Position numbers and translations under genes: made by a program. Under the pieces are notes generated by a model. That model saw nothing but the letters and a program-made list of their open reading frames with translations. It had not been told where the DNA came from and ran no database searches. Positions 1-64,000 of a stretch of DNA of 64,000 bases are shown piece after piece. This stretch comes from Clostridium hydrogenum. GTDB lineage: Bacteria; Bacillota; Clostridia; Clostridiales; Clostridiaceae. The DNA lies in contig NZ_JAEACT010000002.1 of NCBI RefSeq assembly GCF_021432385.1, forward strand, positions 502,016 through 566,015, read 5' to 3'. Numbering within the stretch: the stretch's first letter is position 1; each line of letters begins with the position of its first letter.

Positions 1-203
1 GCAAATACGCCCATAAATGGTCCAAGCAATAATTGAGGTATTAAAGTTACAGCTAATACCGAAGCAAACTTCGTTCCTGAACCTGTAATTTTAAGTACAT
101 ATAATGACAAAGCAAAATCCTGCATTAACGTTCCTATATTAGATATAATTGATCCTAACATTAACAAGGAAAAATCCTTTTGTTTTAACAGTTTTACATT
201 CAT
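1..203 (-). CDS. MFS transporter, N-terminal fragment (gene runs off window start)
   Basis: ATG at 203..201 followed by MNVKLLKQKDFSLLMLGSIISNIGTLMQDFALSLYVLKITGSG..., the hydrophobic TM1/TM2 pattern of MFS exporters. Its ATG overlaps the TGA stop of the upstream rSAM gene (ATGA), which implies translational coupling. Confidence 0.6.
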   Translation of the reverse strand, partial: MNVKLLKQKDFSLLMLGSIISNIGTLMQDFALSLYVLKITGSGTKFASVLAVTLIPQLLLGPFMGVF

Positions 204-1477
204 ACTATTTCTCCTTTATTATTTATAATATCACTATAATAATGAAGCTTAATTCTATCTTCTAATGTCATGCCTCCTTTAGCTTTAGCAATGCATATAT
301 TAGAATTTTTAAATCTACTCAATTTACAACCGTCCATACACATAGGTAACTCTATGCACTCTCTGCATGCTTTATTATCAAATGGTGACATACTATGAAA
401 TTTATAATATAAAGACTGATCAGTAAAATTTATATTTTTCTTATCTCCTATGCTTCCAAAATACAATCCTTGTTCACCTGCCATAGAGCAAAAAGTCAAA
501 TTTCCTTTTGGATCAATAGTAATAGCATTTGGTGTACTTGCTTCACACTTTACTAATCTATTCACCTTATCCGAATACATATATCCTTTTTCTATAGCCA
601 ATTTATACAAATTATAACAATTTAAATTTTCTTTGTTTTGAAATACATTTACAATCTGAATGTTAACATTCCTTCTATACTTTTCAGGAATTATATCAAA
701 TAACTCAACTATACTTATATAATTATTTTCATCAAGATTTATTCTCAAATTTAAATTAATATTTTCTTGTAACAATTTCACAAAATTCTTTACTACTTTT
801 TCAAAAGTTCCCTCTCCATTAGCAAGAGGCCTTTTTTTATCGTGATAATATTTTGTACCATCTAATGTAATCTGAATATTTTTAATTGATAAATCATTTA
901 ACATACTTATATTTTTATCATTAAACAAATAACCGTTGCTAGTCATTCTAGCTTCATACTCACAATTGTTTTCATCACATATTTCCTTAAATATTTTTGT
1001 TAATTCAACAATTTTATTAAATTGTAACATAGGTTCTCCACCAAACCATGCAATCTTCAGTTTACTTATTTTTTTACACTTATCTTTTACTAAATTAGTA
1101 ATTTTATTTGAAACCTCATCTGTCAAATTTTCATTTTTATGTTCTTCATAGCAATATACACATCTAAAATTACAATTAAGCGTCGTTTGAATAACTAACG
1201 TTGCGGTATCTTGTTGAAATTTTTGTTTATTATATAAAAAACTAAGCCTGCTTATTTCATCAAGCTCATCTGAAACTGCTGCTCCTATTTTAATCATTTT
1301 TTTTATGTATTCAGCTTCTTTTAATTCAAATTTATCATGTTTTAATTTTTTTAATATCCCTTTAATCTGTTCTTTTTCCAAATTATTAAATACTAAATAT
1401 TTTCGCGTTAAAATATTATAAAGTAATGATTTCTTATCATTTACATCTAAAATTATATTATATTTAGACTCCTTCAT
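200..1477 (-). CDS. radical SAM / SPASM-domain peptide-modifying enzyme
   Basis: CxxxCxxC cluster (NCNFRCVYCYEEH) about 100 aa from the N-terminus. Before it is an RRE-sized N-terminal extension. The C-terminal region is Cys-rich (CSMAGEQG...CRECIELPMCMDGCKLSRF...NICIA), typical of SPASM auxiliary cluster domains. RBS upstream. Confidence 0.85.
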   Translation of the reverse strand: MKESKYNIILDVNDKKSLLYNILTRKYLVFNNLEKEQIKGILKKLKHDKFELKEAEYIKKMIKIGAAVSDELDEISRLSFLYNKQKFQQDTATLVIQTTLNCNFRCVYCYEEHKNENLTDEVSNKITNLVKDKCKKISKLKIAWFGGEPMLQFNKIVELTKIFKEICDENNCEYEARMTSNGYLFNDKNISMLNDLSIKNIQITLDGTKYYHDKKRPLANGEGTFEKVVKNFVKLLQENINLNLRINLDENNYISIVELFDIIPEKYRRNVNIQIVNVFQNKENLNCYNLYKLAIEKGYMYSDKVNRLVKCEASTPNAITIDPKGNLTFCSMAGEQGLYFGSIGDKKNINFTDQSLYYKFHSMSPFDNKACRECIELPMCMDGCKLSRFKNSNICIAKAKGGMTLEDRIKLHYYSDIINNKGEIV

Positions 1478-1564
1478 AGTTTTCTCCTTACACAGCTTGA
1501 TATATATGCGAAAATCCGCATATATATCAAGCTGTTTACTTTATTACTATACAAAACTCAAACT

Positions 1565-1729
1565 TTATTTAGTAGATATTACTACACAAAAATTAAGTCC
1601 TGCTTCCTCTTCAGCTGAAAGATCCAATTCTTCATTTTGTATAGCATTGGCTAATTCTGCTGAATTGATATACACCTTTCCTTCTTCAACTTTAACTTGT
1701 TCCTTTGTAACTTTAATTTCCTTTGCCAT
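1565..1729 (-). CDS. small ORF (54 aa), candidate RiPP precursor peptide
   Basis: Absent from the ORF track (<60 aa). AGGAGG (1954..1959 is the other one; here CCTCCT at 1738..1743 on plus), 8 nt before the ATG at 1729. Translation: MAKEIKVTKEQVKVEEGKVYINSAELANAIQNEELDLSAEEEAGLNFCVVISTK. Acidic leader-like region, short hydrophobic C-terminus with a single Cys. Lies immediately upstream of the rSAM/SPASM gene. Confidence 0.55.
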   Translation of the reverse strand: MAKEIKVTKEQVKVEEGKVYINSAELANAIQNEELDLSAEEEAGLNFCVVISTK

Positions 1730-1785
1730 AATAAATTCCTCCTAAAATAATATTTATTTATTTTTAATTAATAATAATTAACAAG

Positions 1786-1944
1786 CTAAGATTTTCCTGT
1801 TACTTTTATTGTTAAAATCTCATATCCTATTCCATTGCTTTCCTCATCAACTTCAGTATCTAATGAAGTATCTTGAATATCTAAATCATTTAAATTCTCA
1901 TCCTGTTTAACTTTACGATTTTTGTTCTTTTTATCCTGTCCCAC
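1786..1944 (-). CDS. small ORF (52 aa), possible second precursor-like peptide
   Basis: AGGAGG (CCTCCT at 1954..1959 on plus), 9 nt before the GTG at 1944. Translation: MGQDKKNKNRKVKQDENLNDLDIQDTSLDTEVDEESNGIGYEILTIKVTGKS. Shares an acidic-then-G-then-hydrophobic C-terminal pattern with the 54-aa ORF. The non-ATG start lowers confidence. Confidence 0.35.
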   Translation of the reverse strand: MGQDKKNKNRKVKQDENLNDLDIQDTSLDTEVDEESNGIGYEILTIKVTGKS

Positions 1945-2014
1945 ATCCAATCACCTCCTTAAAGTGCCATCTTTTTAATATATCATTACTAACTTTTAAA
2001 TTTTAGTGAAAATA

Positions 2015-2584
2015 TTATCCTAATTTATATGGTGCTAATGCACTTATAAATCCATAAGTTTCATCAGCCTCTAAATTTTCTAAGGCTTGATATTTTTCAA
2101 ATAATTCTTCTAAATCTTTTTTAAAATTCACCATTGTTTCTTCATCAGCTTTTATAAAATATGCTTTTATTTTATGAGGCTTTTGCTCATAGTCAGGTAT
2201 ATTCCTTATAATATCCCTTGTCAAAGATGCAAAATGCTGCGCAGATAATTCAATATTTTCTTTATCATTACTTGATTCACAATTATTTTTTACATAATTC
2301 AATATTTCAATATCCGTCGATGCCAATTTATATGTTTTTTCTACCTTACCATCAATTATTCTTACATCTGTTACTTTAATAAGCTTTGCATCAACCAATC
2401 GCTTAACATATAATTGAGTAGAAAAACTAGGAGTATTCAAATCTCTAGAAATTTCTTTTATTGTTTTAGCGCCTGACAAAAGAATCAATAATATGTCTAA
2501 AGCCTTTCCGTTAACAATATCCTTTTTAAATTTATCATCCTCATTAATAAGTGCTACTTCATTTATGCAAGGCATATCAGCCAT
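2015..2584 (-). CDS. putative winged-helix transcriptional regulator
   Basis: N-terminal HTH-like segment ALDILLILLSGAKTIKEISRDLNTPSFSTQLYVKRLVDAKLIKV, resembling ArsR/MarR-type winged helix. Acidic C-terminal domain. Confidence 0.5.
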   Translation of the reverse strand: MADMPCINEVALINEDDKFKKDIVNGKALDILLILLSGAKTIKEISRDLNTPSFSTQLYVKRLVDAKLIKVTDVRIIDGKVEKTYKLASTDIEILNYVKNNCESSNDKENIELSAQHFASLTRDIIRNIPDYEQKPHKIKAYFIKADEETMVNFKKDLEELFEKYQALENLEADETYGFISALAPYKLG

Positions 2585-2601
2585 AGAATCATCTCCTTTC
2601 C

Positions 2602-3990
2602 CTAATTCATTTTAAGTAACGGAACTAGTGCATCTATATCGAATTTTCCAATAGCCGCTAGTCCAATATTGTTTTCATTAAATATTTCTGTTGCAACTCT
2701 GTACACATTTTCTTTTGAAACATGCTTAATATTTCGAACTTCTTGCTCTAATGAAAACGACTTTCCGTAAGATGAGCATTTACCCAAAAACTTTAAATGC
2801 GCCACTATGTTATCTATATCTAATAAAGTTCTTGTTTCAAGAATTCGTTTCGCTCTATCAACTTCTATATCATCAAAACCTTTTTCTTTTATTCTTAAAA
2901 ATTCATTTGTCATAATTTTTACTATCTCTTCTACTGATTCATGAGCACATACAGCCATAAACCCAAGCGTTCCTCTATCTTCATAAAAATTAGTAAAAGC
3001 TCCCAAGTTGTATGCTAGTCCTCTCTTCTGACGAATCTCCTGGCATAACCTTGATTCCATAGTAGGATTACCCAATATAGTTGATAAAACCTCTATGCTA
3101 AGCCTGTCTTCATGGTTGTATGATGGAAGTCTAAATCCTATTGATAAAGCTGAACTTTTCCCGTTATTCACTGAATTAAAATATATGCCAGGATCACTAT
3201 CTACAATTTCTTTATATTTTCTAGTACTCTTATCACTCCATGGTGAAAAACTTTCTTCAATCATTTCTAATGTTTCTTCATAATCAATTCCACCTATAAC
3301 AACTAATGTTGTATTTTCTGGTGTGTATGTTTCATCTATTATTTTTTCTATATCCTCTAGCTTAGCTTTTTTTATATTTTCGATATTTCCAACTATTATT
3401 CTACCTATACCTGTATTTCCCCAAAGTGCTTGACTAGTTCTTTCTTTTATTTGATTAAACGAAGAATAAAAAGATACAGTTTCCTGTGTTACAACTTTTT
3501 TTTCATTCTCAAATAATTCTTTTGAAAAAGTCTTATTGTCCATAACTATACTTGACAAAGTTTCTATGCATTTTCCTAAAGTTCTAGTTAATCCTGTAAA
3601 ATAGTAGCTGGTAGTTTCTTTTGTGGTACCTGCATTATAAACAACACCTTCATATGAAGTTTCGTCAATTAAATTTTTAAATCTTTTGTTATCATAGTTG
3701 TTTATATTAATCATAAGATGTTCTAACAAATGTGATAATCCATTAGTCTCATCATCTTCATGCTTACTTCCTTGCTTTACCCAAACACCACATGCCATCG
3801 TCTTAACAGCTGGTATTTTATGCATAACCACTCGTAATCCATTTTCTAAATATACGGTTAATATATCATACACTTTCTCACCCACTTGCTTAGTTGTTTT
3901 GCTTGTATGTAATAATATCATGTTTTTTTTAAAAAGTAAATAATTTTTATTTACTTTTTTATTTTTTAATTTCTGGATCAATAGAGTCAC
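2602..3990 (-). CDS. M16 family (pitrilysin/insulinase-like) zinc peptidase
   Basis: Inverted zinc-binding motif HxxEH (GLSHLLEHLM). Size and two-lobe organisation fit the M16 family. The likely true start is the ATG at 3921 (MILLHTSK...), which removes the overlap with the upstream small ORF. Confidence 0.8.
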   Translation of the reverse strand: MTLLIQKLKNKKVNKNYLLFKKNMILLHTSKTTKQVGEKVYDILTVYLENGLRVVMHKIPAVKTMACGVWVKQGSKHEDDETNGLSHLLEHLMININNYDNKRFKNLIDETSYEGVVYNAGTTKETTSYYFTGLTRTLGKCIETLSSIVMDNKTFSKELFENEKKVVTQETVSFYSSFNQIKERTSQALWGNTGIGRIIVGNIENIKKAKLEDIEKIIDETYTPENTTLVVIGGIDYEETLEMIEESFSPWSDKSTRKYKEIVDSDPGIYFNSVNNGKSSALSIGFRLPSYNHEDRLSIEVLSTILGNPTMESRLCQEIRQKRGLAYNLGAFTNFYEDRGTLGFMAVCAHESVEEIVKIMTNEFLRIKEKGFDDIEVDRAKRILETRTLLDIDNIVAHLKFLGKCSSYGKSFSLEQEVRNIKHVSKENVYRVATEIFNENNIGLAAIGKFDIDALVPLLKMN

Positions 3991-4120
3991 TAATATATAT
4001 ATTAGTTAATGCATACTTTTGTTGATTGTTTTTATTTGCATTACTAATATTTTTTGCCCCAATATTTAATACCAACAATGCACTTAACCCTATAATTATT
4101 ATTTTTGCTGATTTTTTCAT
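3959..4120 (-). CDS. small secreted peptide (53 aa) with signal peptide
   Basis: Not in the ORF track. GAGGGGG, 7 nt before the ATG at 4120. Translation: MKKSAKIIIIGLSALLVLNIGAKNISNANKNNQQKYALTNIYISDSIDPEIKK. Classic n-h-c signal peptide with an IGA|K cleavage site. Lies divergent to the RNPP-like regulator and co-directional with the M16 peptidase. Confidence 0.4.
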   Translation of the reverse strand: MKKSAKIIIIGLSALLVLNIGAKNISNANKNNQQKYALTNIYISDSIDPEIKK

Positions 4121-4312
4121 CACATTGCCCCCTCTTTTATTAATTGTAGCCTTTTAGGTAAATTTGTTTAATAAAGTAAACTTTGATTTGTTTTACCTTA
4201 TTATATCACTTAACTTTTTTAAAGTAAATATATATTATTTACTTTTATGTTTTTTATTTTTATTAACTATGATATAATTAGATAAGAAATTTCAATTAAA
4301 GGAGAAAGTATC

Positions 4313-5641
4313 ATGAATACTAAAGTTATTACAGCTGGCGAAAAGCTTAAAGATATAAGAAAAAAATATAAGATAAAGCAATATGAATTAAGTGGGAATG
4401 AGCTTACACGAAACATGATAAGCATGATTGAAACTAACAAAGCTGGGCTAACGAAAAACACAGCTGAAATACTACTTAAAAATATTCATATATTATGCGA
4501 AAAAAAATCTATAGATTGTGATGTTACTTTAGAATATTTGCTTGAATCAGATGAAATTCAAGCAAAAAAAATATGTGATGATTTTATTAAATTATTGAAT
4601 TCAAATCCTACGAAAATACTTGAAGATGAATTTGAAACAAGTCTCATTGAAATACAAAAGTTGCTAGATGCATATAAATTGAGGGATAAAAAATTAACAA
4701 TATATTTAAAACTAAGTGATATATTTGATGATTGTCGTGATTTTTATAAGGCATACCTCTATTCTTTAAGAGCTTTTGAAAATTATAATGATTTGTTCAA
4801 CAACCCCGAATTAATAGACTTGATTATTAAAATCACTTATTACTGCAATCATTTAAAAAAATACAAAGAAATGCTAGATTTTGTTAAATTAGCATATATC
4901 TATATGCCTAATCTTCCAAAAGATAAAGAATACAAATTAAAATTCAACACCATAAAAGCTTATAAAAATTTAAAGGATTATAATTCCGCCTTAAGAACAA
5001 TTGATGAAATAGAAAATACTTTTAAAGAAAATTTAAATTCAGATTCTGCAGAAAAAATAAGCATCTTGATTTTTAAAGCCAATTGTCTTAGCGAAAAAAA
5101 ATTTTTTATAGATGCCCTACAAATACACAGAAAAATATTAGAATTGACTGAGGATAATGTGGAACTTCATCTTGTCACATTATGCAATATAATTGAAGTA
5201 TATATAAAAATAAAGGATAGCCAAAAGCTCAAAGAATATATTGATAAATCTATCTTTTATTTAAAAGAATATGACAAATTAGAAAACAAAATTTATTCTT
5301 CTGAGATATATAATCTTATTGGATTGGGATATTACACTATAAATAAATTTGAAATGAGCAAAATATACTTTAACAAGGCTTTAAGTAAAGCCAAAAAATA
5401 TAAAGATGTAGACGTTATAATCTCAGCTTTTGAAAAGCTTTTAAGTATAGCTATAACTACTAATTGTACAGATGAAGTGAATGATTTAAAAAATCAATTG
5501 ATTGAAATAATTTCTCTTGAACTATTGCCTATAAACAATGTTGTGATATTTCAATTTATCAAATATTACAATGACTTAGGTGATAGAGAAACCATTAATG
5601 ATATAGTTAACTTTGTAACTTCTATGCTATCTAAACGTTAA
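4313..5641 (+). CDS. XRE-HTH + TPR-like transcriptional regulator (RNPP/Rgg-like quorum-sensing regulator family)
   Basis: N-terminal XRE-type HTH (KLKDIRKKYKIKQYELSG...ISMIETNK). It is followed by about 380 aa of helical repeats with TPR-like periodicity (AYLYSLRAFENYNDL..., GLGYYTINKFEMSKIYFNKALSKAKK). Good RBS. Confidence 0.6.
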   Translation: MNTKVITAGEKLKDIRKKYKIKQYELSGNELTRNMISMIETNKAGLTKNTAEILLKNIHILCEKKSIDCDVTLEYLLESDEIQAKKICDDFIKLLNSNPTKILEDEFETSLIEIQKLLDAYKLRDKKLTIYLKLSDIFDDCRDFYKAYLYSLRAFENYNDLFNNPELIDLIIKITYYCNHLKKYKEMLDFVKLAYIYMPNLPKDKEYKLKFNTIKAYKNLKDYNSALRTIDEIENTFKENLNSDSAEKISILIFKANCLSEKKFFIDALQIHRKILELTEDNVELHLVTLCNIIEVYIKIKDSQKLKEYIDKSIFYLKEYDKLENKIYSSEIYNLIGLGYYTINKFEMSKIYFNKALSKAKKYKDVDVIISAFEKLLSIAITTNCTDEVNDLKNQLIEIISLELLPINNVVIFQFIKYYNDLGDRETINDIVNFVTSMLSKR

Positions 5642-5686
5642 TATTTTTAATTAAATTACAATTTTAATGTTTTATATTGTTTCTCT

Positions 5687-7090
5687 CTACTCTAACGGAA
5701 TAGTAAAATAAAAGGTACTTCCATTATCTTTTAAGCTTTTGCAATAAATTTCTCCTCCATGTTTTTCTACAATATACTTGCAGGTTGAAAGTCCTAACCC
5801 TGAACCTTGTATACGTGAATTTCTGGACTTGTCTCCTCTGTAAAATTTATTGAATATATAAGGCATATCTTCTGGTGATATGCCTATTCCATTATCTTCA
5901 ATGCAAATAAATAGATATCTATTTTCTATATACGATTTAAAACTTATTGTTAAATTACCCTTGCCATATTTCATTGAATTGCTTATAAGATTAAAAACTG
6001 CCTGATATATTCTTATATTATCTACATTTATAATTCCCTCTGGAATACCTTTGTCCCATATAAACTCTATATTTTTACTCTTAAGTTCTAAATCTATTTC
6101 TTCTATTAACTTTTGTAAAAATGGCTTTATAGATACTTCTTTCTTTCTAATTGTTAGCACTTCCAAATCTGCTTTTGATTGTTCAAGTAAATCGCTAACC
6201 AGACTATTTAAAGTATCTATTTTTTTTAAAATTATAGAGGTATATTCCTCTTTTTCTTCCAGCGTTTCTGCCATACCATCTCTAATCGCCTCTACATATG
6301 CCTTAATTGATGACAGCGGTGTTTTTATATCATGAGAAATTGCTGCTATTACTTCTTTTTCGGACTTTTTAATGTTCTCCTCTTTTTTAATATGATCACC
6401 TAATTCATCACGCATAAGTTCAAAGGCATAGGACAAGTCTCCAACTTCATCTTCGCTATTATAAGTAACATAATTATCAAACTTTCCTTCTATAATGTCA
6501 TTTGAACTTTGTGTTATTTTTTTTATTGGTTTTAGTACTTTTTTGCTTACAAAAATTTTAAAGCATAATAAAAGCAAAGATAATATTACAAGCATTATCA
6601 CCTCTGGAGTTAAAGTGATTAATTTTCGCTTAAATAATGAATTTTCTTCAAGATCCGTATGTTTTATGAAAGCCACAAAAAAACCTTTATTTTCACCATT
6701 AATAACAATTGGAAAACTACTTTTAATATAGCCCTTATATTTGATCGCTGAACTATTATCAAACTGAAGAAAACTTTCCAAGCTTTGACTTTTGCCTATA
6801 TTTAAGCTTCCTGAAGCATATAACACTTCGCCTTTATTGTTAAGCACCACATAAGGATATTTCCAAGTTGTAAAATTGCTCTGCCCACTAGCAAAGCTTT
6901 CTTCAACTTTTTGAATTTTTTGCGCACAAATAAGCCTAGTTTTATTATAATAAAGGCTTTCATCTTCATTTGGATAAAAAGTAAAAGTCAAAGCAATAGC
7001 TAAGACTTCTAAAGTAATTATGGCTATAATAAAAATGTTTATTAACTTAGCAATACTCTTATTATCACTATGCCTCAAGCTTATACCCAA
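5687..7090 (-). CDS. sensor histidine kinase
   Basis: Two TM segments flank an extracytoplasmic domain of about 120 aa. HisKA H-box AAISHDIKTPLSSI. HATPase_c N and G boxes (NLISNSMKYG, GSGLGLS). Confidence 0.85.
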   Translation of the reverse strand: MGISLRHSDNKSIAKLINIFIIAIITLEVLAIALTFTFYPNEDESLYYNKTRLICAQKIQKVEESFASGQSNFTTWKYPYVVLNNKGEVLYASGSLNIGKSQSLESFLQFDNSSAIKYKGYIKSSFPIVINGENKGFFVAFIKHTDLEENSLFKRKLITLTPEVIMLVILSLLLLCFKIFVSKKVLKPIKKITQSSNDIIEGKFDNYVTYNSEDEVGDLSYAFELMRDELGDHIKKEENIKKSEKEVIAAISHDIKTPLSSIKAYVEAIRDGMAETLEEKEEYTSIILKKIDTLNSLVSDLLEQSKADLEVLTIRKKEVSIKPFLQKLIEEIDLELKSKNIEFIWDKGIPEGIINVDNIRIYQAVFNLISNSMKYGKGNLTISFKSYIENRYLFICIEDNGIGISPEDMPYIFNKFYRGDKSRNSRIQGSGLGLSTCKYIVEKHGGEIYCKSLKDNGSTFYFTIPLE

Positions 7091-7760
7091 CCCCTCTAAC
7101 AGTTTTTATATAATTAGCTCCAAACTTACCCATTTTGTCCCTTAACCTATTAATATATACTGCAACAGCGCTGATTTCCCCGTACTCATTAAAACCCCAA
7201 ACCTTTTCATATATTTGTTCCTTTGACAACACTTGGTTCGGATTTCTGCATAAAAGTGTGAGCATTTCAAATTCTTTAGAGGTTAAAGATAAAAACTCTC
7301 CATTTATAGAAACATCATAGGATGCTGTGTTTATTTCTAAAGCTTTTATTTTAATAATGTTTTGTGCCTCTTCTGAAACTCCTGTATTAAAATCTTGGTA
7401 TCTTCTTATATGCGCCTTAACTCTAGCTACTAGTTCAAATGGACTAAAAGGTTTTGTAATATAATCATCTGCACCCAAGCCAAGGCTTAAAACTTTGTCC
7501 AAATCACCGTCTTTAGCCGATAACATAATTACAGGTACTTTTGACTCACTTCTTATTATCCTGCACACTTCCATGCCATCTAGCTTTGGAAGCATTATAT
7601 CCAAAATCACCAAATGGGGCTTAAAACTTTTAAATATATCCAAAGCTTCCTTACCGTCATTTGCCGTACTAACCTGAAAGCCCTCTTTAGTTAGATACTT
7701 TTCTTCTATCCTTGCTAAATCAACCTCATCATCAACAATTAAAATTCTCTCATTGGACAT
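7068..7760 (-). CDS. OmpR/PhoB-family response regulator
   Basis: Receiver domain (ILIVDDE..., LVILDIMLP, K in LSAKD) plus a C-terminal winged-helix DNA-binding domain (LTSKEFEMLTLL..., GVGYKLEA). Overlaps the HK start by 23 nt. Confidence 0.9.
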   Translation of the reverse strand: MSNERILIVDDEVDLARIEEKYLTKEGFQVSTANDGKEALDIFKSFKPHLVILDIMLPKLDGMEVCRIIRSESKVPVIMLSAKDGDLDKVLSLGLGADDYITKPFSPFELVARVKAHIRRYQDFNTGVSEEAQNIIKIKALEINTASYDVSINGEFLSLTSKEFEMLTLLCRNPNQVLSKEQIYEKVWGFNEYGEISAVAVYINRLRDKMGKFGANYIKTVRGVGYKLEA

Positions 7761-7798
7761 AATACAACCCCCACTTTTTCCCTTAATTATAACATAGG

Positions 7799-8557
7799 TT
7801 ACCAGCCTTTACTCTCAAGAAAGCTAAACACTTCTTCTTTTCTTTCTTCTTGTCCCATGCTAGTATATTTGGGCATATTAAGTTCTCCATCAATTCTTCC
7901 ATCTTTAATGTAGAGTAGCCTATTTGCTCTGCAAGCTGCTTTAGCATCATGAGTTACCATTACAATTGATTGTCCTTCATTATTAATCTTTGAAAGTATA
8001 TCAAGTACTTCCTGTCCACTGGAGGAATTTAATGCTCCCGTAGGTTCATCTGCAAAAATCACCTCTGGCTTATTTATAAGCGCTCTACATATAGCAACTC
8101 TTTGCTTTTGGCCGCCAGAAAGCTGTGATGGATACTTGCTTTCATGCTCTTTCAATTCAAATGCATTTAATAATTTATCTATAGTTTGTCTTAACTCATT
8201 TTTGTCCCTTTTCATCTTATAAGTTGGAGCCGCTATATTTTCATATATATTTAAATCATTAATCAAGTTTATTCCCTGAAATACAAAAGAAAGCTTCTCT
8301 CTTCTTATTTTGTCCATTTCCTTTTTATCTATTTTTTTTTAATCCTTGTCTAGCATTTTAACTTCACCTATGGTAGCATTATCCATACCACTTAAGAGGT
8401 ACATTAAAGTTGATTTACCTGAGCCCGAGCTTCCCATTATTACAGTAAAATCACCTTTATATATTTTTAGATCCATATTCTTAATCACATTATAATTTTC
8501 GCCGTCCGTATCAAAGCTTTTGCAAAGACCTTTTGTTTCTATTATTACTTCTTTCAT
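7799..8557 (-). pseudogene. ABC transporter ATP-binding protein (MacB/BceA-like), disrupted by a frameshift
   Basis: Walker A GSSGSGKST is in ORF 8339..8557 and ends KMLDKD*. ABC signature LSGGQKQRV and Walker B IFADEPT are in ORF 7799..8317, in another frame. The two reading frames exchange within about 8 nt next to an A10/T10 homopolymer (8331..8340). Confidence 0.6.
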
Positions 8558-8569
8558 TCAAAATTCCTC

Positions 8570-10924
8570 CTATTCCTCATTAAGCTCCTGAACCCTTACC
8601 TTTCCAATGGATAGTGACGATATTAAGGTACAAAGTACATAAACAAAAATAGATGCTATTAACCCTACTGCCAATAACTCTGGCTTTATATCTGCAGGAT
8701 AATTATATATTCCAAAGGTACTCATAATTAAATTCATAATTTTGCAGAAAGTAATAGAAAATACCGGAATACATATAATTGAAGCTATTACTGCCAATAT
8801 TAAAACATAAAATAGGTTTCCCTTTATAAGATCAGGTGTACTGTAACCTATCGCTTTATACACACAAAACTCTCTTCTGCTATTTATATTCATTAGTAAA
8901 ATAATCGAAAACACATTTATTGCTCCAACCACAACTATCATTATCATAAAAGGAGTAAGCGCCGCCTTCATTGGAACCAAAGAACCGCTTAACATGGAGC
9001 TAAAGCTTTCTATACTTTTTTCCACATCTATAGCGCTTCCAAACCTATTTTTCAATATTTTTTTAAAGCTGTCATAGTCTTTAGAATTCTTGAGATTAAA
9101 GCTTATTGCATCACTAACATAACTTTTATCTGCAGACTTTACTGTACTTTTAAGAACTCTCACATTCATACCCATATACATCATAGATTGGTAATCTCCA
9201 ACTATCAAAAGATTTTTCTCTTCACCACTAATATAAACTTTAATATAATCACCTAGTTTTTTATGGGTCTTTTCCATCACTTTTTTACTAACTGCTATCT
9301 CATTTTCATTTTTGGGATTTCTTCCTTCTACAACCTCTTCTTTTATAGCATTATCATAGGTGTCATAGACCTCACTTATAAGACTGCCCTCACCATCTAG
9401 TTCATCTTTTGATATTACAATTTTTGCATATTGGAAGGTCCCATCCACGTAATTTTTTATTTTATCATTCTTTTTAATCCACTCTAAAATATCTGGTGTC
9501 TTTTTCGTGTTCTTTATCCTTATTCTATACTGTGCGTTATCAAGACCAAACCAAAAGCTGGTTTTTTCAGATAACTTAGAAAGATCGCTATAGTTTATAA
9601 CAGAGAAAGCTACTACATAAGAGCAAACAAATAATACTAAAAATAATATTATAGATAATTTTTTATAATAAAATATTTTTCTAAGCGCCTGACTTATTGG
9701 AGTAAATTTCGTTTCTATTATTTTTAAGGTAGTCCCCTTTTTATTATTAACTGGCATTCCTATCCTAAATACTTCTACTGGTGATATATTTTTTGTTCTT
9801 TTTATCACACCATAAATACTGCTTAACATTAAAATTATTACAAATGCTAAAGTAACTATTATTGGCACAACTTCAAATGTATTAAACTTTTCTCCATAAA
9901 CCTTAAAATTACTACTAAGCATAGCATTTATAAAAAAACTTGCTAAAAATGAACCAATAACAGCAAAGATTATAACTATAAAACTATAAGCTTTCATATA
10001 AATATTCATTATTGTATTAGCAGAATAACCTATAGCCTTATAAACTCCAATAGTTTTATATTCTTTTGCTATACTATCCAATATAGATGCTCGTATAACA
10101 ACTGCCGACACTAAAAGTATTATAATTGCAAAAGCACATACAAAAGCTCCTATTATTTCATTCATAATTTCAGCACTTATCTTTGCCCTGTTTATATCAA
10201 CTAAAGAAATAGGTATTTGAATATTAGTATTTTTTCTATAATATTTAACTATGTTGTCACAGCTTCCACCATCTCTTGCGTACACCGTAACTAGCTTCAC
10301 AGGGATTCCATATATACTTTGAAGCTGATTTTTACTTACATAAAATCTATCAACATCCATAAAGCTTGAAACACTATACGCATCGGAATATATTCCTGTT
10401 ATTTTAAGTTTTGTTTTACTATCTGGATTTTCAATTGTAATGTAATCTCCAAGTGATAATTTATAAGTTTGTGCAATTATTGAAGTTATAAAACACTGAC
10501 CATCTTGAAGACTGCTGCCACCCTTTAAAAACTTTAAGCTTCCAAATTCTCCATCTTTATATGTCATAAAAAATTTTGTAGACAATTTAATTTCCTTATT
10601 ATTGTCCATAATTTTAGACCTAATAACTTTTACCCTTTCTGCAATGGCAACCTTTTTAACCTCTGCATTTTTCTCAAAAACTTTTTTTGCATTTAAAGCT
10701 TGTCTGTCTAGATCATTAACTCCTGGTACAATTGCATATAGCGTTGGTGCGTTCGTATCCTTAATAAGTTCACTCATAGGTTTATCTACACTTATAATTA
10801 TTCCCAAAGCTGCCGTTAGCATCAAAGAACTCACAAGAACAACAAGTCCAATCAAAAACATCTGAAGCTTTTTATTTTTGATTTTGTTTAACCACATTTT
10901 TTTCACCCACTTTGCGTAATTCAT
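8570..10924 (-). CDS. ABC transporter permease, FtsX family (MacB/BceB-like, two FtsX modules)
   Basis: 784 aa with N-terminal TM, a large extracytoplasmic domain and FtsX-like 4-TM bundles (GYSANTIMNIYMKAYSF...; AIGYSTPDLIKGNLFYV...). Sits immediately upstream of the ATPase on the same strand. Confidence 0.8.
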   Translation of the reverse strand: MNYAKWVKKMWLNKIKNKKLQMFLIGLVVLVSSLMLTAALGIIISVDKPMSELIKDTNAPTLYAIVPGVNDLDRQALNAKKVFEKNAEVKKVAIAERVKVIRSKIMDNNKEIKLSTKFFMTYKDGEFGSLKFLKGGSSLQDGQCFITSIIAQTYKLSLGDYITIENPDSKTKLKITGIYSDAYSVSSFMDVDRFYVSKNQLQSIYGIPVKLVTVYARDGGSCDNIVKYYRKNTNIQIPISLVDINRAKISAEIMNEIIGAFVCAFAIIILLVSAVVIRASILDSIAKEYKTIGVYKAIGYSANTIMNIYMKAYSFIVIIFAVIGSFLASFFINAMLSSNFKVYGEKFNTFEVVPIIVTLAFVIILMLSSIYGVIKRTKNISPVEVFRIGMPVNNKKGTTLKIIETKFTPISQALRKIFYYKKLSIILFLVLFVCSYVVAFSVINYSDLSKLSEKTSFWFGLDNAQYRIRIKNTKKTPDILEWIKKNDKIKNYVDGTFQYAKIVISKDELDGEGSLISEVYDTYDNAIKEEVVEGRNPKNENEIAVSKKVMEKTHKKLGDYIKVYISGEEKNLLIVGDYQSMMYMGMNVRVLKSTVKSADKSYVSDAISFNLKNSKDYDSFKKILKNRFGSAIDVEKSIESFSSMLSGSLVPMKAALTPFMIMIVVVGAINVFSIILLMNINSRREFCVYKAIGYSTPDLIKGNLFYVLILAVIASIICIPVFSITFCKIMNLIMSTFGIYNYPADIKPELLAVGLIASIFVYVLCTLISSLSIGKVRVQELNEE

Positions 10925-11080
10925 CTATGCTTAAATAATAACAGTATAAGATAAAAGGAACTTATATGGAATATTAAAATTTCATTAAAAAAAATAGATA
11001 AAGCAATTTTAATCATTACTTTATCCAAACAAATTCTATATATTTTTATATCATGCACAAGTATTAAGTTTTAGATTTTC

Positions 11081-11150
11081 CGCAGCAACAGCGGAGAAAA
11101 ATCATCCTTCACTCTACTCTCTACTCTTTACTCTCTGCTCTGTTCTATTG
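11081..11150. repeat. solo terminal-inverted-repeat fragment of the heptamer-TIR MITE-like family
   Basis: GCAACAGCGGAGAAAAATCATCCTTCACTCTACTCTCTACTCTTTACTCTCTGCTCTG matches the right arm of full copies (GCTAACGGAGAAAAATCGTCCTTCATTGTACTTTGTACTCTG...). It overlaps the last codons and stop of the MFS gene ending at 11114. Confidence 0.7.
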
Positions 11151-12322
11151 TATATTGTATAACATACAATTCCAAATACTAGAATTAAAGCACTAAAATT
11201 AAATACCCAGTCATATCCGAGGTTAGAAGCAACAACTCCCCCTACTAAAGGTCCTAATCCTTGTCCGACATTGGCACCAATAAAAAATGTACTTGAAGCT
11301 AATCCTCTTTTTTCACTACCCATTTTATGAAAACATTCTGCTTGCAGCGCAGGTTGAGCAAATCCTTGTCCGAATGCTTTAAAAATTGCAGCCAATATTA
11401 TCATCCAAAGAACACTTCCATGACCGAGAAGTAAAGCTTCCATAATAGCACACAATAAGGCAGGATATAAAACAGTTGCAAGACCTTTTTTATCATACAG
11501 CTTTCCAGCCACAGGTCTTGTAAAAATAAGAAACAATGCATTTACTACAAAATACATTCCTACTCCAGCTATCTTACGCTGTTCTCCCATTAAAACTAAA
11601 AATGAGGTAACAAGACCATTTCCCATAAAAAATAAGCCACCAAAGAAAGATAATGGCAATACTTCAAATGCGATAATATCTTTTAAATGAATAGAACGTT
11701 TTTTAGTCACAGTATTTTCTTTAATTGACTTACTTTTGTTAGGCAAAAAATTCATAAACAAAGCCGCCACTATTATAAGTACTGCTGATACCATAAAGGT
11801 TTTAGAAATCCCAAATCTGCTTGAAGCTTCTATTCCTATTTCAGGACCAAAGGCAGTTGCAATAATTTGACTAATACCAAGATAGCCTATGCCTTCTCCC
11901 ATTCTCTCCTTTGGTATAAACTCCGTTGCCCAAGCAACACTAGTAGCACTGGTAATACTAAAACTAGCTCCATGCAGTATTCTAAAGAAAATTAAAAATC
12001 CAATATTAGGCGACAAACTATACCCTAAGGTTGCTATGCCATTTATAAAAGTACCAATTATCATTACATACTTTTTACTTGTTCTATCTGTAAGTATTCC
12101 CCCAAAGGGTCCTATAAAAAGAGCTGTAAGTGAAAACAAGCCTACAATTACGCCTGCCATACTTAAAGAAGCTCCTAATCCTATAGAATACTTTGATAAT
12201 AGTGGATAAACAAGATAAAATGCTAAAAATGTAAGTGTACTAATTGCTAATAAACTAATAAACTTAATATTCCATAATTTTTCACCTTTTTTTGTTTCTA
12301 GGTTTACTTCTGTCTCCTTCAT
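11114..12322 (-). CDS. MFS transporter
   Basis: 402 aa, 12 predicted TM helices, MFS motif-like GxLaDrxGrk region (GGILTDRTSKKYVMIIG). The C-terminal tail is encoded by a repeat element. Confidence 0.8.
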   Translation of the reverse strand: MKETEVNLETKKGEKLWNIKFISLLAISTLTFLAFYLVYPLLSKYSIGLGASLSMAGVIVGLFSLTALFIGPFGGILTDRTSKKYVMIIGTFINGIATLGYSLSPNIGFLIFFRILHGASFSITSATSVAWATEFIPKERMGEGIGYLGISQIIATAFGPEIGIEASSRFGISKTFMVSAVLIIVAALFMNFLPNKSKSIKENTVTKKRSIHLKDIIAFEVLPLSFFGGLFFMGNGLVTSFLVLMGEQRKIAGVGMYFVVNALFLIFTRPVAGKLYDKKGLATVLYPALLCAIMEALLLGHGSVLWMIILAAIFKAFGQGFAQPALQAECFHKMGSEKRGLASSTFFIGANVGQGLGPLVGGVVASNLGYDWVFNFSALILVFGIVCYTIYNRTEQRVKSRE

Positions 12323-12395
12323 TTATAATTTCTCCCATCTCTTATAAATATGTTAGAAATCTAACAACTTTTAACACCTATAGACTATCACACTT

Positions 12396-12413
12396 TAGTT
12401 GAACGGTCAACTA
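12396..12413. promoter_or_regulatory. near-perfect palindrome TAGTTGA-ACGG-TCAACTA in the divergent MFS/MFS-MarR promoter region (candidate MarR operator)
   Basis: Inverted repeat read directly from the sequence. Its position between divergently transcribed transporter genes and upstream of the MarR operon is typical for MarR operators. Confidence 0.35.
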
Positions 12414-12490
12414 TATTGTGATATTGTATATATAGGAACATATGTTAAATATAGGTGCTGCTTCATGAACCATTATAGACATACAACTTG

Positions 12491-12820
12491 GAAATTTAAT
12501 TCAGAGTACAACTGACAGAGTACAGTGTACAGTGAAGGATGATTTTATTCCGCCTTGCTACAGAAAATCCTATAACTTATTTTTTGATTGCTTATGCAAT
12601 CGCTATATTATCAATGTTTTTCAGCGAAGCTGACAACATTTAAGTTTAAGATTTGCCTAACGTAAATTTATTAATATACAAAGTTTTATTGTACTACTAT
12701 TGAAGGTACTTCTACTAAGTTAAAGAACCTACATGGGCTTTACGCCCAAACCCCTAGTATGTGTATCCTTAACTGTACTCTGTACTCTGTCATCTGTACT
12801 CTGTACTCTAATTTAATGGT
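12491..12820. mobile_element. MITE-like element copy (inverted orientation, with about 100 bp of extra internal sequence)
   Basis: Left TIR CAGAGTACAACTGACAGAGTACAGTGTACAGTGAAGGATGATTT. Internal module ...TTCAGCGAAGCTGACAACATTTAAGTTTAAGATTTGCC, the reverse complement of the core of the 25.9 kb copy. Right TIR CTGTACTCTGTACTCTGTCATCTGTACTCTGTACTC (12766..12808). Confidence 0.65.
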
Positions 12821-12903
12821 TCGTATTAATTTTAAGTTACATATTAAATAATCTTAGTGCGACAGCCCATTATTAATGTGTATTAAGAAAGGATGACGTT
12901 TTA

Positions 12904-14109
12904 ATGAAGGAATCGAAAATAGAAACACTGTGGAATTCTTCATATATTTTAATGCTAATAATAAATACACTTATCTTTATTGGTTTTACTATGATGACAC
13001 CAGTACTGCCTAAATATGCGATTAGTTTAGGTGCAACTATGTCTCTTGCTGGGTTAATTGCAGGTGTTTTTGCTATTACCTCCCTTGCTATTCGTCCATT
13101 TGCTGGATTTGCAACTGATAAATTTAATAAGAAAAATTTGCTAATTATTTCAACTATTTTTCTATCCCTTTCTGCATTAGGTCTTAGACTATCAACTAAT
13201 ATGTACTCACTTTTTTTCTTTAGAATTGTTCAAGGTATATCCTTTTCTATGAGTGTTACAGTAAATAATGCCCTTGCTACAGCATATATACCAAAAGAAA
13301 GAATAGGTGAGGGAATAGGATTTCTGGGATTAGGCTGCATTTTTGCAACTGCAATAAGTCCAAATCTTGGGCTCCAAATCTCATCAAAATTTGGATTTAA
13401 ATATGTATTTTACGCATCCTGTGTTATTATCATGCTTGCAGTTATTCTTATTACCACGATTCCATACATTAAGCCAAATAATGAAACTTCAACTACAAAT
13501 AAACTTCAAATTAAAGTTGATGACTTTTTTGATAAAAGATTAATTATCTTTGCTGTTCTTGCTTGTTTATTCACCTTTATGAACGGAGCTATAGGCAGCT
13601 TCTTAGCTTTAATAGGTGATGAAAGGCATATTTCAAATATTGGTTATTACTTCACAGTAAATGCTATTGTAATTCTCATTATTAGACCAATTTCAGGTAA
13701 AGTGCTTGATAAAAAAGGTCTAGGAATTATAGCATTTCCAGCTTTTATTATGGCAATAATAGCATCAATATTGCTAGGAAGTTCTAAATCTCTTTGGATG
13801 ATACTTTTGGCGGCAATTTTTTATGGAATCGGACAAAGCTCACTTTCACCAGCACTGCAAGCTACCTGTGTAAAAAAACTTGGACCTAGCAGAGTAGGCG
13901 TCGCAACAAGCACCTATTTCATTGGCTATGATGCAGGGCAAGGATTAGGCCCAATTATAGGTGGAACAATAGCAGGTAAATTTGGCTTAGCTTCTCTTTT
14001 TTATAGCTGCAGCATTATATTATTTGCTGGCATAGTTATATACTATTTGTACTCATCAAGAGAAAAGCGTAAAATTTTAAAAAGCAATAAAAATACTATT
14101 TACAGATGA
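12904..14109 (+). CDS. MFS transporter
   Basis: 401 aa, 12 TM helices, paralogous in pattern to the divergent MFS (GFATDKFNKKNLLII). RBS AAAGGATGA. Confidence 0.8.
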   Translation: MKESKIETLWNSSYILMLIINTLIFIGFTMMTPVLPKYAISLGATMSLAGLIAGVFAITSLAIRPFAGFATDKFNKKNLLIISTIFLSLSALGLRLSTNMYSLFFFRIVQGISFSMSVTVNNALATAYIPKERIGEGIGFLGLGCIFATAISPNLGLQISSKFGFKYVFYASCVIIMLAVILITTIPYIKPNNETSTTNKLQIKVDDFFDKRLIIFAVLACLFTFMNGAIGSFLALIGDERHISNIGYYFTVNAIVILIIRPISGKVLDKKGLGIIAFPAFIMAIIASILLGSSKSLWMILLAAIFYGIGQSSLSPALQATCVKKLGPSRVGVATSTYFIGYDAGQGLGPIIGGTIAGKFGLASLFYSCSIILFAGIVIYYLYSSREKRKILKSNKNTIYR

Positions 14110-14124
14110 TTATAAGGAGAATTT

Positions 14125-14562
14125 ATGGATAACAAAGCACTAGATTTAATTGGATTAACTGGCTGCCTATATAGATGCGCTCAAACTTATTTTGATAGGG
14201 AATTAAAAAAATTTGACCTATCCATGGCAACCTACCCGTATTTACTTTCATTAAGTAAATGCGAAGGGATAAATCAAAACGAGATAAGTAGAATACTTTA
14301 CGTAGATAAGTCTATGTCTGCAAAATCTATTAAGAAGTTAATAAATCTTGGATATGTAAATAAAAAAGAAGATAAAGAAGATGCACGAGCATATAAACTT
14401 TACTTAACCGCTAAAGCAAAGAATATAATCCCTGAAATACTAGAAATCAGAAATAAGTGGATTGATATTTTGTCACAAGACAGTGATGATGAAAAAATAG
14501 AAAACTCTATAGATTTTTTATGGAAAGCCTTGGGGAACGGAAAAGAGGAGCTGGCACACTAA
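14125..14562 (+). CDS. MarR-family transcriptional regulator
   Basis: 145 aa, winged-HTH (MATYPYLLSLSKCEGINQNEISRILYVDKSMSAKSIKKLINLGYV). Likely co-transcribed with the MFS gene upstream. Confidence 0.7.
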   Translation: MDNKALDLIGLTGCLYRCAQTYFDRELKKFDLSMATYPYLLSLSKCEGINQNEISRILYVDKSMSAKSIKKLINLGYVNKKEDKEDARAYKLYLTAKAKNIIPEILEIRNKWIDILSQDSDDEKIENSIDFLWKALGNGKEELAH

Positions 14563-14711
14563 AAATTGTCAAACTATAATTTAAAAAATTATACACTAAT
14601 GCATATTGTTTAACATTTCATCCAATGCCAACTTTGTATATTAGTTGGCATTCGTTAAAACTATACTTTATAAACTTAGATTTGCAAAAAAATTATATAT
14701 ATTATTACTAT

Positions 14712-14972
14712 TTATAATTTTCTTTTGCTATAAATATCACCTGAAATTTCACTACCTATGCTATAGTCAAAAATATCATCTAAATCAATATTATATGATA
14801 TGTCATTATCAATAATTATACTATTTGCTATTTTGCTATTTAATTGTGTTGTCATTTTAATTATAACTTTTCCAGGGAATTTAAGTTTACTTGGCATTCT
14901 CTGTTCTTCCACTAAATTTATTATTCTACCCTCACCAACAAGTTGTCCATTTAAATACAATTTAACATTCAT
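14712..14972 (-). CDS. hypothetical protein
   Basis: 86-aa ORF. No recognisable motifs. Confidence 0.3.
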   Translation of the reverse strand: MNVKLYLNGQLVGEGRIINLVEEQRMPSKLKFPGKVIIKMTTQLNSKIANSIIIDNDISYNIDLDDIFDYSIGSEISGDIYSKRKL

Positions 14973-15266
14973 AATTATTAACCCTCCATACCGAATAATT
15001 TTTATATACTACCAAATTATTATATATGCTTAATTATAAAATACAAATATAGTTTTATTGATACTATTAACATTGAGTATATATAAATATTTAGTTAGTG
15101 CTTAAAATGAGTATATTATGTAAAGGTATAATTAATCTTTATCATATATTTCATCGTGAGAGTATGACTTTTTAGATTGATTATTTTTGACTAAAATATA
15201 CGGTTTTATAATATTACTGCAAGTAAGGTTTTATCAATGTTATACTAAATATAATGCATATTAACC

Positions 15267-15584
15267 CTACTTTTCATAATCTTTTGTATATCTACATTTT
15301 GGATAGTTTGAGCATCCCCAAAACGTTCCATATTGTCCACTTCTTAGTTTCATTTTAGAACCACACTGAGGGCAAACAGGTCTAGACTTTTCATAATCCA
15401 TATTTCTTTTATATTGTTCTTCAGTTATAACATTATAATCATCTGTTCCCTTATTAACTCGACAAATCGTAGTATTACATATTGGACATTGAATTTCATG
15501 AGCAATATCCTTAATAGGATATTTTACCTTTTTTAAATAGTACTTAGTTCCACACTTTGGACATTTACTCCATTCCTCATCCAT
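15267..15584 (-). CDS. zinc-ribbon protein with topoisomerase-type C4 zinc finger
   Basis: Three CxxC pairs (CPKCG...CPIC..., CPQCGSKMKLRSGQYGTFWGCSNYPKCRYT) matching the Topo I-type zf-C4 ribbon. Confidence 0.6.
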   Translation of the reverse strand: MDEEWSKCPKCGTKYYLKKVKYPIKDIAHEIQCPICNTTICRVNKGTDDYNVITEEQYKRNMDYEKSRPVCPQCGSKMKLRSGQYGTFWGCSNYPKCRYTKDYEK

Positions 15585-15877
15585 AATAATATCCTTCCTT
15601 TCATTAAATTTAATTTTCCTTGTATTTTTTATATTGTAACATAATTAGTTATATTTCCTAAAATTTATACATTATACGAGAAATATTTTAGATATTATAA
15701 ATAAGTGCAATATATAAAGTATACTAATTTACTAACACCATTTGACCTGTGTTGAAAATCATTCTTGTATATTTGAGCTACTTGCATAATTTTTTCATTC
15801 TAATGAGTGATTATTTTAATTTCATCACAATAGTAATATTTATTAAATAATTATTCTATGAAATCTGGAACCTTTTT

Positions 15878-16633
15878 CTAGAATGTAAATTTTTGTTTAT
15901 ATGATAACCCCAATATACCTTTAATTAAATTCTTTACTCTAGTACTTGATAAAATAAATTTTAGTATTCTAATAAATTGTTTTTCATCGCATATGTTCCA
16001 AAACTCTTCTCTCATTCTAGATTCCCCTTTATAATAAAATGTACCTGGTATTTTATCAAAATCTCCAAACTTGCTCCACATAGGATTATAAAAGAAACTA
16101 TATTTGAATTTTTTCACAATTCTACTTTCTTTACTTGCTACTTCAATTGATGACACTGCATGAAGTCCATCGGCATTTAATATACAATCTTCAAAAGGGT
16201 TTGCATTAAAATCTCCTACAATTATTGTATTTTTTGTACCGTATTTTTCCTCTATAGACTCTATATGATTTTTCATTCGTTCAATTATAACCCTTCTATC
16301 AGCATCCTCAGCATGCATCTTACTAGGAAGATGAACTGCCGAAATTATTTGTTTTTCAACCTCTGATATTTTTATTATTTTTATTGTATAGTATTCCTCC
16401 GAATCACCAGTTTGAAATTTATCTATACACGAAATAATTCTTATTCTCTCACATATATTAATATCAGAAATTTCGTACATTAAAATATTATGATCATCTA
16501 ATTCTTCTAGCAATTCTTTTAAATTATCATTATATTCTGCTAAAATTACTATTCCATATCTATCTTTAATAATTAATTCTTTTAAATATTCATTTACTTT
16601 TTGCTTATTAGTATTCCAGAATAAATATTTCAT
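15878..16633 (-). CDS. endonuclease/exonuclease/phosphatase (EEP) family protein
   Basis: IVGDFNANPFED motif (GDFN), upstream acidic catalytic residues, size about 250 aa. Confidence 0.5.
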   Translation of the reverse strand: MKYLFWNTNKQKVNEYLKELIIKDRYGIVILAEYNDNLKELLEELDDHNILMYEISDINICERIRIISCIDKFQTGDSEEYYTIKIIKISEVEKQIISAVHLPSKMHAEDADRRVIIERMKNHIESIEEKYGTKNTIIVGDFNANPFEDCILNADGLHAVSSIEVASKESRIVKKFKYSFFYNPMWSKFGDFDKIPGTFYYKGESRMREEFWNICDEKQFIRILKFILSSTRVKNLIKGILGLSYKQKFTF

Positions 16634-16720
16634 TACATTTCTCCTAAATAAATTAATGCTTGTTTTATTTACATTTTGAATTTAATTCCACATTTGTTGT
16701 AATGTTTTTTATTTATAGTT

Positions 16721-17086
16721 TTATTCTTTTAGCTTACTTTTTTGCATATATTGACTGAAGAACTTTAATTGTAAAAGGGATATTATAAGAGTAATTATGA
16801 TTGATAAATCACCTAATTGATCTGCTCTTTTTAAAGAATCATTATCATATCCATTATTAAAGTAAGTAAGTTTATACAGATTTATACCTCTTTTAATCAT
16901 TCTTACAATAAATAAAAATATAAAAATATAAATAATTGCTTTATAAATATAAGTACCTAACATATTGAATTTAATTTTAGATTCAAGAGAAAATAATATT
17001 AAAGCTAGTACAATAAATGCTTTAATGCTATTAGTTTCAAAAATTAAGTTTGCAATACGCTTTTTCATATGTAATATATCCTCCAT
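16721..17086 (-). CDS. small membrane protein, hypothetical
   Basis: 121 aa with two or three hydrophobic helices. Confidence 0.35.
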   Translation of the reverse strand: MEDILHMKKRIANLIFETNSIKAFIVLALILFSLESKIKFNMLGTYIYKAIIYIFIFLFIVRMIKRGINLYKLTYFNNGYDNDSLKRADQLGDLSIIITLIISLLQLKFFSQYMQKSKLKE

Positions 17087-17509
17087 ATAATGTAAAACTA
17101 AATTTAATATAGTTTCATACCGACAAACGATTTTATTTTAACATTAATTATATCATAAAATTTCATTATTTTTGAATTTATGGAATATCATTTACTTAAT
17201 CAAGTTAAAAAGCAGTCTTGTAGGAATTTAAGTTCCTCAAGACTGCTATCTATATTAATGAATATATTCCTTTAGAGGTATTTTAGAAATTATTTTTACA
17301 TTTATATTTTTAAAACTGTACTATAATATATTGCTATTAAATTTCATACAACATCTCTTACATGTACTTAACTCATAAATTTTATTAATATTTAGCTATT
17401 ATATATTTTGACACCTAAAAACTATTCCTGAAAAAGCTAGATTTTCAGGAATAGTTCAATCACAAATCCGTTAATTACACAAAATTTTAACGCGATAAAG
17501 CATTTTTCT

Positions 17510-18382
17510 TTAAAAGTACTTTTCCAAGTCCGAAACCTTTTCAAAATCAAATATTTCTGTTCCTATTATCTCTATATTTTCTTCTGGAAGCGATCTTATT
17601 TTATCAATATATTCTTTTGGCAATTTTTTAAACTTTTTTACTAGCAATTTAATTAACAGCTCTGATTTTCCTTCTGCCTTTCCCTTTTCTATTCCTTCTT
17701 CAATACCCTCTTCTCTGATCATTCTACCTATATCCGTCATTGAAAACACCTCCTTTAACTTTTTCTTACTAATTTCATCTCCAAATTTATCCGTTAACGC
17801 ATAAAGCATACTTATGCACTGAAGTTTATTTTCATTATCCTTTATATTTTCTGCAATCTCAATACTTTCTAATGCTCTTTTAAGCCTACTCTCTTTCCCA
17901 CTCATCAAAGGCAAAAATGTTAGCGTTAATATATCATTAGGATTTAACTTTTCTCCTTTTGATACCTTTTCACTTATATATTTTAACTTCTCATCACCAT
18001 TTAATTTTTTCATGTAAACTGCTTCAATACTATATTTTATTGTTCCAGCATCTATAAACGTTTCTGTATTATCTATGTCTGCTGAATATACAACTACTGT
18101 TTTCACTTTTCTTTTTTCTTTATAATACAACGAAGCATCATAAAACAAAAACCTTTTTATATCATCTTTTTTATCCGTGGTTTGAAACTCGAAATGCAAG
18201 TAGTTTCCATCTTCAGTATAAAAAAGATAATCTACAAAATTTGTATTGATTTGAATATCCTTTATTTCTGTTTCTGCTGATCCAAGTATCTTCGTATCTA
18301 TACCGAAAAAGTCAACAGCACTTTGCTTAAATATATCCATTGCCTTCTTTAAAACTGTATCCTCAATCTTATTATAATCCAT
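17510..18382 (-). CDS. Rpn-family recombination-promoting nuclease / putative transposase (PD-(D/E)xK, YhgA-like)
   Basis: 290 aa. The C-terminal GIEEGIEKGKAEGKSELLIKLLVKKF repeat region is characteristic of this family. N-terminal nuclease-like core. Confidence 0.5.
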   Translation of the reverse strand: MDYNKIEDTVLKKAMDIFKQSAVDFFGIDTKILGSAETEIKDIQINTNFVDYLFYTEDGNYLHFEFQTTDKKDDIKRFLFYDASLYYKEKRKVKTVVVYSADIDNTETFIDAGTIKYSIEAVYMKKLNGDEKLKYISEKVSKGEKLNPNDILTLTFLPLMSGKESRLKRALESIEIAENIKDNENKLQCISMLYALTDKFGDEISKKKLKEVFSMTDIGRMIREEGIEEGIEKGKAEGKSELLIKLLVKKFKKLPKEYIDKIRSLPEENIEIIGTEIFDFEKVSDLEKYF

Positions 18383-18459
18383 GCAATCACCTACTTAAAA
18401 GAGAAATTTTATATTGTTATTATTTACATAAATCATAATAATATGCGAACATATGTTTA

Positions 18460-19071
18460 CTATTTTTCAACTATAAATTTATAAATCATATCTATTAAGC
18501 CATCTACATACTCATTTCTATACTTTTCATCCTCAATCCTAGTGATAGCACTAGCATTACCCTTAATTGTATTAATTAATATGTCATACTTTAATTCAAA
18601 ATCTACTAAAGTTTTATCATTATTAGCACTTTCAAGAAATGGTTTAAGCAGCTTTTTTACTCTTTCGTTGTGATTTTGAAATATTGTTTCTAATTGAGAG
18701 TATTCCTTCTTTAAGCTATCTATTTCTTCATATATGTGTCCACTTTTATAAAGACTTTTTATTCCAATCTGTAAATATTCTTTAAAAATTTCACTTGAAG
18801 CTTCAGTATTTATTAAAGTCTTATGAACAAGCTCTTCTAATAGGTTATAAGAATAATCACAATCCCCCTGAAAAATTTCTAAAAATATATCTATTTTATC
18901 TTTAAAATAATTATAAAACACTCCTGTTGATACTTCTGCATTACTAGCTATTTCTTTGGAATTAGTATTGTAAAAACCTTTATTCTTAAATAATTTATCA
19001 GCAGAAATTATAAGTTTTTCCTTATTTTCTAATGTTCTTTTTTGCACAGCCCTTTTTCGTTTTTTCTCCAT
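18460..19071 (-). CDS. TetR-family transcriptional regulator
   Basis: N-terminal TetR HTH (KLIISADKLFKNKGFYNTNSKEIASNAEVSTGVFYNYFKDK). 203 aa. Confidence 0.8.
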   Translation of the reverse strand: MEKKRKRAVQKRTLENKEKLIISADKLFKNKGFYNTNSKEIASNAEVSTGVFYNYFKDKIDIFLEIFQGDCDYSYNLLEELVHKTLINTEASSEIFKEYLQIGIKSLYKSGHIYEEIDSLKKEYSQLETIFQNHNERVKKLLKPFLESANNDKTLVDFELKYDILINTIKGNASAITRIEDEKYRNEYVDGLIDMIYKFIVEK

Positions 19072-19142
19072 TTTGCATCATCCTCATTTTGTTTTTCTAT
19101 AATTCAATTTTATGATTACTTAAATCTATAGTCAATGCTAAA

Positions 19143-19216
19143 GTGAAATAAAGTTCATTTTAATATTGACTTTTGTATTTCCCGGACTTAAAATGAAATA
19201 AAGTTCATTTTAATAT
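19143..19216. promoter_or_regulatory. two direct copies of a palindromic operator-like motif AAATGAA-ATAAAG-TTCATTTTAATAT
   Basis: 19143..19166 and 19191..19216. The arms AAATGAA/TTCATTT are reverse complements. Located in the divergent promoter between the TetR gene and the hydrolase gene. Confidence 0.5.
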
Positions 19217-19282
19217 CAAATAAATTATTTATGGATTCTTAAAAAATTTCCATTTAAAAACTAGCGAAACGGGGGAATAAAT

Positions 19283-20587
19283 ATGCCTAAAAACAATTGT
19301 GTCATAAAAATCATTCCAGAAAAATCTTTTATAGATGAGAAAGTGGACATAAAAATAAGTGGACTACCTAAAAATGAGAAAGTACTTATTCGAGCAGTAA
19401 GTAAAGATTACTATTGCATAAATGCCGGCATGACGGAGCAAGGAAGAAATTCAATATGGGAAGCCTATGGAATTTTTATAACAGATAACAATGGAAACAT
19501 CGATCTAAAAAATACTGCTCCAATTGAAGGAACCTATAAAACTTGCAATCCCATGGGACTGTTTTACTCTATGAGGATAAAAAGGCTGAATAAATGCACT
19601 CCTCCTCAAAAACTCCATGAAGTTAGTGAAAATAGAAATTACAATGTTCTTTTTACAGTTGAAGTTAATAATGAAGTTTTAACATCTCAAAAGCATACAA
19701 GAGTGTTTTGTGATGAAACAATAAAAAGTGAAACCATTATAAATAAAAATCTTGTAGCACGTTATTTTACAAGCAATAAAATTGAAAAAAGGCCTGCAAT
19801 TATTGTAGTAAGCGGAAGTGATGGAAGAATTGAAAAAGCTCAAGCAATTTCAGAAATCTTTGCAGCAAAAGGTTACTCTGCACTTGCAGTATGCTATTTC
19901 GGAATGGAAGGGACTTCACCTTGTCTAAATAAAATACCTCTTGAAATAATTAAAAATGCTATTGACTGGCTAAGTATGCAAGATACTGTTGATAAAAATC
20001 GCATTGCCATTTATGGACGATCAAAGGGTGGGGAATTAGTTCTTCTTGCAGCTTCTCTTTTTAAAGAATTAAATTGTGTTATTGCAAACGTACCAAGCTG
20101 CTATATATATGAAGGCTTGAAAAACGCTCTTCCTTCTCATCAGTCATCATGGACATACCAAAACAAAGAACTTCCTTTTTTAAAATTTTCTATGTTCTTA
20201 CTTATAAAAATGGCTATTAAAAAGCTTCTTGGTCAAGAAAACATCATGTCCTGGATGTATAAAAATTTAATAAAAAAAGGTAATACAACTACAGCTGCAA
20301 TTGCATTGGAAAAAATAAATGGTCCAATTTTAATGTTATCTTCAGCATCAGATAATATATGGCCATCACTATTACATTGTGAAATAGCGTCAAAAAGATT
20401 GACAGAAAAAAATTTTAAATACAACTATAAGCATTGTACATATGAAAAATCAGGTCATATGCTTACGTTGCCATTTCAATCCATATCCTCTTTAAATAAG
20501 TGCAATAATAACTTAGAAGCTTGGGCAAAAGCTTGTATTGATTCTTGGGAAGAAACAATTGAATTCTTAAATAATTGGACAAGGTAG
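19283..20587 (+). CDS. BAAT/acyl-CoA thioester hydrolase-like alpha/beta hydrolase
   Basis: GxSxG nucleophile elbow (GRSKGGELVLLAAS) and a C-terminal His (SGHM) in an alpha/beta-hydrolase context. An N-terminal beta-rich domain, as in the BAAT/acyl-CoA thioesterase family. Confidence 0.5.
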   Translation: MPKNNCVIKIIPEKSFIDEKVDIKISGLPKNEKVLIRAVSKDYYCINAGMTEQGRNSIWEAYGIFITDNNGNIDLKNTAPIEGTYKTCNPMGLFYSMRIKRLNKCTPPQKLHEVSENRNYNVLFTVEVNNEVLTSQKHTRVFCDETIKSETIINKNLVARYFTSNKIEKRPAIIVVSGSDGRIEKAQAISEIFAAKGYSALAVCYFGMEGTSPCLNKIPLEIIKNAIDWLSMQDTVDKNRIAIYGRSKGGELVLLAASLFKELNCVIANVPSCYIYEGLKNALPSHQSSWTYQNKELPFLKFSMFLLIKMAIKKLLGQENIMSWMYKNLIKKGNTTTAAIALEKINGPILMLSSASDNIWPSLLHCEIASKRLTEKNFKYNYKHCTYEKSGHMLTLPFQSISSLNKCNNNLEAWAKACIDSWEETIEFLNNWTR

Positions 20588-20596
20588 GATTAAAAT

Positions 20597-23191
20597 TTAT
20601 GTTATTAATCCTACCTTCTTAGCCTTTTCTACCGCTTGCACTCTATTTGAAACTTCAAGCTTAGAATAAATATTTATCATATGAGTTTTTACCGTAGCCA
20701 AAGATATGTGCAGGATTCCTGCGATTTCCTTATTTGAGTGTCCTGCGCAAAGAACCTTTAGTACTTCCTTTTCTCTCTCACTTAAGAGGTCATTTTTCTG
20801 GGTTTTATTTGGCTCTTCTATATCAATTATCCTTTGAATAAATTCTTTTTCATTATTATTCAATTCTATTTCATTATCATTTTTAAGCTTTTTAATAAGC
20901 TGAAGCAGCCATTTACCTTCAATTATATAAACTCTTAAATATCTATTTTGTATGCTATAATGAATAGCTTCTCTAAGCAAATTATATATTTCTCTTTTTT
21001 TTGTGTTAAAATCTTTTTCAAGTATTAAAATCTTTATTACTATTCCTTCAATTAGAAAGCTTCCCATTGAATATTTTCTACAACCTTCCAAAACTTCATT
21101 AATACCCTTTAAAGCTTCTTCCTTTTGTGAAAGCAAATATAAAACTCTGCAATAAACTATTTTATCTTCAATAGTTACATACATTTCTTTATTGTTTCTA
21201 TATTTCTCAATTAATTCTTTATATTCAATAAGCTCTGATTCTTCATATGCTTTAAGTGGCAGTGTAAATTTTAATTTTGCAGAAAAAAAGCGGCAAGGAA
21301 GGTAGGTTTTTGATGCACTATATTCCCCTATGAGTTTATCTGCTATTTCAATTCCCTTCTTAATCTCGCCCTTAACAAAGCAAAACTCCATATTGTGATA
21401 AACTATGGTATTTTTTATAATGGGCGCGTGCATTTCTAAATCTCCAGATACTATACTAAGGCTTTTTTCAGCTTTATCAATTTCATACCTTTTTATGTAT
21501 ATACCTGCAACCCCTAAATCATATACAAATTTAAAGTAGCTTAAAAAACTGTTTTTATCAACAATGTTTTTAATCTCTCTATAAGTTTCAATCACTTTAG
21601 AAAATTCGCCCATCTCTTCAAACTTTGAAGCCATCTGAAATTTTGCAAAAATACTAAGAGAAACCATATTATACTTTTTAGCAATTCTATCAGTTTCTAA
21701 AATATAGTACATAGCCTTATCATATTCATCGTATTTATAAAGAAACATCCAAATGTTAGAATAGATTATTGCCCTAGTAATCTCACTGAGCTTAACTTTT
21801 TCAATAAGCTTTAAATCTTCATCTGTAATAGTTGTATGGTAATTATATATATACAATTTAAATATATTTGCAATGGCTTTTAGTTCTGTTTTATCACTGT
21901 TATTTATCTTTTCCACTATTTGCTTGCACGCACCTACATCCATATTCGATAAATGATAAAAAATTCTTTGAACCATGAGCTCACTACTATCCATAAGTTT
22001 TTCTAAGGGTATTTCTTTAATATATGGCAATAACTTCATGTTGGTTATATTTTCTTCTATATCCTTAATCGCCTTATCGTAAGCTTTTATTTCTAACAAG
22101 TGCTTTATGCCTTCGTTAAGATCGTCATTTTCCTTTAAATAATTATATGCCCTTAAGTGAAGTTCTTTCTTTTCACTTTCCTCTAGCTTTTCAAAATTGA
22201 TATTCAAAAACTCCTTAAAAAGATGATGATATCTAAATACATTTTCTCTCTCATTAAGCGTTATTATAAATAAGTTTTTATCTACTAAGCAATTTATTAT
22301 ATCTCTAGAATTGTCCATTTTAAGTATATAATTGCAAAACTCTGCATCAAACCAATTTAAAATTGAAGTTCTTATAATAAAATTTCTTTCTTCTTCACTA
22401 AGTCCTTTAAGTATTTCCTCTGTTAAATATTCAATAACATATTTATTAATGACATCTATTTTTTCAATATCCTTTTTATTTTTAAATGCCAAAGCTGTAA
22501 GTTGTATTCCGCCTATCCAGCCTTCTGAGATGCTAAAAACCTTACTCACAAACTCTTCTGATAAATCAAACTTTAACGTATTTTTTATAAAGTTTAAACA
22601 TTCCTCCTTTGAAAATTTAAGTTGACTTTCATCAAACTCCAAAATTTCATCCCTTACCCTAAGCTCCCCAAGATAAATAGGGAACTCCTCTCTGGTAAGG
22701 AACACATAATGCATATTTGTGGGAGAATATTTTATAAGATATTCTACTGTAGCATTTAATGCCTTTTCTTTAATGTAGTGATAATCATCAAACACCACTA
22801 TAATATCTTCCTCTGTTGAAATTTTATTTACTATATAGGCTGCAATATTTAACACATCATCTTTATTTACCATACCATTCAAAAAATCAATAAGCTTTTC
22901 ACCATGTTCTGGAATATAATCTTTAATAGCTTCAATAAAGTAATACCAAAAAGAATATATATTATTATTACTCTCATCCAAGTTTACCCACTGAATATTT
23001 TTAGGTTTCTTATCTTCTATAAAAGAAGAGAGCAGTGTAGACTTACCGCTTCCTGCTGCTCCCTTTATTATTGTTACTTTGTATTCAAATATATTACTTA
23101 GTTCACTTATTAGCCTTTCTCTTTTAATGCAATTTTTTCTCGGTATTGGCGCTATAAGCTTTGTTCTTATCAAATTAAATTCATTTTTCAT
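20597..23191 (-). CDS. LuxR-family transcriptional regulator, large ATP-binding (LAL/MalT-like)
   Basis: 864 aa. N-terminal P-loop GAAGSGKST. Long helical/TPR-like middle region. C-terminal LuxR HTH (EIAGILHISLATVKTHMINIYSKLEVSNRVQAV). Confidence 0.8.
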   Translation of the reverse strand: MKNEFNLIRTKLIAPIPRKNCIKRERLISELSNIFEYKVTIIKGAAGSGKSTLLSSFIEDKKPKNIQWVNLDESNNNIYSFWYYFIEAIKDYIPEHGEKLIDFLNGMVNKDDVLNIAAYIVNKISTEEDIIVVFDDYHYIKEKALNATVEYLIKYSPTNMHYVFLTREEFPIYLGELRVRDEILEFDESQLKFSKEECLNFIKNTLKFDLSEEFVSKVFSISEGWIGGIQLTALAFKNKKDIEKIDVINKYVIEYLTEEILKGLSEEERNFIIRTSILNWFDAEFCNYILKMDNSRDIINCLVDKNLFIITLNERENVFRYHHLFKEFLNINFEKLEESEKKELHLRAYNYLKENDDLNEGIKHLLEIKAYDKAIKDIEENITNMKLLPYIKEIPLEKLMDSSELMVQRIFYHLSNMDVGACKQIVEKINNSDKTELKAIANIFKLYIYNYHTTITDEDLKLIEKVKLSEITRAIIYSNIWMFLYKYDEYDKAMYYILETDRIAKKYNMVSLSIFAKFQMASKFEEMGEFSKVIETYREIKNIVDKNSFLSYFKFVYDLGVAGIYIKRYEIDKAEKSLSIVSGDLEMHAPIIKNTIVYHNMEFCFVKGEIKKGIEIADKLIGEYSASKTYLPCRFFSAKLKFTLPLKAYEESELIEYKELIEKYRNNKEMYVTIEDKIVYCRVLYLLSQKEEALKGINEVLEGCRKYSMGSFLIEGIVIKILILEKDFNTKKREIYNLLREAIHYSIQNRYLRVYIIEGKWLLQLIKKLKNDNEIELNNNEKEFIQRIIDIEEPNKTQKNDLLSEREKEVLKVLCAGHSNKEIAGILHISLATVKTHMINIYSKLEVSNRVQAVEKAKKVGLIT

Positions 23192-23224
23192 TTAATCATC
23201 CTTTTTAAAACATATTAAACCCAC

Positions 23225-25810
23225 TTATTCAATTAAATTAAATTGTTTTGCTTTATCAACGGCCTGCACTCTGTTTGAAACTTGAAGCTTGCCATAAATG
23301 TTTATAATATGAGTCTTTACAGTAGCTAAAGATATATTAAGAATTTCTCCTATTTCCTTATTTGAATGACCTTCACAAAGAACCTTTAAGACCTCTTTTT
23401 CTCGCTCGCTCAAAAGCTCATCCTTTTTAGTTTTATCTGGCTCTTCTATATAAAATATCTTTTGAATAACTTCTTTTTCTTTATCATTTAATTTTATATC
23501 TTTATCATTTTTAAGCTTTTTAATAAGCTCAAGCAATGGCTTGCCCTCAATTATATATACTCTTAAATATCCATTTTTTATGCTATAATGAAGTGCTTCT
23601 CTAAGCAGATTATATATTTCCCTTTTTCTAAGCTCAAAATTCTCTTTAATAAGCATTATTTTCACTACAAGTCCATCTACAAGATTAGTTTTTATAGAAT
23701 ATTTTCTCGAATATTCCAAAACTTCATCTATGACTTTTAGCGCCTCCTGTTTATTTGAAAGTAAATATAACACTCTTGAATAAACTATTCTATCCTCTGG
23801 CCTTATATATTTCCCATCGTTTTTCTCTCTTTCAAACATATCTTTAAATTGCTGCAAATCTTCTTTTTTATAAAGCTTCATTGGAAGCATATATCGAAGC
23901 TTAGCAGTAAAAATTTGAAGAGGTATAAAAGAATCTATATATACTTTTGCAAGTCCATCTGCAATTTCTTTGCCATCTTCGATTTCATTCTTTATAAATT
24001 TAATCTCCATTTCATTATAAAGAATACCAAGCTTTGTAATAGAATACTTCATGCCTATTACTTTTTTAGATATATTTAAACACTCTTCAGCTTTAGCTAT
24101 ATCATATCTTTTCATATATATACCTGCAACCCCAAGATAGTATAAACTTTTATATGCTCCCTTAAAGCCACTTTTTTCAGCCAACACTTTTATCTCATTA
24201 TATTCTGTGAGAACTTTATCATATTCACCCATATCCTCAAGTATACTTGCTATTTGACATTTTGCAAAAACGCTTAAAAAAAACATATTATATTTTTCAG
24301 CTATTTTATTAGCTTCTACTGCATATTTCATTACCTTTTCATACTCATTTTTACTCAAAAATATAGGTTGAATATTAAGATATATAACAGCCTTTGTAAT
24401 TTGACTTACTTTAAGTTCTTCTATCAATTTTAAATCTTCTTCTTTTATTTCACTGCAATAATTGTAAACATACATTTTTGATATATTGGCAAGAGACTTA
24501 GCCTCCCTTGAACCATGTTTTTCAATATAATTTATTATGTCCTTACACTCATCTACCTGCATATTCGAAAAATCATAAAAAATTCGCTGTATAATAAGTT
24601 CATTACTGGCTATTAAATTTTTAAGCGGTATTCTTTTTATATATATCCATGATTTTGGATCTGAAATATTTTCTTCTATAAGCGGTATAGCTTTTTCATA
24701 AGCTTTTATTACAAGAAGATGCCTTATGCTTTCACTTACATCCCCGTTTTCCTTTAAAAAATTACACGCTCTTAAATGAAGCACCTTTTTTTCTTCCTCA
24801 TCTAGCTTATCAAAACTCATATTTAAAAACTCACTAAAAAGATGATGATACCTAAATACAGTTTCTTCCTCATTAAGAGTTATTATAAACAAGTTTTTGT
24901 CTACAAGAGAATTTATTATATTTGCCGAATCTTCTATTTCCAAAACATAATCTGTTAAGTCAGCATTGAAATATTTAAGTATAGAAGTTTTTATAAGGAA
25001 CTCTCTTTCCCGCAGCTTCAATCCATTTAATATTTCCTCTGTCAAATATTCAATAACATACTTGTTTAAAACATTAATGCTTTCAATATGCCCCTTATTT
25101 TTTAATGCTAGAGCTGTAAATTGAAGTCCACCTATCCAACCTTCAGAAACAATAAAAATCTTATTCATGGCTTCTTCCGATATATTAAATTTTAGCGTAT
25201 TGTGCATAAAATCTAAGCATTCTGCCTTTGAAAACTTAAGTTCATTTTCATCAATTTCTAAAAGTTCATCCCTAACTCTAAATTCACCTAAATAAATTTG
25301 GAATTCCTCTCGCGTTAAAAATACATAGTGAACATTTTTAGATGAATATTTTATAAGATACTCTACTGCTAAATTCAAGTTCTTTTCCTTAATGTAATGA
25401 TAATCATCAAACACTATTAAAATATCTTCTTCCACACACATTTTGTTTATTATATAAGATATTATTTCTAGTATTTCCTCATTTTTTGTCATTCCATTTA
25501 AATTGTTAATAAGTTTTTCGCTTTCCCCAAATAAATATTCTTGAACTGCTTCTATAAAATAGTACCAAAACGAATACATTTCATTATTATCCTGATCTAA
25601 ATTTATCCATTTTACATGTTTAAACTTTTTATCCTTTATAAAAGAAGAGAGCAGTGTAGACTTGCCGCTTCCTGCTGCTCCCTTTATTATTGTTACTTTA
25701 TATTCAAATATATTATTCAGTTCACTTATGAGCCTTTCCCTTTTAATACAATTTCTTCTCGGCATTGGCGCTATAAGCTTTGTTCTTATAAAATTAAATT
25801 CATTTTGCAT
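23225..25810 (-). CDS. LuxR-family transcriptional regulator, large ATP-binding (LAL/MalT-like), paralog
   Basis: 861 aa. Same architecture as the preceding gene and alignable along the full length, for example EYKVTIIKGAAGSGKSTLLSSF, VFRYHHLF and LSEREKEVLKVLC(A/E)GHSNKEI are shared. Confidence 0.8.
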   Translation of the reverse strand: MQNEFNFIRTKLIAPMPRRNCIKRERLISELNNIFEYKVTIIKGAAGSGKSTLLSSFIKDKKFKHVKWINLDQDNNEMYSFWYYFIEAVQEYLFGESEKLINNLNGMTKNEEILEIISYIINKMCVEEDILIVFDDYHYIKEKNLNLAVEYLIKYSSKNVHYVFLTREEFQIYLGEFRVRDELLEIDENELKFSKAECLDFMHNTLKFNISEEAMNKIFIVSEGWIGGLQFTALALKNKGHIESINVLNKYVIEYLTEEILNGLKLREREFLIKTSILKYFNADLTDYVLEIEDSANIINSLVDKNLFIITLNEEETVFRYHHLFSEFLNMSFDKLDEEEKKVLHLRACNFLKENGDVSESIRHLLVIKAYEKAIPLIEENISDPKSWIYIKRIPLKNLIASNELIIQRIFYDFSNMQVDECKDIINYIEKHGSREAKSLANISKMYVYNYCSEIKEEDLKLIEELKVSQITKAVIYLNIQPIFLSKNEYEKVMKYAVEANKIAEKYNMFFLSVFAKCQIASILEDMGEYDKVLTEYNEIKVLAEKSGFKGAYKSLYYLGVAGIYMKRYDIAKAEECLNISKKVIGMKYSITKLGILYNEMEIKFIKNEIEDGKEIADGLAKVYIDSFIPLQIFTAKLRYMLPMKLYKKEDLQQFKDMFEREKNDGKYIRPEDRIVYSRVLYLLSNKQEALKVIDEVLEYSRKYSIKTNLVDGLVVKIMLIKENFELRKREIYNLLREALHYSIKNGYLRVYIIEGKPLLELIKKLKNDKDIKLNDKEKEVIQKIFYIEEPDKTKKDELLSEREKEVLKVLCEGHSNKEIGEILNISLATVKTHIINIYGKLQVSNRVQAVDKAKQFNLIE

Positions 25811-25876
25811 TTAATCACCTTATATACTTTATGTGGATATAATACTCGAAAACTTCAAATTGAAAATACAAAGTTT

Positions 25877-26150
25877 ATCCTCCTAAATTACAATTTGAAA
25901 AGCAAAGTACAAAGTACAAAGTACAGAGTACAAAGAAGGATGATTTACCTTTCGTTTTACTCAGGCAAATCTTAAACTTAAATGGTATCAGCTTCGCTGA
26001 GTACCATGTATGGCGCGATTGCGCAGCAATAAAAAAATAAGTTTTCAGATTTTTTCGTAGTGCTAACGGAGAAAAATCGTCCTTCATTGTACTTTGTACT
26101 CTGTACTTTGTACTTTGGCTTCTCCTCGATAAATCGTAATTTAACAGGAT
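25877..26150. mobile_element. complete copy of the MITE-like element (about 270 bp)
   Basis: Outer inverted repeat ATCCTCCTAAATTACAATTT ... AAATCGTAATTTAACAGGAT. Inner TIRs are heptamer tandem repeats: (AAGTACA)n-GAAGGATGATTT on the left and AAATCGTCCTTCATTGTACTTTGTACTCTGTACTTTGTACTTTG on the right. The GC-rich internal hairpins are TCAGCTTCGCTGA and GCGCGATTGCGC. Confidence 0.75.
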
Positions 26151-26230
26151 GCATCTAGAATTTATAATTTTCATATTTAAACAAGTATATCCATATCTTT
26201 ATTTTATAATACTAAGCTATAAGATGACAA

Positions 26231-27220
26231 TTAATATTTTCCAGTTTTTAAATTTCTTTTTGTAATAAAGGTTCCAAGAATAAATAACGCTAAACTCAAA
26301 CCTAAAATATAAGTTAACTGCCCATAATAATTTGATAGTCCTTTTCCATCTTCAATTCCTTGTACTAAAGTTAAATATCCCTTAAAAGGAATTGCTGTAA
26401 CTATGGTATCCAAAATCTTGTTGTCATCTGTAAAGGAATAGAAGCTTCCTGCCAAAATTGACGTTATCATAATTATTGCATTTGCAAGCATGGCAGCATT
26501 GTCTACATCATCCATAATCGACGTAATAAAAAGTGCAAAAGCTGTTCCCATAATCAAAAGCAAAGCTAAAACTCCAGCAAGTTGTAAATATGAAAATCCA
26601 ATATCAATATTAAATATAACCTTGGCACCTATTACAGCTATATAAGTTGGTATAAATGCTACTAAGAAATCAAAAATGCCCTGTGAAATTAGATACTTAC
26701 TCGAGCTTACTGGTGCTATTAGTATCCTCTTAAAAGTTCCAAAATCCCTGTCCTCCGGATAAAAAAGCATAAAATTAATTTGTAATATTAAAACTATCAT
26801 TATCAAAAATCCAATTATACTAGTTCCAACGCCTCTTTTATTATACGAGTTTGAACCCACAGTAACTGAATTTGATTTTTTAAATAGACTTGCAATTTGG
26901 CTTTTTAATTTATCATCTTTAATAGTCGTTATTTTAAAATTTCCCATTCCTTTATCTTCAACTATAGCATCATACTTATTAAGCACAAGTTCAGACATCT
27001 TAGGCTTTTCCTTTACTACCTTGAGATTAACATATTTGTTACTTAGATTTAGCTTTTGATTATTTGAAACCACTGCTATATTTGCCTTTGTCTCCATTTT
27101 TGCATTAAAATACACTCCTCCAACTATCATAAGTGGAATAAATATAACAGCATTTATAATTATTATTTTCTTACCCAGCAATCTATACAAATTATTTTTT
27201 AATATATTAAATATATTCAT
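26231..27220 (-). CDS. ABC-2 type transporter permease
   Basis: 329 aa. N-terminal TM, an extracytoplasmic loop of about 130 aa, then five TM helices, the ABC-2 topology. Immediately downstream of another permease and an ATPase. Confidence 0.6.
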   Translation of the reverse strand: MNIFNILKNNLYRLLGKKIIIINAVIFIPLMIVGGVYFNAKMETKANIAVVSNNQKLNLSNKYVNLKVVKEKPKMSELVLNKYDAIVEDKGMGNFKITTIKDDKLKSQIASLFKKSNSVTVGSNSYNKRGVGTSIIGFLIMIVLILQINFMLFYPEDRDFGTFKRILIAPVSSSKYLISQGIFDFLVAFIPTYIAVIGAKVIFNIDIGFSYLQLAGVLALLLIMGTAFALFITSIMDDVDNAAMLANAIIMITSILAGSFYSFTDDNKILDTIVTAIPFKGYLTLVQGIEDGKGLSNYYGQLTYILGLSLALFILGTFITKRNLKTGKY

Positions 27221-27975
27221 TACACATACGCCTCCGGTTTAAAGGTTAATTTGCACAAAAACATTAGCATTACTGATCCAACTAATAATATTGCTACTAC
27301 CGGTACAAACATAGAAAGATCCTTATCATAAATTATTTTTAAGGCACATTCGTTTATCCATTTTAAGGGAGATATACAAGATAACTTTTGTACTGCACTT
27401 CCAAGGCTATCCACATGAAAAAATACTCCTCCAAATATACCAAACAACATAATAAAAGGGGACATAACTTTATTTGTTGCTTCTTCACTTTTAAAAATGC
27501 AGCACATAAAAGCTCCAAATGAGCACATAAACAATATCAAGACTAATACCAATATTAATACATATATAAAATCTTCCCCGCCAAGCTTTATATTAAAAAC
27601 CTTATCCTCTATTACCATTAAAATCGTATAGCATATTGCTGCAAAAGCAGAACAAGCAAATATTTTAGACAAAAATATATTTGAAGTTTTTGTTGGCGAA
27701 TAAATAAGTCTAACATTTCCCGGCTTAATTCTCTTCTCCATAAAAGTATTTGATTCAGTAAGTGCTATATTTAAAACAAAGAAAAGTGTCATCGTCACTC
27801 CGTAATAATCATACGAAGTTACCTTTGTTCCATAACTCCCCTTTGTTATAAACCCCATTATAAGTATAAAAATCAACGGAAACACCGTATTACAAAGAAA
27901 CAATGTTGGGTTCTTTACCGTATTCATAAAATCCATTTTACATATTTTAAACAAATTCAATTGTATTACCTCCAT
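27220..27975 (-). CDS. ABC-2 type transporter permease
   Basis: 251 aa, six TM helices. Confidence 0.6.
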   Translation of the reverse strand: MEVIQLNLFKICKMDFMNTVKNPTLFLCNTVFPLIFILIMGFITKGSYGTKVTSYDYYGVTMTLFFVLNIALTESNTFMEKRIKPGNVRLIYSPTKTSNIFLSKIFACSAFAAICYTILMVIEDKVFNIKLGGEDFIYVLILVLVLILFMCSFGAFMCCIFKSEEATNKVMSPFIMLFGIFGGVFFHVDSLGSAVQKLSCISPLKWINECALKIIYDKDLSMFVPVVAILLVGSVMLMFLCKLTFKPEAYV

Positions 27976-27992
27976 CTATAATTAAAGATTTT

Positions 27993-28047
27993 CCAGAATG
28001 AAATGAAGGAAAATCATCCTTCACTGTACTCTCTACTCTATTTTTTA
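27993..28047. repeat. solo TIR fragment of the MITE-like family
   Basis: GAAATGAAGGAAAATCATCCTTCACTGTACTCTCTACTCTATTTTTTA. It fills the gap between the ATPase stop (28045..28047) and the permease start. Confidence 0.7.
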
Positions 28048-29028
28048 GTCTCTCAAGCTTCTTCCTGTAAGATTTAAAAATACTCTTTCAAGCGAAGCTG
28101 AATTAGTTGTTATATTGTTTATTTTGCAGTGCTTATTCATCATAACCATAATTAGCTTATCTAAATTTTCTACTGTATTTAGGCATATTATTTCAACCTT
28201 GTTTTTCAATATATCTACTTTTTTAACGCCTTCAACCTCAAAGAAATCATCATCGCTTAATTTTTCTACATTATCAGCTTCTATGGTATATACTTTTTCG
28301 TCTTGAATATTTTCCTTTAGCTTTTCTTTTGTCCCTTCTGCAATAATAGTCCCATGGTCCATTATTATTATTCTATCTGATATTTCCTCTACTTCTTCCA
28401 TGTAATGAGTTGTATATATTATTGTTGCGCCTCTTTTTTGAAGCTTCTTTATTGAATCTAAAATGTGATTTCTTGACTGAGGATCTATTCCAACAGTAGG
28501 CTCATCCATTATTATTAACTTTGGATTATGTGCTATAGCACAAGCTATATTAAGTCTCCTTTTCATACCGCCTGAAAATGTCTTTGCCTTATCAGCTTTT
28601 CTATCATATAAACCTACAAACTCAAGAGCTTCTTTTACCTTTTCATTTAAAATCTCACCTTTAAGTCCATACAAGCTTGCAAAGAACCTAACATTTTTTT
28701 CTGCTGTTATGTCCTCGTATATGGCTAAATCCTGAGGAACTATTCCTATATTCTTTTTAACTCTAAGTGAATTTTCTTTAACATTTTGTCCATCAAATTT
28801 AATTTCTCCACCATCGGCTTTTAAGGCTGTAGATAATATATTTATAGTTGTACTTTTCCCTGCACCGTTAGGTCCTAAAAAACCTAATATTTCTCCTTGT
28901 CTTACATTAAAACTTATTTCCTTTACTGCTTTTTTGTCCTTATATCCCTTTTCTAAATTTTTAACTTCTACTATATTTTCCAATTTCATTTCTCCCTTCA
29001 ATGTTTCCTTGATGTAAAGATAAACCAT
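28045..29028 (-). CDS. ABC transporter ATP-binding protein
   Basis: Walker A GPNGAGKST, signature SGGMKRRL, Walker B IIMDEPT, H-loop. The probable true start is M14 (MKLENIVEVKNLEKGY), around 28989. Confidence 0.85.
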   Translation of the reverse strand: MVYLYIKETLKGEMKLENIVEVKNLEKGYKDKKAVKEISFNVRQGEILGFLGPNGAGKSTTINILSTALKADGGEIKFDGQNVKENSLRVKKNIGIVPQDLAIYEDITAEKNVRFFASLYGLKGEILNEKVKEALEFVGLYDRKADKAKTFSGGMKRRLNIACAIAHNPKLIIMDEPTVGIDPQSRNHILDSIKKLQKRGATIIYTTHYMEEVEEISDRIIIMDHGTIIAEGTKEKLKENIQDEKVYTIEADNVEKLSDDDFFEVEGVKKVDILKNKVEIICLNTVENLDKLIMVMMNKHCKINNITTNSASLERVFLNLTGRSLRD

Positions 29029-29587
29029 TGTGAAACTTAAAATTTATTTGTACAAAAATGCCGTCTTCTGGGCATTATTGTGCACATGAATTTTAATAGC
29101 TGAACTAGTGTATCTATATATTAACAAAAATAACAAAAAAACAAATCAACCGAAAGATTGATTCTAAGGGTTGATTTTTAGGCAACAAAAAAAGTACATA
29201 ATATAAAACTGGACATTATTTTATTATATTATAAATCGAAATAGTAATTACTCTATAAAACTATTATTTTACTTTATGACATGTTGTATGTTTTATTTGC
29301 AATTACTTTAAAACATATACAATCGCAATATATTCAACATCACAATTATACATTTTTCTACTATTTTAAAGTTCAAATAATAAAAATAAAAAAATATATT
29401 TACATTTTTCGCATATTAAGTTATAATCAAGACATAACAATTGTTATTAATTTCAAACTTTTTGTTGGCGTTAACAAATTCCCCCTGTATTAATGAACCA
29501 GTTGAAACATCAAATTTATAAGTATATATTTGGTACTTCTAATTTTGAAGTTTCAAGTGGTTTATATTTAAAAGGAGTTGATTGTTA

Positions 29588-30718
29588 ATGAAAAAATTAT
29601 TATGTTTTGTTACCTCTGTTGCCGTTTCTCTTTCTTTATCTTCAGTGTCGCAATTAAAAGCAAATACAATTCATAACGCCACTGCAATATCCGTGGCAAG
29701 CACAGGTTCTGGGAACGATTCAGCTGTTATACAAGCTGCTGTAAATAAAGCCATGCCAGGCGACACAATAGTGCTTACTAGTCCATCCTATAAATTAAAA
29801 TCACCAATTGTATTAAGCAAAAGTGGAACTTCGTCAAATCTTATAACAATAAAATCCTCCACTACACAAAAGGTAACACTTGATTTTTCCAGTGAACCCG
29901 ATGGGGATAGTGATTACGGAATCAATATCAAAGGCTCTTATTGGGAACTAGATTATTTAAATGTATACAGTGCTGGCGACAACGGAATAATAATGAAAGG
30001 TGCTGCAGCTGGCAATAATGTAATTAATCACTGCGACACAGACAATAATGATGATGCAGGATTACAAATTACAGGCGGTGCTCACGACAATTTAGTTGAG
30101 TATTGCAATTCATATAATAATTACGATGTAGCTACAAAAGGTTCAAATGCAGATGGTTTTGCATGTAAACTTGGAGCTGGAGCCGGAAATGAATTCTTAA
30201 ACTGTGACTCTTACGGCAATGCAGACGATGGATGGGATTTACTAGGTACTGATGAAACCGTTAAAATAATCGGATGCACAGCTACTAAAAATGGCTTTTA
30301 TCATGGTGATCCTCAAAGTTCTCTAAACAACTCAGGCATGAATGGCGATGGTATTAAGCTTGGTGGAAATCAAAAACCTCCAAAGGGGACGCACAGATCT
30401 TTAGGCTCACATATAGTAACTGGCTGCAAATCATATGACAATAAAGCAGCAGGTTTCTCTCAAAATAACAGTGCTGGAGCTTTAAAACTTACAGATTGTG
30501 ATGCTGACAGAAATGGTGCTGATAATCAACTTAACGCTAATCAAAAAACCACTAAAGGTAATTTTAACTTCCCTTATAACCCTAATAACGGAAATGTATT
30601 TACCTTTACAGATTGTACAACAACAGGAAAGTATATAATATATGGTGGTGCCAAAGTTATAGGTGGCAATATAAGCGCAAATGCTCCTAACACTCCACTT
30701 CCAGGTATTAATGATTAA
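29588..30718 (+). CDS. secreted right-handed parallel beta-helix protein (pectate-lyase-like fold)
   Basis: Signal peptide MKKLLCFVTSVAVSLSLSSVSQLKA. Repetitive G/N/D-rich beta-helix-like repeats (NHCDTDNNDDAGLQITGGAHDNLVEYCNSYNNYD...DGFACKLGAGAGNEF...). Confidence 0.55.
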   Translation: MKKLLCFVTSVAVSLSLSSVSQLKANTIHNATAISVASTGSGNDSAVIQAAVNKAMPGDTIVLTSPSYKLKSPIVLSKSGTSSNLITIKSSTTQKVTLDFSSEPDGDSDYGINIKGSYWELDYLNVYSAGDNGIIMKGAAAGNNVINHCDTDNNDDAGLQITGGAHDNLVEYCNSYNNYDVATKGSNADGFACKLGAGAGNEFLNCDSYGNADDGWDLLGTDETVKIIGCTATKNGFYHGDPQSSLNNSGMNGDGIKLGGNQKPPKGTHRSLGSHIVTGCKSYDNKAAGFSQNNSAGALKLTDCDADRNGADNQLNANQKTTKGNFNFPYNPNNGNVFTFTDCTTTGKYIIYGGAKVIGGNISANAPNTPLPGIND

Positions 30719-30941
30719 TACCTAAAGTTAGCCTTGTTATTTTCTTTAAAATGCCCAACAAAGTTCCTAGATAATTAAAGCTAAGTGAAGAGAACAATAG
30801 TTTCTCTCCACTTTTTTCGTTTACCTAGTAAAAAAGATTACATTTTATGTTAAAATCGTTCTTTTTCTCAAATTGACTTCCAATGCAAATGTGGTATTAT
30901 ATAACTCATATCAGAAATATTTATGAAGGTGAGGGTTCTTT

Positions 30942-33059
30942 ATGAATCAAAGTTACATCTACTTAATCATCGCTGTTATAGCAATTATAGCAGTATTATT
31001 TCTAGTACTAAAATTTATAGGAATAGTCGTAATAAAAAGCAGTGAAGTTGGAATCGTAGAAAAATGGTGGTCACCAAAAGGATCACTAAACAAACAAATT
31101 ATAGCTTTAAATGGGGAAGCTGGTTTCGAGCCAGATGTACTAAGAGCTGGTATTCACTTAAAAACTCCTCTTATGTACAAAATTCATCGTGCTCCACTTA
31201 TAACTATTCCTCAAGGTAAAATAGGCTACGTTTTTGCAAAAGATGGAAAAGCTCTTGATGTTTCTCAAACTCTTGGTCGTGTAATACCTGAAGCAGATAA
31301 CTTCCAGGACGTTAAAGGATTTTTGAAAAGTGAAGGTCAAAAAGGGCCTCAAAGAGCAATACTAAGAGAAGGTACCTATGCCTTTAACCTTGCACAATTC
31401 ATAATCATAACTGAAAATGGCGTTTATTCTCTAACTACCACTAAAGAGGAAAATCAACAAGTTCAGAACATGGCAGATAAGATAAGAAGACTCGATGGTT
31501 TTAATCCAGTTATAATTAATGGTAAAGATGACAGCATAGGTATAGTTACTGTAAATGATGGTCCTGCTCTTCCAAATGAAGTTTTAATAGCACCAATTAT
31601 AGGTGACAAGGCTGGACTTGAAAATTACCACAACAACTTCCAAGATCCTGAGAAGTTCCTTAAAGCTGGCGGTTTTAAAGGAAGACAGATGCAGATTTTA
31701 GCAGATGGAACTTACTTCATAAATAGATTATTTGCAACTGTTGAATATTTACCTAAAACCATAATAAACATTGGTGAAGTTGGTGTTGTTGTATCTTATT
31801 ATGGAGACAAGGGTAAGGATGTTACTGGTGACACTTATAAACACGGCGAATTAGTTTCTGAGGGTTCTAAAGGTATATGGGAGGCTGCTTTAGCTCCTGG
31901 CAAATATGGATTTAATATTTATGCTGGGAAAGTAGTTAAAGTTCCAACAACAAATGTAATTTTAAAATGGATTAGTGGACAAAGCGGAAATCATAGACTT
32001 GATGAAAACTTAAAAGAAATAAGTCTTATTACGAAGGATGCTTTTGAGCCAAGTCTTCCTTTAACTGTAGTAATGCATATAGATTATAAAAAAGCTTCTA
32101 GAGTAATACAAAGATTTGGTGATGTAAAGCTCCTTATAGAACAGTCACTGGATCCTATGATAGCTGGATACTTCAAAAATGTCGGACAAACAATGACTTT
32201 AGTAGAATTGATACAAAATAGAAATGAAATCCAAAATAGGGCTTCCGCTGAAATGAAAGAGAAGTTTGAGAAATACGACTTAGAATTAGAAGAAGTCTTA
32301 ATTGGTACTCCTATTGCCTCTAAAAATGACAATAGAATTGATACAATACTTGCACAGCTTAGAGACAGACAACTTGCAATGGAGCAAATAGCAACTTTTG
32401 ATGCCGAACAAAAAGCTGCTGAAAAAGAAATAGAATTAAACAAAGCAAAAGCTGCTTCATCAAAACAAGCTGATTTAACTGCTTCTGCTGTAGAAATTCA
32501 AATTAAGGAAAATGAAGGTAAAGCTCAGCTTCTTGTTGCTAAACAAATTGCAGAAAAAACAAAAACTGAAGCTGAAGCTAATTTGTACAAACAGCAGAAG
32601 GATGCCGAAGCCAAGGCATATACAACAAAACAAGATGCCGAAGCAAAAGCTTATGCTATTGAAAAAGAAGCTACCGCAAACTCTAAGCAAATTAGTCTTC
32701 TTGGTTCTGCCGAAGCTTCAAAGATAAAATCTATTGGTGAAGCCGAAGCTGACAAGGAAGCTAAAATCGGTATTTCCAAGGCAATAGCTGCTAGAGAACA
32801 AGTTAATGCTTATGGTGGTCCTCAATATCAAGTAATTCAAGATGTAATGACTAAACTTGCAGAAGCATTAAAAGAATCAAAAATTGATATCGTTCCTAGA
32901 ACTTACATTGGTGGCAACAGCGATGGCAAAACTCCAAATGCTTTAGAAGGTATCCTTAATTTACTTCTCGCAGACATGGGTAATGGAACAAGCACAGAAA
33001 GAGAACTTTCTCCTGAAGTTGAAAAAATAAAAAGTAAAATTATAGAATCACTAAAATAA
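30942..33059 (+). CDS. flotillin-like SPFH/band-7 domain protein
   Basis: 705 aa. N-terminal TM helix, an SPFH domain, then a long coiled-coil with EA-rich repeats (AEAKAY x3), typical of bacterial flotillins. Confidence 0.8.
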   Translation: MNQSYIYLIIAVIAIIAVLFLVLKFIGIVVIKSSEVGIVEKWWSPKGSLNKQIIALNGEAGFEPDVLRAGIHLKTPLMYKIHRAPLITIPQGKIGYVFAKDGKALDVSQTLGRVIPEADNFQDVKGFLKSEGQKGPQRAILREGTYAFNLAQFIIITENGVYSLTTTKEENQQVQNMADKIRRLDGFNPVIINGKDDSIGIVTVNDGPALPNEVLIAPIIGDKAGLENYHNNFQDPEKFLKAGGFKGRQMQILADGTYFINRLFATVEYLPKTIINIGEVGVVVSYYGDKGKDVTGDTYKHGELVSEGSKGIWEAALAPGKYGFNIYAGKVVKVPTTNVILKWISGQSGNHRLDENLKEISLITKDAFEPSLPLTVVMHIDYKKASRVIQRFGDVKLLIEQSLDPMIAGYFKNVGQTMTLVELIQNRNEIQNRASAEMKEKFEKYDLELEEVLIGTPIASKNDNRIDTILAQLRDRQLAMEQIATFDAEQKAAEKEIELNKAKAASSKQADLTASAVEIQIKENEGKAQLLVAKQIAEKTKTEAEANLYKQQKDAEAKAYTTKQDAEAKAYAIEKEATANSKQISLLGSAEASKIKSIGEAEADKEAKIGISKAIAAREQVNAYGGPQYQVIQDVMTKLAEALKESKIDIVPRTYIGGNSDGKTPNALEGILNLLLADMGNGTSTERELSPEVEKIKSKIIESLK

Positions 33060-33117
33060 TATAAATTAGTGTGCTGTTGCACTAAAAAATATTTAATAGA
33101 AATTTAAAATTATTGCG

Positions 33118-33151
33118 AACCTTTATTCAGAGTACTCTGAATAAAGGTTTG
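33118..33151. terminator. bidirectional stem-loop between convergent genes
   Basis: Perfect 15-bp stem AACCTTTATTCAGAG/CTCTGAATAAAGGTT with the 4-nt loop TACT, flanked by T-rich sequence. It overlaps the last codons of the minus-strand ORF. Confidence 0.55.
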
Positions 33152-33569
33152 CAACAATTTCATTATTCTTAATCACCGTTCTTTGTTTAGGTAATGTTAT
33201 TTTATATTCATTATTTCCCAAAACATGTAGTACCACAAAATCATACGCAGTATTGCTGTCTTTATTCATACTTGTATCGTAAATTCGTATTCCGCCACCA
33301 ACTGCAAAGGTATATGTAGGGAATCCTTTTGCATTAAATAAAATTTCAATTTCATCATTCTTTTCACTTACCGAATTAATAGTAATTTTTTTATTATCAC
33401 CTACTGAGACATCAATCGGCAACTTGGAGTTTAATGGTAAATACTTTGGGTTTTTTACCTTAAAATCATTAGAAAAAACACTATCACCTTTTGGTTTAAG
33501 TATCATAATCCTAGAAAGCTTGCTACCTTCAATTTGCTTGTAAAATAAGTATTCTAAGTTCATAATCAA
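33123..33569 (-). CDS. hypothetical protein (beta-rich, could be a sigma-factor partner)
   Basis: 148 aa. Overlaps the 3' end of the sigma-factor gene by 41 nt in another frame. The track start is TTG; an ATG lies 2 codons downstream (33563). Confidence 0.4.
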   Translation of the reverse strand: MIMNLEYLFYKQIEGSKLSRIMILKPKGDSVFSNDFKVKNPKYLPLNSKLPIDVSVGDNKKITINSVSEKNDEIEILFNAKGFPTYTFAVGGGIRIYDTSMNKDSNTAYDFVVLHVLGNNEYKITLPKQRTVIKNNEIVANLYSEYSE

Positions 33570-33927
33570 TTTTATCTACCGTGCTTCTTATGTCTATTTT
33601 TCTAAAACCATTTTCTTCAAATGTACCTTCAACGTAATTTTCATAAGAAACAATTTTTCTTTTCTTATTAATAATTGCATTACAACTATTGATAAGAATT
33701 TTTATAAGCCATGTTTTAAAATACTCAGGCTTTTTCAACTTTCTTATACCTTCAAAAGCTTTAAGTATAGAATCTTGTATAGCATCTAAAGCATCGTCAT
33801 CATTTTTAAGCATTGCAATAGCTATTCTATATAAATCTTTTTCGTAAAGTTTTATAATTTGCGTAAATGCTTCTTTATTTCCTTTCCTAGCCACTTCTAC
33901 TAACCTTATCGAGTCCAAATTTCCCAT
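33529..33927 (-). CDS. sigma-70 family (ECF-like) RNA polymerase sigma factor, short or truncated
   Basis: Region 2-like segment (KEAFTQIIKLYEKDLYRIAIAMLKNDDDALDAIQDSILKAFEGIRKLKKPEYFKTWLIKILIN). GGAGGA RBS 6 nt before the internal ATG (M15, 33927). The ORF ends where region 4 would begin (VDKIDYELRILILQAN*). Confidence 0.5.
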   Translation of the reverse strand: MGNLDSIRLVEVARKGNKEAFTQIIKLYEKDLYRIAIAMLKNDDDALDAIQDSILKAFEGIRKLKKPEYFKTWLIKILINSCNAIINKKRKIVSYENYVEGTFEENGFRKIDIRSTVDKIDYELRILILQAN

Positions 33928-34343
33928 ATTATCCTCCAAAGCTAAAATATGATTACATTTTATATTCACATATTAGATAAGTTAAAACTACTTTTGGTTC
34001 TAACAAATTTTTCAATAGTAGTATGTTTTTTATCAATTTCTCTTTATATAAATCTACATAAAAATATTACATTTTATACAAATACTATTTAAAATTGTTA
34101 TGTGTTAGCTTAAAATAATAAAATTATAAACTTTATTGTCAATATGCATTTGTAAATTTTCACTATTACATTGTATTATTTACCAAATATATAATTGTAT
34201 GTAATTATATATTGTTTTATAGCATTCATTAGGTGTATACTTTTACATTTGATATGTAATCTAATTACAGAAATTGAAAAGAAAGTTTCGCAATGCTATA
34301 ACTTTACTCGTGATCACAAATATATATCACAGGAGGCAATAAT

Positions 34344-35102
34344 ATGAAATTAAGTAAATTTTTAAAGAAAGTTCTTGTTACTTCAGCATTTGTTGCTGCT
34401 TTTTCTATCTTTGGTATTGCTGGTTTACCAAATCAAGCAAAAGCCGATACCCTTCCTGCTCAATTATATTATTCTCAACGTGTCCTAGATTCTAGAGGTG
34501 GGACAAGCCATCTTGAAGGATATATTGCTATACAAAACTTAGCATTTGAAAAGAATGTAACTGTTCATTATACTTATGATGGCGGTAAAACATGGTATGA
34601 TGCCCCTGCAAGTTACTTAAAAACAGATTCAAATGACAATAGTGAGGTATGGAAATTCCAAACAATGTCAGTATATTACTTACAACCCATAACATATTGC
34701 ATAAAATATGAAGTTAACGGACAAACTTACTGGGATAATAATAATGGTAAAAATTACACAGATGGTGCTTTTGGCAAATCATACGTGTACGCACACTCTA
34801 TCTTTACTCAAACATTTAATGGAAACAACTATATTTCTTTTTATACAGCTACAAGAAATATCGCTGGTTCAAACTCTAGAGTAGTTAAAGTACGTTATAC
34901 TGAAGATAATTGGAACACATACAAAGATGTAGATACAGCTTATCAAGTAGGTTCAATTAGTACTGCTGATACTACTGAATGGGCTACAAATGTTACAGTA
35001 TCAAGTTCTTCAAAGCAGGTTAAATTTGCTGTACTTTATGAAGTAGATGGAGTAGACTATTGGGACAATAACTTCGGAGCCAACTATACCGCAAACTTTT
35101 AA
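34344..35102 (+). CDS. secreted protein with two tandem carbohydrate-binding-like repeats
   Basis: Signal peptide MKLSKFLKKVLVTSAFVAAFSIFGIAG. Two repeats of about 100 aa each ending in a YWDNNxGxNYT motif (GQTYWDNNNGKNYT and GVDYWDNNFGANYT). The repeats resemble starch-binding CBM families. Confidence 0.5.
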   Translation: MKLSKFLKKVLVTSAFVAAFSIFGIAGLPNQAKADTLPAQLYYSQRVLDSRGGTSHLEGYIAIQNLAFEKNVTVHYTYDGGKTWYDAPASYLKTDSNDNSEVWKFQTMSVYYLQPITYCIKYEVNGQTYWDNNNGKNYTDGAFGKSYVYAHSIFTQTFNGNNYISFYTATRNIAGSNSRVVKVRYTEDNWNTYKDVDTAYQVGSISTADTTEWATNVTVSSSSKQVKFAVLYEVDGVDYWDNNFGANYTANF

Positions 35103-35201
35103 ATTATAAATTATAAAGAGTTACCATGATAAAACTAAAGTTATACATGTTACAAAATAATAGTCATAAAACTCATTATTTAAAACATGTATAACTTAAA
35201 T

Positions 35202-35615
35202 TTAAGATTGGTAACTTTCAATTTTAAATATAACTTGACCATATTGGACCATATCTTTATCTTTAACTAATATTTCTAATATAGTTCCATTAACTGGAGA
35301 AAGTATTTCAATAGTAACCTTTAAAAAATTAATTGTGCATAGTAATTGCTTTATCTTAACCCTTTCACCACGTTTTACATATAAATTGTTAATTTCATGA
35401 TTAAAAATATTTACTATGCCAACATATTGCGACTTAACTTCTATAATCTCACTTCTATTGTGAGTAGTGCAACAGATTTCATTTCTAGCGGTATTGAAAA
35501 CTTCTTGTGTCGCCTTTATATATAAATTATTTGTTTTTATTTCAACATATGTCATATTGGAATTTATTATTTGTTGAATTAGGTTAACAAGTTGAGATTC
35601 CTCCATATTCTTCAC
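35202..35615 (-). CDS. hypothetical protein, last gene of the RiPP/ABC operon
   Basis: 137 aa. C-terminal region (VSPVNGTILEILVKDKDMVQYGQVIFKIE) weakly resembles a biotin/lipoyl-like hybrid barrel. Confidence 0.4.
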   Translation of the reverse strand: MKNMEESQLVNLIQQIINSNMTYVEIKTNNLYIKATQEVFNTARNEICCTTHNRSEIIEVKSQYVGIVNIFNHEINNLYVKRGERVKIKQLLCTINFLKVTIEILSPVNGTILEILVKDKDMVQYGQVIFKIESYQS

Positions 35616-35659
35616 CTAGCTTACGAGTTTTTATAAGTACCTCAAATTTAATAGCTTAT

Positions 35660-36331
35660 TTACTTACTACTGCATATCCTACCATCTTTTATTTTAATAA
35701 CATCATCACATATTGAAGTAGATTCTAAGTTATGTGTAACCATTAATATAGTGGTCTTAAAATCATCACAAAGTTTTCTTAATAATTTTAAAATCATATC
35801 AGCATTTTGGGAATCTAAATTACCCGTTGGTTCATCGGCAAAAACAATCTTAGGGTTATTAACTAATGACCTTGCTATTGACACACGCTGTTGTTCTCCT
35901 CCTGATAAATATCCTGCTTTTTTATTTCTCTTATCATACAATCCTACATCTTTCATTAATTTATCAATAATATCTTTCTTTTTACCAAGTTCCCTATTCG
36001 CTATTATTATTGGTAATCTAATATTCTCTTCAATAGTCATCGTAGGTATAATATTATAAGATTGAAATACAAAACCTATATTATTACATCTAAACTCTGA
36101 CATTTTACTATCATTTAATTTCATTATATCAGTATTATCGATATATACTTCTCCTTTATCAGCAGTTAATAGCCCACTCAATGTATACAAAAGAGTACTT
36201 TTACCAGATCCCGAATTTCCTGTTATTGCAACAAATTTGCCATTTTCAACATTAAGTGATATATCCTGTAATACTGGTACATTTGTATTATTATTATCGT
36301 ACGACTTACAAACATTTACTGCTCTAATCAT
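35660..36331 (-). CDS. ABC transporter ATP-binding protein (MacB/FtsE-like)
   Basis: Walker A GNSGSGKST, signature LSGGEQQRV, Walker B VFADEPT, H-loop THN. 223 aa. Confidence 0.85.
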   Translation of the reverse strand: MIRAVNVCKSYDNNNTNVPVLQDISLNVENGKFVAITGNSGSGKSTLLYTLSGLLTADKGEVYIDNTDIMKLNDSKMSEFRCNNIGFVFQSYNIIPTMTIEENIRLPIIIANRELGKKKDIIDKLMKDVGLYDKRNKKAGYLSGGEQQRVSIARSLVNNPKIVFADEPTGNLDSQNADMILKLLRKLCDDFKTTILMVTHNLESTSICDDVIKIKDGRICSSK

Positions 36332-36341
36332 TTACAATCCC

Positions 36342-38858
36342 CTATTCATCCTTTATATTTTTAACAACATCGCATTTAACTGATTTTCTAACGGAAAAAA
36401 ACATGAACGTCAGTGATACACTAAGAACTAATATACCAATTATACAAGACTGTACTACTGAAAAACTACTTGGCACATTTACGCCACCTCCATTAGATGC
36501 TTTATTAAAAATCCCCACCAAATATTCAGTTGATATACTACTTCCACAAATGCCAACTACAATCACCACAAGAAATAATAACGCTATCTCTAAAAACGCT
36601 ATTCTAGTAGTGCTAATCTTGCTTAGACCAATAGACATTAGTAACGCTAATTGCTTTTTATTTTCACTTATTGTCATTACACATGTATTTACCAATAATG
36701 TCATTAAAGCAAGTTCTATGGTAAAGAAAAGAACTTCAATTGGTAGCATTCCTTCCATCACATTTTCCTGCCACATATATTTCATACCATTACGGTCATT
36801 ATAATCTACTTCCTTGCTTTTTTGCTTTCTTTCTTCTTTAATCTCTTCTTTGCTTTTTTGTGTAGTATCACCAAACAACGCTTGATCAATTTTATCTTCT
36901 GTGTCAAATCCATTTTTCTCATTTATATATTTAATTGGTATTCTACATGTTTCAGGCTTAAATTGATCCTTATCGCCAAAAGAAAATACAACCCTTCCTG
37001 AATAATCCATAGTATTAATTATATCAGCAATCCTAACATTTTTCTTTTTTTCTCCTACAATTACTTCCAACTCAGAATTTATTTTCTTGTGTAAATTATC
37101 AGCTAATTCCTGTGAAATTACAACATCGTTATTGTTATCTTTAATATACTGTAATCCATTTTCAAATAAATTTTGATTATACATTTCCTTTATGACCGAT
37201 TCACTAGTTACACAATAGTTAAATTGGTCTCCTAAATTACTTTTTGCTTGTCCTTCATATATGCTACCAATTGGTTCTATATTTCCAATCTTTTTAATGA
37301 TCTTTTGCACTTTACTTTCTTCGGAATCTGTATATTTATAATTAATCTCAATATCATACCTTAATTGTTTATCAACTTGATCCCTTGCCCAATTGTGGTA
37401 TGACTTAATTGTATTTGATAAGGAAAGCTGTATAAGAATTATTAATAAAAAAGAACATGCCAGCCCCTTGTTTTTACTAAAATTATTACTCATATTATGA
37501 GATACAAGAAGTGTAGTTCTATTTACCTTTAATTTCACTAATTTTCCGATGATCACTACTATATACGGAACCAAGCTAATAATTCCAACAATAAATAGTG
37601 CAAATAAAATTCCACATGATAACAATGTTAAGTTATTACTATTACAAACTAAATGGATAGTAATTGGGATAGCTATAGCTATGATACCCAGAGTAATTTT
37701 GATAGGATTATTTTTACTGCTATCTATTACTTCATCTTTAGCTTTAATAAGCTCATATGGGGTTTTCTTATTAAACCTTGTTGTTACAACTAAAACTGAT
37801 ACTATTGGCAGTACACCACCAACAACAATAGATATTAAAATGAATTCAAAACTCGGCACAAAACTCAAAATTGGTGTAGCTGTTAGAGTACAAACTCCAC
37901 ACCCTAATGCTATTCCTAAAGTAATTCCAAGAACTATACCAATACATGAATAAAACAAATTCTCAAGCACTATACAATATACCATCTCTCTATACTTAAG
38001 TCCTATAGTTCTTAAAACTGCCCAAAACTTAATACGTTCATTAATTATAACCGTATACGTATTTATAATTAAACTACACCCTAGAAATACAATAATAGCA
38101 ACTAAAAAAAGTAAACTATTTTGTAAAAATCCCATATCTTTTTCAACTTTAACATACTTTTGATAATCGTCAAAAACCTTTACCTCATCTCCATAGCTAT
38201 TATTTATCTTTTGTATTAACAATTTTGCATTGTTTGTATTGTGATTTAGATCTAGAAATATTCCACTTAAAGTATTACTACCATTTAAAATACCACTAGA
38301 AATAAATATTGTATCATTATCAGAGGTACTTGCATAATTTTCAGTTACTGCAGCAATCCTACATTCAGTTTTAATCCCATCAACCTCAACCTCTACATAA
38401 TCATTTAATTTAGCCCCCAGTTTTTTCATTAACTGCTTATTAACCACAATATCATTAGGTAATTTACTTATACTTCCTTGTACTATATTCATTTTTTCCA
38501 TGTAATTATAATCATTAAATTCTGTTTCATAAATATCTATACTTACTGGATTATCATTAAATGTTATATTACCTCCTTGTATAATATTAAAATTGACTTT
38601 CTTCTTTACATCACTATTGCTTATAATATTATCAATTTTTTTTCTATTAACCTCAGAATTAAATATCAGCCTTACATCTGAACTTCCACTTTTATTGACT
38701 TCTCTTATCTTCAGTCCGTTCATATTATTTGAGAACAATATTTCAGACATAATTATTATTGCCACTATTAGCATTACAGCAAAGGAAATAGGTATATTCC
38801 TCCTACGCTCTTTTGAATTGCTCACCCTATCTTTTATTAATATAATTTCTTTTTCCAT
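36342..38858 (-). CDS. ABC transporter permease, FtsX family (two FtsX modules)
   Basis: 838 aa, N-terminal TM, large extracytoplasmic domains, two 4-TM FtsX-like bundles. Adjacent to the ATPase. Confidence 0.75.
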   Translation of the reverse strand: MEKEIILIKDRVSNSKERRRNIPISFAVMLIVAIIIMSEILFSNNMNGLKIREVNKSGSSDVRLIFNSEVNRKKIDNIISNSDVKKKVNFNIIQGGNITFNDNPVSIDIYETEFNDYNYMEKMNIVQGSISKLPNDIVVNKQLMKKLGAKLNDYVEVEVDGIKTECRIAAVTENYASTSDNDTIFISSGILNGSNTLSGIFLDLNHNTNNAKLLIQKINNSYGDEVKVFDDYQKYVKVEKDMGFLQNSLLFLVAIIVFLGCSLIINTYTVIINERIKFWAVLRTIGLKYREMVYCIVLENLFYSCIGIVLGITLGIALGCGVCTLTATPILSFVPSFEFILISIVVGGVLPIVSVLVVTTRFNKKTPYELIKAKDEVIDSSKNNPIKITLGIIAIAIPITIHLVCNSNNLTLLSCGILFALFIVGIISLVPYIVVIIGKLVKLKVNRTTLLVSHNMSNNFSKNKGLACSFLLIILIQLSLSNTIKSYHNWARDQVDKQLRYDIEINYKYTDSEESKVQKIIKKIGNIEPIGSIYEGQAKSNLGDQFNYCVTSESVIKEMYNQNLFENGLQYIKDNNNDVVISQELADNLHKKINSELEVIVGEKKKNVRIADIINTMDYSGRVVFSFGDKDQFKPETCRIPIKYINEKNGFDTEDKIDQALFGDTTQKSKEEIKEERKQKSKEVDYNDRNGMKYMWQENVMEGMLPIEVLFFTIELALMTLLVNTCVMTISENKKQLALLMSIGLSKISTTRIAFLEIALLFLVVIVVGICGSSISTEYLVGIFNKASNGGGVNVPSSFSVVQSCIIGILVLSVSLTFMFFSVRKSVKCDVVKNIKDE

Positions 38859-38869
38859 ATATTCTCCTT

Positions 38870-40066
38870 TTATGCTTGTTGTTTATTTTTAACACCCTTT
38901 AATTTCTTAAGTATATCTACTATGCCTATACAAGGCAGCACAGTTACTATTGCAACAAAAATTTTTGTAAAAATTGAGTGTGCATCATACCAAGCTAAAA
39001 ATATCCATCTAGCCATAAATAAAAACATATAAGCTATAGCTATTAAACTAGCTATAAAATATATAAAATATACTCTTCTCTCCTTTTTGCTTATCTTATA
39101 AGCTTTATTCTTAAAGAACATATATTTAATTATATATGTTCTTACGTTGAATTTATTTAAAAGAATGGAAAATAAAAAATACCCATCAGTTAATGAAAAT
39201 GGACTTAAATTAGTTACAATAGCAATAAAATTACTTATAGCTACTATCTTACACATATCTCTAAAATTAGAGTCAATCCCTCCAAGCGATGCAATCCCTA
39301 AACTTACAAATGCAATAGCTAAATTTGTAACTAAACCAGCCATAACTATCTGTATTTTCTCAACATTTTTAAGTGTATTAATTCCCTTTACTTTAATATA
39401 AACAATAGGCATACATCCACTATATAAATTAAATGAAACTTTGTAAACGTCCTTTCCTAATGACAATGCAACAATAATATGTGATAATTCATGGGCTATT
39501 AATGAAAATCCTGACATAATTGTTAGATAAATAAATCCAGCTGAAGCAGAATTATTATACTTATACAATTGTTTTGTATTTCCCAAATCTAAAACATTGA
39601 AATTATTTATAGCAACTATAATACTAAAAAAAATCAATATACTATATAAAGCTATAAATAATTTCTTTATAGCTTTAGCTATTTCCTTTATTTTTTTGCT
39701 TTGAGGTTTCAGTATAACTTTAACTATCTCCTTTGACATAATATCAATTTCATTACTTATAATTCCACGCTGTTCATTTTCAATAAACCCATTATTCACT
39801 AATATCTTATAAAAGGCGCCAATATCTACTTTGCATTTTAATTCATCTTCAACTTTTGATTGCACATTGCTTAATGTACTACTTCCATCAAATAACTTTA
39901 TTATTCTTTGTACATATTTCAATTTATTTTTTGGTATCTTTATATATTTCTCCTTGTCCTCGCAAGCTAATACATAATACTCTTGTTTTCCAAATATGGA
40001 CTTATCCTCGATTATCTTATAGTCACTTACAAATTTAGGTTTAGCCTCTAAACTACTAGCCTCCAT
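38870..40066 (-). CDS. M50-family (site-2-protease-like) membrane zinc metalloprotease with N-terminal cytoplasmic domain
   Basis: HExxH within a TM helix (LIAHELSHIIVAL) and a downstream LDG-type motif (NLSPFSLTDGYFLF). Multiple TM helices. Its ATG overlaps the stop of the upstream rSAM gene (TAATG). Confidence 0.7.
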   Translation of the reverse strand: MEASSLEAKPKFVSDYKIIEDKSIFGKQEYYVLACEDKEKYIKIPKNKLKYVQRIIKLFDGSSTLSNVQSKVEDELKCKVDIGAFYKILVNNGFIENEQRGIISNEIDIMSKEIVKVILKPQSKKIKEIAKAIKKLFIALYSILIFFSIIVAINNFNVLDLGNTKQLYKYNNSASAGFIYLTIMSGFSLIAHELSHIIVALSLGKDVYKVSFNLYSGCMPIVYIKVKGINTLKNVEKIQIVMAGLVTNLAIAFVSLGIASLGGIDSNFRDMCKIVAISNFIAIVTNLSPFSLTDGYFLFSILLNKFNVRTYIIKYMFFKNKAYKISKKERRVYFIYFIASLIAIAYMFLFMARWIFLAWYDAHSIFTKIFVAIVTVLPCIGIVDILKKLKGVKNKQQA

Positions 40067-41472
40067 TAATTATCAACTCTCTCTAAACTTTTTTTATAAT
40101 ACTCGTAACTATTGAAATTTGCCTCTGAAAAATTAATTGATAACTTTTTTACATTCTTACTAAAGTTTTTATACTCCTCTTTATTTGTAACAAGTTTAAC
40201 AAGGTTTAATATTACCCTTTCAGTTATAACCCTTTGAACAGCACATCTTGATTCTATTACACTTTTTTTATTTCCATTAAACAAAAGTGAACTTCCTTCA
40301 CACCATAATGTACATACTCTATTGCAGAAACATTTTTTACATTTTTCTATCTCCGAACGATCTACCTTTTTAAATTCGTTCATTTTATCTTTTATATTTG
40401 ATTCATTATCAAAAATTGATGATATTTTGTCTTTTTTAGCTTCATAATACATTTGGCATGGATAAAACACTCCATCTATAGTATAAAATAATGACTCCTT
40501 ACCTGCTGTACAGTATTTAGCTTTTCTTTTTGTTACTATATTTATAATTATATTCAAAATTGTAATCGGAACTGTCATACATTTTTCTTCATCCTGTAAC
40601 ATTTCAAAACAATAATCAACCATATCATAATAAAATGTTCTTATATTTCTTTCAAATTCTGTAGGTAACTCATTCACATTATTGTAATCAGCTATATATG
40701 TAGATACATTCTGAGCCCCTAGTTCATAAAAATTATTAAAATATTCATTTATACTTCCGGCATTATATGTTCTTAAAAATGCCTCTCCCACCGTAGACTC
40801 TACCTCAAAAGTATATCCTCTATCTCTTAGCAATTTTAAGTTATTTAAAACTGTATCATAAGATCCTCTACCATCCTTAAATACTCTCATAGAATCATGA
40901 CATTCCTTATTTGCATCCATGCTAATAGTCACAAGAACACTATGTTCAATTATAAACTCAACAATTTCATTTGTAAGTAATGTACCATTTGTAATTACAC
41001 TAAATAGTGGCTGAGTAATGTTCTTTTGTCTACAAACATCTTCTGCATAACATATAAATTTTTCTATCTCACTAAATCCAATTAATGGTTCTCCGCCAAA
41101 AAAATTAATTACCTTTACACCATCAGGATAATTATTTAGAATAAATTCAAAAATCTTCTTATAATCATCAAATACCATTACTTTGTTGCCTTTTCTATCA
41201 TAAGTACCAGCATTTGCAAAACAGTACTTACAAGCCAAATTACAAGTTTCTGATGAACATATTATAAGATGTTTTAACCAAGTTCTATCAATAACATTAT
41301 TGGGAGTAACCATATCTTTTATTTTATCATTCTTAAAAACTTCTTTAATTTTTAAATTTATTTCATCTGGTTTACTACTATATAAAGCGATACTTGACGT
41401 TTCTGCATTATATAATATTTTTGTATTTTCATCCCTATCAATTACGTATACATTATCATACATCTTGTTCAT
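40066..41472 (-). CDS. radical SAM / SPASM-domain peptide-modifying enzyme
   Basis: CxxxCxxC (ETCNLACKYCFANAG), a GGEP motif (FFGGEPLIG), and a C-terminal Cys-rich SPASM-like region (KYCTAGKESLFYTIDGVFYPCQ...CKKCFCNRVCTLWCEGSS...RCAV). About 70 aa of N-terminal extension precede the rSAM core. Confidence 0.85.
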   Translation of the reverse strand: MNKMYDNVYVIDRDENTKILYNAETSSIALYSSKPDEINLKIKEVFKNDKIKDMVTPNNVIDRTWLKHLIICSSETCNLACKYCFANAGTYDRKGNKVMVFDDYKKIFEFILNNYPDGVKVINFFGGEPLIGFSEIEKFICYAEDVCRQKNITQPLFSVITNGTLLTNEIVEFIIEHSVLVTISMDANKECHDSMRVFKDGRGSYDTVLNNLKLLRDRGYTFEVESTVGEAFLRTYNAGSINEYFNNFYELGAQNVSTYIADYNNVNELPTEFERNIRTFYYDMVDYCFEMLQDEEKCMTVPITILNIIINIVTKRKAKYCTAGKESLFYTIDGVFYPCQMYYEAKKDKISSIFDNESNIKDKMNEFKKVDRSEIEKCKKCFCNRVCTLWCEGSSLLFNGNKKSVIESRCAVQRVITERVILNLVKLVTNKEEYKNFSKNVKKLSINFSEANFNSYEYYKKSLERVDN

Positions 41473-41574
41473 TAACTTTTCCCCCTATGATATTTATTTT
41501 TTATATCCTTTTTAATATCGAGAAGCACTGCCAACAAAATTAATTGCTAGCAAGTGCTAAAGGTTATATATTAA

Positions 41575-41709
41575 CTAGCAGCAGTGATAGCCACCAAAAG
41601 AAAATCCACTTACAACTTCTTCAATCTCACTAAGATCATCAAATGAGACCATTTCTAAATTTTCTTCATCTAATATTTTGTTTTCATTTTCTCTTTCATT
41701 CTTTATCAT
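41575..41709 (-). CDS. RiPP precursor peptide paralog 1 (44 aa)
   Basis: GGAGGG RBS. Translation: MIKNERENENKILDEENLEMVSFDDLSEIEEVVSGFSFGGYHCC*. Not in the ORF track. Confidence 0.7.
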   Translation of the reverse strand: MIKNERENENKILDEENLEMVSFDDLSEIEEVVSGFSFGGYHCC

Positions 41710-41849
41710 AATAAACCCTCCCCTCTTATCTGATTATTTGTTTATAATCTTATTACCTTGTAAAGAACCATATGTTTATTTATTCATATTATTCAAATAT
41801 ATGTCATACAAGGTTAAAATTTTTTTATTATTTTCCTAACTAATCTTAA

Positions 41850-41984
41850 TTAGCAACAGTGATAGCCACCAAAAGAAAATCCACTTACAACCTCTTCAAT
41901 CTCACTAAGATCATCAAATGTAACCATTTCTAAATTTTCTTCATTTAATATTTTGTTTTCATTTTTCTCTTCATTTTTTGTCAT
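41850..41984 (-). CDS. RiPP precursor peptide paralog 2 (44 aa)
   Basis: RBS GGAGCG. Translation: MTKNEEKNENKILNEENLEMVTFDDLSEIEEVVSGFSFGGYHCC*. Confidence 0.7.
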   Translation of the reverse strand: MTKNEEKNENKILNEENLEMVTFDDLSEIEEVVSGFSFGGYHCC

Positions 41985-42033
41985 AATAAAACGCTCCTTT
42001 AATCTTTTAATTTACCATATTAACTATTCTAAA

Positions 42034-42168
42034 TTAGCAACAATATTGAGTTCCTGCAGAAAATCCACTTACAACCTCTTCCATTTCACTGAGATCATCA
42101 AATGTAACCATTTCTAAATTTTCTTCACTTAATACCTTGTTTTCATTTTCTTTTTCATTTTTCATCAT
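42034..42168 (-). CDS. RiPP precursor peptide paralog 3 (44 aa)
   Basis: RBS GGGGTG. Translation: MMKNEKENENKVLSEENLEMVTFDDLSEMEEVVSGFSAGTQYCC*. Confidence 0.7.
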   Translation of the reverse strand: MMKNEKENENKVLSEENLEMVTFDDLSEMEEVVSGFSAGTQYCC

Positions 42169-42252
42169 AATAAAACACCCCTTTTAATTTTTTTAATATA
42201 TAATAAACTCAATCAAAAATTATTAAAACTTTGTTATATTATCTATTGTTAA

Positions 42253-42387
42253 CTAACAACAATATTGACTTCCTGCAGAAAATCCGCTTACAACTTCTTC
42301 CATTTCGCTAAGATCATCAAATGTAACCATTTCTAAATTTTCTTCACTTAATACCTTGTTTTCATTTTCTTCATTATTCATCATCAT
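42253..42387 (-). CDS. RiPP precursor peptide paralog 4 (44 aa)
   Basis: RBS GGGGGGG. Translation: MMMNNEENENKVLSEENLEMVTFDDLSEMEEVVSGFSAGSQYCC*. Confidence 0.7.
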   Translation of the reverse strand: MMMNNEENENKVLSEENLEMVTFDDLSEMEEVVSGFSAGSQYCC

Positions 42388-42466
42388 TGCAAATCCCCCC
42401 CCTTCAAATTTTATAATTTCAATTAACTATTTAGTTTTACATTTATTTATTGATTGAATTTATATC

Positions 42467-43579
42467 TTAATTTGTGACTATGGAATTAACTTTTTTCATA
42501 ATTTCAGCCTCTATTTTGGAAACTTCCTCTAGTCTAATAATCAAATCTTTTAGAAATGAAATTTTGCATCCAATGTAATTTTTATTATTATATAGTTTTC
42601 TAATTATATATCTCCATTTGATACTTAAATCCATCATTTTTTGTGCTTCAATAACTAACTCATCACTTTTAATATCCTTTCCAAACATTATTAATGCCTT
42701 TGCTATCTCTTCTCTTTCAAAAGTGCTTGTCCCTATTATTAATCCTTTTCTAAGGATTTTTGATTGTAATGTAAAAATTTTACTTGTTATATCCTCCTTA
42801 TTGGTATATCTTTTAATCATATCTATAAATTCATTAAGATATTCTATTATATACTTATATGCATTTTTACCACTTGTGAAATAAACATTATCACAATATT
42901 GTGTTAACTTGCTTTCCTTTGAATAGTTATCAGAAAATATAGCTATTTGCCTTAATATCAGTGTTCTTAATTTATCCTTATCCAATGACATTTTACTGTT
43001 TTTTTCAATTATAAATGCTCGTCCACTTGGCGACATTGGATATATTTTACTTTGCCTACTTCTTTTAAAATCCTCATAATCTACACTTATATATTCCTCA
43101 GTACTTGCAAGTGAACTCAATATTAGCTTTTCTTCTAAAACCCCTATTACTATTCCAGAAGATATATTGCTAATTCTTGCACTATTTTTTTTATATCTAT
43201 CTAACATCTCACTAGTATCGAAATAATAAACTACAGTTTGTTTATTAGAAACATATTCTTTAATTTTCTCAAGTGAATCTGTATTTTCCTTATCTAATTC
43301 AAAAACATTAAAACCTAATGATTTCAAAACATATATTTCAACCTCCTCATCACCAGGAAATATCTGGCACAAGTTTAGTTTGTTATAATTCTTTATTAAA
43401 AAGAAATTTATAATATTATTTAGACTTAATAACAATATATATTCAAAGCTTACTTCTTCATTTTTTAACCTTAGTAAATCGTAGATACATTTAATTCTAC
43501 AATGCCTATTTCTTTCATGTATGCCTTTATACTTATAAAGTAATGAATCTTCCACTATACTCCCTCCAATTTTTTGCAC
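42467..43579 (-). CDS. hypothetical protein (370 aa) between the KS/ACP genes and the precursor array, candidate transferase
   Basis: Intact ORF with RBS. No motif I can assign with confidence. Its position suggests a role linking the ACP-bound product and the peptide. Confidence 0.5.
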   Translation of the reverse strand: MQKIGGSIVEDSLLYKYKGIHERNRHCRIKCIYDLLRLKNEEVSFEYILLLSLNNIINFFLIKNYNKLNLCQIFPGDEEVEIYVLKSLGFNVFELDKENTDSLEKIKEYVSNKQTVVYYFDTSEMLDRYKKNSARISNISSGIVIGVLEEKLILSSLASTEEYISVDYEDFKRSRQSKIYPMSPSGRAFIIEKNSKMSLDKDKLRTLILRQIAIFSDNYSKESKLTQYCDNVYFTSGKNAYKYIIEYLNEFIDMIKRYTNKEDITSKIFTLQSKILRKGLIIGTSTFEREEIAKALIMFGKDIKSDELVIEAQKMMDLSIKWRYIIRKLYNNKNYIGCKISFLKDLIIRLEEVSKIEAEIMKKVNSIVTN

Positions 43580-43602
43580 GAAAGTATTTTTTTATTAAAA
43601 AT

Positions 43603-45954
43603 CTATAATTTGCATTTTTTTAATATAACCGCACTATATGAGTGAGGATATGAGTAACTAGTAATCAAAATATTATTTATATCTGTTTTTAAACCTCTAC
43701 AATAGTAAATACTATTTTCATACAACTTATTTTCCCCACGCAATACCAATGCAGCATGTGCTATTTGCATTGAACTTGTTGCCGCTCGTCCTTCTCCTAA
43801 AATATCCTTAATTGAAATGATAGAAATATCGTTAAAAATATTCTTATAAATTTTTAGCTCCATCTCATCTATATTCTTATGCCCATTTGCAAGCCCCACA
43901 ATAGCCCCTATATCACAAGGATTTAATTTACACCGTTGTAATGCCATACTTATTGCGTACTTTAATCCTTCGCCATCATAATTAATTTTTGAAGAATCAT
44001 TATACATGCCATATCCCAAAACTTCAGCGTACTTCCTTCCATTTCTCTTATTGACGCTTTCTTCTGATTCTAAAACTATACTCCCAGCACCTTCAGTGAT
44101 TTCAAAACCATTATTTCTAAAGCTATCTGTTACTGAATTTTTATCATAGTTTGCCATATCATATGCTTTTTTTATGGTATCATTTATTTCATCTACCCCA
44201 GAAGCTATTATGCATTGGCTTCTATTTAGCTTTATTAAGTCATAGGAATAACAGAAACTATGAATTCCACTTTCTATACCATTTACTAATGTCGCTGTAT
44301 ATCCTTTTGCTTTTGTTATCATTGATAAATACCCTGCTGCGGTATTATATGATATACTTGGAAATAAAATTGCACTTGTGCCTTTAGTTCCCTTTTGTAT
44401 AATTTGCTTTATATAACTTTCAATTGTATTTATGGGTCCATCGCTTGTACCGACTATTATACCTACATCTTCTAATTGATTAAAATCAATTTTCGCATCA
44501 CTTATTGCATTTATCCCTGAAACAGTTAACATCTTTGAAAATCTATCCATTCTTCTTAAATACTTACTCTTAATACAATCAAATTTTTTTAAATTCTGCT
44601 CAAAATTTTCCATTTCATTTATATGCTTATCACCGTTTCTTTTTGTAAAAAAATCTATGTAGCTATCCTTACCTATTCCAAGGCAATTTACCATACCAAT
44701 TCCAGTTATAAATACTCTCGGTTGATTTAATTCCTCCGCTTTATATGAATTTACTTTCCTAGAAAATATAACAGACGAATTAACTCCACCAAAAGCTAAC
44801 GAATTAGACATTATATTATTTGTATTATACTTAATAAACTTATTAGGAATAAAATCCATATTATAATTTTGATTATTTTTATCAAAATTCATAGTTGGCG
44901 GTAATACATTATTCTCCATAGATTTTATTGATATTATCGCTTCTAATATGCCTGCTGCACCAAGGCAATGCCCTATCATCGATTTAGTTGAGCTTATCTT
45001 TATGGAATTTAATTTTTTTGCAAACAGTTTTTCATAACATCTTTTTTCAGTTGTGTCATTTAAATACGTTCCAGTTCCATGTGCATTTACATAATCTATA
45101 TCACTAGCATTTAATTTTGACATGTTTAAAGCAGACTCCATTGCTTTTAATTGAGTTTCTCCTGATGGTTCAGGTGATGTTACATGATATGCATCGCTTG
45201 TAGTTCCATATCCTAATACTTCACAATACATCTTTGCATTTCTTTTATTTGCATGCTCCAAAGATTCTACTATAATTATTCCTGCCCCTTCTCCTAATGT
45301 TAACCCATCACTTTTTGAAAATGGTGAACATTCATTACTAGATAATGCTTTTAAAGCATGGAATCCTGAAAACTGAGTATTACTAAGTGCATCAGCTCCA
45401 CCTACAATCATTACATCGACATTTCCTCTTTTAATCAAATCACATCCATATGCAATACTTATATTGGAAGATGCACACGCATCTGCAATACTTTCTACAG
45501 GACCACATATTTCAAAATATTCCGATATTTTTTCAGCAATATTTCTTATGCTGATTTTATCAATATCACTTTTAAAAATTTCCTTGCCCTTATCAATTTT
45601 TCTTAGGACGGTTTCACGTGAGTTCATTCCGCCCATGCAACTTCCTATAGCTATTCCTATTCTGCTTTTATCCAATTCACATATGTTTAACTGTGAATCC
45701 TCAATTGCCTCTATACATGCTTTTAAGGCCATCATTGTTGTATTATTTAATTCTTCTCTGATTTTAGAATGAAATTCGAAATTATCAATTTCAGCTCCTA
45801 CCATTGTATAACATCCATCAGTATTAACCTTGCTTAATTTTTTAAAACCAACTTTTCCATTTACTGTATTTAAAAAAGTATCATTTACATTTTCTCCATT
45901 ACAGCATGTACACCCCATACCAGTTACAACACATCTAATCATTTCCATCACCAC
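43603..45954 (-). CDS. tandem beta-ketoacyl synthase protein (KS + chain-length-factor-like second KS domain)
   Basis: Domain 1 carries the KS triad: active-site Cys in IADACASSNISIAYG, and His in VNAHGTGTYLND and SMIGHCLGAAG. Domain 2 (from about aa 410) is KS-like but lacks the active-site Cys (TSDGPINT), as in CLF/KS-beta. Confidence 0.8.
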   Translation of the reverse strand: MVMEMIRCVVTGMGCTCCNGENVNDTFLNTVNGKVGFKKLSKVNTDGCYTMVGAEIDNFEFHSKIREELNNTTMMALKACIEAIEDSQLNICELDKSRIGIAIGSCMGGMNSRETVLRKIDKGKEIFKSDIDKISIRNIAEKISEYFEICGPVESIADACASSNISIAYGCDLIKRGNVDVMIVGGADALSNTQFSGFHALKALSSNECSPFSKSDGLTLGEGAGIIIVESLEHANKRNAKMYCEVLGYGTTSDAYHVTSPEPSGETQLKAMESALNMSKLNASDIDYVNAHGTGTYLNDTTEKRCYEKLFAKKLNSIKISSTKSMIGHCLGAAGILEAIISIKSMENNVLPPTMNFDKNNQNYNMDFIPNKFIKYNTNNIMSNSLAFGGVNSSVIFSRKVNSYKAEELNQPRVFITGIGMVNCLGIGKDSYIDFFTKRNGDKHINEMENFEQNLKKFDCIKSKYLRRMDRFSKMLTVSGINAISDAKIDFNQLEDVGIIVGTSDGPINTIESYIKQIIQKGTKGTSAILFPSISYNTAAGYLSMITKAKGYTATLVNGIESGIHSFCYSYDLIKLNRSQCIIASGVDEINDTIKKAYDMANYDKNSVTDSFRNNGFEITEGAGSIVLESEESVNKRNGRKYAEVLGYGMYNDSSKINYDGEGLKYAISMALQRCKLNPCDIGAIVGLANGHKNIDEMELKIYKNIFNDISIISIKDILGEGRAATSSMQIAHAALVLRGENKLYENSIYYCRGLKTDINNILITSYSYPHSYSAVILKKCKL

Positions 45955-45959
45955 TCAGC

Positions 45960-46220
45960 TTAATTGATTTTAGTAATAATTAAATTAGCCAAGTCTCGTA
46001 TACATTTAATAGATTTCTCATCATCACTTGTAATTGTAATTCCAAACATATCTTCAGCAGTTGATGTTATTTCAATTATGTCTAGCGAATCTAATTCTAA
46101 TCCTCCATCAAAAAATTCTTGATCATATGTTAATCTTTCGGCATCAATATCTAGTTTTAACTTTTCAATTATTTCTTTCTTTAGCTTTGCACAAATATCC
46201 TCTTGACTATATTTCATCAT
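45960..46220 (-). CDS. acyl carrier protein
   Basis: 86 aa, acidic. Phosphopantetheine attachment motif GGLELDSLDIIEI, where the Ser of DSL is the attachment site. Confidence 0.75.
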   Translation of the reverse strand: MMKYSQEDICAKLKKEIIEKLKLDIDAERLTYDQEFFDGGLELDSLDIIEITSTAEDMFGITITSDDEKSIKCIRDLANLIITKIN

Positions 46221-46594
46221 TTATCCCCACTTTCATTTTTATTATATTCCCACAATAATATTTAACTTTTGTTAAAATACTAATTTACGTTTAGAATCGT
46301 ACAATTAGCATATTTTTTGATTTTAACAACCAATATGTAATATATTAAAATTATTATTTTACAATTCCTTATTTGTATTATACTTCCAATTAACTTTATA
46401 TTCAATACTTTTTTGTATTATTTTGCCAAATATATTTTTCTAACTATCAAGTTTCTGTAAATATAAAGCAAAAACACCTTAATTCATACTTTTTAAGTAT
46501 AAATTAAGGTGTTTTTATTAAATTTAGGTATAACACAAAAAGTGTAAATACATTTTTAATTATATATTTTAAATTATTTGCTACAAATGTTGAG

Positions 46595-47203
46595 TTACCT
46601 AAAAAGTTTTTCCCCAATCTCTACAAAGGCTTGGAACATTATAAACGCCCTCATATCCATTTTCACATCTTCTTTTAATAACTTTTTAACTTCATCTTGC
46701 GAAAGTAGCATTACTTCAATGTCCTCATCTTCCTCAAGAAACTCATTAGATACAGTTCCCTTGCAAGTGCAGAAAACTATTGCTGCTGATTCATCTGTCA
46801 TACCTGCTGAGGCATAAACCTTCTTTTTAGTTTTTTCATGATTTATTTCAATAAGTTCAAGTCCTGTTTCTTCTTTCAATTCTCTTGCAGCTGCAACATC
46901 AAAACTCTCATTTCCATCAACAAGTCCTGCTGGAAGCTCATATACATAATCATTTAAAGGAACCCTAAATTGTCTTACACATACTATTTTTTTACTTTCA
47001 ACATGAAGTGCAGCAATTATTGCAGCATCGACTCTCTCCTCTGCCCCTTCAAAATATTGTTTTTTAAGTGTTTCATAATCTTTTCTTGAAGCAATTGTCC
47101 AATGCTTTAAACTTCCCATTTTATTTTCATATTCTGCATCATAAAGACTCAAAAATTTTGATCCTGCCATGGTTGTTAACTTCTTTATTTTATTTTCTTT
47201 CAT
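46595..47203 (-). CDS. NUDIX hydrolase (ADP-ribose pyrophosphatase-like)
   Basis: NUDIX box PAGLVDGNESFDVAAARELKEETGL. The start is set at the ATG with RBS GAGGGTGA (MKENKIKK), not the upstream track ATG at 47239. Confidence 0.75.
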   Translation of the reverse strand: MKENKIKKLTTMAGSKFLSLYDAEYENKMGSLKHWTIASRKDYETLKKQYFEGAEERVDAAIIAALHVESKKIVCVRQFRVPLNDYVYELPAGLVDGNESFDVAAARELKEETGLELIEINHEKTKKKVYASAGMTDESAAIVFCTCKGTVSNEFLEEDEDIEVMLLSQDEVKKLLKEDVKMDMRAFIMFQAFVEIGEKLFR

Positions 47204-47231
47204 ATGTATCACCCTCATTTTCAAAAAAATC

Positions 47232-47270
47232 ATCCACATTCATACTATATATTTTAGCATAAATGTGGAT
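47232..47270. promoter_or_regulatory. conserved stem-loop motif, copy 1 (ATCCACATT-N21-AATGTGGAT)
   Basis: 9-bp perfect stem with the 21-nt loop CATACTATATATTTTAGCATA. A near-identical stem and loop recur at 50317..50355. Sits between an HK stop and the NUDIX start. Confidence 0.5.
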
Positions 47271-47286
47271 AAGTATGCTTTTATAT

Positions 47287-48717
47287 TTAATTTTCGTTTA
47301 AGAATCTTATAGCAATCCTTGTCCCTTTATTAACTTCACTTTCAACTTCAAGTTTAGCATTGTGAATCTTAGAAATTTGTGCACATATTGAAAGTCCAAG
47401 TCCTGAGCCATTATTACTTCTATCTCTTGATTTATCAACCATATAAAAGGGCTCAAAAATCTTATTTATATCTTCCTTTGGAATTCCAATTCCGTTATCT
47501 GCTATTTCAATAACAGGAGATTCCTTAACATATGCTCTTATATATATTTCACCATCATCTTGAGACGCCTTTATTGCATTATCCACAAGATTTGTTATTA
47601 AAATTATTATAAGCTCCCTATCCATGTTTATACATAAATCTTGTGCCTTAATTATTAGCTTAATATTTTTACTTTTTAATTTAGGTGTAATTAAAGCCTG
47701 TACCTCTCGAAGAAGCTCTTGTACTCTTTCCATTTTCATTATAGGCTTTTCTTCTCTTAATACAATCAAATCTCTAAGCTTTAAAGAAAGTTTTTGTAAC
47801 CTTTTTCCTTCTTTATATATGTACGTTAAACATTTTATATGTGTTTCTTCATCATATTTATCAGTTGTTCTTAAAAAATCAGCATATCCAATTATTGAAG
47901 TAAGCGGTGTTTTAAGCTCATGTGATAAATCATCTATAAATCTTTGCTTATCCTCTGAAATTCTCTCAAGCTCATTTATCTTATCTTCTATTACCTGTGC
48001 CATACAATTAAAATTTATTGATAAATTACTAATTTCATCATGTGATTTAATTTTGACCCTTTCAGAAAAATCCCCACTGGATATTTTTTTTGTAGATTTA
48101 ACAAGCTCATCTATAGGCCTAATTATAATTTTACTAAGCAATATCATAACTACAGCTAAAATCAAACATATTGCTATATTGGCCTTTATTAAAACATTAT
48201 ATAAGTACTTTCCATCTTCATATGCTTGCGAAATTTCCTTTACATATGTAATTTTATAAATATTTTTATTTAAATTAATTTTTTTATTTACAAACAAATA
48301 TGTATGTTTATTTATATCATGTATAAAGTAACTATAACTATTAAATGAAATATTCCATATACTTTTATTACTTATAATTTTCTCTTTAAAATTGGTGAAT
48401 ATAGTTTTGTTATTTTTATCACTTATGTACAAATATACATTTCTATCATTAAAGTAACTTGCATAAGCACATACCATAGAATCTATACTTTTCTTATCCA
48501 CCTTCAAATCATCACTAGGTGGATTTTTTTTATCTTCAAAAAACTTAATTGAAAGTTTTATAGAATCACAAAATTTATTTTCTTCAATCATACCTATATT
48601 TATTTCGTTTTGTAAATTACGTTCAAAGCTTCTATGTATTAAATACATGCTTGATGATACAAAAAATACTTCAAAAACTATTAAAGTACATAAAAATATC
48701 TTCTCCCAAAGTTTCAT
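47287..48717 (-). CDS. sensor histidine kinase
   Basis: Two TM segments and an extracytoplasmic domain. H-box LSHELKTPLTSI. HATPase_c N and G boxes (NLVDNAIKAS, DNGIGI, GSGLGLSI). Confidence 0.85.
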   Translation of the reverse strand: MKLWEKIFLCTLIVFEVFFVSSSMYLIHRSFERNLQNEINIGMIEENKFCDSIKLSIKFFEDKKNPPSDDLKVDKKSIDSMVCAYASYFNDRNVYLYISDKNNKTIFTNFKEKIISNKSIWNISFNSYSYFIHDINKHTYLFVNKKINLNKNIYKITYVKEISQAYEDGKYLYNVLIKANIAICLILAVVMILLSKIIIRPIDELVKSTKKISSGDFSERVKIKSHDEISNLSINFNCMAQVIEDKINELERISEDKQRFIDDLSHELKTPLTSIIGYADFLRTTDKYDEETHIKCLTYIYKEGKRLQKLSLKLRDLIVLREEKPIMKMERVQELLREVQALITPKLKSKNIKLIIKAQDLCINMDRELIIILITNLVDNAIKASQDDGEIYIRAYVKESPVIEIADNGIGIPKEDINKIFEPFYMVDKSRDRSNNGSGLGLSICAQISKIHNAKLEVESEVNKGTRIAIRFLNEN

Positions 48718-49374
48718 TTATTCCTCCAGCTTATATCCTAATCCAAACACTGTTTTTATATCATCCTTTAAATTCAATTTTTTTCTAATACGTTGGATAT
48801 GGCTATCTATGGTTCTTGTTTCACCTATATAGTCATACCCCCATATCTTTTCTAGCAATCTTTCTCTTGTAAGTACAATATTCTTATTTTGCACTAAAAT
48901 TAAAATAAGCTCAAACTCCTTAAGTGTAAGTTTTACAAAGTCTCCATTTTGTTTCACAGTTCTTTCTTGCAAATTAATTTCTATATACTTATACCTAAGT
49001 ATATTTTCCACTTTATTATAATGCCTAAGTACATTTTCAATTCTTGCAAGCAGTTCAACACCTTCAAAAGGCTTTGTCATGTAATCATCGGCACCCATTT
49101 TTAACCCATATACCTTATCTGCGATTGAATCCTTTGCTGTTAAAAAAATACTAGGAATGTTATACCCCTTAATTTTTTTAAACAAAGTAAATCCATCTAC
49201 CTTTGGCAGCATTACATCTATAATCGCCAAATCAAAGGTTTCTTCTTCGATCATATCCAAAGCCTCTTTGCCATTATATGCTTGTCTACTATCATAGTTT
49301 GACATACTTAAATTTAGCTTTATTAAATCAGAAATTGGGACATCATCTTCAACTATTAATATTTTCATTATCAA
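48718..49374 (-). CDS. OmpR/PhoB-family response regulator
   Basis: Receiver domain (KILIVEDD, LAIIDVMLP, LTAKD) plus a winged-helix domain (LTLKEFELILIL, GLGYKLEE). Confidence 0.9.
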   Translation of the reverse strand: MIMKILIVEDDVPISDLIKLNLSMSNYDSRQAYNGKEALDMIEEETFDLAIIDVMLPKVDGFTLFKKIKGYNIPSIFLTAKDSIADKVYGLKMGADDYMTKPFEGVELLARIENVLRHYNKVENILRYKYIEINLQERTVKQNGDFVKLTLKEFELILILVQNKNIVLTRERLLEKIWGYDYIGETRTIDSHIQRIRKKLNLKDDIKTVFGLGYKLEE

Positions 49375-49461
49375 TCCTTCTTCCTAAAATAAATAAATGT
49401 AAAACTTGAAATTAATTTATACCAAAATGCTGTCTTTCAAACATTTTGGTATAAATTAATT

Positions 49462-50208
49462 TTAGTTTAAAAACTTTTTATTTAAAGATTCTCCGTAGCC
49501 ATTTACCGTATAATTTAATATATTAACCTGTACCCACTTAGTTACACCATCAGGATAATCAACATATGCAGCACTATATGGAACTACTGCACAAGTATCT
49601 GGTCCACCAGTTCTTATGCCTGTGTAATTTGTATCAAAGCCTTTATCTTTTAAAAATTGTGCAATTACACTTTTAACCCTATTATCATCATATTTGCCCT
49701 TTAACCTTCTATCTATATTATTGTAAACTTCCGCATCTCTAACTTTACCATCTCTTAAAGAAATAGCAACTTTAGCACTAGCATCAATATAATCTGGTAG
49801 TGAAGAATCATTAGGCTTACAAAATTCTAAAGTAACAGGCGTATTAAATCCTTTTTTTATCAATTCATCAGTATTATCTACTCCATTATTAAAATCCTTT
49901 GGCCAATAAAACGTTACTTGAGTAATTCCTTCCTTATCAAGATCTACGCCATATATATTTTTTATAGTCTGTTTGGCAATTGCTATGGCCTTGTCACTAG
50001 TCATATTAAAACCCTTACTAGCACTAGTATTAGTTGCTGCTGCTATCGTACTCTGATTCTGACTTTGATTTTTTACAGTTTGAGTTTCTACCTTAACAAC
50101 ATCCTTAGTTGACTGTGTTGCATTTTGACTTGCAAAAGCAATTACGGATGTACTAATCGTAATTACAAATGCTGCAGTTAACGTTCCAAATATCTTTTTC
50201 TTATTCAT
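49462..50208 (-). CDS. secreted hypothetical protein
   Basis: Signal peptide MNKKKIFGTLTAAFVITISTSVIAFA. RBS GGAGGG 7 nt before this ATG; the track's upstream ATG lies inside the RBS. Confidence 0.5.
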   Translation of the reverse strand: MNKKKIFGTLTAAFVITISTSVIAFASQNATQSTKDVVKVETQTVKNQSQNQSTIAAATNTSASKGFNMTSDKAIAIAKQTIKNIYGVDLDKEGITQVTFYWPKDFNNGVDNTDELIKKGFNTPVTLEFCKPNDSSLPDYIDASAKVAISLRDGKVRDAEVYNNIDRRLKGKYDDNRVKSVIAQFLKDKGFDTNYTGIRTGGPDTCAVVPYSAAYVDYPDGVTKWVQVNILNYTVNGYGESLNKKFLN

Positions 50209-50316
50209 AATTAATCCCTCCATAAACTAATTTTTTATAGAATTATCTTCTATAAACATAATTATCAGTTCATGATGTATAAAATCTTTGCTTAAAATGT
50301 GTTTAAAATGTAAAAT

Positions 50317-50355
50317 ATCCACATTCATACTATTTATTTTAGCACAAATGTGGAT
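50317..50355. promoter_or_regulatory. conserved stem-loop motif, copy 2 (ATCCACATT-N21-AATGTGGAT)
   Basis: Same 9-bp stem, loop CATACTATTTATTTTAGCACA. Sits between the dapA-family gene 3' end and the start of the secreted-protein gene. Confidence 0.5.
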
Positions 50356-50361
50356 AACTAT

Positions 50362-51222
50362 TTATAGAATGTTATTTATTTTTTTAGCTAATTCGTCTGA
50401 TATTTCAACTAAAGGCAATCTAACTTCTGGCGATTTTATTAAACCAAGCTTACTTAAGCAGTACTTAATTGGAGCTGGATTAGGTTCTTCAAACAACAAT
50501 GGTATTATAGGCGCTACTTTCTTCCAAATTTCAAATGCACCTTCGTGGTCGTTTTGCTTAGCTTTATTAAATATTTCTACATACTTCTCTGCATTGAGAT
50601 GTGCTGAAGCCATTATTCCACCATCTCCACCAAGCATTAATGTGCTGTAGAAAAATGCATCTTCTCCTGTTAATATTGAAAAATCCTTTGGTCTATTAAG
50701 TAAAAGGTCTGTTGTTTGATTAAAATCTCCGCAAGCATCCTTTATACCAACTATATTTTTGAGTTCTGCAAGCTTTCTTACAGTATCATTTTCAATATTT
50801 CTGCCAGTTCTATAAGGTATGTTATAAAGGACTATATCCAAAGCTGTAGACTCAGATATCCTCTTAAAGTGTTCATATATACCCTTCTGGCTAGGTCTAT
50901 TGTAATATGGACATACCGATAATATTCCTTGAATTTTATATTTTTCAAACATTTTAATACTCTTTGCCATTTTTTCTGTATTGTTTCCCCCAAAGCCAAT
51001 ATACAATGGCACTTTATTTTCAGTATATTCTACTGTTTTTTCAAGTATACTTTCATATTCATACTCTGATAATGTTGGGGTTTCTCCTGTAGTTGCAAGC
51101 GGCATAAGTCCTGAAACACCCTTACTTGTATAGTTCTGTATCAATTTTTTATAGGAAGCAAAATCTACTTCCCCATTTTCAAAAGGAGTAATAATTGGTA
51201 ATAAAACGCCTTCAATTTTCAT
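50362..51222 (-). CDS. dapA: 4-hydroxy-tetrahydrodipicolinate synthase family protein (DapA/NAL superfamily)
   Basis: DapA-family motifs (LPIITPF, GLMPLATTGE, Schiff-base Lys context GIKDA). It is preceded by a lysine riboswitch, which supports dapA rather than another aldolase. Confidence 0.65.
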   Translation of the reverse strand: MKIEGVLLPIITPFENGEVDFASYKKLIQNYTSKGVSGLMPLATTGETPTLSEYEYESILEKTVEYTENKVPLYIGFGGNNTEKMAKSIKMFEKYKIQGILSVCPYYNRPSQKGIYEHFKRISESTALDIVLYNIPYRTGRNIENDTVRKLAELKNIVGIKDACGDFNQTTDLLLNRPKDFSILTGEDAFFYSTLMLGGDGGIMASAHLNAEKYVEIFNKAKQNDHEGAFEIWKKVAPIIPLLFEEPNPAPIKYCLSKLGLIKSPEVRLPLVEISDELAKKINNIL

Positions 51223-51259
51223 ATATATCCACCTTTCTTCTACCTGGGCTAAAAATATT

Positions 51260-51500
51260 CACATGAAAAGTAACAGCAAAGGAACACCCTTGCTGTTACT
51301 ATTATATTCAATATTAACAATACGCGTGTACCTTGTAGCTCTCCACTATATAAATATTTCAAGTGACAGTCCTGCATATATTCTATACAAAACCAGAAGG
51401 CACCCTTGCCAGAATGCTTTCTTCGGCTGTAATTCCTTTTCTTGTCCATCACTGCCCGCTGGCTAAAGACAAGTACTTATAATTGCAGCACCTCTACCCT
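51260..51500 (-). ncRNA. lysine riboswitch (L-box) with terminator-type expression platform, in the dapA leader
   Basis: Read on the minus strand: AGAGGTGCTGC ... CCGAAGAAAGCATTCTGGCAAGGGTGCC ... GACTGTCAC ... TGGAGAGCTACAAGG. These match the conserved L-box blocks AGAGGTGC, GAAAG...GGG, CTGTCA and TGGAGxGCTA. They are followed by the hairpin AACAGCAAGGGTGTTCCTTTGCTGTT plus a T-rich tail (51272..51297). Local GC is high for this genome. Confidence 0.7.
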
Positions 51501-51567
51501 AGGTAAAATTCATTTAATTTTACAGTTAGTTTATCACATACCTGTATAAATTTCAAGCCATGCAAAA

Positions 51568-52272
51568 TTAATAATTATTGTCTCTTTTTACATAAAACTT
51601 AACATAATTATTATCCATATAATCATAGGAATAAAAAATAGGCAAATCATTAATATCAAAATGAAGCTGCTTAAGCAAAATAGTCTTTTCTCCTAATTGA
51701 CTTACAGCTTTCTTATAAAAAACTTCACTGTCATTTGGTATACAAATTTCACTAAAAGCATAACTTATATTTATATTCATTTTCTCTTTTAAAAACGATA
51801 ATAATGAACCCGAAATTCCGTCCTTAAAAAAATCCTTAGCAATATTATGAGGAAATATATTAAAAGTATACGCTGCCTTTATTTCATTGCTTTTTCTTAT
51901 TCTTTCAATAATAATTGCCTTTCCATCGCAATTAAGTTTTTCCTTCCATTCCTCTATCATATCAAGTTCATATATATTTACCTCTGCTTCAGCTGGTTTT
52001 ATTCCAGAATGCTCTATCATCGAATTAGTACCCTGAAGTAAATTAAGTGAATTGCTCATAAGTGCTCTGTTCTTTTGCACATAAGTTCCAATGCCATTTT
52101 TGGAAATTAACAAACCCTGTATTTGTAAAAGTTTAATAGCTTCTCTCAATGTAGATCTTGATACATTTAACTCTTTTGCAAGGATTGGTTCTGATGGGAG
52201 CTTATCTCCCTCCTTTAATATTCCATCCTCAATCATATTCTCTATTTTTTGTTTTACACTTAAATAAAGCAT
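51568..52272 (-). CDS. GntR-family transcriptional regulator (HTH + UTRA-like effector domain)
   Basis: N-terminal GntR HTH (KLPSEPILAKELNVSRSTLREAIKLLQIQGLL). 234 aa. Confidence 0.75.
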   Translation of the reverse strand: MLYLSVKQKIENMIEDGILKEGDKLPSEPILAKELNVSRSTLREAIKLLQIQGLLISKNGIGTYVQKNRALMSNSLNLLQGTNSMIEHSGIKPAEAEVNIYELDMIEEWKEKLNCDGKAIIIERIRKSNEIKAAYTFNIFPHNIAKDFFKDGISGSLLSFLKEKMNINISYAFSEICIPNDSEVFYKKAVSQLGEKTILLKQLHFDINDLPIFYSYDYMDNNYVKFYVKRDNNY

Positions 52273-52273
52273 A

Positions 52274-53248
52274 CTAGTCCACTTCTTTCCTTGTCTTAAA
52301 ATAAATGGGGTTAGTTATAGCTATTGTATCATTACTTCTATAATCTATTATTTTAGCCCTTATCCATTTAACTCTCTTATCCCCATAAAGCTTAAACTGA
52401 ATATTGCATTTTTCATCGTACTTAGCTTCAGCTAATATGCCATCATTGCTTACTATACATACTTTCATAGAAATATCCTTTACCAATTCACATGGTTTTA
52501 TTGTGACCCTATATTGTTCTTTTTCACTTAATAAAGCAGTATCTCCTATATTATAAATTTCATTGTTATTTTCAAGCGTCATATCAAAGCATACTCCCTT
52601 TGACATTATTAATCTCCCACACCTAATTCCTTCTTTTACCGCTTCAAGGAACTCTTTATTTTCATCTATTAAAAGCCAATTTACAGCACTGCTTTTATCA
52701 AAATTCTCCTTTGCATGAAAATCTCCACCGTATAAACATGTTATTTTGCCCACAGCATTTATCTTATCAAGCCAAAATTTTTCATTTCTCTCCCATTCAT
52801 TTGACTCATTAATTACACGATGCCAGGTTTCAATGAAATCTATATTTTTAAAATCAACATTTTCAAACTCAAAGGTTGCCCCGGTAGATACTGGATCACC
52901 AAGCTGCCTTGGGTGTGCTATTCCTATTATTCCATCATTTTTATGCACATAATCTACAAGTTCATTTAAAGATTTTTTATTTATATTTTCCCACCTATAA
53001 TACGGTGCATCTATTGCAATTATGTGTCCATAAAAAGTTGTATATTCAATACCCTTTATTATTTTTACACCGTTCACCTCATATACCTTATCAAAATTCT
53101 CATAACCCGCCATAGTATTGTGATCCGTAAGGCATATCGCATCAATATTATGTTTTTTCGCCGCCTCTGCCATAGCTTCCAAAGTATCTTTTCCATCCGA
53201 ATTTAAAGTATGTATATGCGTAAGTATTTTTATCCACTTTAAGCCCAT
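52274..53248 (-). CDS. PHP-domain (polymerase/histidinol-phosphatase-like) metal-dependent phosphoesterase
   Basis: N-terminal HIHTLNSDG and DAICLTDHN motifs of the PHP fold. Confidence 0.6.
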   Translation of the reverse strand: MGLKWIKILTHIHTLNSDGKDTLEAMAEAAKKHNIDAICLTDHNTMAGYENFDKVYEVNGVKIIKGIEYTTFYGHIIAIDAPYYRWENINKKSLNELVDYVHKNDGIIGIAHPRQLGDPVSTGATFEFENVDFKNIDFIETWHRVINESNEWERNEKFWLDKINAVGKITCLYGGDFHAKENFDKSSAVNWLLIDENKEFLEAVKEGIRCGRLIMSKGVCFDMTLENNNEIYNIGDTALLSEKEQYRVTIKPCELVKDISMKVCIVSNDGILAEAKYDEKCNIQFKLYGDKRVKWIRAKIIDYRSNDTIAITNPIYFKTRKEVD

Positions 53249-53263
53249 AATTATAACCCTTTC

Positions 53264-53719
53264 CTATATAATTTCCTTTACCAAAACTTTTACACAAATA
53301 TTATCAGAATATGCTGCATGTACAGAAAGTATTATTTGCCACTCTCCATCTTCAATTGGCATCTTTATGAAACCAGGTGTACTTTCAAACTCTGATATCA
53401 CTATATTCTGTTTACTATCATGCCTATGCGCACATCCTACATATGTTTCTTTGCAATAAATGGACATAGTAATTAAATTATTTATTTTATTATACCCTTT
53501 TAAAAATTCATCTTCTAAAATTCTTGTCTCCTTTAAATCAAAGGCCTGTTTAATATCTTCCTTTTTTTCTACAAATTCATTACTATAACTAAATTCTATT
53601 TTTAGCTTCTGAATCCCACTATTTACCCTAAAGGATTTCTTTATTTGTGTTTTGTTGTCACCTTTATTTATTTTTAAATTCCAGTTTAATATTTCTTCCA
53701 TATTATCGATACCCTTCAA
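53264..53719 (-). CDS. hypothetical protein
   Basis: 151-aa ORF, no clear motifs. Confidence 0.4.
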   Translation of the reverse strand: MKGIDNMEEILNWNLKINKGDNKTQIKKSFRVNSGIQKLKIEFSYSNEFVEKKEDIKQAFDLKETRILEDEFLKGYNKINNLITMSIYCKETYVGCAHRHDSKQNIVISEFESTPGFIKMPIEDGEWQIILSVHAAYSDNICVKVLVKEII

Positions 53720-53738
53720 ACATTTAATTAATTAAAAA

Positions 53739-54584
53739 TTAAGACCTAGATGCCCATTTATCTTCTTTCATCATTGATGCTATATAAAAGGAACCCACCA
53801 CTGCCGAAATTATAAACATCATAACAGACATAGCCGCCGCTCTTGGTAAATTATAAAAAGTTCCAAACTCTTGCTGAAGCGCAACCCCCAGCATTCTCGG
53901 TGAATTTGTTCCCATTAAATATGGAGTCGTAAATTCTCCTATGTTTCCCATAAACACAAATATAGCTGCTATCATAATTGTCCTTAAAGATAATGGGAAT
54001 ATTACTTTAGCTGCAATTGTAAGCTTATTTGCCCCTATATCTCTTGCACTCTCAATTATAGAATCTGATATCCCAGTTAAACTTGAGTGTATAAGCATAG
54101 TTGAAAAAGGTATGTTAAACCATAAATTAGCTAAAATTATGCCTTTTGCAGTAAACATAATACCAGGCTTATAATTAATGCCAAATACAAGCAAAAATCT
54201 ATTTATAACGCCTGTGTCTTTAATTATTAACATAATAGCATATACTGCTACTATTGATGGTACAAATTTAGGTATTATGTATATTTTTTCTAATATATGT
54301 GCTACTCTACTTGTACTAAATCTTAAATAAAGTGCAAAAGCAAATGATATTATCATGCAAAGTATTACAGTAATTACCACTATATACAAAGTATATTTTA
54401 TATTACTAACTTGTCCTTTGTCACTAAAAATGCTTTGATAATTTGATAAATCATAAGTATTTTTCTTTTCATCATGAAAACTCAATATTAATGAATTTAA
54501 AATGGGGATCATTATTACTACTACCATTATAATAAAAGATGGAAGTACCAATAAAAGTGGCTTTAACTTAGAATTTCTTTCCAT
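53739..54584 (-). CDS. ABC transporter permease (binding-protein-dependent, PotB/PotC-like)
   Basis: Six TM helices and the EAA-like loop region (SARDIGANKLTIAAKVIFPLSL). The start is set at ATG 54584 (MERNSKL) with a GGAGG RBS. The upstream 33 codons in the track ORF lie inside a repeat element. Confidence 0.7.
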   Translation of the reverse strand: MERNSKLKPLLLVLPSFIIMVVVIMIPILNSLILSFHDEKKNTYDLSNYQSIFSDKGQVSNIKYTLYIVVITVILCMIISFAFALYLRFSTSRVAHILEKIYIIPKFVPSIVAVYAIMLIIKDTGVINRFLLVFGINYKPGIMFTAKGIILANLWFNIPFSTMLIHSSLTGISDSIIESARDIGANKLTIAAKVIFPLSLRTIMIAAIFVFMGNIGEFTTPYLMGTNSPRMLGVALQQEFGTFYNLPRAAAMSVMMFIISAVVGSFYIASMMKEDKWASRS

Positions 54585-54630
54585 AACATCCTCCATAATA
54601 TTTATTTTAAAAACAAGCTTTGAACTTTTT

Positions 54631-54740
54631 CCAAAGTACAAAGTATAAAGTACAGAGTACAAAGAATGATGATTTTCCTCCATTTCACTACGAAAAATCT
54701 TACAACTTATTTTTATTGTTTATACAATTGCAACAGTTCC
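54631..54740. repeat. MITE-like element fragment (TIR plus about 60 nt of internal sequence)
   Basis: CCAAAGTACAAAGTATAAAGTACAGAGTACAAAGAATGATGATTTTCCTCC followed by CACTACGAAAAATCTTACAACTTATTTTTATTG, which matches the core of the full copies. Confidence 0.7.
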
Positions 54741-54826
54741 TGTTTTTATTCCAAAATTCCGTAGGCACGAAGGAATTTTTTCCTTTAAAACCATGTACAT
54801 TGAGAAGTAAGTGTGTTGTAGGATGA

Positions 54827-54968
54827 TTTAAATAAAATTTTATAAATCTTAGGTAAAAAACTTTAAAAGGCTTAGAGGTTTCATTTGTCTGAGCGTTTTT
54901 TCAGCGAGTTATTGGAACGTCTTAGGCTTTTAAAGTTTTTTACCTTAGATTTATAAATTTTATTTAAT
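54827..54968. repeat. long inverted repeat (arms of about 48 bp, spacer of about 42 bp)
   Basis: TTAAATAAAATTTTATAAATCTTAGGTAAAAAACTTTAAAAGGCTTAGAG pairs with GTCTTAGGCTTTTAAAGTTTTTTACCTTAGATTTATAAATTTTATTTAAT. Lies inside the operon between the SBP and permease genes. Confidence 0.7.
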
Positions 54969-54999
54969 ATCCTGCAATATACTTACTTTTCAATAGTTT

Positions 55000-56157
55000 T
55001 TAGTTTAACGTAGCAATTTCATCCTGCCATTTTTTATTAAGATCTTTGCTTAAATCTCCAATACTATATGCTCTAAATTTACTTATCTGTAATCCTTGCA
55101 ATACTTTTATTGATGCTTTTGGAAGCTTAGCCTCGTCTATTACCGGTATAGCCTTCATTTTACTTACAAATATTCCTTGACCATCAGCAGACGCTACAAA
55201 ATCTAGAAATTTTTCTGCTGCTTCTTTATTCTTTGATTTACTTGGTATAACCAAATCCTCACCACCGCCATTAAGCTCTGGTTGTATTTGCGCTATTTTT
55301 ACCGACTTTGGAAGTGTACCTTTATCTAAAGCATCAAGTGTCATATCTGCCCATGCTGGTATAATGTCAACTTGTCCGTTGGCAAGCAAATCTAAAGTTC
55401 CTTGATTCTTTACTGGATATTGCACTTTGCCTGAAGCCTTATACATATATGGATGAAGTTCTTTGAGCAAATTAAATCCTTCCGTCCACTGAGCTTCCCA
55501 CTTAGTATCATCTGACATAATAGCTTCCTTTGGTAAACTATTGTAAACTGCTGTTACTAAGAAGGATTCTCCAGCTCCTCCTGTTGTTGGGTCATTATAT
55601 GCGAATCTTCCCGGATGAGCTTTTATCCAAGAATATAATTCTTTATCTGTTTTAGGAACATTTTTTACCTTATCTGAGTTATACGCTAAAACTACAGTTG
55701 TTCCTCTAAATACCATTGCTTTATCTCCACCGGATGATGACTTAAATTTAATATTGCTTATATTAGGAATATCTTTTGAAGTCAAAGTTGTAAGTGTATT
55801 TTTTCCTGCTTCTTTAAATAATCTTGATATATCATCATCAGAAGCTTCTATAATATCCATATCTGTTTGCTTTTGTCCTGCTTTTTCTGCTGCAATTTCT
55901 TTGTCTATTGCTGATTGAGCACCTGTACCAGATGGTATAAACTGAAGTTTAACTTTAATATTAGGGTTTTTAGCATCGAAGGCACTTATTACTGATTCCC
56001 AAGTTGTCCTTACATTATCAGAACCACCTGCATAAATATTAATAGTTGCTGATTTAGCTGCTCCATTAGTCTTACTAGCTTGCCCACATCCTGTTAATAA
56101 TAGAGATACTGTAGTTAATGTTACTAACACTGTTGATAAAATTTTTTTTCTTATCAT
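55000..56157 (-). CDS. ABC transporter substrate-binding lipoprotein (family 1 SBP)
   Basis: Lipobox LLLTGC after the signal peptide. 385 aa, periplasmic-binding-protein-like. Confidence 0.7.
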   Translation of the reverse strand: MIRKKILSTVLVTLTTVSLLLTGCGQASKTNGAAKSATINIYAGGSDNVRTTWESVISAFDAKNPNIKVKLQFIPSGTGAQSAIDKEIAAEKAGQKQTDMDIIEASDDDISRLFKEAGKNTLTTLTSKDIPNISNIKFKSSSGGDKAMVFRGTTVVLAYNSDKVKNVPKTDKELYSWIKAHPGRFAYNDPTTGGAGESFLVTAVYNSLPKEAIMSDDTKWEAQWTEGFNLLKELHPYMYKASGKVQYPVKNQGTLDLLANGQVDIIPAWADMTLDALDKGTLPKSVKIAQIQPELNGGGEDLVIPSKSKNKEAAEKFLDFVASADGQGIFVSKMKAIPVIDEAKLPKASIKVLQGLQISKFRAYSIGDLSKDLNKKWQDEIATLN

Positions 56158-56305
56158 GGGTTTCTCTCCTTTTAAATTTATTTATATTTTAACTTTTAGA
56201 TAAACTACTTCAACTATTGAATTTATATGCACCATAATTCCCAGAAAACGGTATTTTGCTACAAATAAATTTCAAGTTTCAGAGTAGTTTATCTTTGATT
56301 ATGGG

Positions 56306-57277
56306 TTAGTTTGAATATGAATGATATTTTTCAAAAAGAATTGAAACTGTCTCAGCTACTTTATAATTGCTTGCTTCTTCCCTTGAAATATAAGATTTTA
56401 CTGTACCTGCTTCAGTTTTAACATTTACTTCTGCATAATGTCCTAAAATCATCACATTTTCTATGGCTCCTATATATCTACTTTTTGCTTCTTTTCTTAA
56501 TAGTATATTTTCTGGTCTTACTGCTATAACTTCCTTGCCTTTTTCAAAGAAATTCATGTTTCCTATAAACCCTGCGACAAATTTGGATTTAGGTTTATCA
56601 TATATCTCACTTGGAGTTCCTATTTGTTCAAATTTTCCTTTATTCATAACAACTATTCTATCTGAAAGCGTCATTGCTTCCTCTTGATCGTGAGTTACAA
56701 AGACAACTGTTATGCCAAGTTTTGTTTGTATTTTTTTTAGTTCTTCTCTCATTTGAGCACGGATTCTTGCGTCAAGTGCAGAAAATGGTTCATCTAAAAG
56801 TAGTAAGGATGGTTTTAAAAGTAATGCTCTTGCTATAGCAACTCTTTGTTGCTGACCACCTGATAATTGAGATGGATACTTTTTCTCCACGCCTTCCATT
56901 TTCACAAGTTCTAACACTTTTTTAATTTCAGCTTCAATTAGATTCTTACTTATCTTTCTAATCTTTAATCCAAAAGCCAAATTATCAAATATTGTCATAT
57001 GAGGCCATAGATTGTAACTTTGAAATACCATTGCTGTAGGCCTTTTTTCTGGAGGCAGCTTAGATATATCTTCGTTATCAAGCATAATTTTCCCTGAAGC
57101 CAGCTTTAAAAAGCCTCCAATAGTTCTTAATAAAGTGGTTTTTCCACACCCAGAGGGGCCAAGTAATGTTAAAAGCTCACCTTCATATATGTCAAGATTA
57201 ATGTTTTCAATACCATCTCCATTTTCATATTTTCTTGTAAGTCCCTTAAGCGAAACTTTAATTTTGTTTTCCTTCAT
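56306..57277 (-). CDS. ABC transporter ATP-binding protein (PotA/MalK-like with C-terminal TOBE-like domain)
   Basis: Walker A GPSGCGKTT, signature LSGGQQQRV, Walker B LLLDEPFSALD, H-loop THDQ. 323 aa. Confidence 0.85.
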   Translation of the reverse strand: MKENKIKVSLKGLTRKYENGDGIENINLDIYEGELLTLLGPSGCGKTTLLRTIGGFLKLASGKIMLDNEDISKLPPEKRPTAMVFQSYNLWPHMTIFDNLAFGLKIRKISKNLIEAEIKKVLELVKMEGVEKKYPSQLSGGQQQRVAIARALLLKPSLLLLDEPFSALDARIRAQMREELKKIQTKLGITVVFVTHDQEEAMTLSDRIVVMNKGKFEQIGTPSEIYDKPKSKFVAGFIGNMNFFEKGKEVIAVRPENILLRKEAKSRYIGAIENVMILGHYAEVNVKTEAGTVKSYISREEASNYKVAETVSILFEKYHSYSN

Positions 57278-57290
57278 AATTGCCTCCTAT

Positions 57291-58091
57291 TTATTTCATA
57301 GTGAAGCCCTGAGACAGAGCCTTAGTTCCTGCAAATTTCCTAAGCACCATTAGTAAAATTATTGTCGGTATAACAAGTATTATTGCAAACACTGCGCCTC
57401 CAGTAGCTGGATAATCCGTTATTACTGAATACATCAATACAGATAAAGTTTTTATATTTGGCATTCCAATTAAAAGTGTTCCTTGAGCTTCTTCAAGCGA
57501 TGCTAAAAAAGTAAATATTGAAGCTGTGATAATTCCAGGCATAGCAAGTGGCAATGTAATATGCATAAAAGTCTGCCAAGGGGTTGCTCCTGCATCCAGT
57601 GCTGCTTCTTCCTGTTCCTTATGTATACTTTTGAATGCCCCCGCTGGTATCCAAGTCATAAACATCAAGGTATTTACTATATGGATTAATACTACGCCTC
57701 TCATTGTTCCCATTAAATTTAGCTTAAAAAACATAACTCCAATCATTACATACAAGCCTATTTTAGGGAAAGCATTTGATAAAAGAAAAGAAAATAAGAA
57801 CATCCTCTTAAATGGGAACTCATACCTTGCAAATGCATATGCAGCAGGTATACAAATTACAATTGATAGCAATGTGGCTATACTTGCTATTACAAAAGAC
57901 ATGATTATTGCACCAAATAAATTTTCTTGGCTAAATACAAATTTCCACCACTGAAAAGAAAATGCAGTTGGTAAAAATGTAGGATAATCATAGTTATTTG
58001 CAAAAGCTAAAACTGCCAAATTTATAATTGGAATAAAAAAGAATATTATGAATATTGCAAACATAATATAACTAAAAAAACGTTTATTCAT
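57291..58091 (-). CDS. ABC transporter permease
   Basis: 266 aa, six TM helices, EAA-type loop (EAALDAGATPWQTFMHITLPLAMPG). Overlaps the upstream gene by 4 nt. Confidence 0.75.
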   Translation of the reverse strand: MNKRFFSYIMFAIFIIFFFIPIINLAVLAFANNYDYPTFLPTAFSFQWWKFVFSQENLFGAIIMSFVIASIATLLSIVICIPAAYAFARYEFPFKRMFLFSFLLSNAFPKIGLYVMIGVMFFKLNLMGTMRGVVLIHIVNTLMFMTWIPAGAFKSIHKEQEEAALDAGATPWQTFMHITLPLAMPGIITASIFTFLASLEEAQGTLLIGMPNIKTLSVLMYSVITDYPATGGAVFAIILVIPTIILLMVLRKFAGTKALSQGFTMK

Positions 58092-58759
58092 CTTTTCCCT
58101 CCTAATAAATTTTTTAAAACATCTACTTTTTTGGTTGTTATAGAATTTACCCTTAAACTTATCATTCTCTCCATTTGACTTACTTCGTCAACTGTCCAAA
58201 CCGAACATAATAATCCATTCTCCCTACAAGCTTCTACAAGTTCAACTGATGCTAATTCATAAAATATATTTACCCCAATTGCCTTTAAACTTTTTATTTC
58301 CATCATTAGTTCATTCAAATATGATTTTGTATGTATTTTTGATATATCAAGTTTAGGTGGTTCAAGATTTATAAAGTAACTCTTTCCAATTAGCTTGTCT
58401 ATGTTTTCAATTAGACTTTTAAAATTTATCCCTGTAAAAAAGGTTTTGCTCTCAATATCATAATCTGAAATAATCTTATTAGCCTTTTCTATCACTTCCA
58501 TTTTCTTTACATCAATATTCAATAATACATTTTGTTCTTTTATTAATTCTAAAACCTCTCCAAATTTTTTATACTGGACATCTCCTTCAGGTACGTTATG
58601 ACTTAAAATAAGTTCTCCCTCTTCATTTTCATTTTCATTAAGGTCAATTTCTATGATATCAGCCTGATGCTTTATTCCTTCTGTTATTGACTCAAGACTA
58701 TCCATCTCGGTACCCATACAACCAGCATGTGCTGTTATATTTATTTTGTTTTTTTCCAT
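58088..58759 (-). CDS. glycerophosphodiester phosphodiesterase-like (GDPD family) protein
   Basis: N-terminal ITAHAGC...E.D pattern and a TIM-barrel-sized protein (223 aa) at the head of the ABC importer operon. The assignment is tentative. Confidence 0.45.
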   Translation of the reverse strand: MEKNKINITAHAGCMGTEMDSLESITEGIKHQADIIEIDLNENENEEGELILSHNVPEGDVQYKKFGEVLELIKEQNVLLNIDVKKMEVIEKANKIISDYDIESKTFFTGINFKSLIENIDKLIGKSYFINLEPPKLDISKIHTKSYLNELMMEIKSLKAIGVNIFYELASVELVEACRENGLLCSVWTVDEVSQMERMISLRVNSITTKKVDVLKNLLGGKR

Positions 58760-58957
58760 AGTATCTCACCTACACTTATAATAATTTTAAGCTGTCTGAC
58801 AGTTATTATTTTATACTGCTATTGTTAAGTAAAATGTACTTTTAAGTTAATTCCCTGTTAAAGCAAAAAAAATCCCCTCGAAAGCATCTTTAATGCAAAC
58901 AAAGAGAATTTATATATAGATAAGCAATTTGAAAAGTTAAAATTGCTTTTACCAAGT

Positions 58958-59220
58958 TCATCCTGTTAAATTACAATTTTTAGAGCAGAGTACAGATGAC
59001 AGAGTACAGAGTACAGTGAATGATAATTTGCCTTTCGCTTTGCTTAGGTAAATCTTAAACTTAATGTTGTCAGCTTCGCTGAGCACCATTTATGGGGCGA
59101 TTGCGCAGCAATAAAAATAAGTTTTCAAATTTTTCACAGTGCTAACGGAGAAAAATCATCCTTCGTTGTACTCTGTACTCTGTACTCCGTACTCTATGTT
59201 AAATTGTAATTTGTCAGGAT
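58958..59220. mobile_element. complete copy of the MITE-like element
   Basis: Outer IR TCATCCTGTTAAATTACAATTT ... AAATTGTAATTTGTCAGGAT. Heptamer TIRs GAGTACAGATGACAGAGTACAGAGTACAGTGAATGATAATTT and AAATCATCCTTCGTTGTACTCTGTACTCTGTACTCCGTACTC. The same core as the 25.9 kb copy (GTCAGCTTCGCTGA, GCGATTGCGCAGCAATAAAAATAAGTTTTCA). Confidence 0.75.
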
Positions 59221-59251
59221 AAACTTGGTATTTGCAATTTCAATGTTCCAG

Positions 59252-61387
59252 TTATATTTTAAACTTTCTTACCATATTTTCTAAGTCCTTAGCCAGTTGT
59301 TCTTGCTTCTCTGATGCTGCTGCTACCTTTTTTACAACATCTGTAGTTTCATTAACGCTAATTTTTATTGTTTCAGTATTTTCAGATGATTTTTGAGCAT
59401 TTCTTGCAGTTCCTTGTACTGATTCACTTACCTCATTTATTGTTGCAGTAAGCTCCTCTGTCATAGAAGCTATTTCCTCTGACATCTTGCTTACAAACTC
59501 TGAATCCTTGTAATATACATCTCCTATATCCTCCATGTACTTTAATTGAGGATATACATTTTCATATATAAAATTGAGAACATCCTTTTCATTATCAGAA
59601 AGGCTTTTAAATGCATCTTGAACTTTTTTAATGGTATCCTGTATATTGGACACGGCTTCAGATGACTGCTCTGCGAGTTTTCTAACTTCTTCTGCAACCA
59701 CTGCAAAACCTTTTCCCTGTTCTCCTGCTCTTGCCGCTTCTATCGATGCATTAAGTGCAAGCAAATTTGTTTGCTCAGATATTTCTGAAATAGTATCTGC
59801 CATAACCTTTATGTTCTCTACAACCTTACCATCTTCTATTGCTTTTAAAGCTTTATTCTTCTTTTCTTCATATATTTTTTTAGTTTCTTCAACTGCAGCT
59901 CTTCCTTTATCCTTAATGTCAGTAGCTGTTTTCTTTGAAGTATTTGCATTATTGCTGCTATCCATTGCCTTATCCGAAAGTACATTTATACTAGAATCTA
60001 CTTCCTCAACAGATGTACTTATCTCTTCAGAAGCCGCCCCTGCTTCCTCCATTTCATTTGATATTTTTACTATTGCTTTATCAATTTCTTCAGCTTTTAA
60101 TAATAATTCATTGGTAGCATAACCTAGTTCTTCACTCATGGAGTTCATATTTTGAGAATTCTTAAGCATTTCTTTGATTATCATTACAAATTGCTTTTTC
60201 ATAATCATGAAGGCTTCTGCAAGCTGTCCTATTTCATCCTTACGCTTTATCAAGTATTTATAATCTTCATCCTCAGTCAAATCAAATTCCGAAGATTTTT
60301 TAATTATCCCAGTAATTTTAATCAAGGGCTTTGAAATTATGCTTCCAAAATATAGAGAAATTACTGCAACTATAATTATGCCAATTACAATAAATATACT
60401 TATTATTCTAATTAGATTATTAGACTGCCTAAAAATTTCACTTTCTGGTGCTGCAAGTACAATTGTCCACCCATTAGAAAGTTTTTTATAAGCTAAATCT
60501 TTTTTGATACCATTAAAATCATAGTCATATATCTTATTTGAAGTTTTATTTTTACTTATCTCATTTGCCAAAAACTTCAGCGAACCTTTATCTACAGTAT
60601 TTAAATTATCCTTTATTGTATATTTAGGATGAATCATAAAGTTATAGTTATCATTAATTAAAAATGAATACCCACCAGCATATACTTTAGTGCTTTTTAC
60701 AATGTCCTTAATCTGATTGAAATCAATATCCATTCCTACTATACCAATAGTCTGTCCATCTTTAAAAATTGGAACCACATAGGATATCATATAAACATTA
60801 ATATTAGAATTCAAATACGGATCGAGCCATGTTGCTTTTCCATTTTTTATAGGAGTGTAATACCATCCAACATGTGCTGTATCGCTTGGATCATATTTGC
60901 TAAAATCCGTTGGAACTAATTTTTTAAAATCACCTTTTGCACTTTCCTTTGAATAAAATACTCCAGATGTTGGTGGGGTATATTTAGGATTAAATCTTAT
61001 GTAAAAGGTCATTGCCCCATCTGTATTTTCTCCAAACTCCTTAGCTATAGCTTCTATTTTATTTTGGTAATCGTTCAAATAATTACTGTCGGTAAAAAAT
61101 TTATTTACATCACCTAAGTTATCAACTGATATCTTTGCTAATGTATCTACTGATGCCTGTATTTTTGAAATCTTTAAATTCAGTTCATTAGCTTCATTTT
61201 CACAACTAAGTTGTATCTTTTCTTTTGAATTTTCCTTTGACATAGTAGTTGAATTTATAATACCTGCTGCCCCAACAAATAATGCAATTAGTATTGAACT
61301 TAATATTATCGCTAAAAATATTTTAGTTCTTATGCTTCTCATAATTTTCATCCCCCTAATTATTCTTTTGTTAAACATGCCTTTCAT
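59252..61387 (-). CDS. methyl-accepting chemotaxis protein
   Basis: N-terminal TM, an extracytoplasmic Cache-like domain, a second TM, a HAMP domain, and the highly conserved MCP signalling motif [38 protein letters not shown]. Confidence 0.8.
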
Positions 61388-61560
61388 TTATTTCATAATA
61401 CACTGTATATACACAATAGTAAATAAAAAAATGTACTAATTAGTCAAAGTTTAGCTAATTAGTACATTTCCTAACGCTTAGTAAAATTAACCTGATATAC
61501 AATACTAAAATCATTAATTTAATACATAACACTTGTTGTTTCTCAATTTAATATGCCTTA

Positions 61561-62433
61561 TTAACTATTTTTTAAATATTTTATAAGTAGTTTAATTTGT
61601 GGCAACATGTAATAAGAATTTTTACATAAAATATAAGTATTACGACAAAATGGAGTCCCATCTGAAAAATATAACTCTTTAATATATCCATCAAAGTTAT
61701 CCAAGCATATTTTGGGGAAAATACCCCATCCTAATCCGTATTTAGCCATTTCTAAGCAAGTATCAATATTGTCCATCCAAAGTTTTGTATTGTCAACAGA
61801 TATGCCATTTTCCAAAATCCAAGTCTCAATTTTCCCTTGTGAAATGGGATCGGTAGTTCTTCCAATATACGAGTAAGAATTAAGCGGAAGATTTGCGTTT
61901 TCATTACTGCACACAAGACACATCGGTTCGGTATCTAATAGTATAATTTGTTCATCCCAGTTATATTCTCCCCGTATAATTGCCATGGAAAATTCATCCC
62001 TTTTAAGTCTATTATATAAATTTTTGCTATGATCAGTAATTATATTAACATCAACATTTGGAAATGCCTCTGTATAACTTTTTAAAATCTTAGGAAGGCG
62101 ATATCGAGCATAATTTAATGAAACTCCTGCAGATAAACTTCCTCCCATAAAATCATGGTTAGCTGATACATGTTGACGCATCTCATTTAAAGTATTTACT
62201 ACATTTCTAATATACGGGATAATACTTTCACCTAAGGGAGTAAATAAAACTCCTTTCTTAGAACGGATAAGCAATTCAGCACCCAACTCTTTTTCTATTT
62301 TTTTAATCCTCTTTGTGAGGGCAGGTTGAGTGATAAATAATTTTTCAGATGCCTTTGTAATATTTTTCAATTTATACAGTGTTAAAATTAACTTATAATC
62401 CTTCTCATCCATAATTATTAATCCTTTATTCAT
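61561..62433 (-). CDS. LysR-family transcriptional regulator
   Basis: N-terminal LysR HTH (LKNITKASEKLFITQPALTKRIKKIEKELG) and a C-terminal substrate-binding domain. 290 aa. Confidence 0.8.
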   Translation of the reverse strand: MNKGLIIMDEKDYKLILTLYKLKNITKASEKLFITQPALTKRIKKIEKELGAELLIRSKKGVLFTPLGESIIPYIRNVVNTLNEMRQHVSANHDFMGGSLSAGVSLNYARYRLPKILKSYTEAFPNVDVNIITDHSKNLYNRLKRDEFSMAIIRGEYNWDEQIILLDTEPMCLVCSNENANLPLNSYSYIGRTTDPISQGKIETWILENGISVDNTKLWMDNIDTCLEMAKYGLGWGIFPKICLDNFDGYIKELYFSDGTPFCRNTYILCKNSYYMLPQIKLLIKYLKNS

Positions 62434-62702
62434 TACTTTTGGTTATGATTATTTATAAAATAGTATTATTATACATTATAACATATAAGATATATAATAG
62501 AATTGCGTTATTTAAGAAATTCTTAATTTAGGCATATTAAAGAAAATAACAAGTGCAACTTTCAGCTAGTTTTGTGTACTACTTCGTCACCATAACACGC
62601 TAAGACAACCAGTATTAAGGAATTATAGTTCCTTGTATTGCACAAAACTATCTCTCAATTTGGACTTATTATTTTTTTTAAGATGCCTTAAAAGGAGATA
62701 AA

Positions 62703-63317
62703 ATGATTAATCAAAATAAAACAAAATCAAATACTTGCACAATTACCAAACTGCTTCTTACATGGCTACAAATTGGTTTTACATCCTTCGGTGGTGGTGC
62801 TACAACTCAATATCTTATCCAAGAGCAATTTATTTACAAACATAAATGGATAACTGATGAAGAATATGCTAATATCATCGGAATGTGTCAGATAACCCCA
62901 GGTATGAATATAATTGCATACACCATACTTATAGGTAAAAAGTTAGCTGGTGCTATAGGAATTCTTGTATCTTTGGTTGGCCTTATTTTACCTAGTGCAG
63001 CAGTTACAATTGCATTAACTACAATTTATACTTCTATTAGTAAATCACCAAAAGTACATTCTGCACTTCACACAGTATTTGCTGCTATTTTTGGTATAGC
63101 TTTAGCTACCAATTGGAGAAATGTACAACCTATTATTATAAAAAATTATAAGCGGGAACACATTATTTTTGCAACAACACTTGTTATAATGATTGGCAGT
63201 GGAATTATTTATATACTTTTAAACCCACCTGTAATTTTATTATATGTCTTAGGTGGCTTATGCTTTGCTGTTGCCTATTGGTATATTTCAAAGAAAGAGG
63301 TGAAGGTTAACAAATGA
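62703..63317 (+). CDS. chrA: chromate transporter (CHR family) short-chain subunit 1
   Basis: GFTSFGGGATTQYLIQEQF motif typical of ChrA N-terminal halves. 4-nt overlap with the partner gene. Confidence 0.7.
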   Translation: MINQNKTKSNTCTITKLLLTWLQIGFTSFGGGATTQYLIQEQFIYKHKWITDEEYANIIGMCQITPGMNIIAYTILIGKKLAGAIGILVSLVGLILPSAAVTIALTTIYTSISKSPKVHSALHTVFAAIFGIALATNWRNVQPIIIKNYKREHIIFATTLVIMIGSGIIYILLNPPVILLYVLGGLCFAVAYWYISKKEVKVNK

Positions 63318-63823
63318 GCTGGATTGTATTTTTTTGGATCTTACTTAAATCAGTTTTATTCTCTTCAGGAGGTTATGGACCTTTACCTAGTTTACATTCT
63401 GACTTTATACATTATAGGCTATCAGGTCAAAAACAATTTACTGAAGCCTTATCAATTGGACAAATTACTCCTGGCCCTAATGGACTTTGGGTTGTAAGTC
63501 TATGCTATTTAGTTGCTGGATTGCGTGGTGCTTTATTGTCATGCATTGCATTGCTTTTGCCACCGCTTTTAATCTTAATTGTTCAACCTTGCTATAATCG
63601 TATTGCCAGCTATCCCGCAACACAAGGGCTACTTGATGGTGTAGTAATTGTTATATCTACCTTTAGTATAATAGTTGTATTTAAAATATTCGTAGGTAAT
63701 GGCATAGATATAGAAACAATTGCAATTGCAGCTATAAGTTTTGCATTAGCAATGTCAAGACGTGTATCTACAAATATTATATTATTAGTTTCAGCCCTGA
63801 TAGGCATAGGGTTGTCGCATTAA
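63314..63823 (+). CDS. chrA: chromate transporter (CHR family) short-chain subunit 2
   Basis: Paired CHR half (GQITPGPNGLWV). Gene-pair organisation as in split ChrA systems. Confidence 0.7.
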   Translation: MSWIVFFWILLKSVLFSSGGYGPLPSLHSDFIHYRLSGQKQFTEALSIGQITPGPNGLWVVSLCYLVAGLRGALLSCIALLLPPLLILIVQPCYNRIASYPATQGLLDGVVIVISTFSIIVVFKIFVGNGIDIETIAIAAISFALAMSRRVSTNIILLVSALIGIGLSH

Positions 63824-63865
63824 AGGTTGCTAAATCATGATTAATAAATATTGCGAAGCAGCTAA

Positions 63866-64000
63866 ATCAAAGTACAGAGTACAAAGTACAATGAAGGATG
63901 ATTTACCTTCCCTTACGTCAGGTAAATCTTAAACTTAACTGTTGTCAGCGAAGCTGACAACAGTAATGACGCGATTGCGTAAGCAATCAAAAATAAGTTA
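63866..64000. mobile_element. MITE-like element copy, truncated by the window end
   Basis: AAAGTACAGAGTACAAAGTACAATGAAGGATGATTTACCTTCCCTTACGTCAGGTAAATCTTAAACTTAACTGTTGTCAGCGAAGCTGACAACAG...GCGATTGCGTAAGCAATCAAAAATAAGTT. Confidence 0.7.

Follow-up and report, generated by a model that had tools for sequence, protein, structure and literature searches.

A six-gene operon at the edge of the window

The window, that is, the whole 64,000-nucleotide stretch of Clostridium hydrogenum DNA analysed here (about 27% G+C), carries a six-gene operon on its minus strand. In the order of transcription it comprises genes for an M16 peptidase, the regulator p189, the small peptides pepA and pepB, an rSAM/SPASM enzyme, and an MFS exporter, with a 20-bp hairpin between pepB and the rSAM gene. 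Every element listed in the preliminary description was found on this strand and in the order given there, while its span of 1 to 3990 was too short, since a quorum-sensing pair at 3959 to 5641 also forms part of the locus. The features are as follows.

1 to 203, minus strand: 5' part of an MFS_3-type exporter gene (translation; full-length orthologues)
200 to 1477, minus strand: rSAM/SPASM maturase, 425 aa (Pfam Radical_SAM and Fer4_12, weak SPASM match)
1492 to 1535, minus strand: stem-loop with a perfect 20-bp stem, between pepB and the rSAM RBS (fold energy)
1565 to 1729, minus strand: pepB, 54-aa precursor (RBS AGGAGG; family alignment; at least 138 homologues)
1786 to 1944, minus strand: pepA, 52 aa (GTG start; RBS AAGGAGGTGA)
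2015 to 2584, minus strand: p189, winged-helix regulator, 189 aa (weak TrmB and PRK06474 matches; AF2/Foldseek)
2602 to 3873, minus strand: M16B zinc peptidase, 423 aa (Pfam Peptidase_M16 and M16_C; motif HLLEH)
3912 to 3940, minus strand: promoter-like site, TTTACT-17-TATTAT with TG (consensus scan only)
3959 to 4120, minus strand: small ORF, 53 aa, putative secreted quorum-sensing propeptide (RBS AGAGGGGG)
4313 to 5641, plus strand: divergent HTH + TPR regulator, 442 aa (HTH_19 and TPR matches below the Pfam cut-offs)

The cassette is cut at position 1, the window edge, and only 67 codons of the MFS gene lie inside, the remainder being beyond the edge. The start codon of this gene (ATG, 203-201) and the rSAM stop codon (202-200) overlap as ATGA, just as had been described, and full-length orthologues of 424 to 457 aa, located directly after the rSAM gene in related loci, match PF05977 MFS_3 and MFS_1. 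The M16 reading frame is open from 3990 to 2602, and we placed its start at GTG 3873 on the basis of 423-aa orthologues and their RBS; the N-termini and RBS of the orthologues align, and HxxEH is present in 16 of 16. The best PDB match of this protein is 3hdi, deposited as 'Processing protease', and it is the putative leader peptidase. As previously stated, it is the only M16 gene in the locus.

The same cassette, in the same gene order, occurs in about 50 related loci (all those with a long enough contig) from Clostridium, Wukongibacter, Anaerocolumna, Fusibacter, Roseburia, Pseudobutyrivibrio, and human-gut metagenomes. Neither Pfam nor NCBIfam gives the cluster family a curated name, and the literature searched contained no description of it. 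These related sequences confirm that the locus is a real, conserved RiPP cluster of an uncharacterised family, predicted to yield a small Cys-containing modified peptide, and it is very probable that pepB is the substrate of the rSAM enzyme.

pepB combines a conserved leader with a hypervariable core

All of the pepB homologues are annotated 'hypothetical', and no Pfam or NCBIfam model, the NCBIfam peptide models included, matched pepB or pepA. The pepB family shares the leader DGKVVIxSEELANAIQ..LDL..EEAG, which is followed by a hypervariable core of 9 to 20 residues, an anatomy that bears out the proposal that the 54-aa ORF is the precursor. For the window peptide, whose sequence is exactly as originally quoted, the leader covers approximately residues 1 to 44 and ends in ..GKVYINSAELANAIQNEELDLSAEEEAG, and the core is LNFCVVISTK with one cysteine (Cys47). 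Such single-Cys cores are a regular subclass of the family (38 of the 107 unique cores). Cysteine is the sole residue kept in the cores (102/107), and the five that do not have one resemble truncated or frameshifted copies. In 30 of the 102 Cys-containing cores it is the last residue, and the partner must therefore lie upstream in those cores. No conserved aromatic, Lys, or Thr position was found among the 107 unique cores.

The rSAM/SPASM maturase probably forms a cysteine thioether

The maturase carries the CxxxCxxC motif at C102/C106/C109 and, by family alignment columns, seven invariant C-terminal SPASM cysteines (C311, C330, C371, C374, C380, C384, and C395). Its N-terminal extension, which had been called RRE-sized, adopts an RRE-type β3-α3 fold in the AF2 model (residues ~7 to 86; pLDDT 89.6). 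The best NCBIfam matches are Clo7bot (TIGR04334), TIGR04463 (rSAM vs C-rich), and CefB (NF038107) at 203 to 209 bits (cut-offs 525-600), then the PapB, CcpM, and SCIFF maturases; each of the closest HMMs describes a maturase of Cys-rich peptides. By both NCBIfam and structure, the enzyme groups with RiPP maturases and not with non-RiPP families, and the homologous loci keep conserved small ORFs upstream of its gene. It falls below the cut-off of every named NCBIfam maturase family (best 209 bits versus 600), and its reaction can therefore not be transferred by homology. The nearest PDB structure is the thioether synthase CteB (TM 0.66-0.68).

From these sequence data the most likely product has a single thioether that joins Cys to a residue upstream of it, and we consider thioether chemistry somewhat better than an even bet. 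Asparagine is enriched before the first cysteine, at -3 in 24, at -2 in 15, and at -1 in 12 of the 102 cores against a background of 8%. The spacing varies, with NxC in the window and NxxC or NxxxC elsewhere, and 34 of the 102 cores have neither Asn nor Gln near the cysteine. An upstream Asn as the partner is a tentative and rather doubtful assignment, for which NxxcB provides a precedent as a former of Cys-to-upstream-Asn β-thioethers (PMC9389541). The C-C crosslink on the Phe/Tyr-containing C-terminus that had been put forward as an alternative is disfavoured, since the cores conserve no aromatic residue.

An unlikely possibility is that the cluster and pepB are as described but that the enzyme performs another reaction: Cys oxidation (yielding formylglycine or a thioaldehyde, as in anSME), epimerisation, C-terminal Cys modification, or a sulfur-free C-C or C-O crosslink. 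Such a reaction would fit the failure to reach any curated cut-off, the variable acceptor position, and the chemical diversity of SPASM enzymes (PMC9389541), and among the structural matches anSME ranks second, with SuiB, ChlB, and the epimerase EpeE matching as well. The retention of cysteine alone in the cores speaks against it, as does the want of a conserved aromatic, Lys, or Thr for the known C-C and C-O types, and the best HMMs and structures are those of Cys-rich-peptide maturases and thioether synthases. In addition, the family has seven, not eight, invariant SPASM cysteines, a pattern that reportedly resembles the open-site auxiliary cluster of CteB rather than anSME.

Comparison with known systems

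The preliminary description likened the locus to that of subtilosin A (sboA-albABCDEFG, a sactipeptide of Bacillus subtilis), and the parts are indeed alike: a small precursor gene directly upstream of the rSAM/SPASM gene, an M16-family peptidase and an exporter in one operon, and an expected Cys-based crosslink. Subtilosin, however, has an ABC exporter and a 35-residue, head-to-tail cyclised core with three Cys-to-Cα bridges. Its two M16-like proteins form the AlbE/AlbF complex (cited in PMC10885120). Here there are one HxxEH M16B peptidase instead of AlbE/F, an MFS_3 pump, cores of 9 to 20 residues with one or two cysteines toward the C-terminal end, and no equivalog cut-off reached, and the cassette additionally contains the conserved peptide pepA and an ArsR-like regulator. 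We regard the comparison as an analogy of parts, not as membership.

Judged by its description, the NxxC RaS-RiPP system of streptococci (NxxcA/NxxcB; β-thioether from Cys to an upstream Asn) is similar in its short core and rSAM/SPASM maturase, and many pepB cores have Asn one to three residues before the cysteine (LNFC in the window; NIIC, NFGC, and NFYC elsewhere). As here, a quorum-sensing regulator and a small peptide adjoin the streptococcal cluster (PMC9389541). The Asn is, however, not universal in pepB cores. In the streptococcal cluster, the leader family, M16, p189, and pepA either differ or are missing, and instead of shp/rgg the locus here has a long HTH-TPR regulator paired with a propeptide that bears a signal peptide.

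CteB, which matures CteA (thermocellin, a SCIFF ranthipeptide), matches the enzyme over its full length (RRE, rSAM barrel, and SPASM) but at an identity of only 18-19%. Like PapB for PapA, it is a thioether-forming maturase of a Cys-containing peptide, as predicted for the enzyme here, yet the latter scores 91 bits against SCIFF (cut-off 425) and 108 bits against PapB (cut-off 340), and neither the six cysteines of SCIFF precursors nor the CxxxD/E repeats of PapA are seen in pepB-family cores. Clo7bot, TIGR04463, and CefB are predicted maturases for Cys-containing peptides in Firmicutes, and the matches to TIGR04463 and CefB are near full length, but they score at roughly a third of the cut-offs; to our knowledge, these three families are bioinformatic predictions without determined chemistry. 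The kgr cluster performs N-methylornithine chemistry by means of extra enzymes, which are absent from the cassette here. Its enteropeptin precursor KgrA, a sactipeptide, is described as a single-Cys thioether RiPP precedent (PMC10288494) and, by that description, resembles pepB in having one cysteine.

pepA and p189 accompany the peptidase

pepA, listed mechanically as a 54-aa ORF from TTG 1950, is Cys-free. Its N-terminus is basic and its middle part acidic; it also has the motif EExxG(I/V)GYEI and a variable tail of 5 to 9 residues, and complete cassettes always have its gene directly 3' of that for the regulator. Aligned in register, pepA weakly resembles the final 20 residues of the pepB leader. 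We considered pepA as a second precursor copy and rejected this: the Cys-free pepA peptides form a separate conserved family, which is linked to the regulator and M16 module.

It is improbable that pepA is the source of the key product, a cofactor-like or signalling molecule derived from GYEI, with pepB secondary. PQQ and mycofactocin, for which an rSAM enzyme and a peptidase process Glu/Tyr or Val-Tyr, offer a parallel, to which the weak NCBIfam PqqF match of the M16 gene can be added; moreover, conservation of the pepA core motif greatly exceeds that of the pepB core, the pepA gene precedes the hairpin and falls in the presumed high-expression segment, and some loci encode a third Cys-free peptide with FEYEK/GxYE motifs. 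However, pepB and the rSAM gene are retained together in two loci (L081 and L087) that have no pepA, p189, or M16, which ties the enzyme to pepB. Nor is either Tyr or Glu of GYEI invariant (GIGIEI in five loci; GISYII in L129), and pepA does not contain the N-terminal leader segment GKVVIxSEELA found in pepB. That the small ORFs are chance ORFs, frequent in such AT-rich DNA and matching no Pfam or NCBIfam model, beside a non-RiPP housekeeping rSAM is scarcely credible and already contradicted by sequence conservation, because both ORFs have strong RBS and are found in equivalent places in about 50 independent loci, their protein sequence and order are conserved across genera, and pepB has at least 138 homologues.

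The regulator p189 has 60 homologues, all at E < 1e-31. Foldseek searches with its AF2 model (pLDDT 71) matched 4g6q, 1uly/2cwe, 2p4w, and CzrA/HlyU, and the predicted structure agrees with the winged-helix assignment made earlier: p189 is an ArsR/PH1932-like protein and a probable transcription regulator, with a C-terminal helical domain, and is specific to the cassette.

A model for regulation and maturation

The putative quorum-sensing genes are located immediately upstream of the M16 gene. The 53-aa ORF has an N-terminal signal-peptide-like segment and the C-terminus ..SIDPEIKK, and homologues occupy the same position in L082, L084, L086, and L131. The HTH-TPR protein is a putative RRNPP-type peptide receptor controlling the operon. 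L082, L084, and L086 carry an orthologue of it (34-69% identity) in the corresponding place, and L090 and L131 likewise have a regulator there, detected solely by phmmer or gene calling. Across related loci, three different kinds of quorum-sensing module adjoin the cassette. The promoter-like site just upstream of the M16 start is a weak candidate for the operon promoter, as the consensus scan found such sites at the number expected by chance.

The hairpin has a ΔG of -31.6 kcal/mol (z = -7.3 versus shuffles), and in nearly all related loci a strong hairpin occupies this position without conservation of its sequence. There is no U-tract on the coding strand, and it is therefore not a canonical terminator; it is a putative attenuator or mRNA-stabilising element that would set the peptide:enzyme ratio.

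We propose, with a probability of about 0.6, that the locus is a quorum-sensing-controlled RiPP operon of an uncharacterised family. The HTH-TPR receptor and the secreted propeptide would turn on the operon, from the M16 gene through to the MFS gene, once cell density is high, and the hairpin would hold peptide transcripts in excess of enzyme transcripts. The RRE domain of the maturase would bind the conserved pepB leader (GKVVIxSEELANAIQ), and the rSAM cluster with two SPASM auxiliary clusters would link Cys47 to a carbon atom of a residue close by, most likely on its upstream side, with Asn45 as the candidate, to give one small thioether ring (-2 Da). The M16B peptidase may then cut off the leader after the EExxG/A box, and the MFS_3 pump may export the product of ~10 residues. 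p189 would regulate the operon. pepA may work with the M16/p189 module. The cassette family is also present in human-gut bacteria.

A compact cassette with the parts of a RiPP locus

To the preliminary description, the cassette at the start of the window was a compact RiPP-like locus with subtilosin-like logic, made up of a radical SAM (rSAM)/SPASM enzyme, small peptides, an M16 peptidase and an MFS exporter. Every element that it named was found, all on the minus strand in a region of 24–32% G+C; the exporter ATG does overlap the rSAM stop, and there is one M16 gene rather than a pair. The positions are as follows.

Features of the cassette and of the genes next to it
4313–5641, plus strand: divergent HTH-TPR protein, 442 aa (HTH_19, 21.7 bits; TPR models, 16–20 bits; both below the Pfam cut-offs)
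4120–3959, minus strand: 53-aa ORF with a good ribosome-binding site and an N-terminus judged by eye to be signal-peptide-like
3990–2602, minus strand: open ORF of the M16 peptidase (PF00675, 78 bits; PF05193, 140 bits; HLLEH), with its start placed at GTG 3873 instead of 3990 by alignment with 423-aa orthologues and their ribosome-binding sites
2584–2015, minus strand: p189, 189 aa (weak TrmB and PRK06474 matches)
1944 (GTG) to 1786, minus strand: pepA, a Cys-free peptide of 52 aa whose start lies six bases past AAGGAGGTGA
1729–1565, minus strand: pepB, the 54-aa presumed precursor, preceded by AGGAGG; product MAKEIKVTKEQVKVEEGKVYINSAELANAIQNEELDLSAEEEAGLNFCVVISTK
1535–1492, minus strand: perfect 20-bp stem-loop (dG −31.6 kcal/mol, z = −7.3)
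1477–200, minus strand: radical SAM protein, 425 aa (Pfam Radical_SAM and Fer4_12)
203–201, minus strand: ATG of the MFS gene, overlapping the rSAM stop; by translation, its first 67 codons lie within the window

No Rfam match was found within window positions 1–6000. The RiPP reading is supported by a conserved leader and hypervariable core encoded beside a predicted RRE-rSAM-SPASM maturase, in a gene order that is kept in relatives, and we put the probability that this is a RiPP cluster with pepB as the substrate at about 0.9.

Conservation of the cassette among Clostridia

The rSAM was 100% identical to one Clostridium hydrogenum database protein, and the full-length relatives sharing at least 35% identity with it, about 55 in number, were all from Clostridia. 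Close loci were taken from the contigs encoding seven rSAM relatives. We also scanned genome contigs with back-translated rSAM patterns (CNFRCxYC and WFGGEP); these are generic and returned mostly distant rSAMs, the useful loci among the matches listed being four (L001–L004). The order M16, p189, small ORF, small ORF, rSAM, MFS_3 was common to the contigs of the seven relatives and the four scan loci. A metagenome scan anchored on p189 yielded 39 further loci, many from human-gut samples, in which M16-p189-pepA-pepB-rSAM-MFS was unchanged wherever the contig was long enough; the order was likewise kept in Pseudobutyrivibrio xylanivorans, Clostridium sulfidigenes, and one gut metagenome contig. 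The window and the full-cassette Clostridium-type loci carry one M16 and one MFS_3 gene each, and across the Clostridium-type loci the rSAM was less conserved (44–49% identity) than M16 (65–68%) and p189 (65–72%). A search for a plasmid copy gave no p189 match among 72,556 plasmids.

Two loci lack M16, p189, and pepA while retaining pepB and the rSAM. In one of them, from C. amazonitimonense (L081), three short pepB-like genes stand in tandem, and two ABC transporters are encoded there as well. The other (L087) is interrupted by transposase and group II intron genes, and insertion events are the suggested cause of the loss of its M16/p189/pepA part. At 511–4693 and 11401–12720 of L087, group II intron reverse transcriptases and a DDE transposase flank the reduced pepB, rSAM, and MFS cassette.

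pepB belongs to a large family of putative RiPP precursors

Searching with a profile of twelve aligned pepB sequences brought up at least 138 proteins, each annotated as "hypothetical" and none with a Pfam domain; the window pepB itself had no match among the Pfam and NCBIfam models. Strong conservation marks the leader, DGKVVI(S/T/E)SEELA(N/A)AIQ..(L/V)DL...EEA(A/G), which is followed by a hypervariable stretch. Because of this conserved leader and hypervariable core, pepB is built, as judged from its sequence, like a RiPP precursor, and in the loci examined its gene always lies directly upstream of the rSAM gene.

The 107 unique cores are 9–20 aa long (median 12), and 102 of them contain Cys: one in 38, two in 59, and three or four in 5. 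The five Cys-less cores seem to come from copies of one gut type that were truncated or frameshifted. One or two Cys near the C-terminus are typical, and in 30 of the 102 cores Cys is the last residue. Single-Cys cores are normal within the family. Asn was enriched just before the first Cys, though not universal there, occupying the −3, −2, and −1 positions in 24, 15, and 12 of the 102 cores, respectively, compared with 8% in cores overall. LNFCVVISTK, the core in the window, falls into a recognizable N-x(1-3)-C group (its own spacing is NxC) together with LNFCIIIGGN, WNIICQISSTKL, DFNICLIIRRN, and LTINFCRVGESR. Neither CxxxD/E repeats nor a six-Cys pattern occurs among the pepB cores.

Some loci carry more than one pepB-like gene. 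In the P. xylanivorans locus (L129, 5854–6524), one pepA is accompanied by three of them, one of which has a shortened leader without DGKVVISS.

The rSAM resembles RRE-containing peptide maturases

The CxxxCxxC cysteines of the rSAM (C102/C106/C109) were invariant in 22 homologues, as were seven C-terminal cysteines in a SPASM pattern (C311...C330...C371-x2-C374-x5-C380-x3-C384...C395); the Pfam SPASM match, at 17.2 bits, fell under the 21.5 cut-off. The best NCBIfam matches were all peptide maturases, led by Clo7bot (209 bits), TIGR04463 (207), and CefB (203), with FlmE/OhkG (150), geopeptide (129), and CcpM (94 bits) further down, and all fell far short of their cut-offs (340–600). By sequence, the top solved structure was CteB (5wgg, E = 1.8e-15), then SkfB (E = 1.5e-7).

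The AF2 model (pLDDT 89.6 overall, about 94 in the N-terminal domain) shows strands at 7–11, 16–21, and 26–31 and helices at 32–43, 52–64, and 74–86. This is the topology of an RRE, spanning residues 7–86, and bears out what had been noted only as an RRE-sized N-terminal extension. Foldseek placed CteB first, with a TM of 0.66–0.68 over the full length including the RRE, followed by anSME, TigE, SuiB, ChlB, and SkfB. The invariant Cys set, the NCBIfam matches, the likeness to CteB, and the modeled RRE lead us to assign the enzyme as a predicted RRE-rSAM-SPASM peptide maturase, in a clade without a curated NCBIfam name.

In the closest metagenomic relative (L082), a second radical SAM protein of 571 aa is encoded at 9084–10799, separated from the MFS gene upstream of it by about 500 bp; the window counterpart of this position falls beyond the window edge.

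Comparison with known systems and the likely modification

The likeness to subtilosin held for the parts list, as both loci have a precursor, an rSAM/SPASM enzyme, an M16 peptidase, and an exporter. It did not hold for the parts themselves. Subtilosin has two M16-like proteins, AlbE and AlbF, an ABC exporter, and a long multi-Cys core, while the cassette has one M16, an MFS_3 exporter, and cores of 9–20 aa with one or two Cys near the C-terminus. In subtilosin-type sactipeptides, whose thioether bridges run from Cys sulfur to an alpha-carbon, the N-terminal core half carries several Cys donors and the C-terminal half the acceptors, forming a hairpin; the pepB cores do not have this layout, their Cys being near the C-terminus and, in 30 of 102, the last residue. 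The maturase also differs, since with best scores of about 205 bits and no NCBIfam cut-off reached it stands outside the named sactisynthase families. The ranthipeptide types PapB and SCIFF, ranthipeptides having thioethers from Cys sulfur to a beta- or gamma-carbon, fit no better, as the rSAM scored 108.5 bits with the PapB model (cut-off 340) and 91.1 with the SCIFF maturase model (cut-off 425) and the cores lack the corresponding motifs.

Judged by core pattern and by the probable quorum-sensing pair beside it, the cassette bears some resemblance to the streptococcal NxxC system. The enzyme of that system, NxxcB, forms a beta-thioether from Cys to an upstream Asn, in whose place it can use Ala, Gln, or Asp (PMC9389541). 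For pepB we lean slightly toward thioether chemistry. Because 30% of the cores end at Cys, the partner would lie upstream of it, and the Asn enrichment together with the NxxcB precedent makes Asn45 a candidate, a proposal that we hold only tentatively.

We place the locus in a sizeable peptide family of the rSAM/SPASM RiPP kind, one without a curated family name; we found no description of the pepB/rSAM family in the literature searched, the coverage of which was incomplete, so that absence there is not proof.

The M16 peptidase, p189 and the intergenic hairpin

HxxEH was present in all 16 M16 orthologues examined, and the closest structure to the window protein was 3hdi (E = 2.4e-43), deposited as "Processing protease." With HxxEH and an M16_C domain in 423 aa, the protein has the features of an M16B peptidase. 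RiPP leader peptidases of the M16 type are known, namely PttP1/P2 for class III lanthipeptides and AlbEF for subtilosin (PMC10885120).

For p189 we found 60 relatives in all, every one with E < 1e-31 and 38–91% identity. Its model is of moderate confidence (pLDDT 71; whole-chain TM 0.35–0.39), yet the Foldseek matches had a probability of 1.0 and comprised 4g6q (E = 2.6e-6), PH1932 (1uly/2cwe), Phr (2p4w), and CzrA/HlyU, that is, ArsR-type proteins with C-terminal extensions and ArsR/MarR repressors. As modeled, p189 is a DNA-binding-type regulator with an ArsR/PH1932-like winged helix, in agreement with its initial description. We considered p189 as a stand-alone RRE and rejected this, as its fold matches DNA-binding ArsR/MarR regulators and the rSAM has its own RRE. 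A near-invariant D(I/L)PCI(Y) motif lies at the p189 N-terminus, in an arm modeled with low confidence (Cys6 codon at window 2567–2569). N-terminal Cys often serve ArsR-type sensors as ligands.

A strong hairpin between pepB and the rSAM gene was found in almost every locus, with differing sequence. Stem-loops behind the structural gene are common in bacteriocin operons. The hairpin has no U-tract on the coding strand, and we therefore read it as an attenuator or stabilizer, not as a full terminator.

pepA is a conserved second peptide

The puzzling conserved component of the cassette is pepA with p189. In every complete cassette, pepA lies 3–70 nt after p189, and since it is missing together with M16 and p189 where pepB and the rSAM persist, we assign it to the peptidase/regulator module. 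Its N-terminus is rich in Lys and its middle very acidic, and it carries the motif EE-x-x-G-(I/V/L)-(G/A/S)-(Y/I)-(E/I)-(I/V/F) and a variable tail of 5–9 residues; Cys is absent from all examples seen. Like pepB, pepA reached the cut-off of no Pfam or NCBIfam family. A phmmer search with pepA alone against 1.84 billion representatives returned two close homologues and a spurious repeat protein (P0303), a lone 52-aa query being too weak for a database of that size. In a profile-profile comparison, pepA 18–37 aligned with pepB 25–44 (IQxxxLDxxxxEExxG); the alignment was weak (E = 1e-3, probability 21%) and stopped exactly at the putative leader/core junction.

The GYEI stretch brings to mind a PQQ- or mycofactocin-like substrate, but we rejected this as the main reading. 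Its Tyr and Glu are replaced in several loci (GIGIEI, GISYII), which disfavors a PQQ-like Glu/Tyr reaction, and the rSAM also occurs without pepA. We consider two roles for pepA, as a second substrate or co-product of M16, or as an acidic ligand or antagonist of p189. A broader proposal, which we think rather unlikely, joins a new RiPP-cluster control or co-product device (M16/p189/pepA) to an rSAM reaction on a lone near-C-terminal Cys outside the known sactionine and ranthionine types. Under this proposal, pepA as a ligand or antagonist would couple precursor processing to transcription, and the protease-proximal leader box would be the sole part that pepA shares with the true precursor.

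Some Clostridium loci (L084, 5496–5675; L086, 5432–5608; L131, 5758–5934) encode a third conserved Cys-free peptide, ..NEE(A/V)(N/S)LF(E/Q)YEKAN..TG(V/F/L)YE.., whose gene stands between those of pepA and pepB; the window lacks it.

Probable quorum-sensing neighbors and a proposed mechanism

The HTH-TPR gene and the small ORF lie immediately upstream of M16, outside the span of the preliminary description. We regard them as a probable RRNPP-type quorum-sensing pair from their sequences, and only as probable because the HTH and TPR Pfam scores are below cut-off. RRNPP systems beside RiPP clusters are a known theme (PMC10075063; PMC9389541). A similar HTH-TPR/propeptide-like pair occupies the same place in four related loci (L082, L084, L086, and L131), and in L090 a receptor is at this position. 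The pair is replaced in Wukongibacter by an Agr set consisting of a LytTR regulator, a kinase, and AgrB with an AgrD-like tail, and in Lachnospiraceae the position is taken by an HTH protein of 634 aa accompanied by a small signal-peptide-like ORF of its own. The recruitment of three different peptide-signaling modules to one cassette suggests density-dependent control, and on the same grounds we think it probable that the product serves anaerobic communities as an antimicrobial or a signal under density control. The Agr-type module of the Wukongibacter sp. locus lies at 256–3304 of L088, and the AgrD-like end of its AgrB ORF is MNKRILNYIAKNAISVAKLSSKSTCIVFTYQPKVPAQLKK.

We hypothesize that a quorum signal would turn the operon on and that the hairpin would keep transcripts of the peptides more abundant than those of the enzyme. 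The pepB leader would be bound by the RRE, the rSAM would join Cys47 to a nearby residue through one thioether, M16 would cut off the leader after EEAG, and the resulting peptide of about 10 residues would be exported by MFS_3. Its predicted mass is approximately 1.1 kDa (LNFCVVISTK minus 2 Da). We infer every chemical step of this scheme.

The six-gene cassette is compact and transplantable, with at least 138 natural pepB variants, some from abundant human-gut Lachnospiraceae, and one peptide, one rSAM, and one protease offer a direct experimental entry. It opens to study single-Cys radical-SAM chemistry, for which, to our knowledge, there are few precedents, and allows a putative stand-alone M16B leader peptidase to be characterized. 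It also offers a way to learn what a second conserved peptide does that is paired with a regulator specific to the cluster. We rate the locus as a sound lead for genome mining, not as a surprise.

Other loci in the window

Two further regions, both on the minus strand, carry the genes listed here.

Features elsewhere in the window
5687–10924, minus strand: histidine kinase, OmpR-type regulator, ABC ATPase ORF, and FtsX/MacB permease
36342–38858, minus strand: FtsX/MacB permease
38870–40066, minus strand: protein without a Pfam match
40066–41472, minus strand: other radical SAM protein
42467–43579, minus strand: protein without a Pfam match
43603–45954, minus strand: 783-aa ketosynthase-domain protein

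The two-component system, ABC ATPase, and FtsX genes at 5687–10924 were considered as immunity genes and set aside, as they are not conserved beside the cassette elsewhere. The ABC ATPase ORF (7799–8317) aligns with ABC_tran over the second half of that profile alone and is likely truncated or frameshifted. The preliminary description counted the cassette as a second RiPP-like locus, and the first that this implies is probably the region at 36342–45954. Finally, two adjacent proteins of about 860 aa with C-terminal LuxR/GerE domains are encoded at 20597–25810 on the minus strand, one of which also has MalT-like TPR and AAA regions.

Follow-up and report, generated by a model that had tools for sequence, protein, structure and literature searches.

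In sactipeptides such as subtilosin A (SboA/AlbA) and in ranthipeptides such as thermocellin (CteA/CteB) and freyrasin (PapA/PapB), a short gene for a precursor with a conserved leader and a Cys-bearing core precedes the gene for a maturase with a Cx3Cx2C motif and a full SPASM domain, and a stem-loop lies between the two genes. The subtilosin cluster also contains the M16-type peptidases AlbE and AlbF. A similar arrangement is present at one end of the stretch of Clostridium hydrogenum DNA analyzed herein (64,000 nt, the window), where two small minus-strand ORFs, here termed ORF1 and ORF2, lie directly upstream of a radical SAM (rSAM)/SPASM gene. Taken jointly, with all of its parts, the best explanation is that they are the peptide genes of a radical SAM RiPP operon, a reading to which we give somewhat better than an even chance. 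The locus differs from those of sacti- and ranthipeptides in that its cores of 9–23 residues have 1–3 Cys, with one in ORF1 of the window, and in that an obligatory Cys-free second peptide (ORF2) and an ArsR-like protein are part of the operon core. We know of no description of such a second peptide and ArsR-like core protein for sacti- or ranthipeptides. The SCIFF precursor, with about six Cys in roughly 45 residues, is also unlike ORF1 with its single Cys and the relatives of ORF1 with 1–3, and there is no NCBIfam match.

The streptococcal NxxC RaS-RiPPs (NxxcA/NxxcB), which are controlled by peptide quorum sensing, offer a comparison for the precursor core, where a single Cys follows a few residues after an Asn. 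The sequences at this place are LNFC in the window and FNGGC, WNIAC, and LNIGGC in relatives, with Gln or Asp in other loci. A putative RRNPP-type regulator gene and a small candidate pro-peptide gene lie by the operon, as do shp/rgg in streptococcal RaS-RiPPs. The spacing differs, however, being 0–4 residues here, only about half of the loci have the regulator, an HTH-TPR protein of 442 aa, and the NxxC systems have no counterpart of ORF2, the M16 peptidase, or the winged-helix protein. The PQQ and mycofactocin pathways (PqqA/D/E/F and MftA/B/C/E) similarly pair a small acidic peptide with an rSAM/SPASM enzyme, in PQQ together with an M16 peptidase (PqqF), and ORF2 resembles PqqA and MftA in having a C-terminal conserved motif with Glu and Tyr behind a variable N-terminus. 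However, ORF2 lacks both the E-x-x-x-Y and the C-terminal GVY motifs and its Tyr is replaced in 8 of 36 members, while the winged-helix protein has an ArsR topology (alpha-alpha-alpha-beta-beta) that differs from the PqqD/RRE order of elements. No PqqB, PqqC, or MftD gene was found in any locus examined. A further likeness, to the clostridial RRNPP Qsr/Qsp pairs, belongs to the neighboring genes and not to ORF1 and ORF2. The neighbors are a divergent gene for the 442-aa HTH-TPR protein and a 54-aa signal-peptide ORF with a conserved C-terminal ...IDP..K, which recalls the layout of an HTH-TPR receptor with an adjoining pro-peptide in Qss systems (PMC8102284).

The core of the operon consists of six genes on the minus strand, in the order M16 peptidase, ArsR-like winged-helix protein, ORF2, ORF1, radical SAM/SPASM enzyme, and MFS exporter, and the same order is found in eight loci from clostridia and metagenomes (L001, L003, L004, and L084–L088) and in part in a ninth (L002). 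A contig scan with the single rSAM protein gave no loci, and a rescan with a four-sequence rSAM alignment gave 80, of which only L004 (42% identity) is of the same operon type. The operon was not found described in literature searches on Clo7bot, on RRNPP with radical SAM, on Clostridium hydrogenum, and on M16 with RiPP and Clostridium. The 423-aa M16 zinc peptidase (2602..3873, minus strand; HLLEH; Pfam Peptidase_M16 and M16_C), a candidate leader peptidase, was given its start at GTG 3873 by comparison with L084–L088; homologues begin MYDIL, and neither of the two longer alternatives, from ATG 3921 and from GTG 3990, has a ribosome-binding site. The winged-helix protein (189 aa, 2015..2584, minus strand), which is ArsR/PH1932-like with a C-terminal helical domain, has weak Pfam matches to HTH_24, TrmB, MarR_2, and HTH_5 in all homologues, and its AF2 model has an alpha1-alpha2-alpha3-beta-beta wing at residues 27–87 (pLDDT 73–84). 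The Foldseek matches of this single-sequence model, which is reliable for residues 27–87 only, are ArsR-type regulators and support no more than an ArsR-like designation, and a PDB sequence search with the profile of the protein gave no relative. At the other end of the operon, the MFS exporter gene is truncated at the edge of the window, which includes its 5′ part (1..203, minus strand). The start codon of the gene, an ATG at 203, shares the sequence ATGA with the stop codon of the rSAM gene, and the translated fragment (MNVKLLKQKDFSLLMLGS...) matches the MFS genes of 416–448 aa that follow the rSAM gene in L002, L003, L004, and L084–L088.

The RRNPP-like HTH-TPR regulator gene (442 aa, 4313..5641, plus strand) is divergently transcribed and has weak Pfam HTH_19 and TPR matches, both below the cut-offs. 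Homologues are found in L084, L087, and L088 and partially in L001. Divergent from this gene is the small ORF with an N-terminal signal peptide (3959..4123, minus strand), a Qsp-like candidate pro-signal. A small ORF with a signal-peptide-like N-terminus adjoins the regulator in the window, L001, L084, L087, and L088, and one is also found in L003, whose contig stops short of the position of the regulator gene; no such ORF is found at the other loci. A consensus scan for a minus-strand promoter between 1730 and 2015 gave none that qualified.

The two small minus-strand ORFs claimed by the first-pass annotation do exist: ORF1 (1729..1565, 54 aa, WP_234117523.1) starts at an ATG and ORF2 (1944..1786, 52 aa, WP_234117524.1) at a GTG. 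The annotation had rightly credited both with a canonical AGGAGG at ideal spacing; on the minus strand, the site of ORF1 is at 1743..1738, with 8 nt to the ATG, and that of ORF2 at 1959..1954, with 9 nt to the GTG. AGGAGG occurs 20 times in the entire 64-kb window on both strands (G+C 24–31%), and with a sequence this scarce, its presence before two adjacent small ORFs is not chance. In the mechanical ORF list ORF2 is extended to TTG 1950, which is only 3 nt from the Shine-Dalgarno site, and the ORF2 homologue of L003 has an ATG at the very codon that is GTG in the window. The annotation had also held that the ORF track missed both ORFs. They are indeed absent from it, from the length cut-off alone, but they are not unannotated, as RefSeq has both among the hypothetical proteins of Clostridium hydrogenum.

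It is virtually certain that ORF1 and ORF2 are real coding genes, as had been proposed. Open frame, length, and ribosome-binding site are kept in all nine complete syntenic loci, down to 25–36% protein identity, with a GGAGG-type site 5–9 nt upstream of each ORF1 and ORF2 homologue in these nine further loci. Each family has one copy per syntenic locus and is absent from the 79 other rSAM/SPASM loci. Between the window and L001, third codon positions account for 13 of 19 changes in ORF2 and, in the leader of ORF1, for 12 of 19 (p = 4e-5, binomial test on the two pooled), a test that for ORF1 does not separate the strands, as the plus-strand ORF opposite has the same wobble positions. That ORF (82 aa, 1497..1745) is the basis of a contrary reading, in which the small ORFs are chance, the real feature is the plus-strand ORF or nothing, and the region is an untranslated rSAM leader. 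The plus ORF is longer than the small minus-strand ORFs, and lying in the antisense frame that shares the wobble positions of ORF1, its synonymous and non-synonymous changes between the window and L001 (8/9) are close in number to those of the ORF1 sense strand (8/8), so these counts cannot tell the strands apart. The strands are told apart by stops, ribosome-binding sites, and protein-level conservation. The antisense frame that matches the plus ORF has 2–4 stops in L001, L002, and L088, with 2–3 in the 44-codon leader region, there is no GGAGG upstream of the plus ORF, which begins within the hairpin discussed below, and its 82-aa product is absent from the protein collections searched. In the related loci it is the two minus-strand frames, and not the plus frame, that are conserved as proteins, to ~25–36% identity and with their ribosome-binding sites. 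The chance reading is thus hardly credible and is already refuted by the comparative data, and the plus-strand ORF, which had been judged to lack a ribosome-binding site and to be probably antisense noise, is antisense noise. ORFs of 50 codons adjoining rSAM/SPASM genes are therefore worth keeping in ORF tracks, and it is the antisense shadow ORF, though longer, that is the artefact.

The maturase gene (200..1477, minus strand) encodes a 425-aa radical SAM/SPASM enzyme with the pattern Cx3Cx2C and Cx13Gx4C...Cx2Cx5Cx3C...C and with Pfam Radical_SAM (54.5 bits, cut-off 29.5) and Fer4_12 matches. The radical SAM motif CNFRCVYC (C102-x3-C106-x2-C109) is invariant in four homologues, as are all seven SPASM Cys (C311-x13-G-x4-C330, C371-x2-C374-x5-C380-x3-C384, and C395), and the Pfam SPASM match itself is below the cut-off (17.2 versus 21.5 bits). 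The best NCBIfam families are Clo7bot TIGR04334 (209 bits, cut-off 600), TIGR04463 (207, 525), and CefB NF038107 (203, 600), with PapB NF047865 at 108 bits (340) and SCIFF TIGR03974 at 91 bits (425), and by these scores the enzyme falls short of the curated cut-off of every named family. The nearest solved structures are CteB (5wgg, 1.8e-15) and SkfB. The full-length alignments to RiPP maturase models begin at residues 1–6, and a Pfam search for PqqD (RRE) with residues 1–95 of 10 homologues gave no match. Its best family matches, like the solved enzymes nearest to it (CteB and SkfB), form thioethers in peptides, and we accordingly infer a thioether crosslink of the sacti- or ranthipeptide type in the ORF1 core; with scores this far below the cut-offs of the named families, the reaction may differ from thioether formation.

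ORF1 is very probably the rSAM-RiPP precursor of this operon, with a leader of residues 1–44 and a core of residues 45–54, since it has a conserved leader and a hypervariable core, there is a Cys in each core, and the rSAM/SPASM gene lies directly downstream. The conserved leader (...ELANAIQNE.LDL..DEEAG) includes a box, AIQNEELDLSAEEEAG (1598..1645, minus strand), that is common to ORF2. The region after EEA[GNA] is a hypervariable core of 9–23 residues with 1–3 Cys in 10 of 10 loci, and between the window and L001 the codon differences in the core are all non-synonymous (9, with 0 synonymous). Scans of ORF1, ORF2, and all of their homologues against Pfam and NCBIfam, at E-values up to 1, gave no meaningful family and no precursor model. 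The first-pass annotation had described a charged N-terminus, an acidic middle, a G, and a hydrophobic tail, a layout that fits a leader and core and is explained by the position of the ORFs directly upstream of an rSAM/SPASM maturase, a context that it had not recognized. The predicted core of the window, LNFCVVISTK (1568..1597, minus strand), has a single Cys, Cys48 (1586..1588). In each of the 10 loci, the first Cys of the core is preceded by an Asn, Gln, or Asp at a distance of up to four residues, as N-x-C in the window, as N-x-x-C in L001 and L002, as Q-x-x-C in L084 and L086, and with other spacings elsewhere; NxxcB, whose beta-thioether joins Cys to Asn, also accepts Gln and Asp (PMC9389541). 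Tiny one-cysteine cores that differ between close relatives are a pattern typical of antimicrobial or signaling peptides under diversifying pressure. Between the precursor and maturase genes is a perfect 20-bp stem-loop (1492..1535, minus strand; −31.6 kcal/mol, z = −7.2) that ends right before the maturase ribosome-binding site, and a hairpin of 14–21 bp and of unrelated sequence is at the same position in every related locus.

From these features we infer a maturation pathway in which the 44-residue leader of ORF1 would dock on the maturase, which, by radical chemistry and with its auxiliary Fe-S clusters, would tie Cys48 of LNFCVVISTK to a nearby residue in a thioether, the most likely partner being the Asn two residues upstream. 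Cleavage near EEAG|L by the M16 peptidase would then remove the leader, and the product of ~10 residues would leave the cell through the MFS pump, while the hairpin 3′ of ORF1 may keep the precursor mRNA or its translation above that of the enzyme. ORF2 would be an intrinsically disordered, Cys-free peptide that the same machinery, probably the peptidase and exporter, handles as a companion substrate, and its processing might release a peptide beginning with the [IV]G[YI]E[IF] motif. Two hypothetical proteins would thereby become part of a testable natural-product pathway and of a previously unnamed clostridial family of radical-SAM-modified peptides.

ORF2 is, on the evidence of its sequence profile, the founder of an unnamed family. 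At 50% identity the profile search gave 28 representatives, which, apart from one spurious match, are stand-alone proteins of 42–65 aa. The near-invariant motif is EESNGIGYEI in the window (1816..1845, minus strand), with the consensus EE[RS][PN]G[IV]G[YIWL]E[IF], and its residues G38, G40, and E42 are invariant in 36 sequences, while the Tyr of GYEI becomes Ile, Leu, or Trp in eight of these. The N-terminus is K-rich and variable, and the motif is followed by a short tail that also varies and is often rich in Gly. Modeled alone, ORF2 has no fold (pTM 0.13), and it is Cys-free, with one exception in the family; the only easily modified invariant residue is Glu. A profile-profile alignment places residues 22–38 of ORF2 (DIQDTSLDTEVDEESNG; 1831..1881, minus strand) against residues 29–45 of ORF1 (AIQNEELDLSAEEEAGL), a box of 17 residues with the common pattern IQ[DN]..[LV]D....EE..G. 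With hhalign the E-value is 0.0016 and the probability only 16%, and the similarity is short, acidic, and statistically weak. When scored against the HMM of the other family, 6 of 9 ORF1-family and 18 of 36 ORF2-family members beat at least 95% of composition-preserving shuffles. The hairpin and helix at the N-terminus of the ORF1 leader, which 9 of 10 ORF1 homologues keep, have no equivalent in ORF2, whose pattern of a conserved "core" behind a variable N-terminus is the reverse of that of ORF1. The claim that the two ORFs have the same organization is borne out in part, and in sharper form, by the aligned box.

We propose, at a little under even chances, that ORF2 serves the same machinery as a second substrate, one without Cys, or as a companion peptide. 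The family with its conserved motif, the disorder, and the box in common with ORF1 count in favor, whereas the missing N-terminal leader part, the want of Cys and of modifiable invariant residues other than Glu, the reversed conservation, and the weakness of the box similarity count against it, as does the closeness of ORF2 to the regulator gene in four loci. The nucleotide identity between the window and L003 is 96–98% across the M16 and regulator genes, falls to 74–79% exactly at the start of ORF2, and stays at this level through ORF1 and the rSAM gene. By this mosaic, which is one recombination event only, ORF2 recombines with the peptide-plus-maturase module and not with the peptidase and regulator. 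The same result weighs against a regulatory or adaptor role, in which ORF2, through its leader-end box, would mimic a leader as a decoy, timer, or chaperone on the leader site of the peptidase or maturase, or would bind the ArsR-like protein as co-regulator or anti-repressor and thereby adjust operon expression. In keeping with such a role, the conserved part of ORF2 is a short linear motif within an otherwise disordered peptide, the tail resembles a floppy end more than a bioactive core, the Tyr varies, and there is no conserved residue open to modification. The protein encoded upstream has an ArsR-like DNA-binding fold, and its gene is overlapped or abutted by ORF2 in L004, L084, L085, and L087, with gaps among the four of −4, 13, 20, and 27 nt. 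In the window, L001, and L003, however, ORF2 lies 70–74 nt past the regulator gene with its own strong ribosome-binding site, and we consider the regulatory role rather unlikely.

The linkage of ORF2 to the maturase gene in the mosaic would also suit a role as the second substrate of the rSAM enzyme itself, in which the invariant Glu or its neighbors would be modified (epimerization, or a C-C or C-O link) or Glu42 would accept an intermolecular thioether from the Cys of ORF1 to give a two-chain product. Glu42 is invariant, the box in common with ORF1 includes the sole part of the leader kept in the minimal ORF1 leader of L004, and radical SAM enzymes of this clade are reported to link Cys to Asp or Glu side chains, PapB being an example (PMC9413430). 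Such a role is nonetheless very improbable, as the N-terminal leader elements common to 9 of 10 ORF1 homologues are missing from ORF2 and one maturase would have to act on two very different cores. An intermolecular RiPP thioether is not known to us. Improbable too, if to a lesser degree, is that ORF2 represents a new class of RiPP accessory, a separate and obligatory disordered leader-mimic peptide that would be joined covalently to the ORF1 core by an intermolecular Cys-Glu thioether, in a two-chain product, or would gate maturation in trans from the site where the maturase or peptidase binds the leader; neither is, as far as we are aware, an established RiPP principle. As a second substrate, decoy, or crosslink partner, ORF2 would, if any of these were true, add a component beyond the scheme of precursor, enzyme, protease, and exporter.

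Two other assignments of ORF2 were rejected. It is not an RRNPP signal (Qsp), since a signal peptide is lacking and ORF2 also occurs in L004, L085, and L086, which are without the regulator, and it is not the precursor of a second rSAM enzyme (571–586 aa), as that module is missing from most loci. The spurious match in the ORF2 profile search, P0024 (961 aa), is a eukaryotic FN3-repeat protein in which an F-G hairpin resembles the motif by chance, and we take it only as a hint that the ORF2 motif can form a beta-hairpin.

The first 4130 nt of the window hold a single compact row of minus-strand genes. It opens with a small signal-peptide ORF (4123..3959), followed by a zinc peptidase of the M16 type (about 3873..2602, HLLEH) and a winged-helix protein of 189 aa (2584..2015). 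Then come ORF2 (1944..1786, GTG start, AGGAGG 9 nt upstream), ORF1 (1729..1565, AGGAGG 8 nt upstream), a radical SAM/SPASM enzyme (1477..200) and an MFS transporter, whose ATG at 203 overlaps the enzyme stop and which is truncated by the window start. Searches with the proteins, together with look-ups of genomic context, yielded nine related loci, four from sequencing-run assemblies (L001, L002, L003 and L088), one from Clostridium sp. KNHs205 (L004) and four from metagenomes (L084-L087). The order M16 peptidase, winged-helix protein, ORF2, ORF1, rSAM/SPASM enzyme and MFS transporter is constant in every complete locus (L002 is partial and starts at ORF1), and the six-gene operon is therefore conserved. 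The start of the peptidase varies with the gene call, as the mechanical ORF (2602-3990, -) gives 462 aa from GTG 3990 and overlaps the upstream small ORF, homologues begin MYDIL, equivalent to GTG 3873 and 423 aa, and the L001 call begins 16 codons farther upstream, at an ATG lacking a ribosome-binding site.

Both small ORFs are real genes. Their products are RefSeq WP_234117523.1 (ORF1) and WP_234117524.1 (ORF2, from the same GTG start as in the first-pass annotation), each a 'hypothetical protein [Clostridium hydrogenum]', and a 54-aa TTG version of ORF2 was absent from the protein collections searched. HMMs of the two families matched exactly one ORF each per syntenic locus; among the ORFs of 25-150 aa in the 79 other rSAM/SPASM loci retrieved, they matched none. 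Every homologue of either ORF is preceded at 5-9 nt by a GGAGG-type ribosome-binding site, and L003 has ATG at the codon of the ORF2 GTG; the two strands of the 64-kb window together contain AGGAGG only 20 times, and G+C is 24-31% around the operon. Compared with L001, ORF2 of the window shows 3/3/13 substitutions at codon positions 1/2/3, and the ORF1 leader 4/3/12 (pooled third-position excess, p = 4e-5). The 82-aa plus-strand ORF (1497..1745) overlapping ORF1 gives 8 synonymous and 9 non-synonymous changes vs 8/8 for the ORF1 frame, but this mimicry arises because its antisense frame shares the ORF1 wobble positions. Its frame is open in the window only; in L001, L002 and L088 it is broken by two to three stops in the leader region. 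It has no ribosome-binding site, its start codon lies inside a hairpin, and its product was absent from the protein collections searched. Relatives that kept the plus frame and not the minus frames would have spoken against the earlier view of it as probable antisense noise; the opposite was found, and that view therefore stands. Since both ORFs were already annotated as hypothetical proteins, what is new is their identity, and the analysis supports a new rSAM RiPP operon family in which ORF1 is the precursor and ORF2 a companion peptide that is conserved.

ORF1 has a leader/core architecture with an obligatory Cys. The family shares the leader K[ED]MYKVE[GD]GKVYIESEELANAIQNE.LDLFVDEEA[GNA], followed by a hypervariable tail of 9-23 residues, which is LNFCVVISTK in the window and, in relatives, FNGGCLVIEI, WNIACTGVK, LNIGGCIVIN, NACHGFGCVVIE, AASQGVCGWSC, AMEAGGNIIICKVIICWGDAAE, AAAQGICGLGCEDSEIMC, GTVNSGNCLC and LKDISPIAGDGVAACC. 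Every core contains one to three Cys, and core codons of close relatives differ by 0 synonymous and 9 non-synonymous changes while the leader is constrained. Such hypervariable cores favor an interaction under diversifying pressure, and the product could be an antimicrobial or a signal. No model in Pfam or NCBIfam matched ORF1.

The rSAM enzyme carries the Cx3Cx2C motif (C102/C106/C109) and the full SPASM pattern Cx13Gx4C...Cx2Cx5Cx3C...C, and matches Radical_SAM and Fer4_12 in Pfam. Its best NCBIfam matches are all peptide maturases (Clo7bot, TIGR04463, CefB, FlmE/OhkG, PapB and SCIFF), although far under the curated cut-offs (e.g., 209 vs 600 bits), and its nearest solved relatives, CteB and SkfB, both form thioethers. 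In 10/10 loci an Asn, Gln or Asp lies no more than four residues before the first core Cys; NxxcB attaches Cys at the beta-carbon of an Asn so placed, and tolerates Gln, Asp and Ala as well (PMC9389541), which provides a lead to this residue as a candidate thioether acceptor. The proposed mechanism resembles that of sacti-, ranthi- or NxxC-type thioether RiPP operons. The maturase would bind the ORF1 leader (residues 1-44) and link Cys48 through a thioether, most probably to Asn46, the M16 peptidase would cleave near EEAG|L, and the MFS pump would export the roughly 10-mer product. The operon belongs to no named maturase or precursor family tested, and full-text literature searches found no description of it or of either peptide family. 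A SCIFF system was excluded by the one Cys of ORF1, and a PQQ-like system by the absence of ExxxY, PqqB and PqqC.

ORF2 is the one unexplained obligatory component. A profile of eight homologues, searched against 1.84 billion representatives (E <= 0.001), found 28 proteins, stand-alone and of 42-65 aa bar one, an FN3-repeat protein dismissed as spurious; no Pfam or NCBIfam family matched. In a 36-sequence alignment a K-rich, poorly conserved N-terminus precedes the segment [LI]EI[QTS][DE]..[LIV][DN][VL][DE], the near-invariant motif EE[RS][PN]G[IV]G[YIWL]E[IF], with G38, G40 and E42 invariant, and a short, variable, frequently Gly-rich tail. AlphaFold2 with the family alignment gave no fold (pTM 0.13), and ORF2 is therefore disordered and not a small folded protein. 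Cys is missing with one exception, and the motif Tyr is I, L or W in eight members and is therefore not a universal modification site. A reading in which the rSAM enzyme itself modifies ORF2, or in which Glu42 joins it to another molecule by a crosslink, seems improbable.

In a profile-profile comparison, ORF2 residues 22-38 align with the final 17 leader residues of ORF1, sharing the box I-Q-[DN]-x-x-hydrophobic-[DN]-hydrophobic-x-x-x-E-E ... G with identical spacing (hhalign E-value 0.0016, probability 16%). The minimal ORF1 leader of L004 retains this box as its sole leader part. Composition-preserving shuffles gave p <= 0.05 in 6/9 and 18/36 members, counts whose independence is overstated as the members are related, and show a similarity greater than that expected from acidic composition. 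Through this box the same peptidase and exporter might also process ORF2 to a peptide starting IGYEI..., to which we give slightly less than an even chance. A role as leader-mimic decoy or partner of the regulator would suit the close spacing of ORF2 to the regulator gene in four loci and its lack of a plausible modifiable core, and is somewhat less likely. In DNA, window 1-4130 and L003 256-4680 agree at 96-98% of positions in the genes for the M16 peptidase and the winged-helix protein. Where ORF2 begins, identity drops to 74-79%, and it remains at 31-77% across ORF1 and the rSAM gene; for the small ORF with the signal peptide it is 69-74%. The sharp breakpoint at the winged-helix gene/ORF2 junction places ORF2 in an exchangeable 'peptides plus maturase' module, and the mosaic indicates exchange of this module by recombination. 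ORF2 is thus a disordered peptide with a conserved motif and the shared leader-end box, and it travels with ORF1 and the rSAM gene.

A hairpin of 14-21 bp lies between the precursor and maturase genes in the window, L001-L004 and L084-L087 (z -3.1 to -7.2), at the same position but with unrelated sequences. In the window the hairpin (1535..1492, -) has a perfect 20-bp stem. A gap of 2 nt separates it from the AAGGAGA ribosome-binding site of the maturase gene, and since no U-run follows it on the minus (coding) strand it is not a canonical terminator. We infer that the element acts in processing, stability or attenuation and so holds the precursor in excess, a common assumption for bacteriocin operons.

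All homologues of the winged-helix protein weakly match DNA-binding winged-helix families. In its single-sequence model (pLDDT 73-84) the elements run alpha1-alpha2-alpha3-beta-beta, as in ArsR and MarR proteins and unlike the beta-beta-beta-alpha-alpha-alpha order of PqqD-type leader-binding domains, and its closest matches in structure are C-terminally extended ArsR-type regulators (PH1932, Phr and Kfla_6221); on this weak model we therefore treat it as a putative pathway regulator. In about half of the loci the operon is bordered by a divergent pair, an RRNPP-like HTH-TPR protein (442-451 aa) and a short ORF (46-60 aa) whose product carries a signal peptide and, at its C-terminus, a conserved ...IDP..K. 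This pair lies at 3959-4123 (-) and 4313-5641 (+, 442 aa) in the window, 580-1917 and 2087-2254 in L084, 2963-4318 and 4518-4658 in L087, and 2778-4106 and 4289-4471 in L088; it is missing in L004, L085 and L086. The pair suggests possible peptide quorum-sensing control of the operon, like that of clostridial Qsr/Qsp systems (PMC8102284).

A second module lies 3' of the MFS gene in L003 (5785-7711), L088 (9586-11778) and L002 (3115-3699), the window itself starting inside that gene. It comprises a K-rich/acidic peptide of 48-59 aa with a Gly/Pro/Ile-rich tail (…AIGPGVLGITTA, …SPIGPIGISIID) adjoining a radical SAM protein of 571-586 aa, whose gene appears fragmented in L002. Two more AGGAGG sites in the window stand 8 nt before ORFs that begin with ATG and have 72 and 76 codons, at 8339-8557 (-) and about 17510-17740 (-).

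Follow-up and report, generated by a model that had tools for sequence, protein, structure and literature searches.

A probable old family of non-coding, foldback-type MITEs with tandem-heptamer arms in Clostridium

In the stretch of Clostridium hydrogenum DNA analyzed here (64 kb, hereafter the window), a LuxR/MalT-type regulator gene (start codon at 25810) and an ABC-2 permease gene (stop codon at 26231) enclose a 360-bp repeat, e1 (25834..26193, + strand), whose ends were set against empty orthologous sites at loci L012 and L013. A first-pass annotation had drawn this complete copy at 25877..26150 and a second at 58958..59220; both are really longer (25834-26193 and 58917-~59262, about 350 bp), and the inverted repeat of e1 extends outward by another 45 nt or so at either end. 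Alignments and the inverted repeat define the left outer arm on the + strand (25834..25902), for which the family consensus begins TAGATAGACAACTTGAAAG and which includes a 20-nt inverted repeat at 25877-25896. It is followed by a heptamer array detected by TRF, (CAAAGTA) x4.7 (25903..25935), and by a box, AAGGATGATTT (25936..25946; GTGAAGGWKGATTT in its family form), the last five bases of which are the 5' side of hairpin H1 (GATTTACCT...AGGCAAATC, 25942..25971). The centre contains hairpin H2, GGTATCAGC-TTC-GCTGA[G]TACC with a conserved bulged purine (25984..26005), and hairpin H3, GATTGC-GC-AGCAAT (26017..26030), the loop of which is often GNRA-like in other copies. Hairpin H4 (GATTTTTTCG...CGGAGAAAAATC, 26048..26078) leads into the right box AAATCGTCCTT (26074..26084), the inverted partner of the left box, then into the right array, (TTGTACT) x4.4 by TRF (26085..26117), and finally into the right outer arm (26118..26193), again defined by the inverted repeat and alignments and carrying an outward-facing promoter-like site, TTAACA-16-TATAAT. 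All of these features were assigned to the + strand.

The remaining copies in the window vary around this plan. A second complete long-form copy, e2 (58917..~59262, + strand, located by BLASTN), has a degenerate right tip that overlaps the last codons and the stop of a chemotaxis-receptor gene, 59252-61387(-). An enlarged copy located by BLASTN between two divergent MFS transporter genes (12479..12820, - strand) has its core inverted relative to e1, about 105 nt inserted in H1, and partial outer arms. The copy cut by the window end (63866..64000, + strand, BLASTN) begins at a heptamer array with no left outer arm, and the loop of its H2 is flipped, reading GAA for TTC. Two solo modules are present, one consisting of H4, box, and a (CTCTACT)n array (11052..11146, + strand) and the other lying in an ABC-transporter operon, downstream of the ATPase stop codon and ahead of the ribosome-binding site of the permease gene (27982..28054, - strand). 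A right half of the element with H3, H4, box, and array (54622..54745, - strand) adjoins another, different palindromic element.

From these copies the element emerges as a large imperfect palindrome, in which two modules stand in inverted orientation around two short GC-rich central hairpins. Each module consists, in order, of an array of two to five (WKNACAR) heptamers, GTGAAGGWKGATTT, a hairpin, and TTARAACTTAAT. Long copies bear extra outer inverted repeats of about 65 nt (consensus tips TAGATAGACAACTTG...CAAGTTGTCTATCTA), while in short copies the termini are the heptamer arrays themselves and outer repeats are lacking; single modules also exist, and what had been noted as fragments are such solo modules. 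The long forms carry inverted arms of about 110 nt, at 25831-25943 / 26084-26196 in e1, with arms at 58930-58979 / 59201-59250 in e2. The earlier description of terminal inverted repeats built from heptamers was thus half correct: it applies to the short forms, and in long copies the arrays are sub-terminal to the outer repeat. The 20-nt inverted repeat, GAAGGATGATTT, TCAGCTTCGCTGA, and GCGCGATTGCGC were all found as claimed, and the tandem heptamers were borne out by TRF, which reports period-7 tracts of 3.4-5.3 copies at eight places (11112-11141, 12773-12809, 25903-25935, 26087-26117, 54632-54664, 58986-59016, 59167-59195, and 63868-63891). A GCGC-GATT-GCGC palindrome had been proposed as part of the conserved core; the third conserved hairpin is really GATTGC-loop-GCAATC, with a loop that is often of the GNRA type. 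The GC-rich core, likewise, holds only for the centre of about 50 nt (50% GC), as the whole element has 32-34% GC against 29% for the window.

Heptamer types across copies include AGTACAG, AGTAGAG, TKCACAA, and AGGACAG and may differ even from one arm to the other within a copy; both sequence and unit number vary, and the arrays are sometimes non-complementary between arms. The idea that the heptamers are plain stem-forming sequence was rejected as a rule, since non-complementary arrays in several copies persist at orthologous sites in two species. Hairpin loops and entire cores occur flipped, and the inner module was found within two unrelated outer ends, TAGATAGAC... and ACTCAACTTTCGCA.... 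No coding capacity was detected: the arrays of different copies vary in length by 7 or 14 nt, which puts every reading frame out of register, and ORFs overlapping the element are not conserved. A protein-coding repeat was rejected because the array-length differences are not multiples of three.

All seven places noted at first (at least seven copies in 64 kb) were confirmed by within-window BLASTN as one repeat family. With 25830-26200 as the query, the best partner is 58931-59193 (83.5% identity over 267 nt, E about 1e-75 to 1e-76), followed by 63868-63999 (E 7e-27), 12502-12666 (E 2e-26), 54631-54714 (E 2e-20), and the weakest matches, 11065-11132 and 27972-28037 (E 6e-9 each). Copies range from 160 to 370 bp, and the family makes up about 2% of the window. 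A further five copies lie in 20.7 kb of locus L068, and the density in two related genomes is about one copy per 4-9 kb. Altogether, 64 non-overlapping profile matches were obtained in the 539 kb of DNA examined, a density that is biased upwards, as the loci were mostly picked for carrying a copy. Among the matches listed in a scan of a genome collection, copies occur in C. guangxiense, C. neuense, and one MAG; family members are also present in metagenomes and prophage-like DNA, with uncultured Clostridium relatives among the carriers. A distant blastn search with a 348-bp copy gave no match in 72,556 plasmids and 50,697 phages.

Several of these sites were compared with their orthologues in related genomes. 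The e1 site is empty in the two related genomes represented by L012 and L013, with spacers of 60 and 72 bp compared with 420 bp. The spacer between SBP and permease genes is 20 bp in L016 compared with a repeat block of about 400 bp in the window, which holds the half element at 54622..54745. In the urease operon, three organisms carry the element at sites that are empty in L071/L072, and the site of the solo module at 27982..28054 is occupied in L012, with more heptamers, and empty in L013. Where related genomes have an empty site, the genes that flank it are intact. Filled and empty orthologous loci together show past insertion, and the reading as a MITE-type element, dispersed, non-coding, and with inverted repeats, is borne out. 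Read in gene direction, the e1 junction is TAGAG-TA-TAAAGC in L012 and AAAGA-TA-[element]-CA-TAAAGT in the window, so that, by comparison with L012, the TG beside the left end (25832..25833) would be a decayed copy of a candidate TA target-site duplication and the TA beside the right end (26194..26195) its other candidate copy. The e1 junctions therefore fit insertion at a TA target, as judged from one reconstructed site with one duplication copy decayed. TA also flanks most long copies elsewhere, but it could be part of the inverted repeat itself. The short forms and the solo modules lack both an outer terminal inverted repeat and a recognizable target-site duplication, and no duplication was seen in a near-identical metagenome subfamily either. 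Classical cut-and-paste transposition is consequently not an obvious explanation for short forms and solo modules.

The age of the family can be gauged from the same comparisons. Near-identity of the copies had been read as a sign of recent mobility, which is not upheld: copy-to-copy identity is 70-84% (83.5% for the best pair, 70-80% for the others), and several insertions are shared between species. On this evidence the family is evidently old in the lineage, because its copies differ by 16-30% and insertions are common to species whose flanking proteins are 79-88% identical. One fermentation metagenome holds the near-identical subfamily of related elements, which shows that related elements were active recently elsewhere. 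Orthologous copies, which differ in heptamer number, are 89-92% identical, compared with 76.6% at four-fold degenerate sites of the flanking genes (n=431). This hints at more constraint than a dead transposon would be expected to show, although the non-repeat part of the same spacer is similarly conserved.

The search for a mobilizing partner covered both the window and the loci. In agreement with the earlier statement that the window has no resident transposase, no recognized transposase family was matched by the 50 ORFs scanned in the window (the majority of those with >=100 aa) or by about 30 ORFs from the loci. An approximate search for end pairs flanking an ORF found none in the 539 kb examined. 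When viral contigs were scanned with the 17-mer TATAGATAGACAACTTG, the 10 matches listed were all due to chance, and none had the extended repeat. Particular candidates were rejected as well: the 369-aa ORF in L008 beside a copy and a tip match is DAHP synthase, and the reading frames that separate copies in L007, L017, and L018 turned out to be prophage genes. An element built of the long outer arms alone, as a nested-MITE idea would have it, was searched for and none was found. Two side observations concern the tips of the outer repeats. A 62-bp derivative consisting of the outer tips only lies in L008 (3525-3590), and a separate 105-bp MITE in the C. hydrogenum genome has tips that resemble the outer repeat tip of the long copies; together, they fit ends that are recognized in trans.

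The predicted fold of e2 has an energy of -117 kcal/mol (z -10.5) for the + strand; for the - strand, the values are -123 kcal/mol and z -14.1. Across the aligned copies, 94.7% of helix cells are paired compared with about 44% when the partner is slid (96.7% in helix 2, corresponding to H1), and 11 of 36 pairs are changed on both sides, a number reached in 0 of 500 shuffles. H2 (helix 3) contributes 6 of its 11 pairs to these changes, H4 corresponds to helices 4 and 5, and H3 was left out of the scoring because its register differs between subfamilies. Compensatory changes keep the hairpins. The copies are intergenic and often squeezed in where only a few nucleotides separate a stop codon from the ribosome-binding site that follows it in an operon, as exemplified by ureC-[element]-ureE-ureF-[element]-ureG.

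It could be speculated that the heptamer-hairpin module is mainly a cis-acting RNA element of the host, comparable to REP/BIME, with its spread as a repeat being secondary. Possible roles would be those of an mRNA stabilizer, an RNase processing site, or an array near ribosome-binding sites that binds a post-transcriptional regulator. Many intercistronic copies lie 2-8 nt from the flanking ORFs and end just upstream of the next ribosome-binding site, and hairpin maintenance extends to the orthologous solo module of the window and L012, in which a C-G to U-A change preserves the hairpin. The excess of conservation over four-fold sites points the same way, as does the proposal that TAACTGA heptamer arrays near start codons in Beggiatoaceae bind a regulator (PMC4679880). 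Several observations stand against such a role. Mismatches in the helices are balanced between 18 G·U and 19 A·C, so that no single RNA strand is favored, and orientation relative to neighboring genes and their transcription is not fixed, with copies also lying between convergent and divergent gene pairs. The same operons exist in related genomes without the element and with both flanking genes intact, and the variation of heptamer sequence between copies argues against a single sequence-specific binder. In Rfam, the whole window gave only a lysine riboswitch at the gathering threshold, and the element itself, at E≤10, gave only a plant microRNA-precursor model (24.5 bits against a cutoff of 50), a generic long-hairpin match. 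A primary role of this kind is considered doubtful. For the earlier suggestion that the element could be a structured RNA, the compensatory changes that keep the hairpins speak in favor, and the missing strand bias, Rfam match, and fixed orientation speak against; a strand-specific RNA gene was rejected on the basis of wobble symmetry and mixed orientation.

An improbable, broader possibility is that the heptamer-array-plus-hairpin module is a self-contained unit with its own biology, for which the outer inverted repeats are mere shells. The occurrence of the module alone, as inverted doublets, and in two unrelated outer ends is compatible with this. Were it true, the module may be a Firmicute counterpart of REPINs, moved via its hairpins by an HUH-type enzyme, or alternatively an array to which a post-transcriptional regulator binds, in parallel to STRR and TAACTGA arrays, and the conservation above four-fold-site level in operons would reflect function. 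STRR of heterocystous cyanobacteria and TAACTGA repeats of Beggiatoaceae, Cyanobacteria, and Bacteroidetes are tandem heptanucleotide arrays (PMC4679880), a text from which the words 'Firmicutes' and 'Clostridi' are absent. They resemble the clostridial arrays in comprising 2-6 contiguous intergenic heptamers in variable copy number, often just before a start codon, and differ in that the clostridial arrays always lie inside a larger hairpin-bearing palindrome, as inverted pairs. The clostridial heptamers match none of CCCCAGT, TTGGTCA, CAACAGT, and TAACTGA, and what the two have in common is limited to a 7-nt period and a position between genes.

A related reading, which we regard as quite improbable, takes the modules for REP/REPIN-like units that travel as single-stranded DNA with the help of an HUH/Y1 transposase (of RAYT or IS200/IS605 type), in place of a DDE enzyme that uses the terminal inverted repeats. 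With REP/BIME and REPIN-RAYT systems of Proteobacteria the element has in common an intergenic position, occurrence in operons, hairpins, a GTAG motif followed by a palindrome, inverted doublets alongside singlets, vertical persistence, and mosaic combinations. In the clostridial modules, GTAG/GTAC-containing heptamers precede a sub-terminal hairpin, with H1 and H4 both beginning GATTT and finishing AAATC on one strand, an arrangement with a presumed likeness to REPIN architecture. The flipped loops and whole cores, the identical module type in different outer ends, and the target duplication not seen in short forms would also be accommodated. Against this, no Y1/HUH gene was found among about 80 ORFs scanned (window plus loci), and the long forms have true terminal inverted repeats, with one site that fits a TA duplication, whereas palindrome-associated elements of the IS200/IS605 type have no terminal inverted repeats. 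The units are also far larger than known REPs, with heptamer arrays and outer inverted repeats added, and their host belongs to another phylum.

The omega repressor of plasmid pSM19035 binds 7-bp heptads. That the arrays are sites for a cooperative DNA-binding protein of this sort, making the element a dispersed chromosomal protein-binding site, would be in keeping with the strict 7-bp period, the arrays of 2-5 adjoining units that occur both directly and inverted, and the array type ATTCACA/ATGCACA, which presumably resembles the WATCACW heptad, but is highly improbable given that heptamers differ between copies and even between arms of one copy, that none of the elements is associated with a candidate binding protein, and that the family is absent from the plasmid and phage records searched.

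We return to the MITE assignment, and consider it probable that the clostridial repeat is an old, non-autonomous, non-coding, foldback-type MITE family of a Clostridium clade and some prophage regions. Bacterial MITEs such as Correia, RUP, Nezha, and the Porphyromonas 'BrickBuilt' element are likewise small, non-coding, multi-copy, intergenic, and bounded by inverted repeats, with presence and absence at orthologous sites and possible co-transcription with neighbors, and 'BrickBuilt' carries an internal minisatellite (PMC4596501). The clostridial element differs in having arms that are mostly tandem heptamers of variable number and sequence, in forming one long foldback of two hairpin-bearing modules with single modules and end-less forms, and in being without a known parent insertion sequence. 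IS630/Tc1-mariner (Stowaway-like) MITEs, including the IR/DR group, are similar in having long inverted repeats that hold internal direct repeats, and a similarity in the TA target rests on one reconstructed, insecure site; no IS630-type transposase was found among the ORFs scanned, and the internal repeats of the clostridial element, at 7 nt and variable, are unlike fixed transposase-binding sites. Eukaryotic Foldback/Galileo elements also have long terminal inverted repeats of short tandem repeats and great structural variability, a likeness in architecture only, as they are kilobases long and tied to a P-superfamily transposase (PMC3573991). In the literature searched, exact element strings did not occur and no paper was found that brings together Clostridium, MITEs, and IS630. 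Bacterial MITEs as such are already known; the heptamer-armed MITE is a variant undescribed so far, and its unusual trait is that the arms are built of 7-base tandem repeats.

For such a MITE family, a transposase supplied in trans would have recognized the outer ends and put the element into TA, the arrays would grow and shrink via replication slippage, and recombination between the arms would flip or delete inner parts, giving rise to half elements and chimeras. Co-transcribed with its neighbors, the element would fold into a highly stable hairpin with possible effects on the processing or stability of the mRNA, without itself being an RNA gene.

When placed into the context of these genomes, the repeat could have several consequences. 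Should the window density hold genome-wide, the repeat would be a major component of these Clostridium genomes. Short-read contigs of this C. hydrogenum strain end beside or inside copies, so that the repeat may contribute to assembly breaks, and some annotated gene boundaries fall inside repeats, examples being a stop codon (gene at 59252) and a start codon (29028). The variation in heptamer number could serve as a strain-typing marker. For the copies in the urease and ABC-transporter operons, a predicted hairpin of about -120 kcal/mol would be likely to affect mRNA processing or cistron coupling. Finally, the clostridial arrays may offer a tractable Gram-positive case of the heptamer arrays that are still unexplained in cyanobacteria and Beggiatoaceae.

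Alignment of about 30 full copies defines the heptamer element, a palindromic repeat, as one module present twice, inverted around a centre of about 50 nt, since the first half is followed by its mirror image. From the outside inwards, a long copy begins with a ~65-nt outer arm whose consensus is TAGATAGACAACTTGAAAG..ACCAAGTTCATCCTGTTAAACTGGAATTTG and within which lies the 20-nt inverted repeat reported in the first-pass annotation, and continues with an array of two to five heptamers, a box (GTGAAGGWKGATTT), the hairpin H1, which re-uses GATTT..AAATC, and a linker (TTARAACTTAAT). Two short, GC-rich hairpins occupy the centre: in H2 a bulged purine is conserved, and the loop of H3 is often GNRA-like. 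Linker, hairpin H4, box, array, and outer arm then follow in mirror order. The core had been called GC-rich, which holds for the ~50-nt centre only (50% GC); the whole element has 32-34% GC versus 29% for the window. A short form, exemplified in the comparison loci L002, L005a/b, L007a-c, and L008, runs from array to array (consensus AAGC-AGAGTAC...GTACTCT-GCTT) without outer arms. The heptamers share the pattern WKNACAR and fall into the types AGTACAG/AGTACAA, AGTAGAG, TKCACAA, and AGGACAG/TTGACAG. Complementary types on both arms are the usual case; several copies are chimeric, for example by combining an AGTAGAG arm with a TTGTGAA arm, and as one such copy is retained at the identical urease-operon site in two species, the arrays need not pair.

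Within the window, BLASTN with the 25877-26150 copy recovered all seven places named previously, with a best match at 58931-59193 (83.5% over 267 nt, E 1e-75) and E values as weak as 6e-9 for short pieces; together with the inverted repeats and the period-7 arrays found on both arms in every copy by Tandem Repeats Finder, this confirms the repeats well above chance. The 25877-26150 stretch is a portion of a larger imperfect palindrome, for which an inverted-repeat search gave arms at 25831-25943 and 26084-26196 (113 nt, 71% complementary) and a tighter inner pair at 25903-25946 and 26074-26117 (91%). Comparison with an empty site bounds this first complete copy, e1, at 25834-26193; the second, e2, spans 58917 to about 59262. 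The copy described as enlarged (12479-12820) does carry about 105 extra bases, which lie within H1, and its core is additionally inverted. The supposed solo ends are instead single modules (11052-11146 and 27982-28054) and the right half of an element (54622-54745), and the copy cut at 63866 is probably of the short form; its H2 loop is flipped (GAA at 63942-63944 versus TTC in the remaining copies). All window copies lie between ORFs, beside ordinary chromosomal genes for ABC and MFS transporters, a LuxR/MalT regulator, a chemotaxis receptor, and a chromate transporter. The chemotaxis-receptor gene (59252-61387, minus strand) has its final codons, stop included, inside the degenerate right tip of e2 (59252-59262). 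Three Logan contigs of the same strain (SRR13684824) terminate beside or within copies: L011, which matches the window at 100% identity, breaks off in adapter sequence about 20 bp short of e1, L029 extends between e2 and the 54622-55000 repeat block, and both ends of L067 fall within heptamer arrays, so the element may contribute to assembly breaks.

Comparison of filled and empty sites places these copies into an evolutionary context. L012 and L013/L014 carry, in synteny with the window, an operon encoding an ABC ATPase, two permeases, and a MalT-like regulator, with permease identities of 79% and 68%, respectively. The spacer from the last permease to the regulator gene, which holds e1 in the window, measures 420 bp there versus 60 and 72 bp in these relatives. 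In gene direction, the empty site of L012 reads ..TATAAAATTAGAG-TA-TAAAGCTATATAGGG and the filled site reads ..TATAAAATAAAGA-TA-[TGGATATAC...TATATCCA]-CA-TAAAGTATATAAGG; to judge by this alignment, e1 is probably an insertion at TA of which the second TA would since have become CA. TA also flanks most other long copies, where it is inseparable from the inverted repeat. In the ATPase-permease spacer of the same operon, a solo module has two to three heptamers in the window and four to five in L012, and the 12-bp spacer of L013 is without it. The adjoining regulator region (20597-25810, minus strand) contains two tandem paralogous LuxR/MalT-type genes (864 and 861 aa), with DNA repeats spaced 2619-2628 bp apart at 71-85% identity; in L012, a single gene of this type precedes an unrelated 527-aa ORF.

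Similarly, in a sugar-transport operon, about 400 bp of repeats fill a window spacer whose counterpart in L016 measures 20 bp, and another spacer of this operon, 44 bp long in L016, holds a separate MITE of about 105 bp. In the urease operon of C. guangxiense, short forms occupy the ureC/ureE and ureF/ureG spacers. Both sites carry the element in a relative whose UreF is 88% identical (L068-L070) and are empty (24 and 21 bp) in one whose UreF is 75% identical. The C. hydrogenum sites also appear filled, as a short-read contig begins and terminates inside arrays at both. These comparisons show genuine insertions, but old ones, because copies differ by 16-30% and several have been passed down vertically to more than one species. 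The recent mobility proposed for this genome is consequently not upheld. Recent activity is found elsewhere, in one fermentation-metagenome organism whose six nearly identical copies (L034, L042, L043, L048, L051, and L056; ENA UOOE/UOOR) form a subfamily.

Folding is strong on either strand, with RNA folds of -117 and -123 kcal/mol for the two strands of e2 (z -10.5 and -14.1) and a DNA fold of -67 kcal/mol for e1 (z -9.4). Pairing across 24 distinct cores reaches 94.7% in the four scored hairpins and the box stem versus about 44% with the partner slid, and 11 of 36 pairs, six of them in H2, carry changes on both sides, a number reached by none of 500 shuffles, although these statistics overstate independence because the copies are related. 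Even so, the hairpin structure is clearly maintained. Neither strand is preferred, as mismatch cells are balanced (18 G·U and 19 A·C); copies are of mixed orientation relative to flanking genes, and e1 yielded no terminator-like site. Promoter-like hexamers in the outer arms point outwards, as in TTAACA-16-TATAAT at 26141-26168, a consensus match only, with a -35-like part that is fairly conserved. For orthologous urease-operon copies, identity is 91.6% over 261 nt and 89.2% over 157 nt versus 76.6% at 431 four-fold degenerate sites of ureCEFG, which only hints at constraint, since the non-repeat portion of the same spacer is about equally conserved.

The outer ends may indicate how the element moves. 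Its tips resemble those of a separate MITE family of about 105 bp, with ends TAAAGATAAACCACTCTGAAAC...GTTTATCTATA (also written TAAAGATAAACCACTCTGAAACTTGAAATTTAT...GTTTATCTATA) and a central hairpin AATGCC..GGCATT, found at 29017-29120, at 56198-56294, where the orthologous 44-bp spacer of L016 lacks it, and at about 7335-7440 in L003, beside a heptamer-element copy. The annotated start codon of an ABC ATPase ORF (29028) falls within the first of these. In L008 (3525-3590), a 62-bp palindrome consists of long-form outer tips alone (TATAGACGAACAACTTGAAAGGATAAACTTGG..CACGTTGTCTATCTATA). It is bordered by TA at either end, and the start of a DAHP synthase ORF overlaps it. Related tips and a tips-only derivative fit the usual pattern for ends recognised in trans. 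Two further palindromes were observed in the window. One of about 195 bp (54800-54993; arms 54825-54883 and 54913-54971, 83% complementary) carries an AGGATGATTT-hairpin-AAATCTTAGG module like that of the heptamer element, without a heptamer array, and is missing from the orthologous 20-bp spacer of L016. The other, a terminator-like hairpin (58862-58906) upstream of a glycerophosphodiester phosphodiesterase gene, shares its stem with L015 (~945-995) and L016 (~150-200) while its loop of about 20 nt is inverted relative to both, which implies that a short segment between the two stem arms has flipped.

In agreement with the earlier statement that the window has no resident transposase, no recognised family was found by Pfam or NCBIfam among 50 window ORFs (most ORFs of at least 100 aa). 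The nearest candidate, an ORF with a DUF4351 C terminus (17510-18382, minus strand), matches an Rpn-family recombination-promoting nuclease/"putative transposase" model at 37 bits, below the cutoff of 52, and adjoins no copy. At other loci, about 30 ORFs beside copies have housekeeping or prophage functions, with no recognised transposase family, and in 539 kb of DNA no ORF is flanked by a pair of element ends.

A window protein (58088-58759) shares 100% identity with a C. hydrogenum protein from a 2.9-Mb NCBI contig. Among the matches listed in a reference-genome pattern scan were at least seven loci in C. guangxiense, at least two in C. neuense, and a 42%-GC MAG labelled delta-proteobacterium, with three copies amid fragments of prophage replication genes. 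A metagenome scan added 25 copies, mostly from fermentation samples, and a single IMG/VR contig has four, on the same stretches as prophage tail and endolysin genes. Plasmids, phages, and Rfam gave no match, and a literature search with exact sequence strings of the element returned nothing.

Other loci in the window include four tandem genes for 44-aa peptides ending ..EEVVSGFSFGGYHCC or ..SGFSAGTQYCC (41575-42387, minus strand), with a radical-SAM enzyme, an HExxH metalloprotease weakly matching daptide/YydH-LiaK maturation proteases, an FtsX-type permease, and an ABC ATPase downstream (38870-41472 and 35660-38858); the whole looks like a RiPP cluster with several precursor genes. A dihydrodipicolinate synthase gene (50362-51222) has a lysine riboswitch upstream (51328-51504, minus strand, 108 bits).

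The inner module could alternatively be a REPIN-like unit or a regulatory array. These readings, to which we give a low probability, stay alive because the module is also found alone and within unrelated outer ends: the nearly identical subfamily shares arrays, boxes, H1, and H4 with the other copies but has a different centre of about 110 nt, and its outer ends (ACTCAACTTTCGCA..) are asymmetric and quite different from those of the long form. Its inner part is seen either way round with respect to the outer arms, through either core flipping by arm recombination or independent insertion of the inner module. The likeness to REP/REPIN elements, to STRR/TAACTGA heptamer arrays (PMC4679880), and to eukaryotic Foldback elements is in architecture only. 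The heptamer element works as MITEs do and agrees with most of the criteria for them.

The best reading is a family of foldback MITEs that is old and non-autonomous. The data establish its architecture, its spread through intergenic DNA, polymorphic insertions, variable arrays, hairpins that are maintained, and the absence of coding capacity. It can be hypothesized that a putative transposase acts in trans on the outer ends and mobilises the element into TA targets, that array length would change by slippage, and that arm recombination could flip and delete the core; once inserted, the element may affect the mRNAs with which it is co-transcribed.
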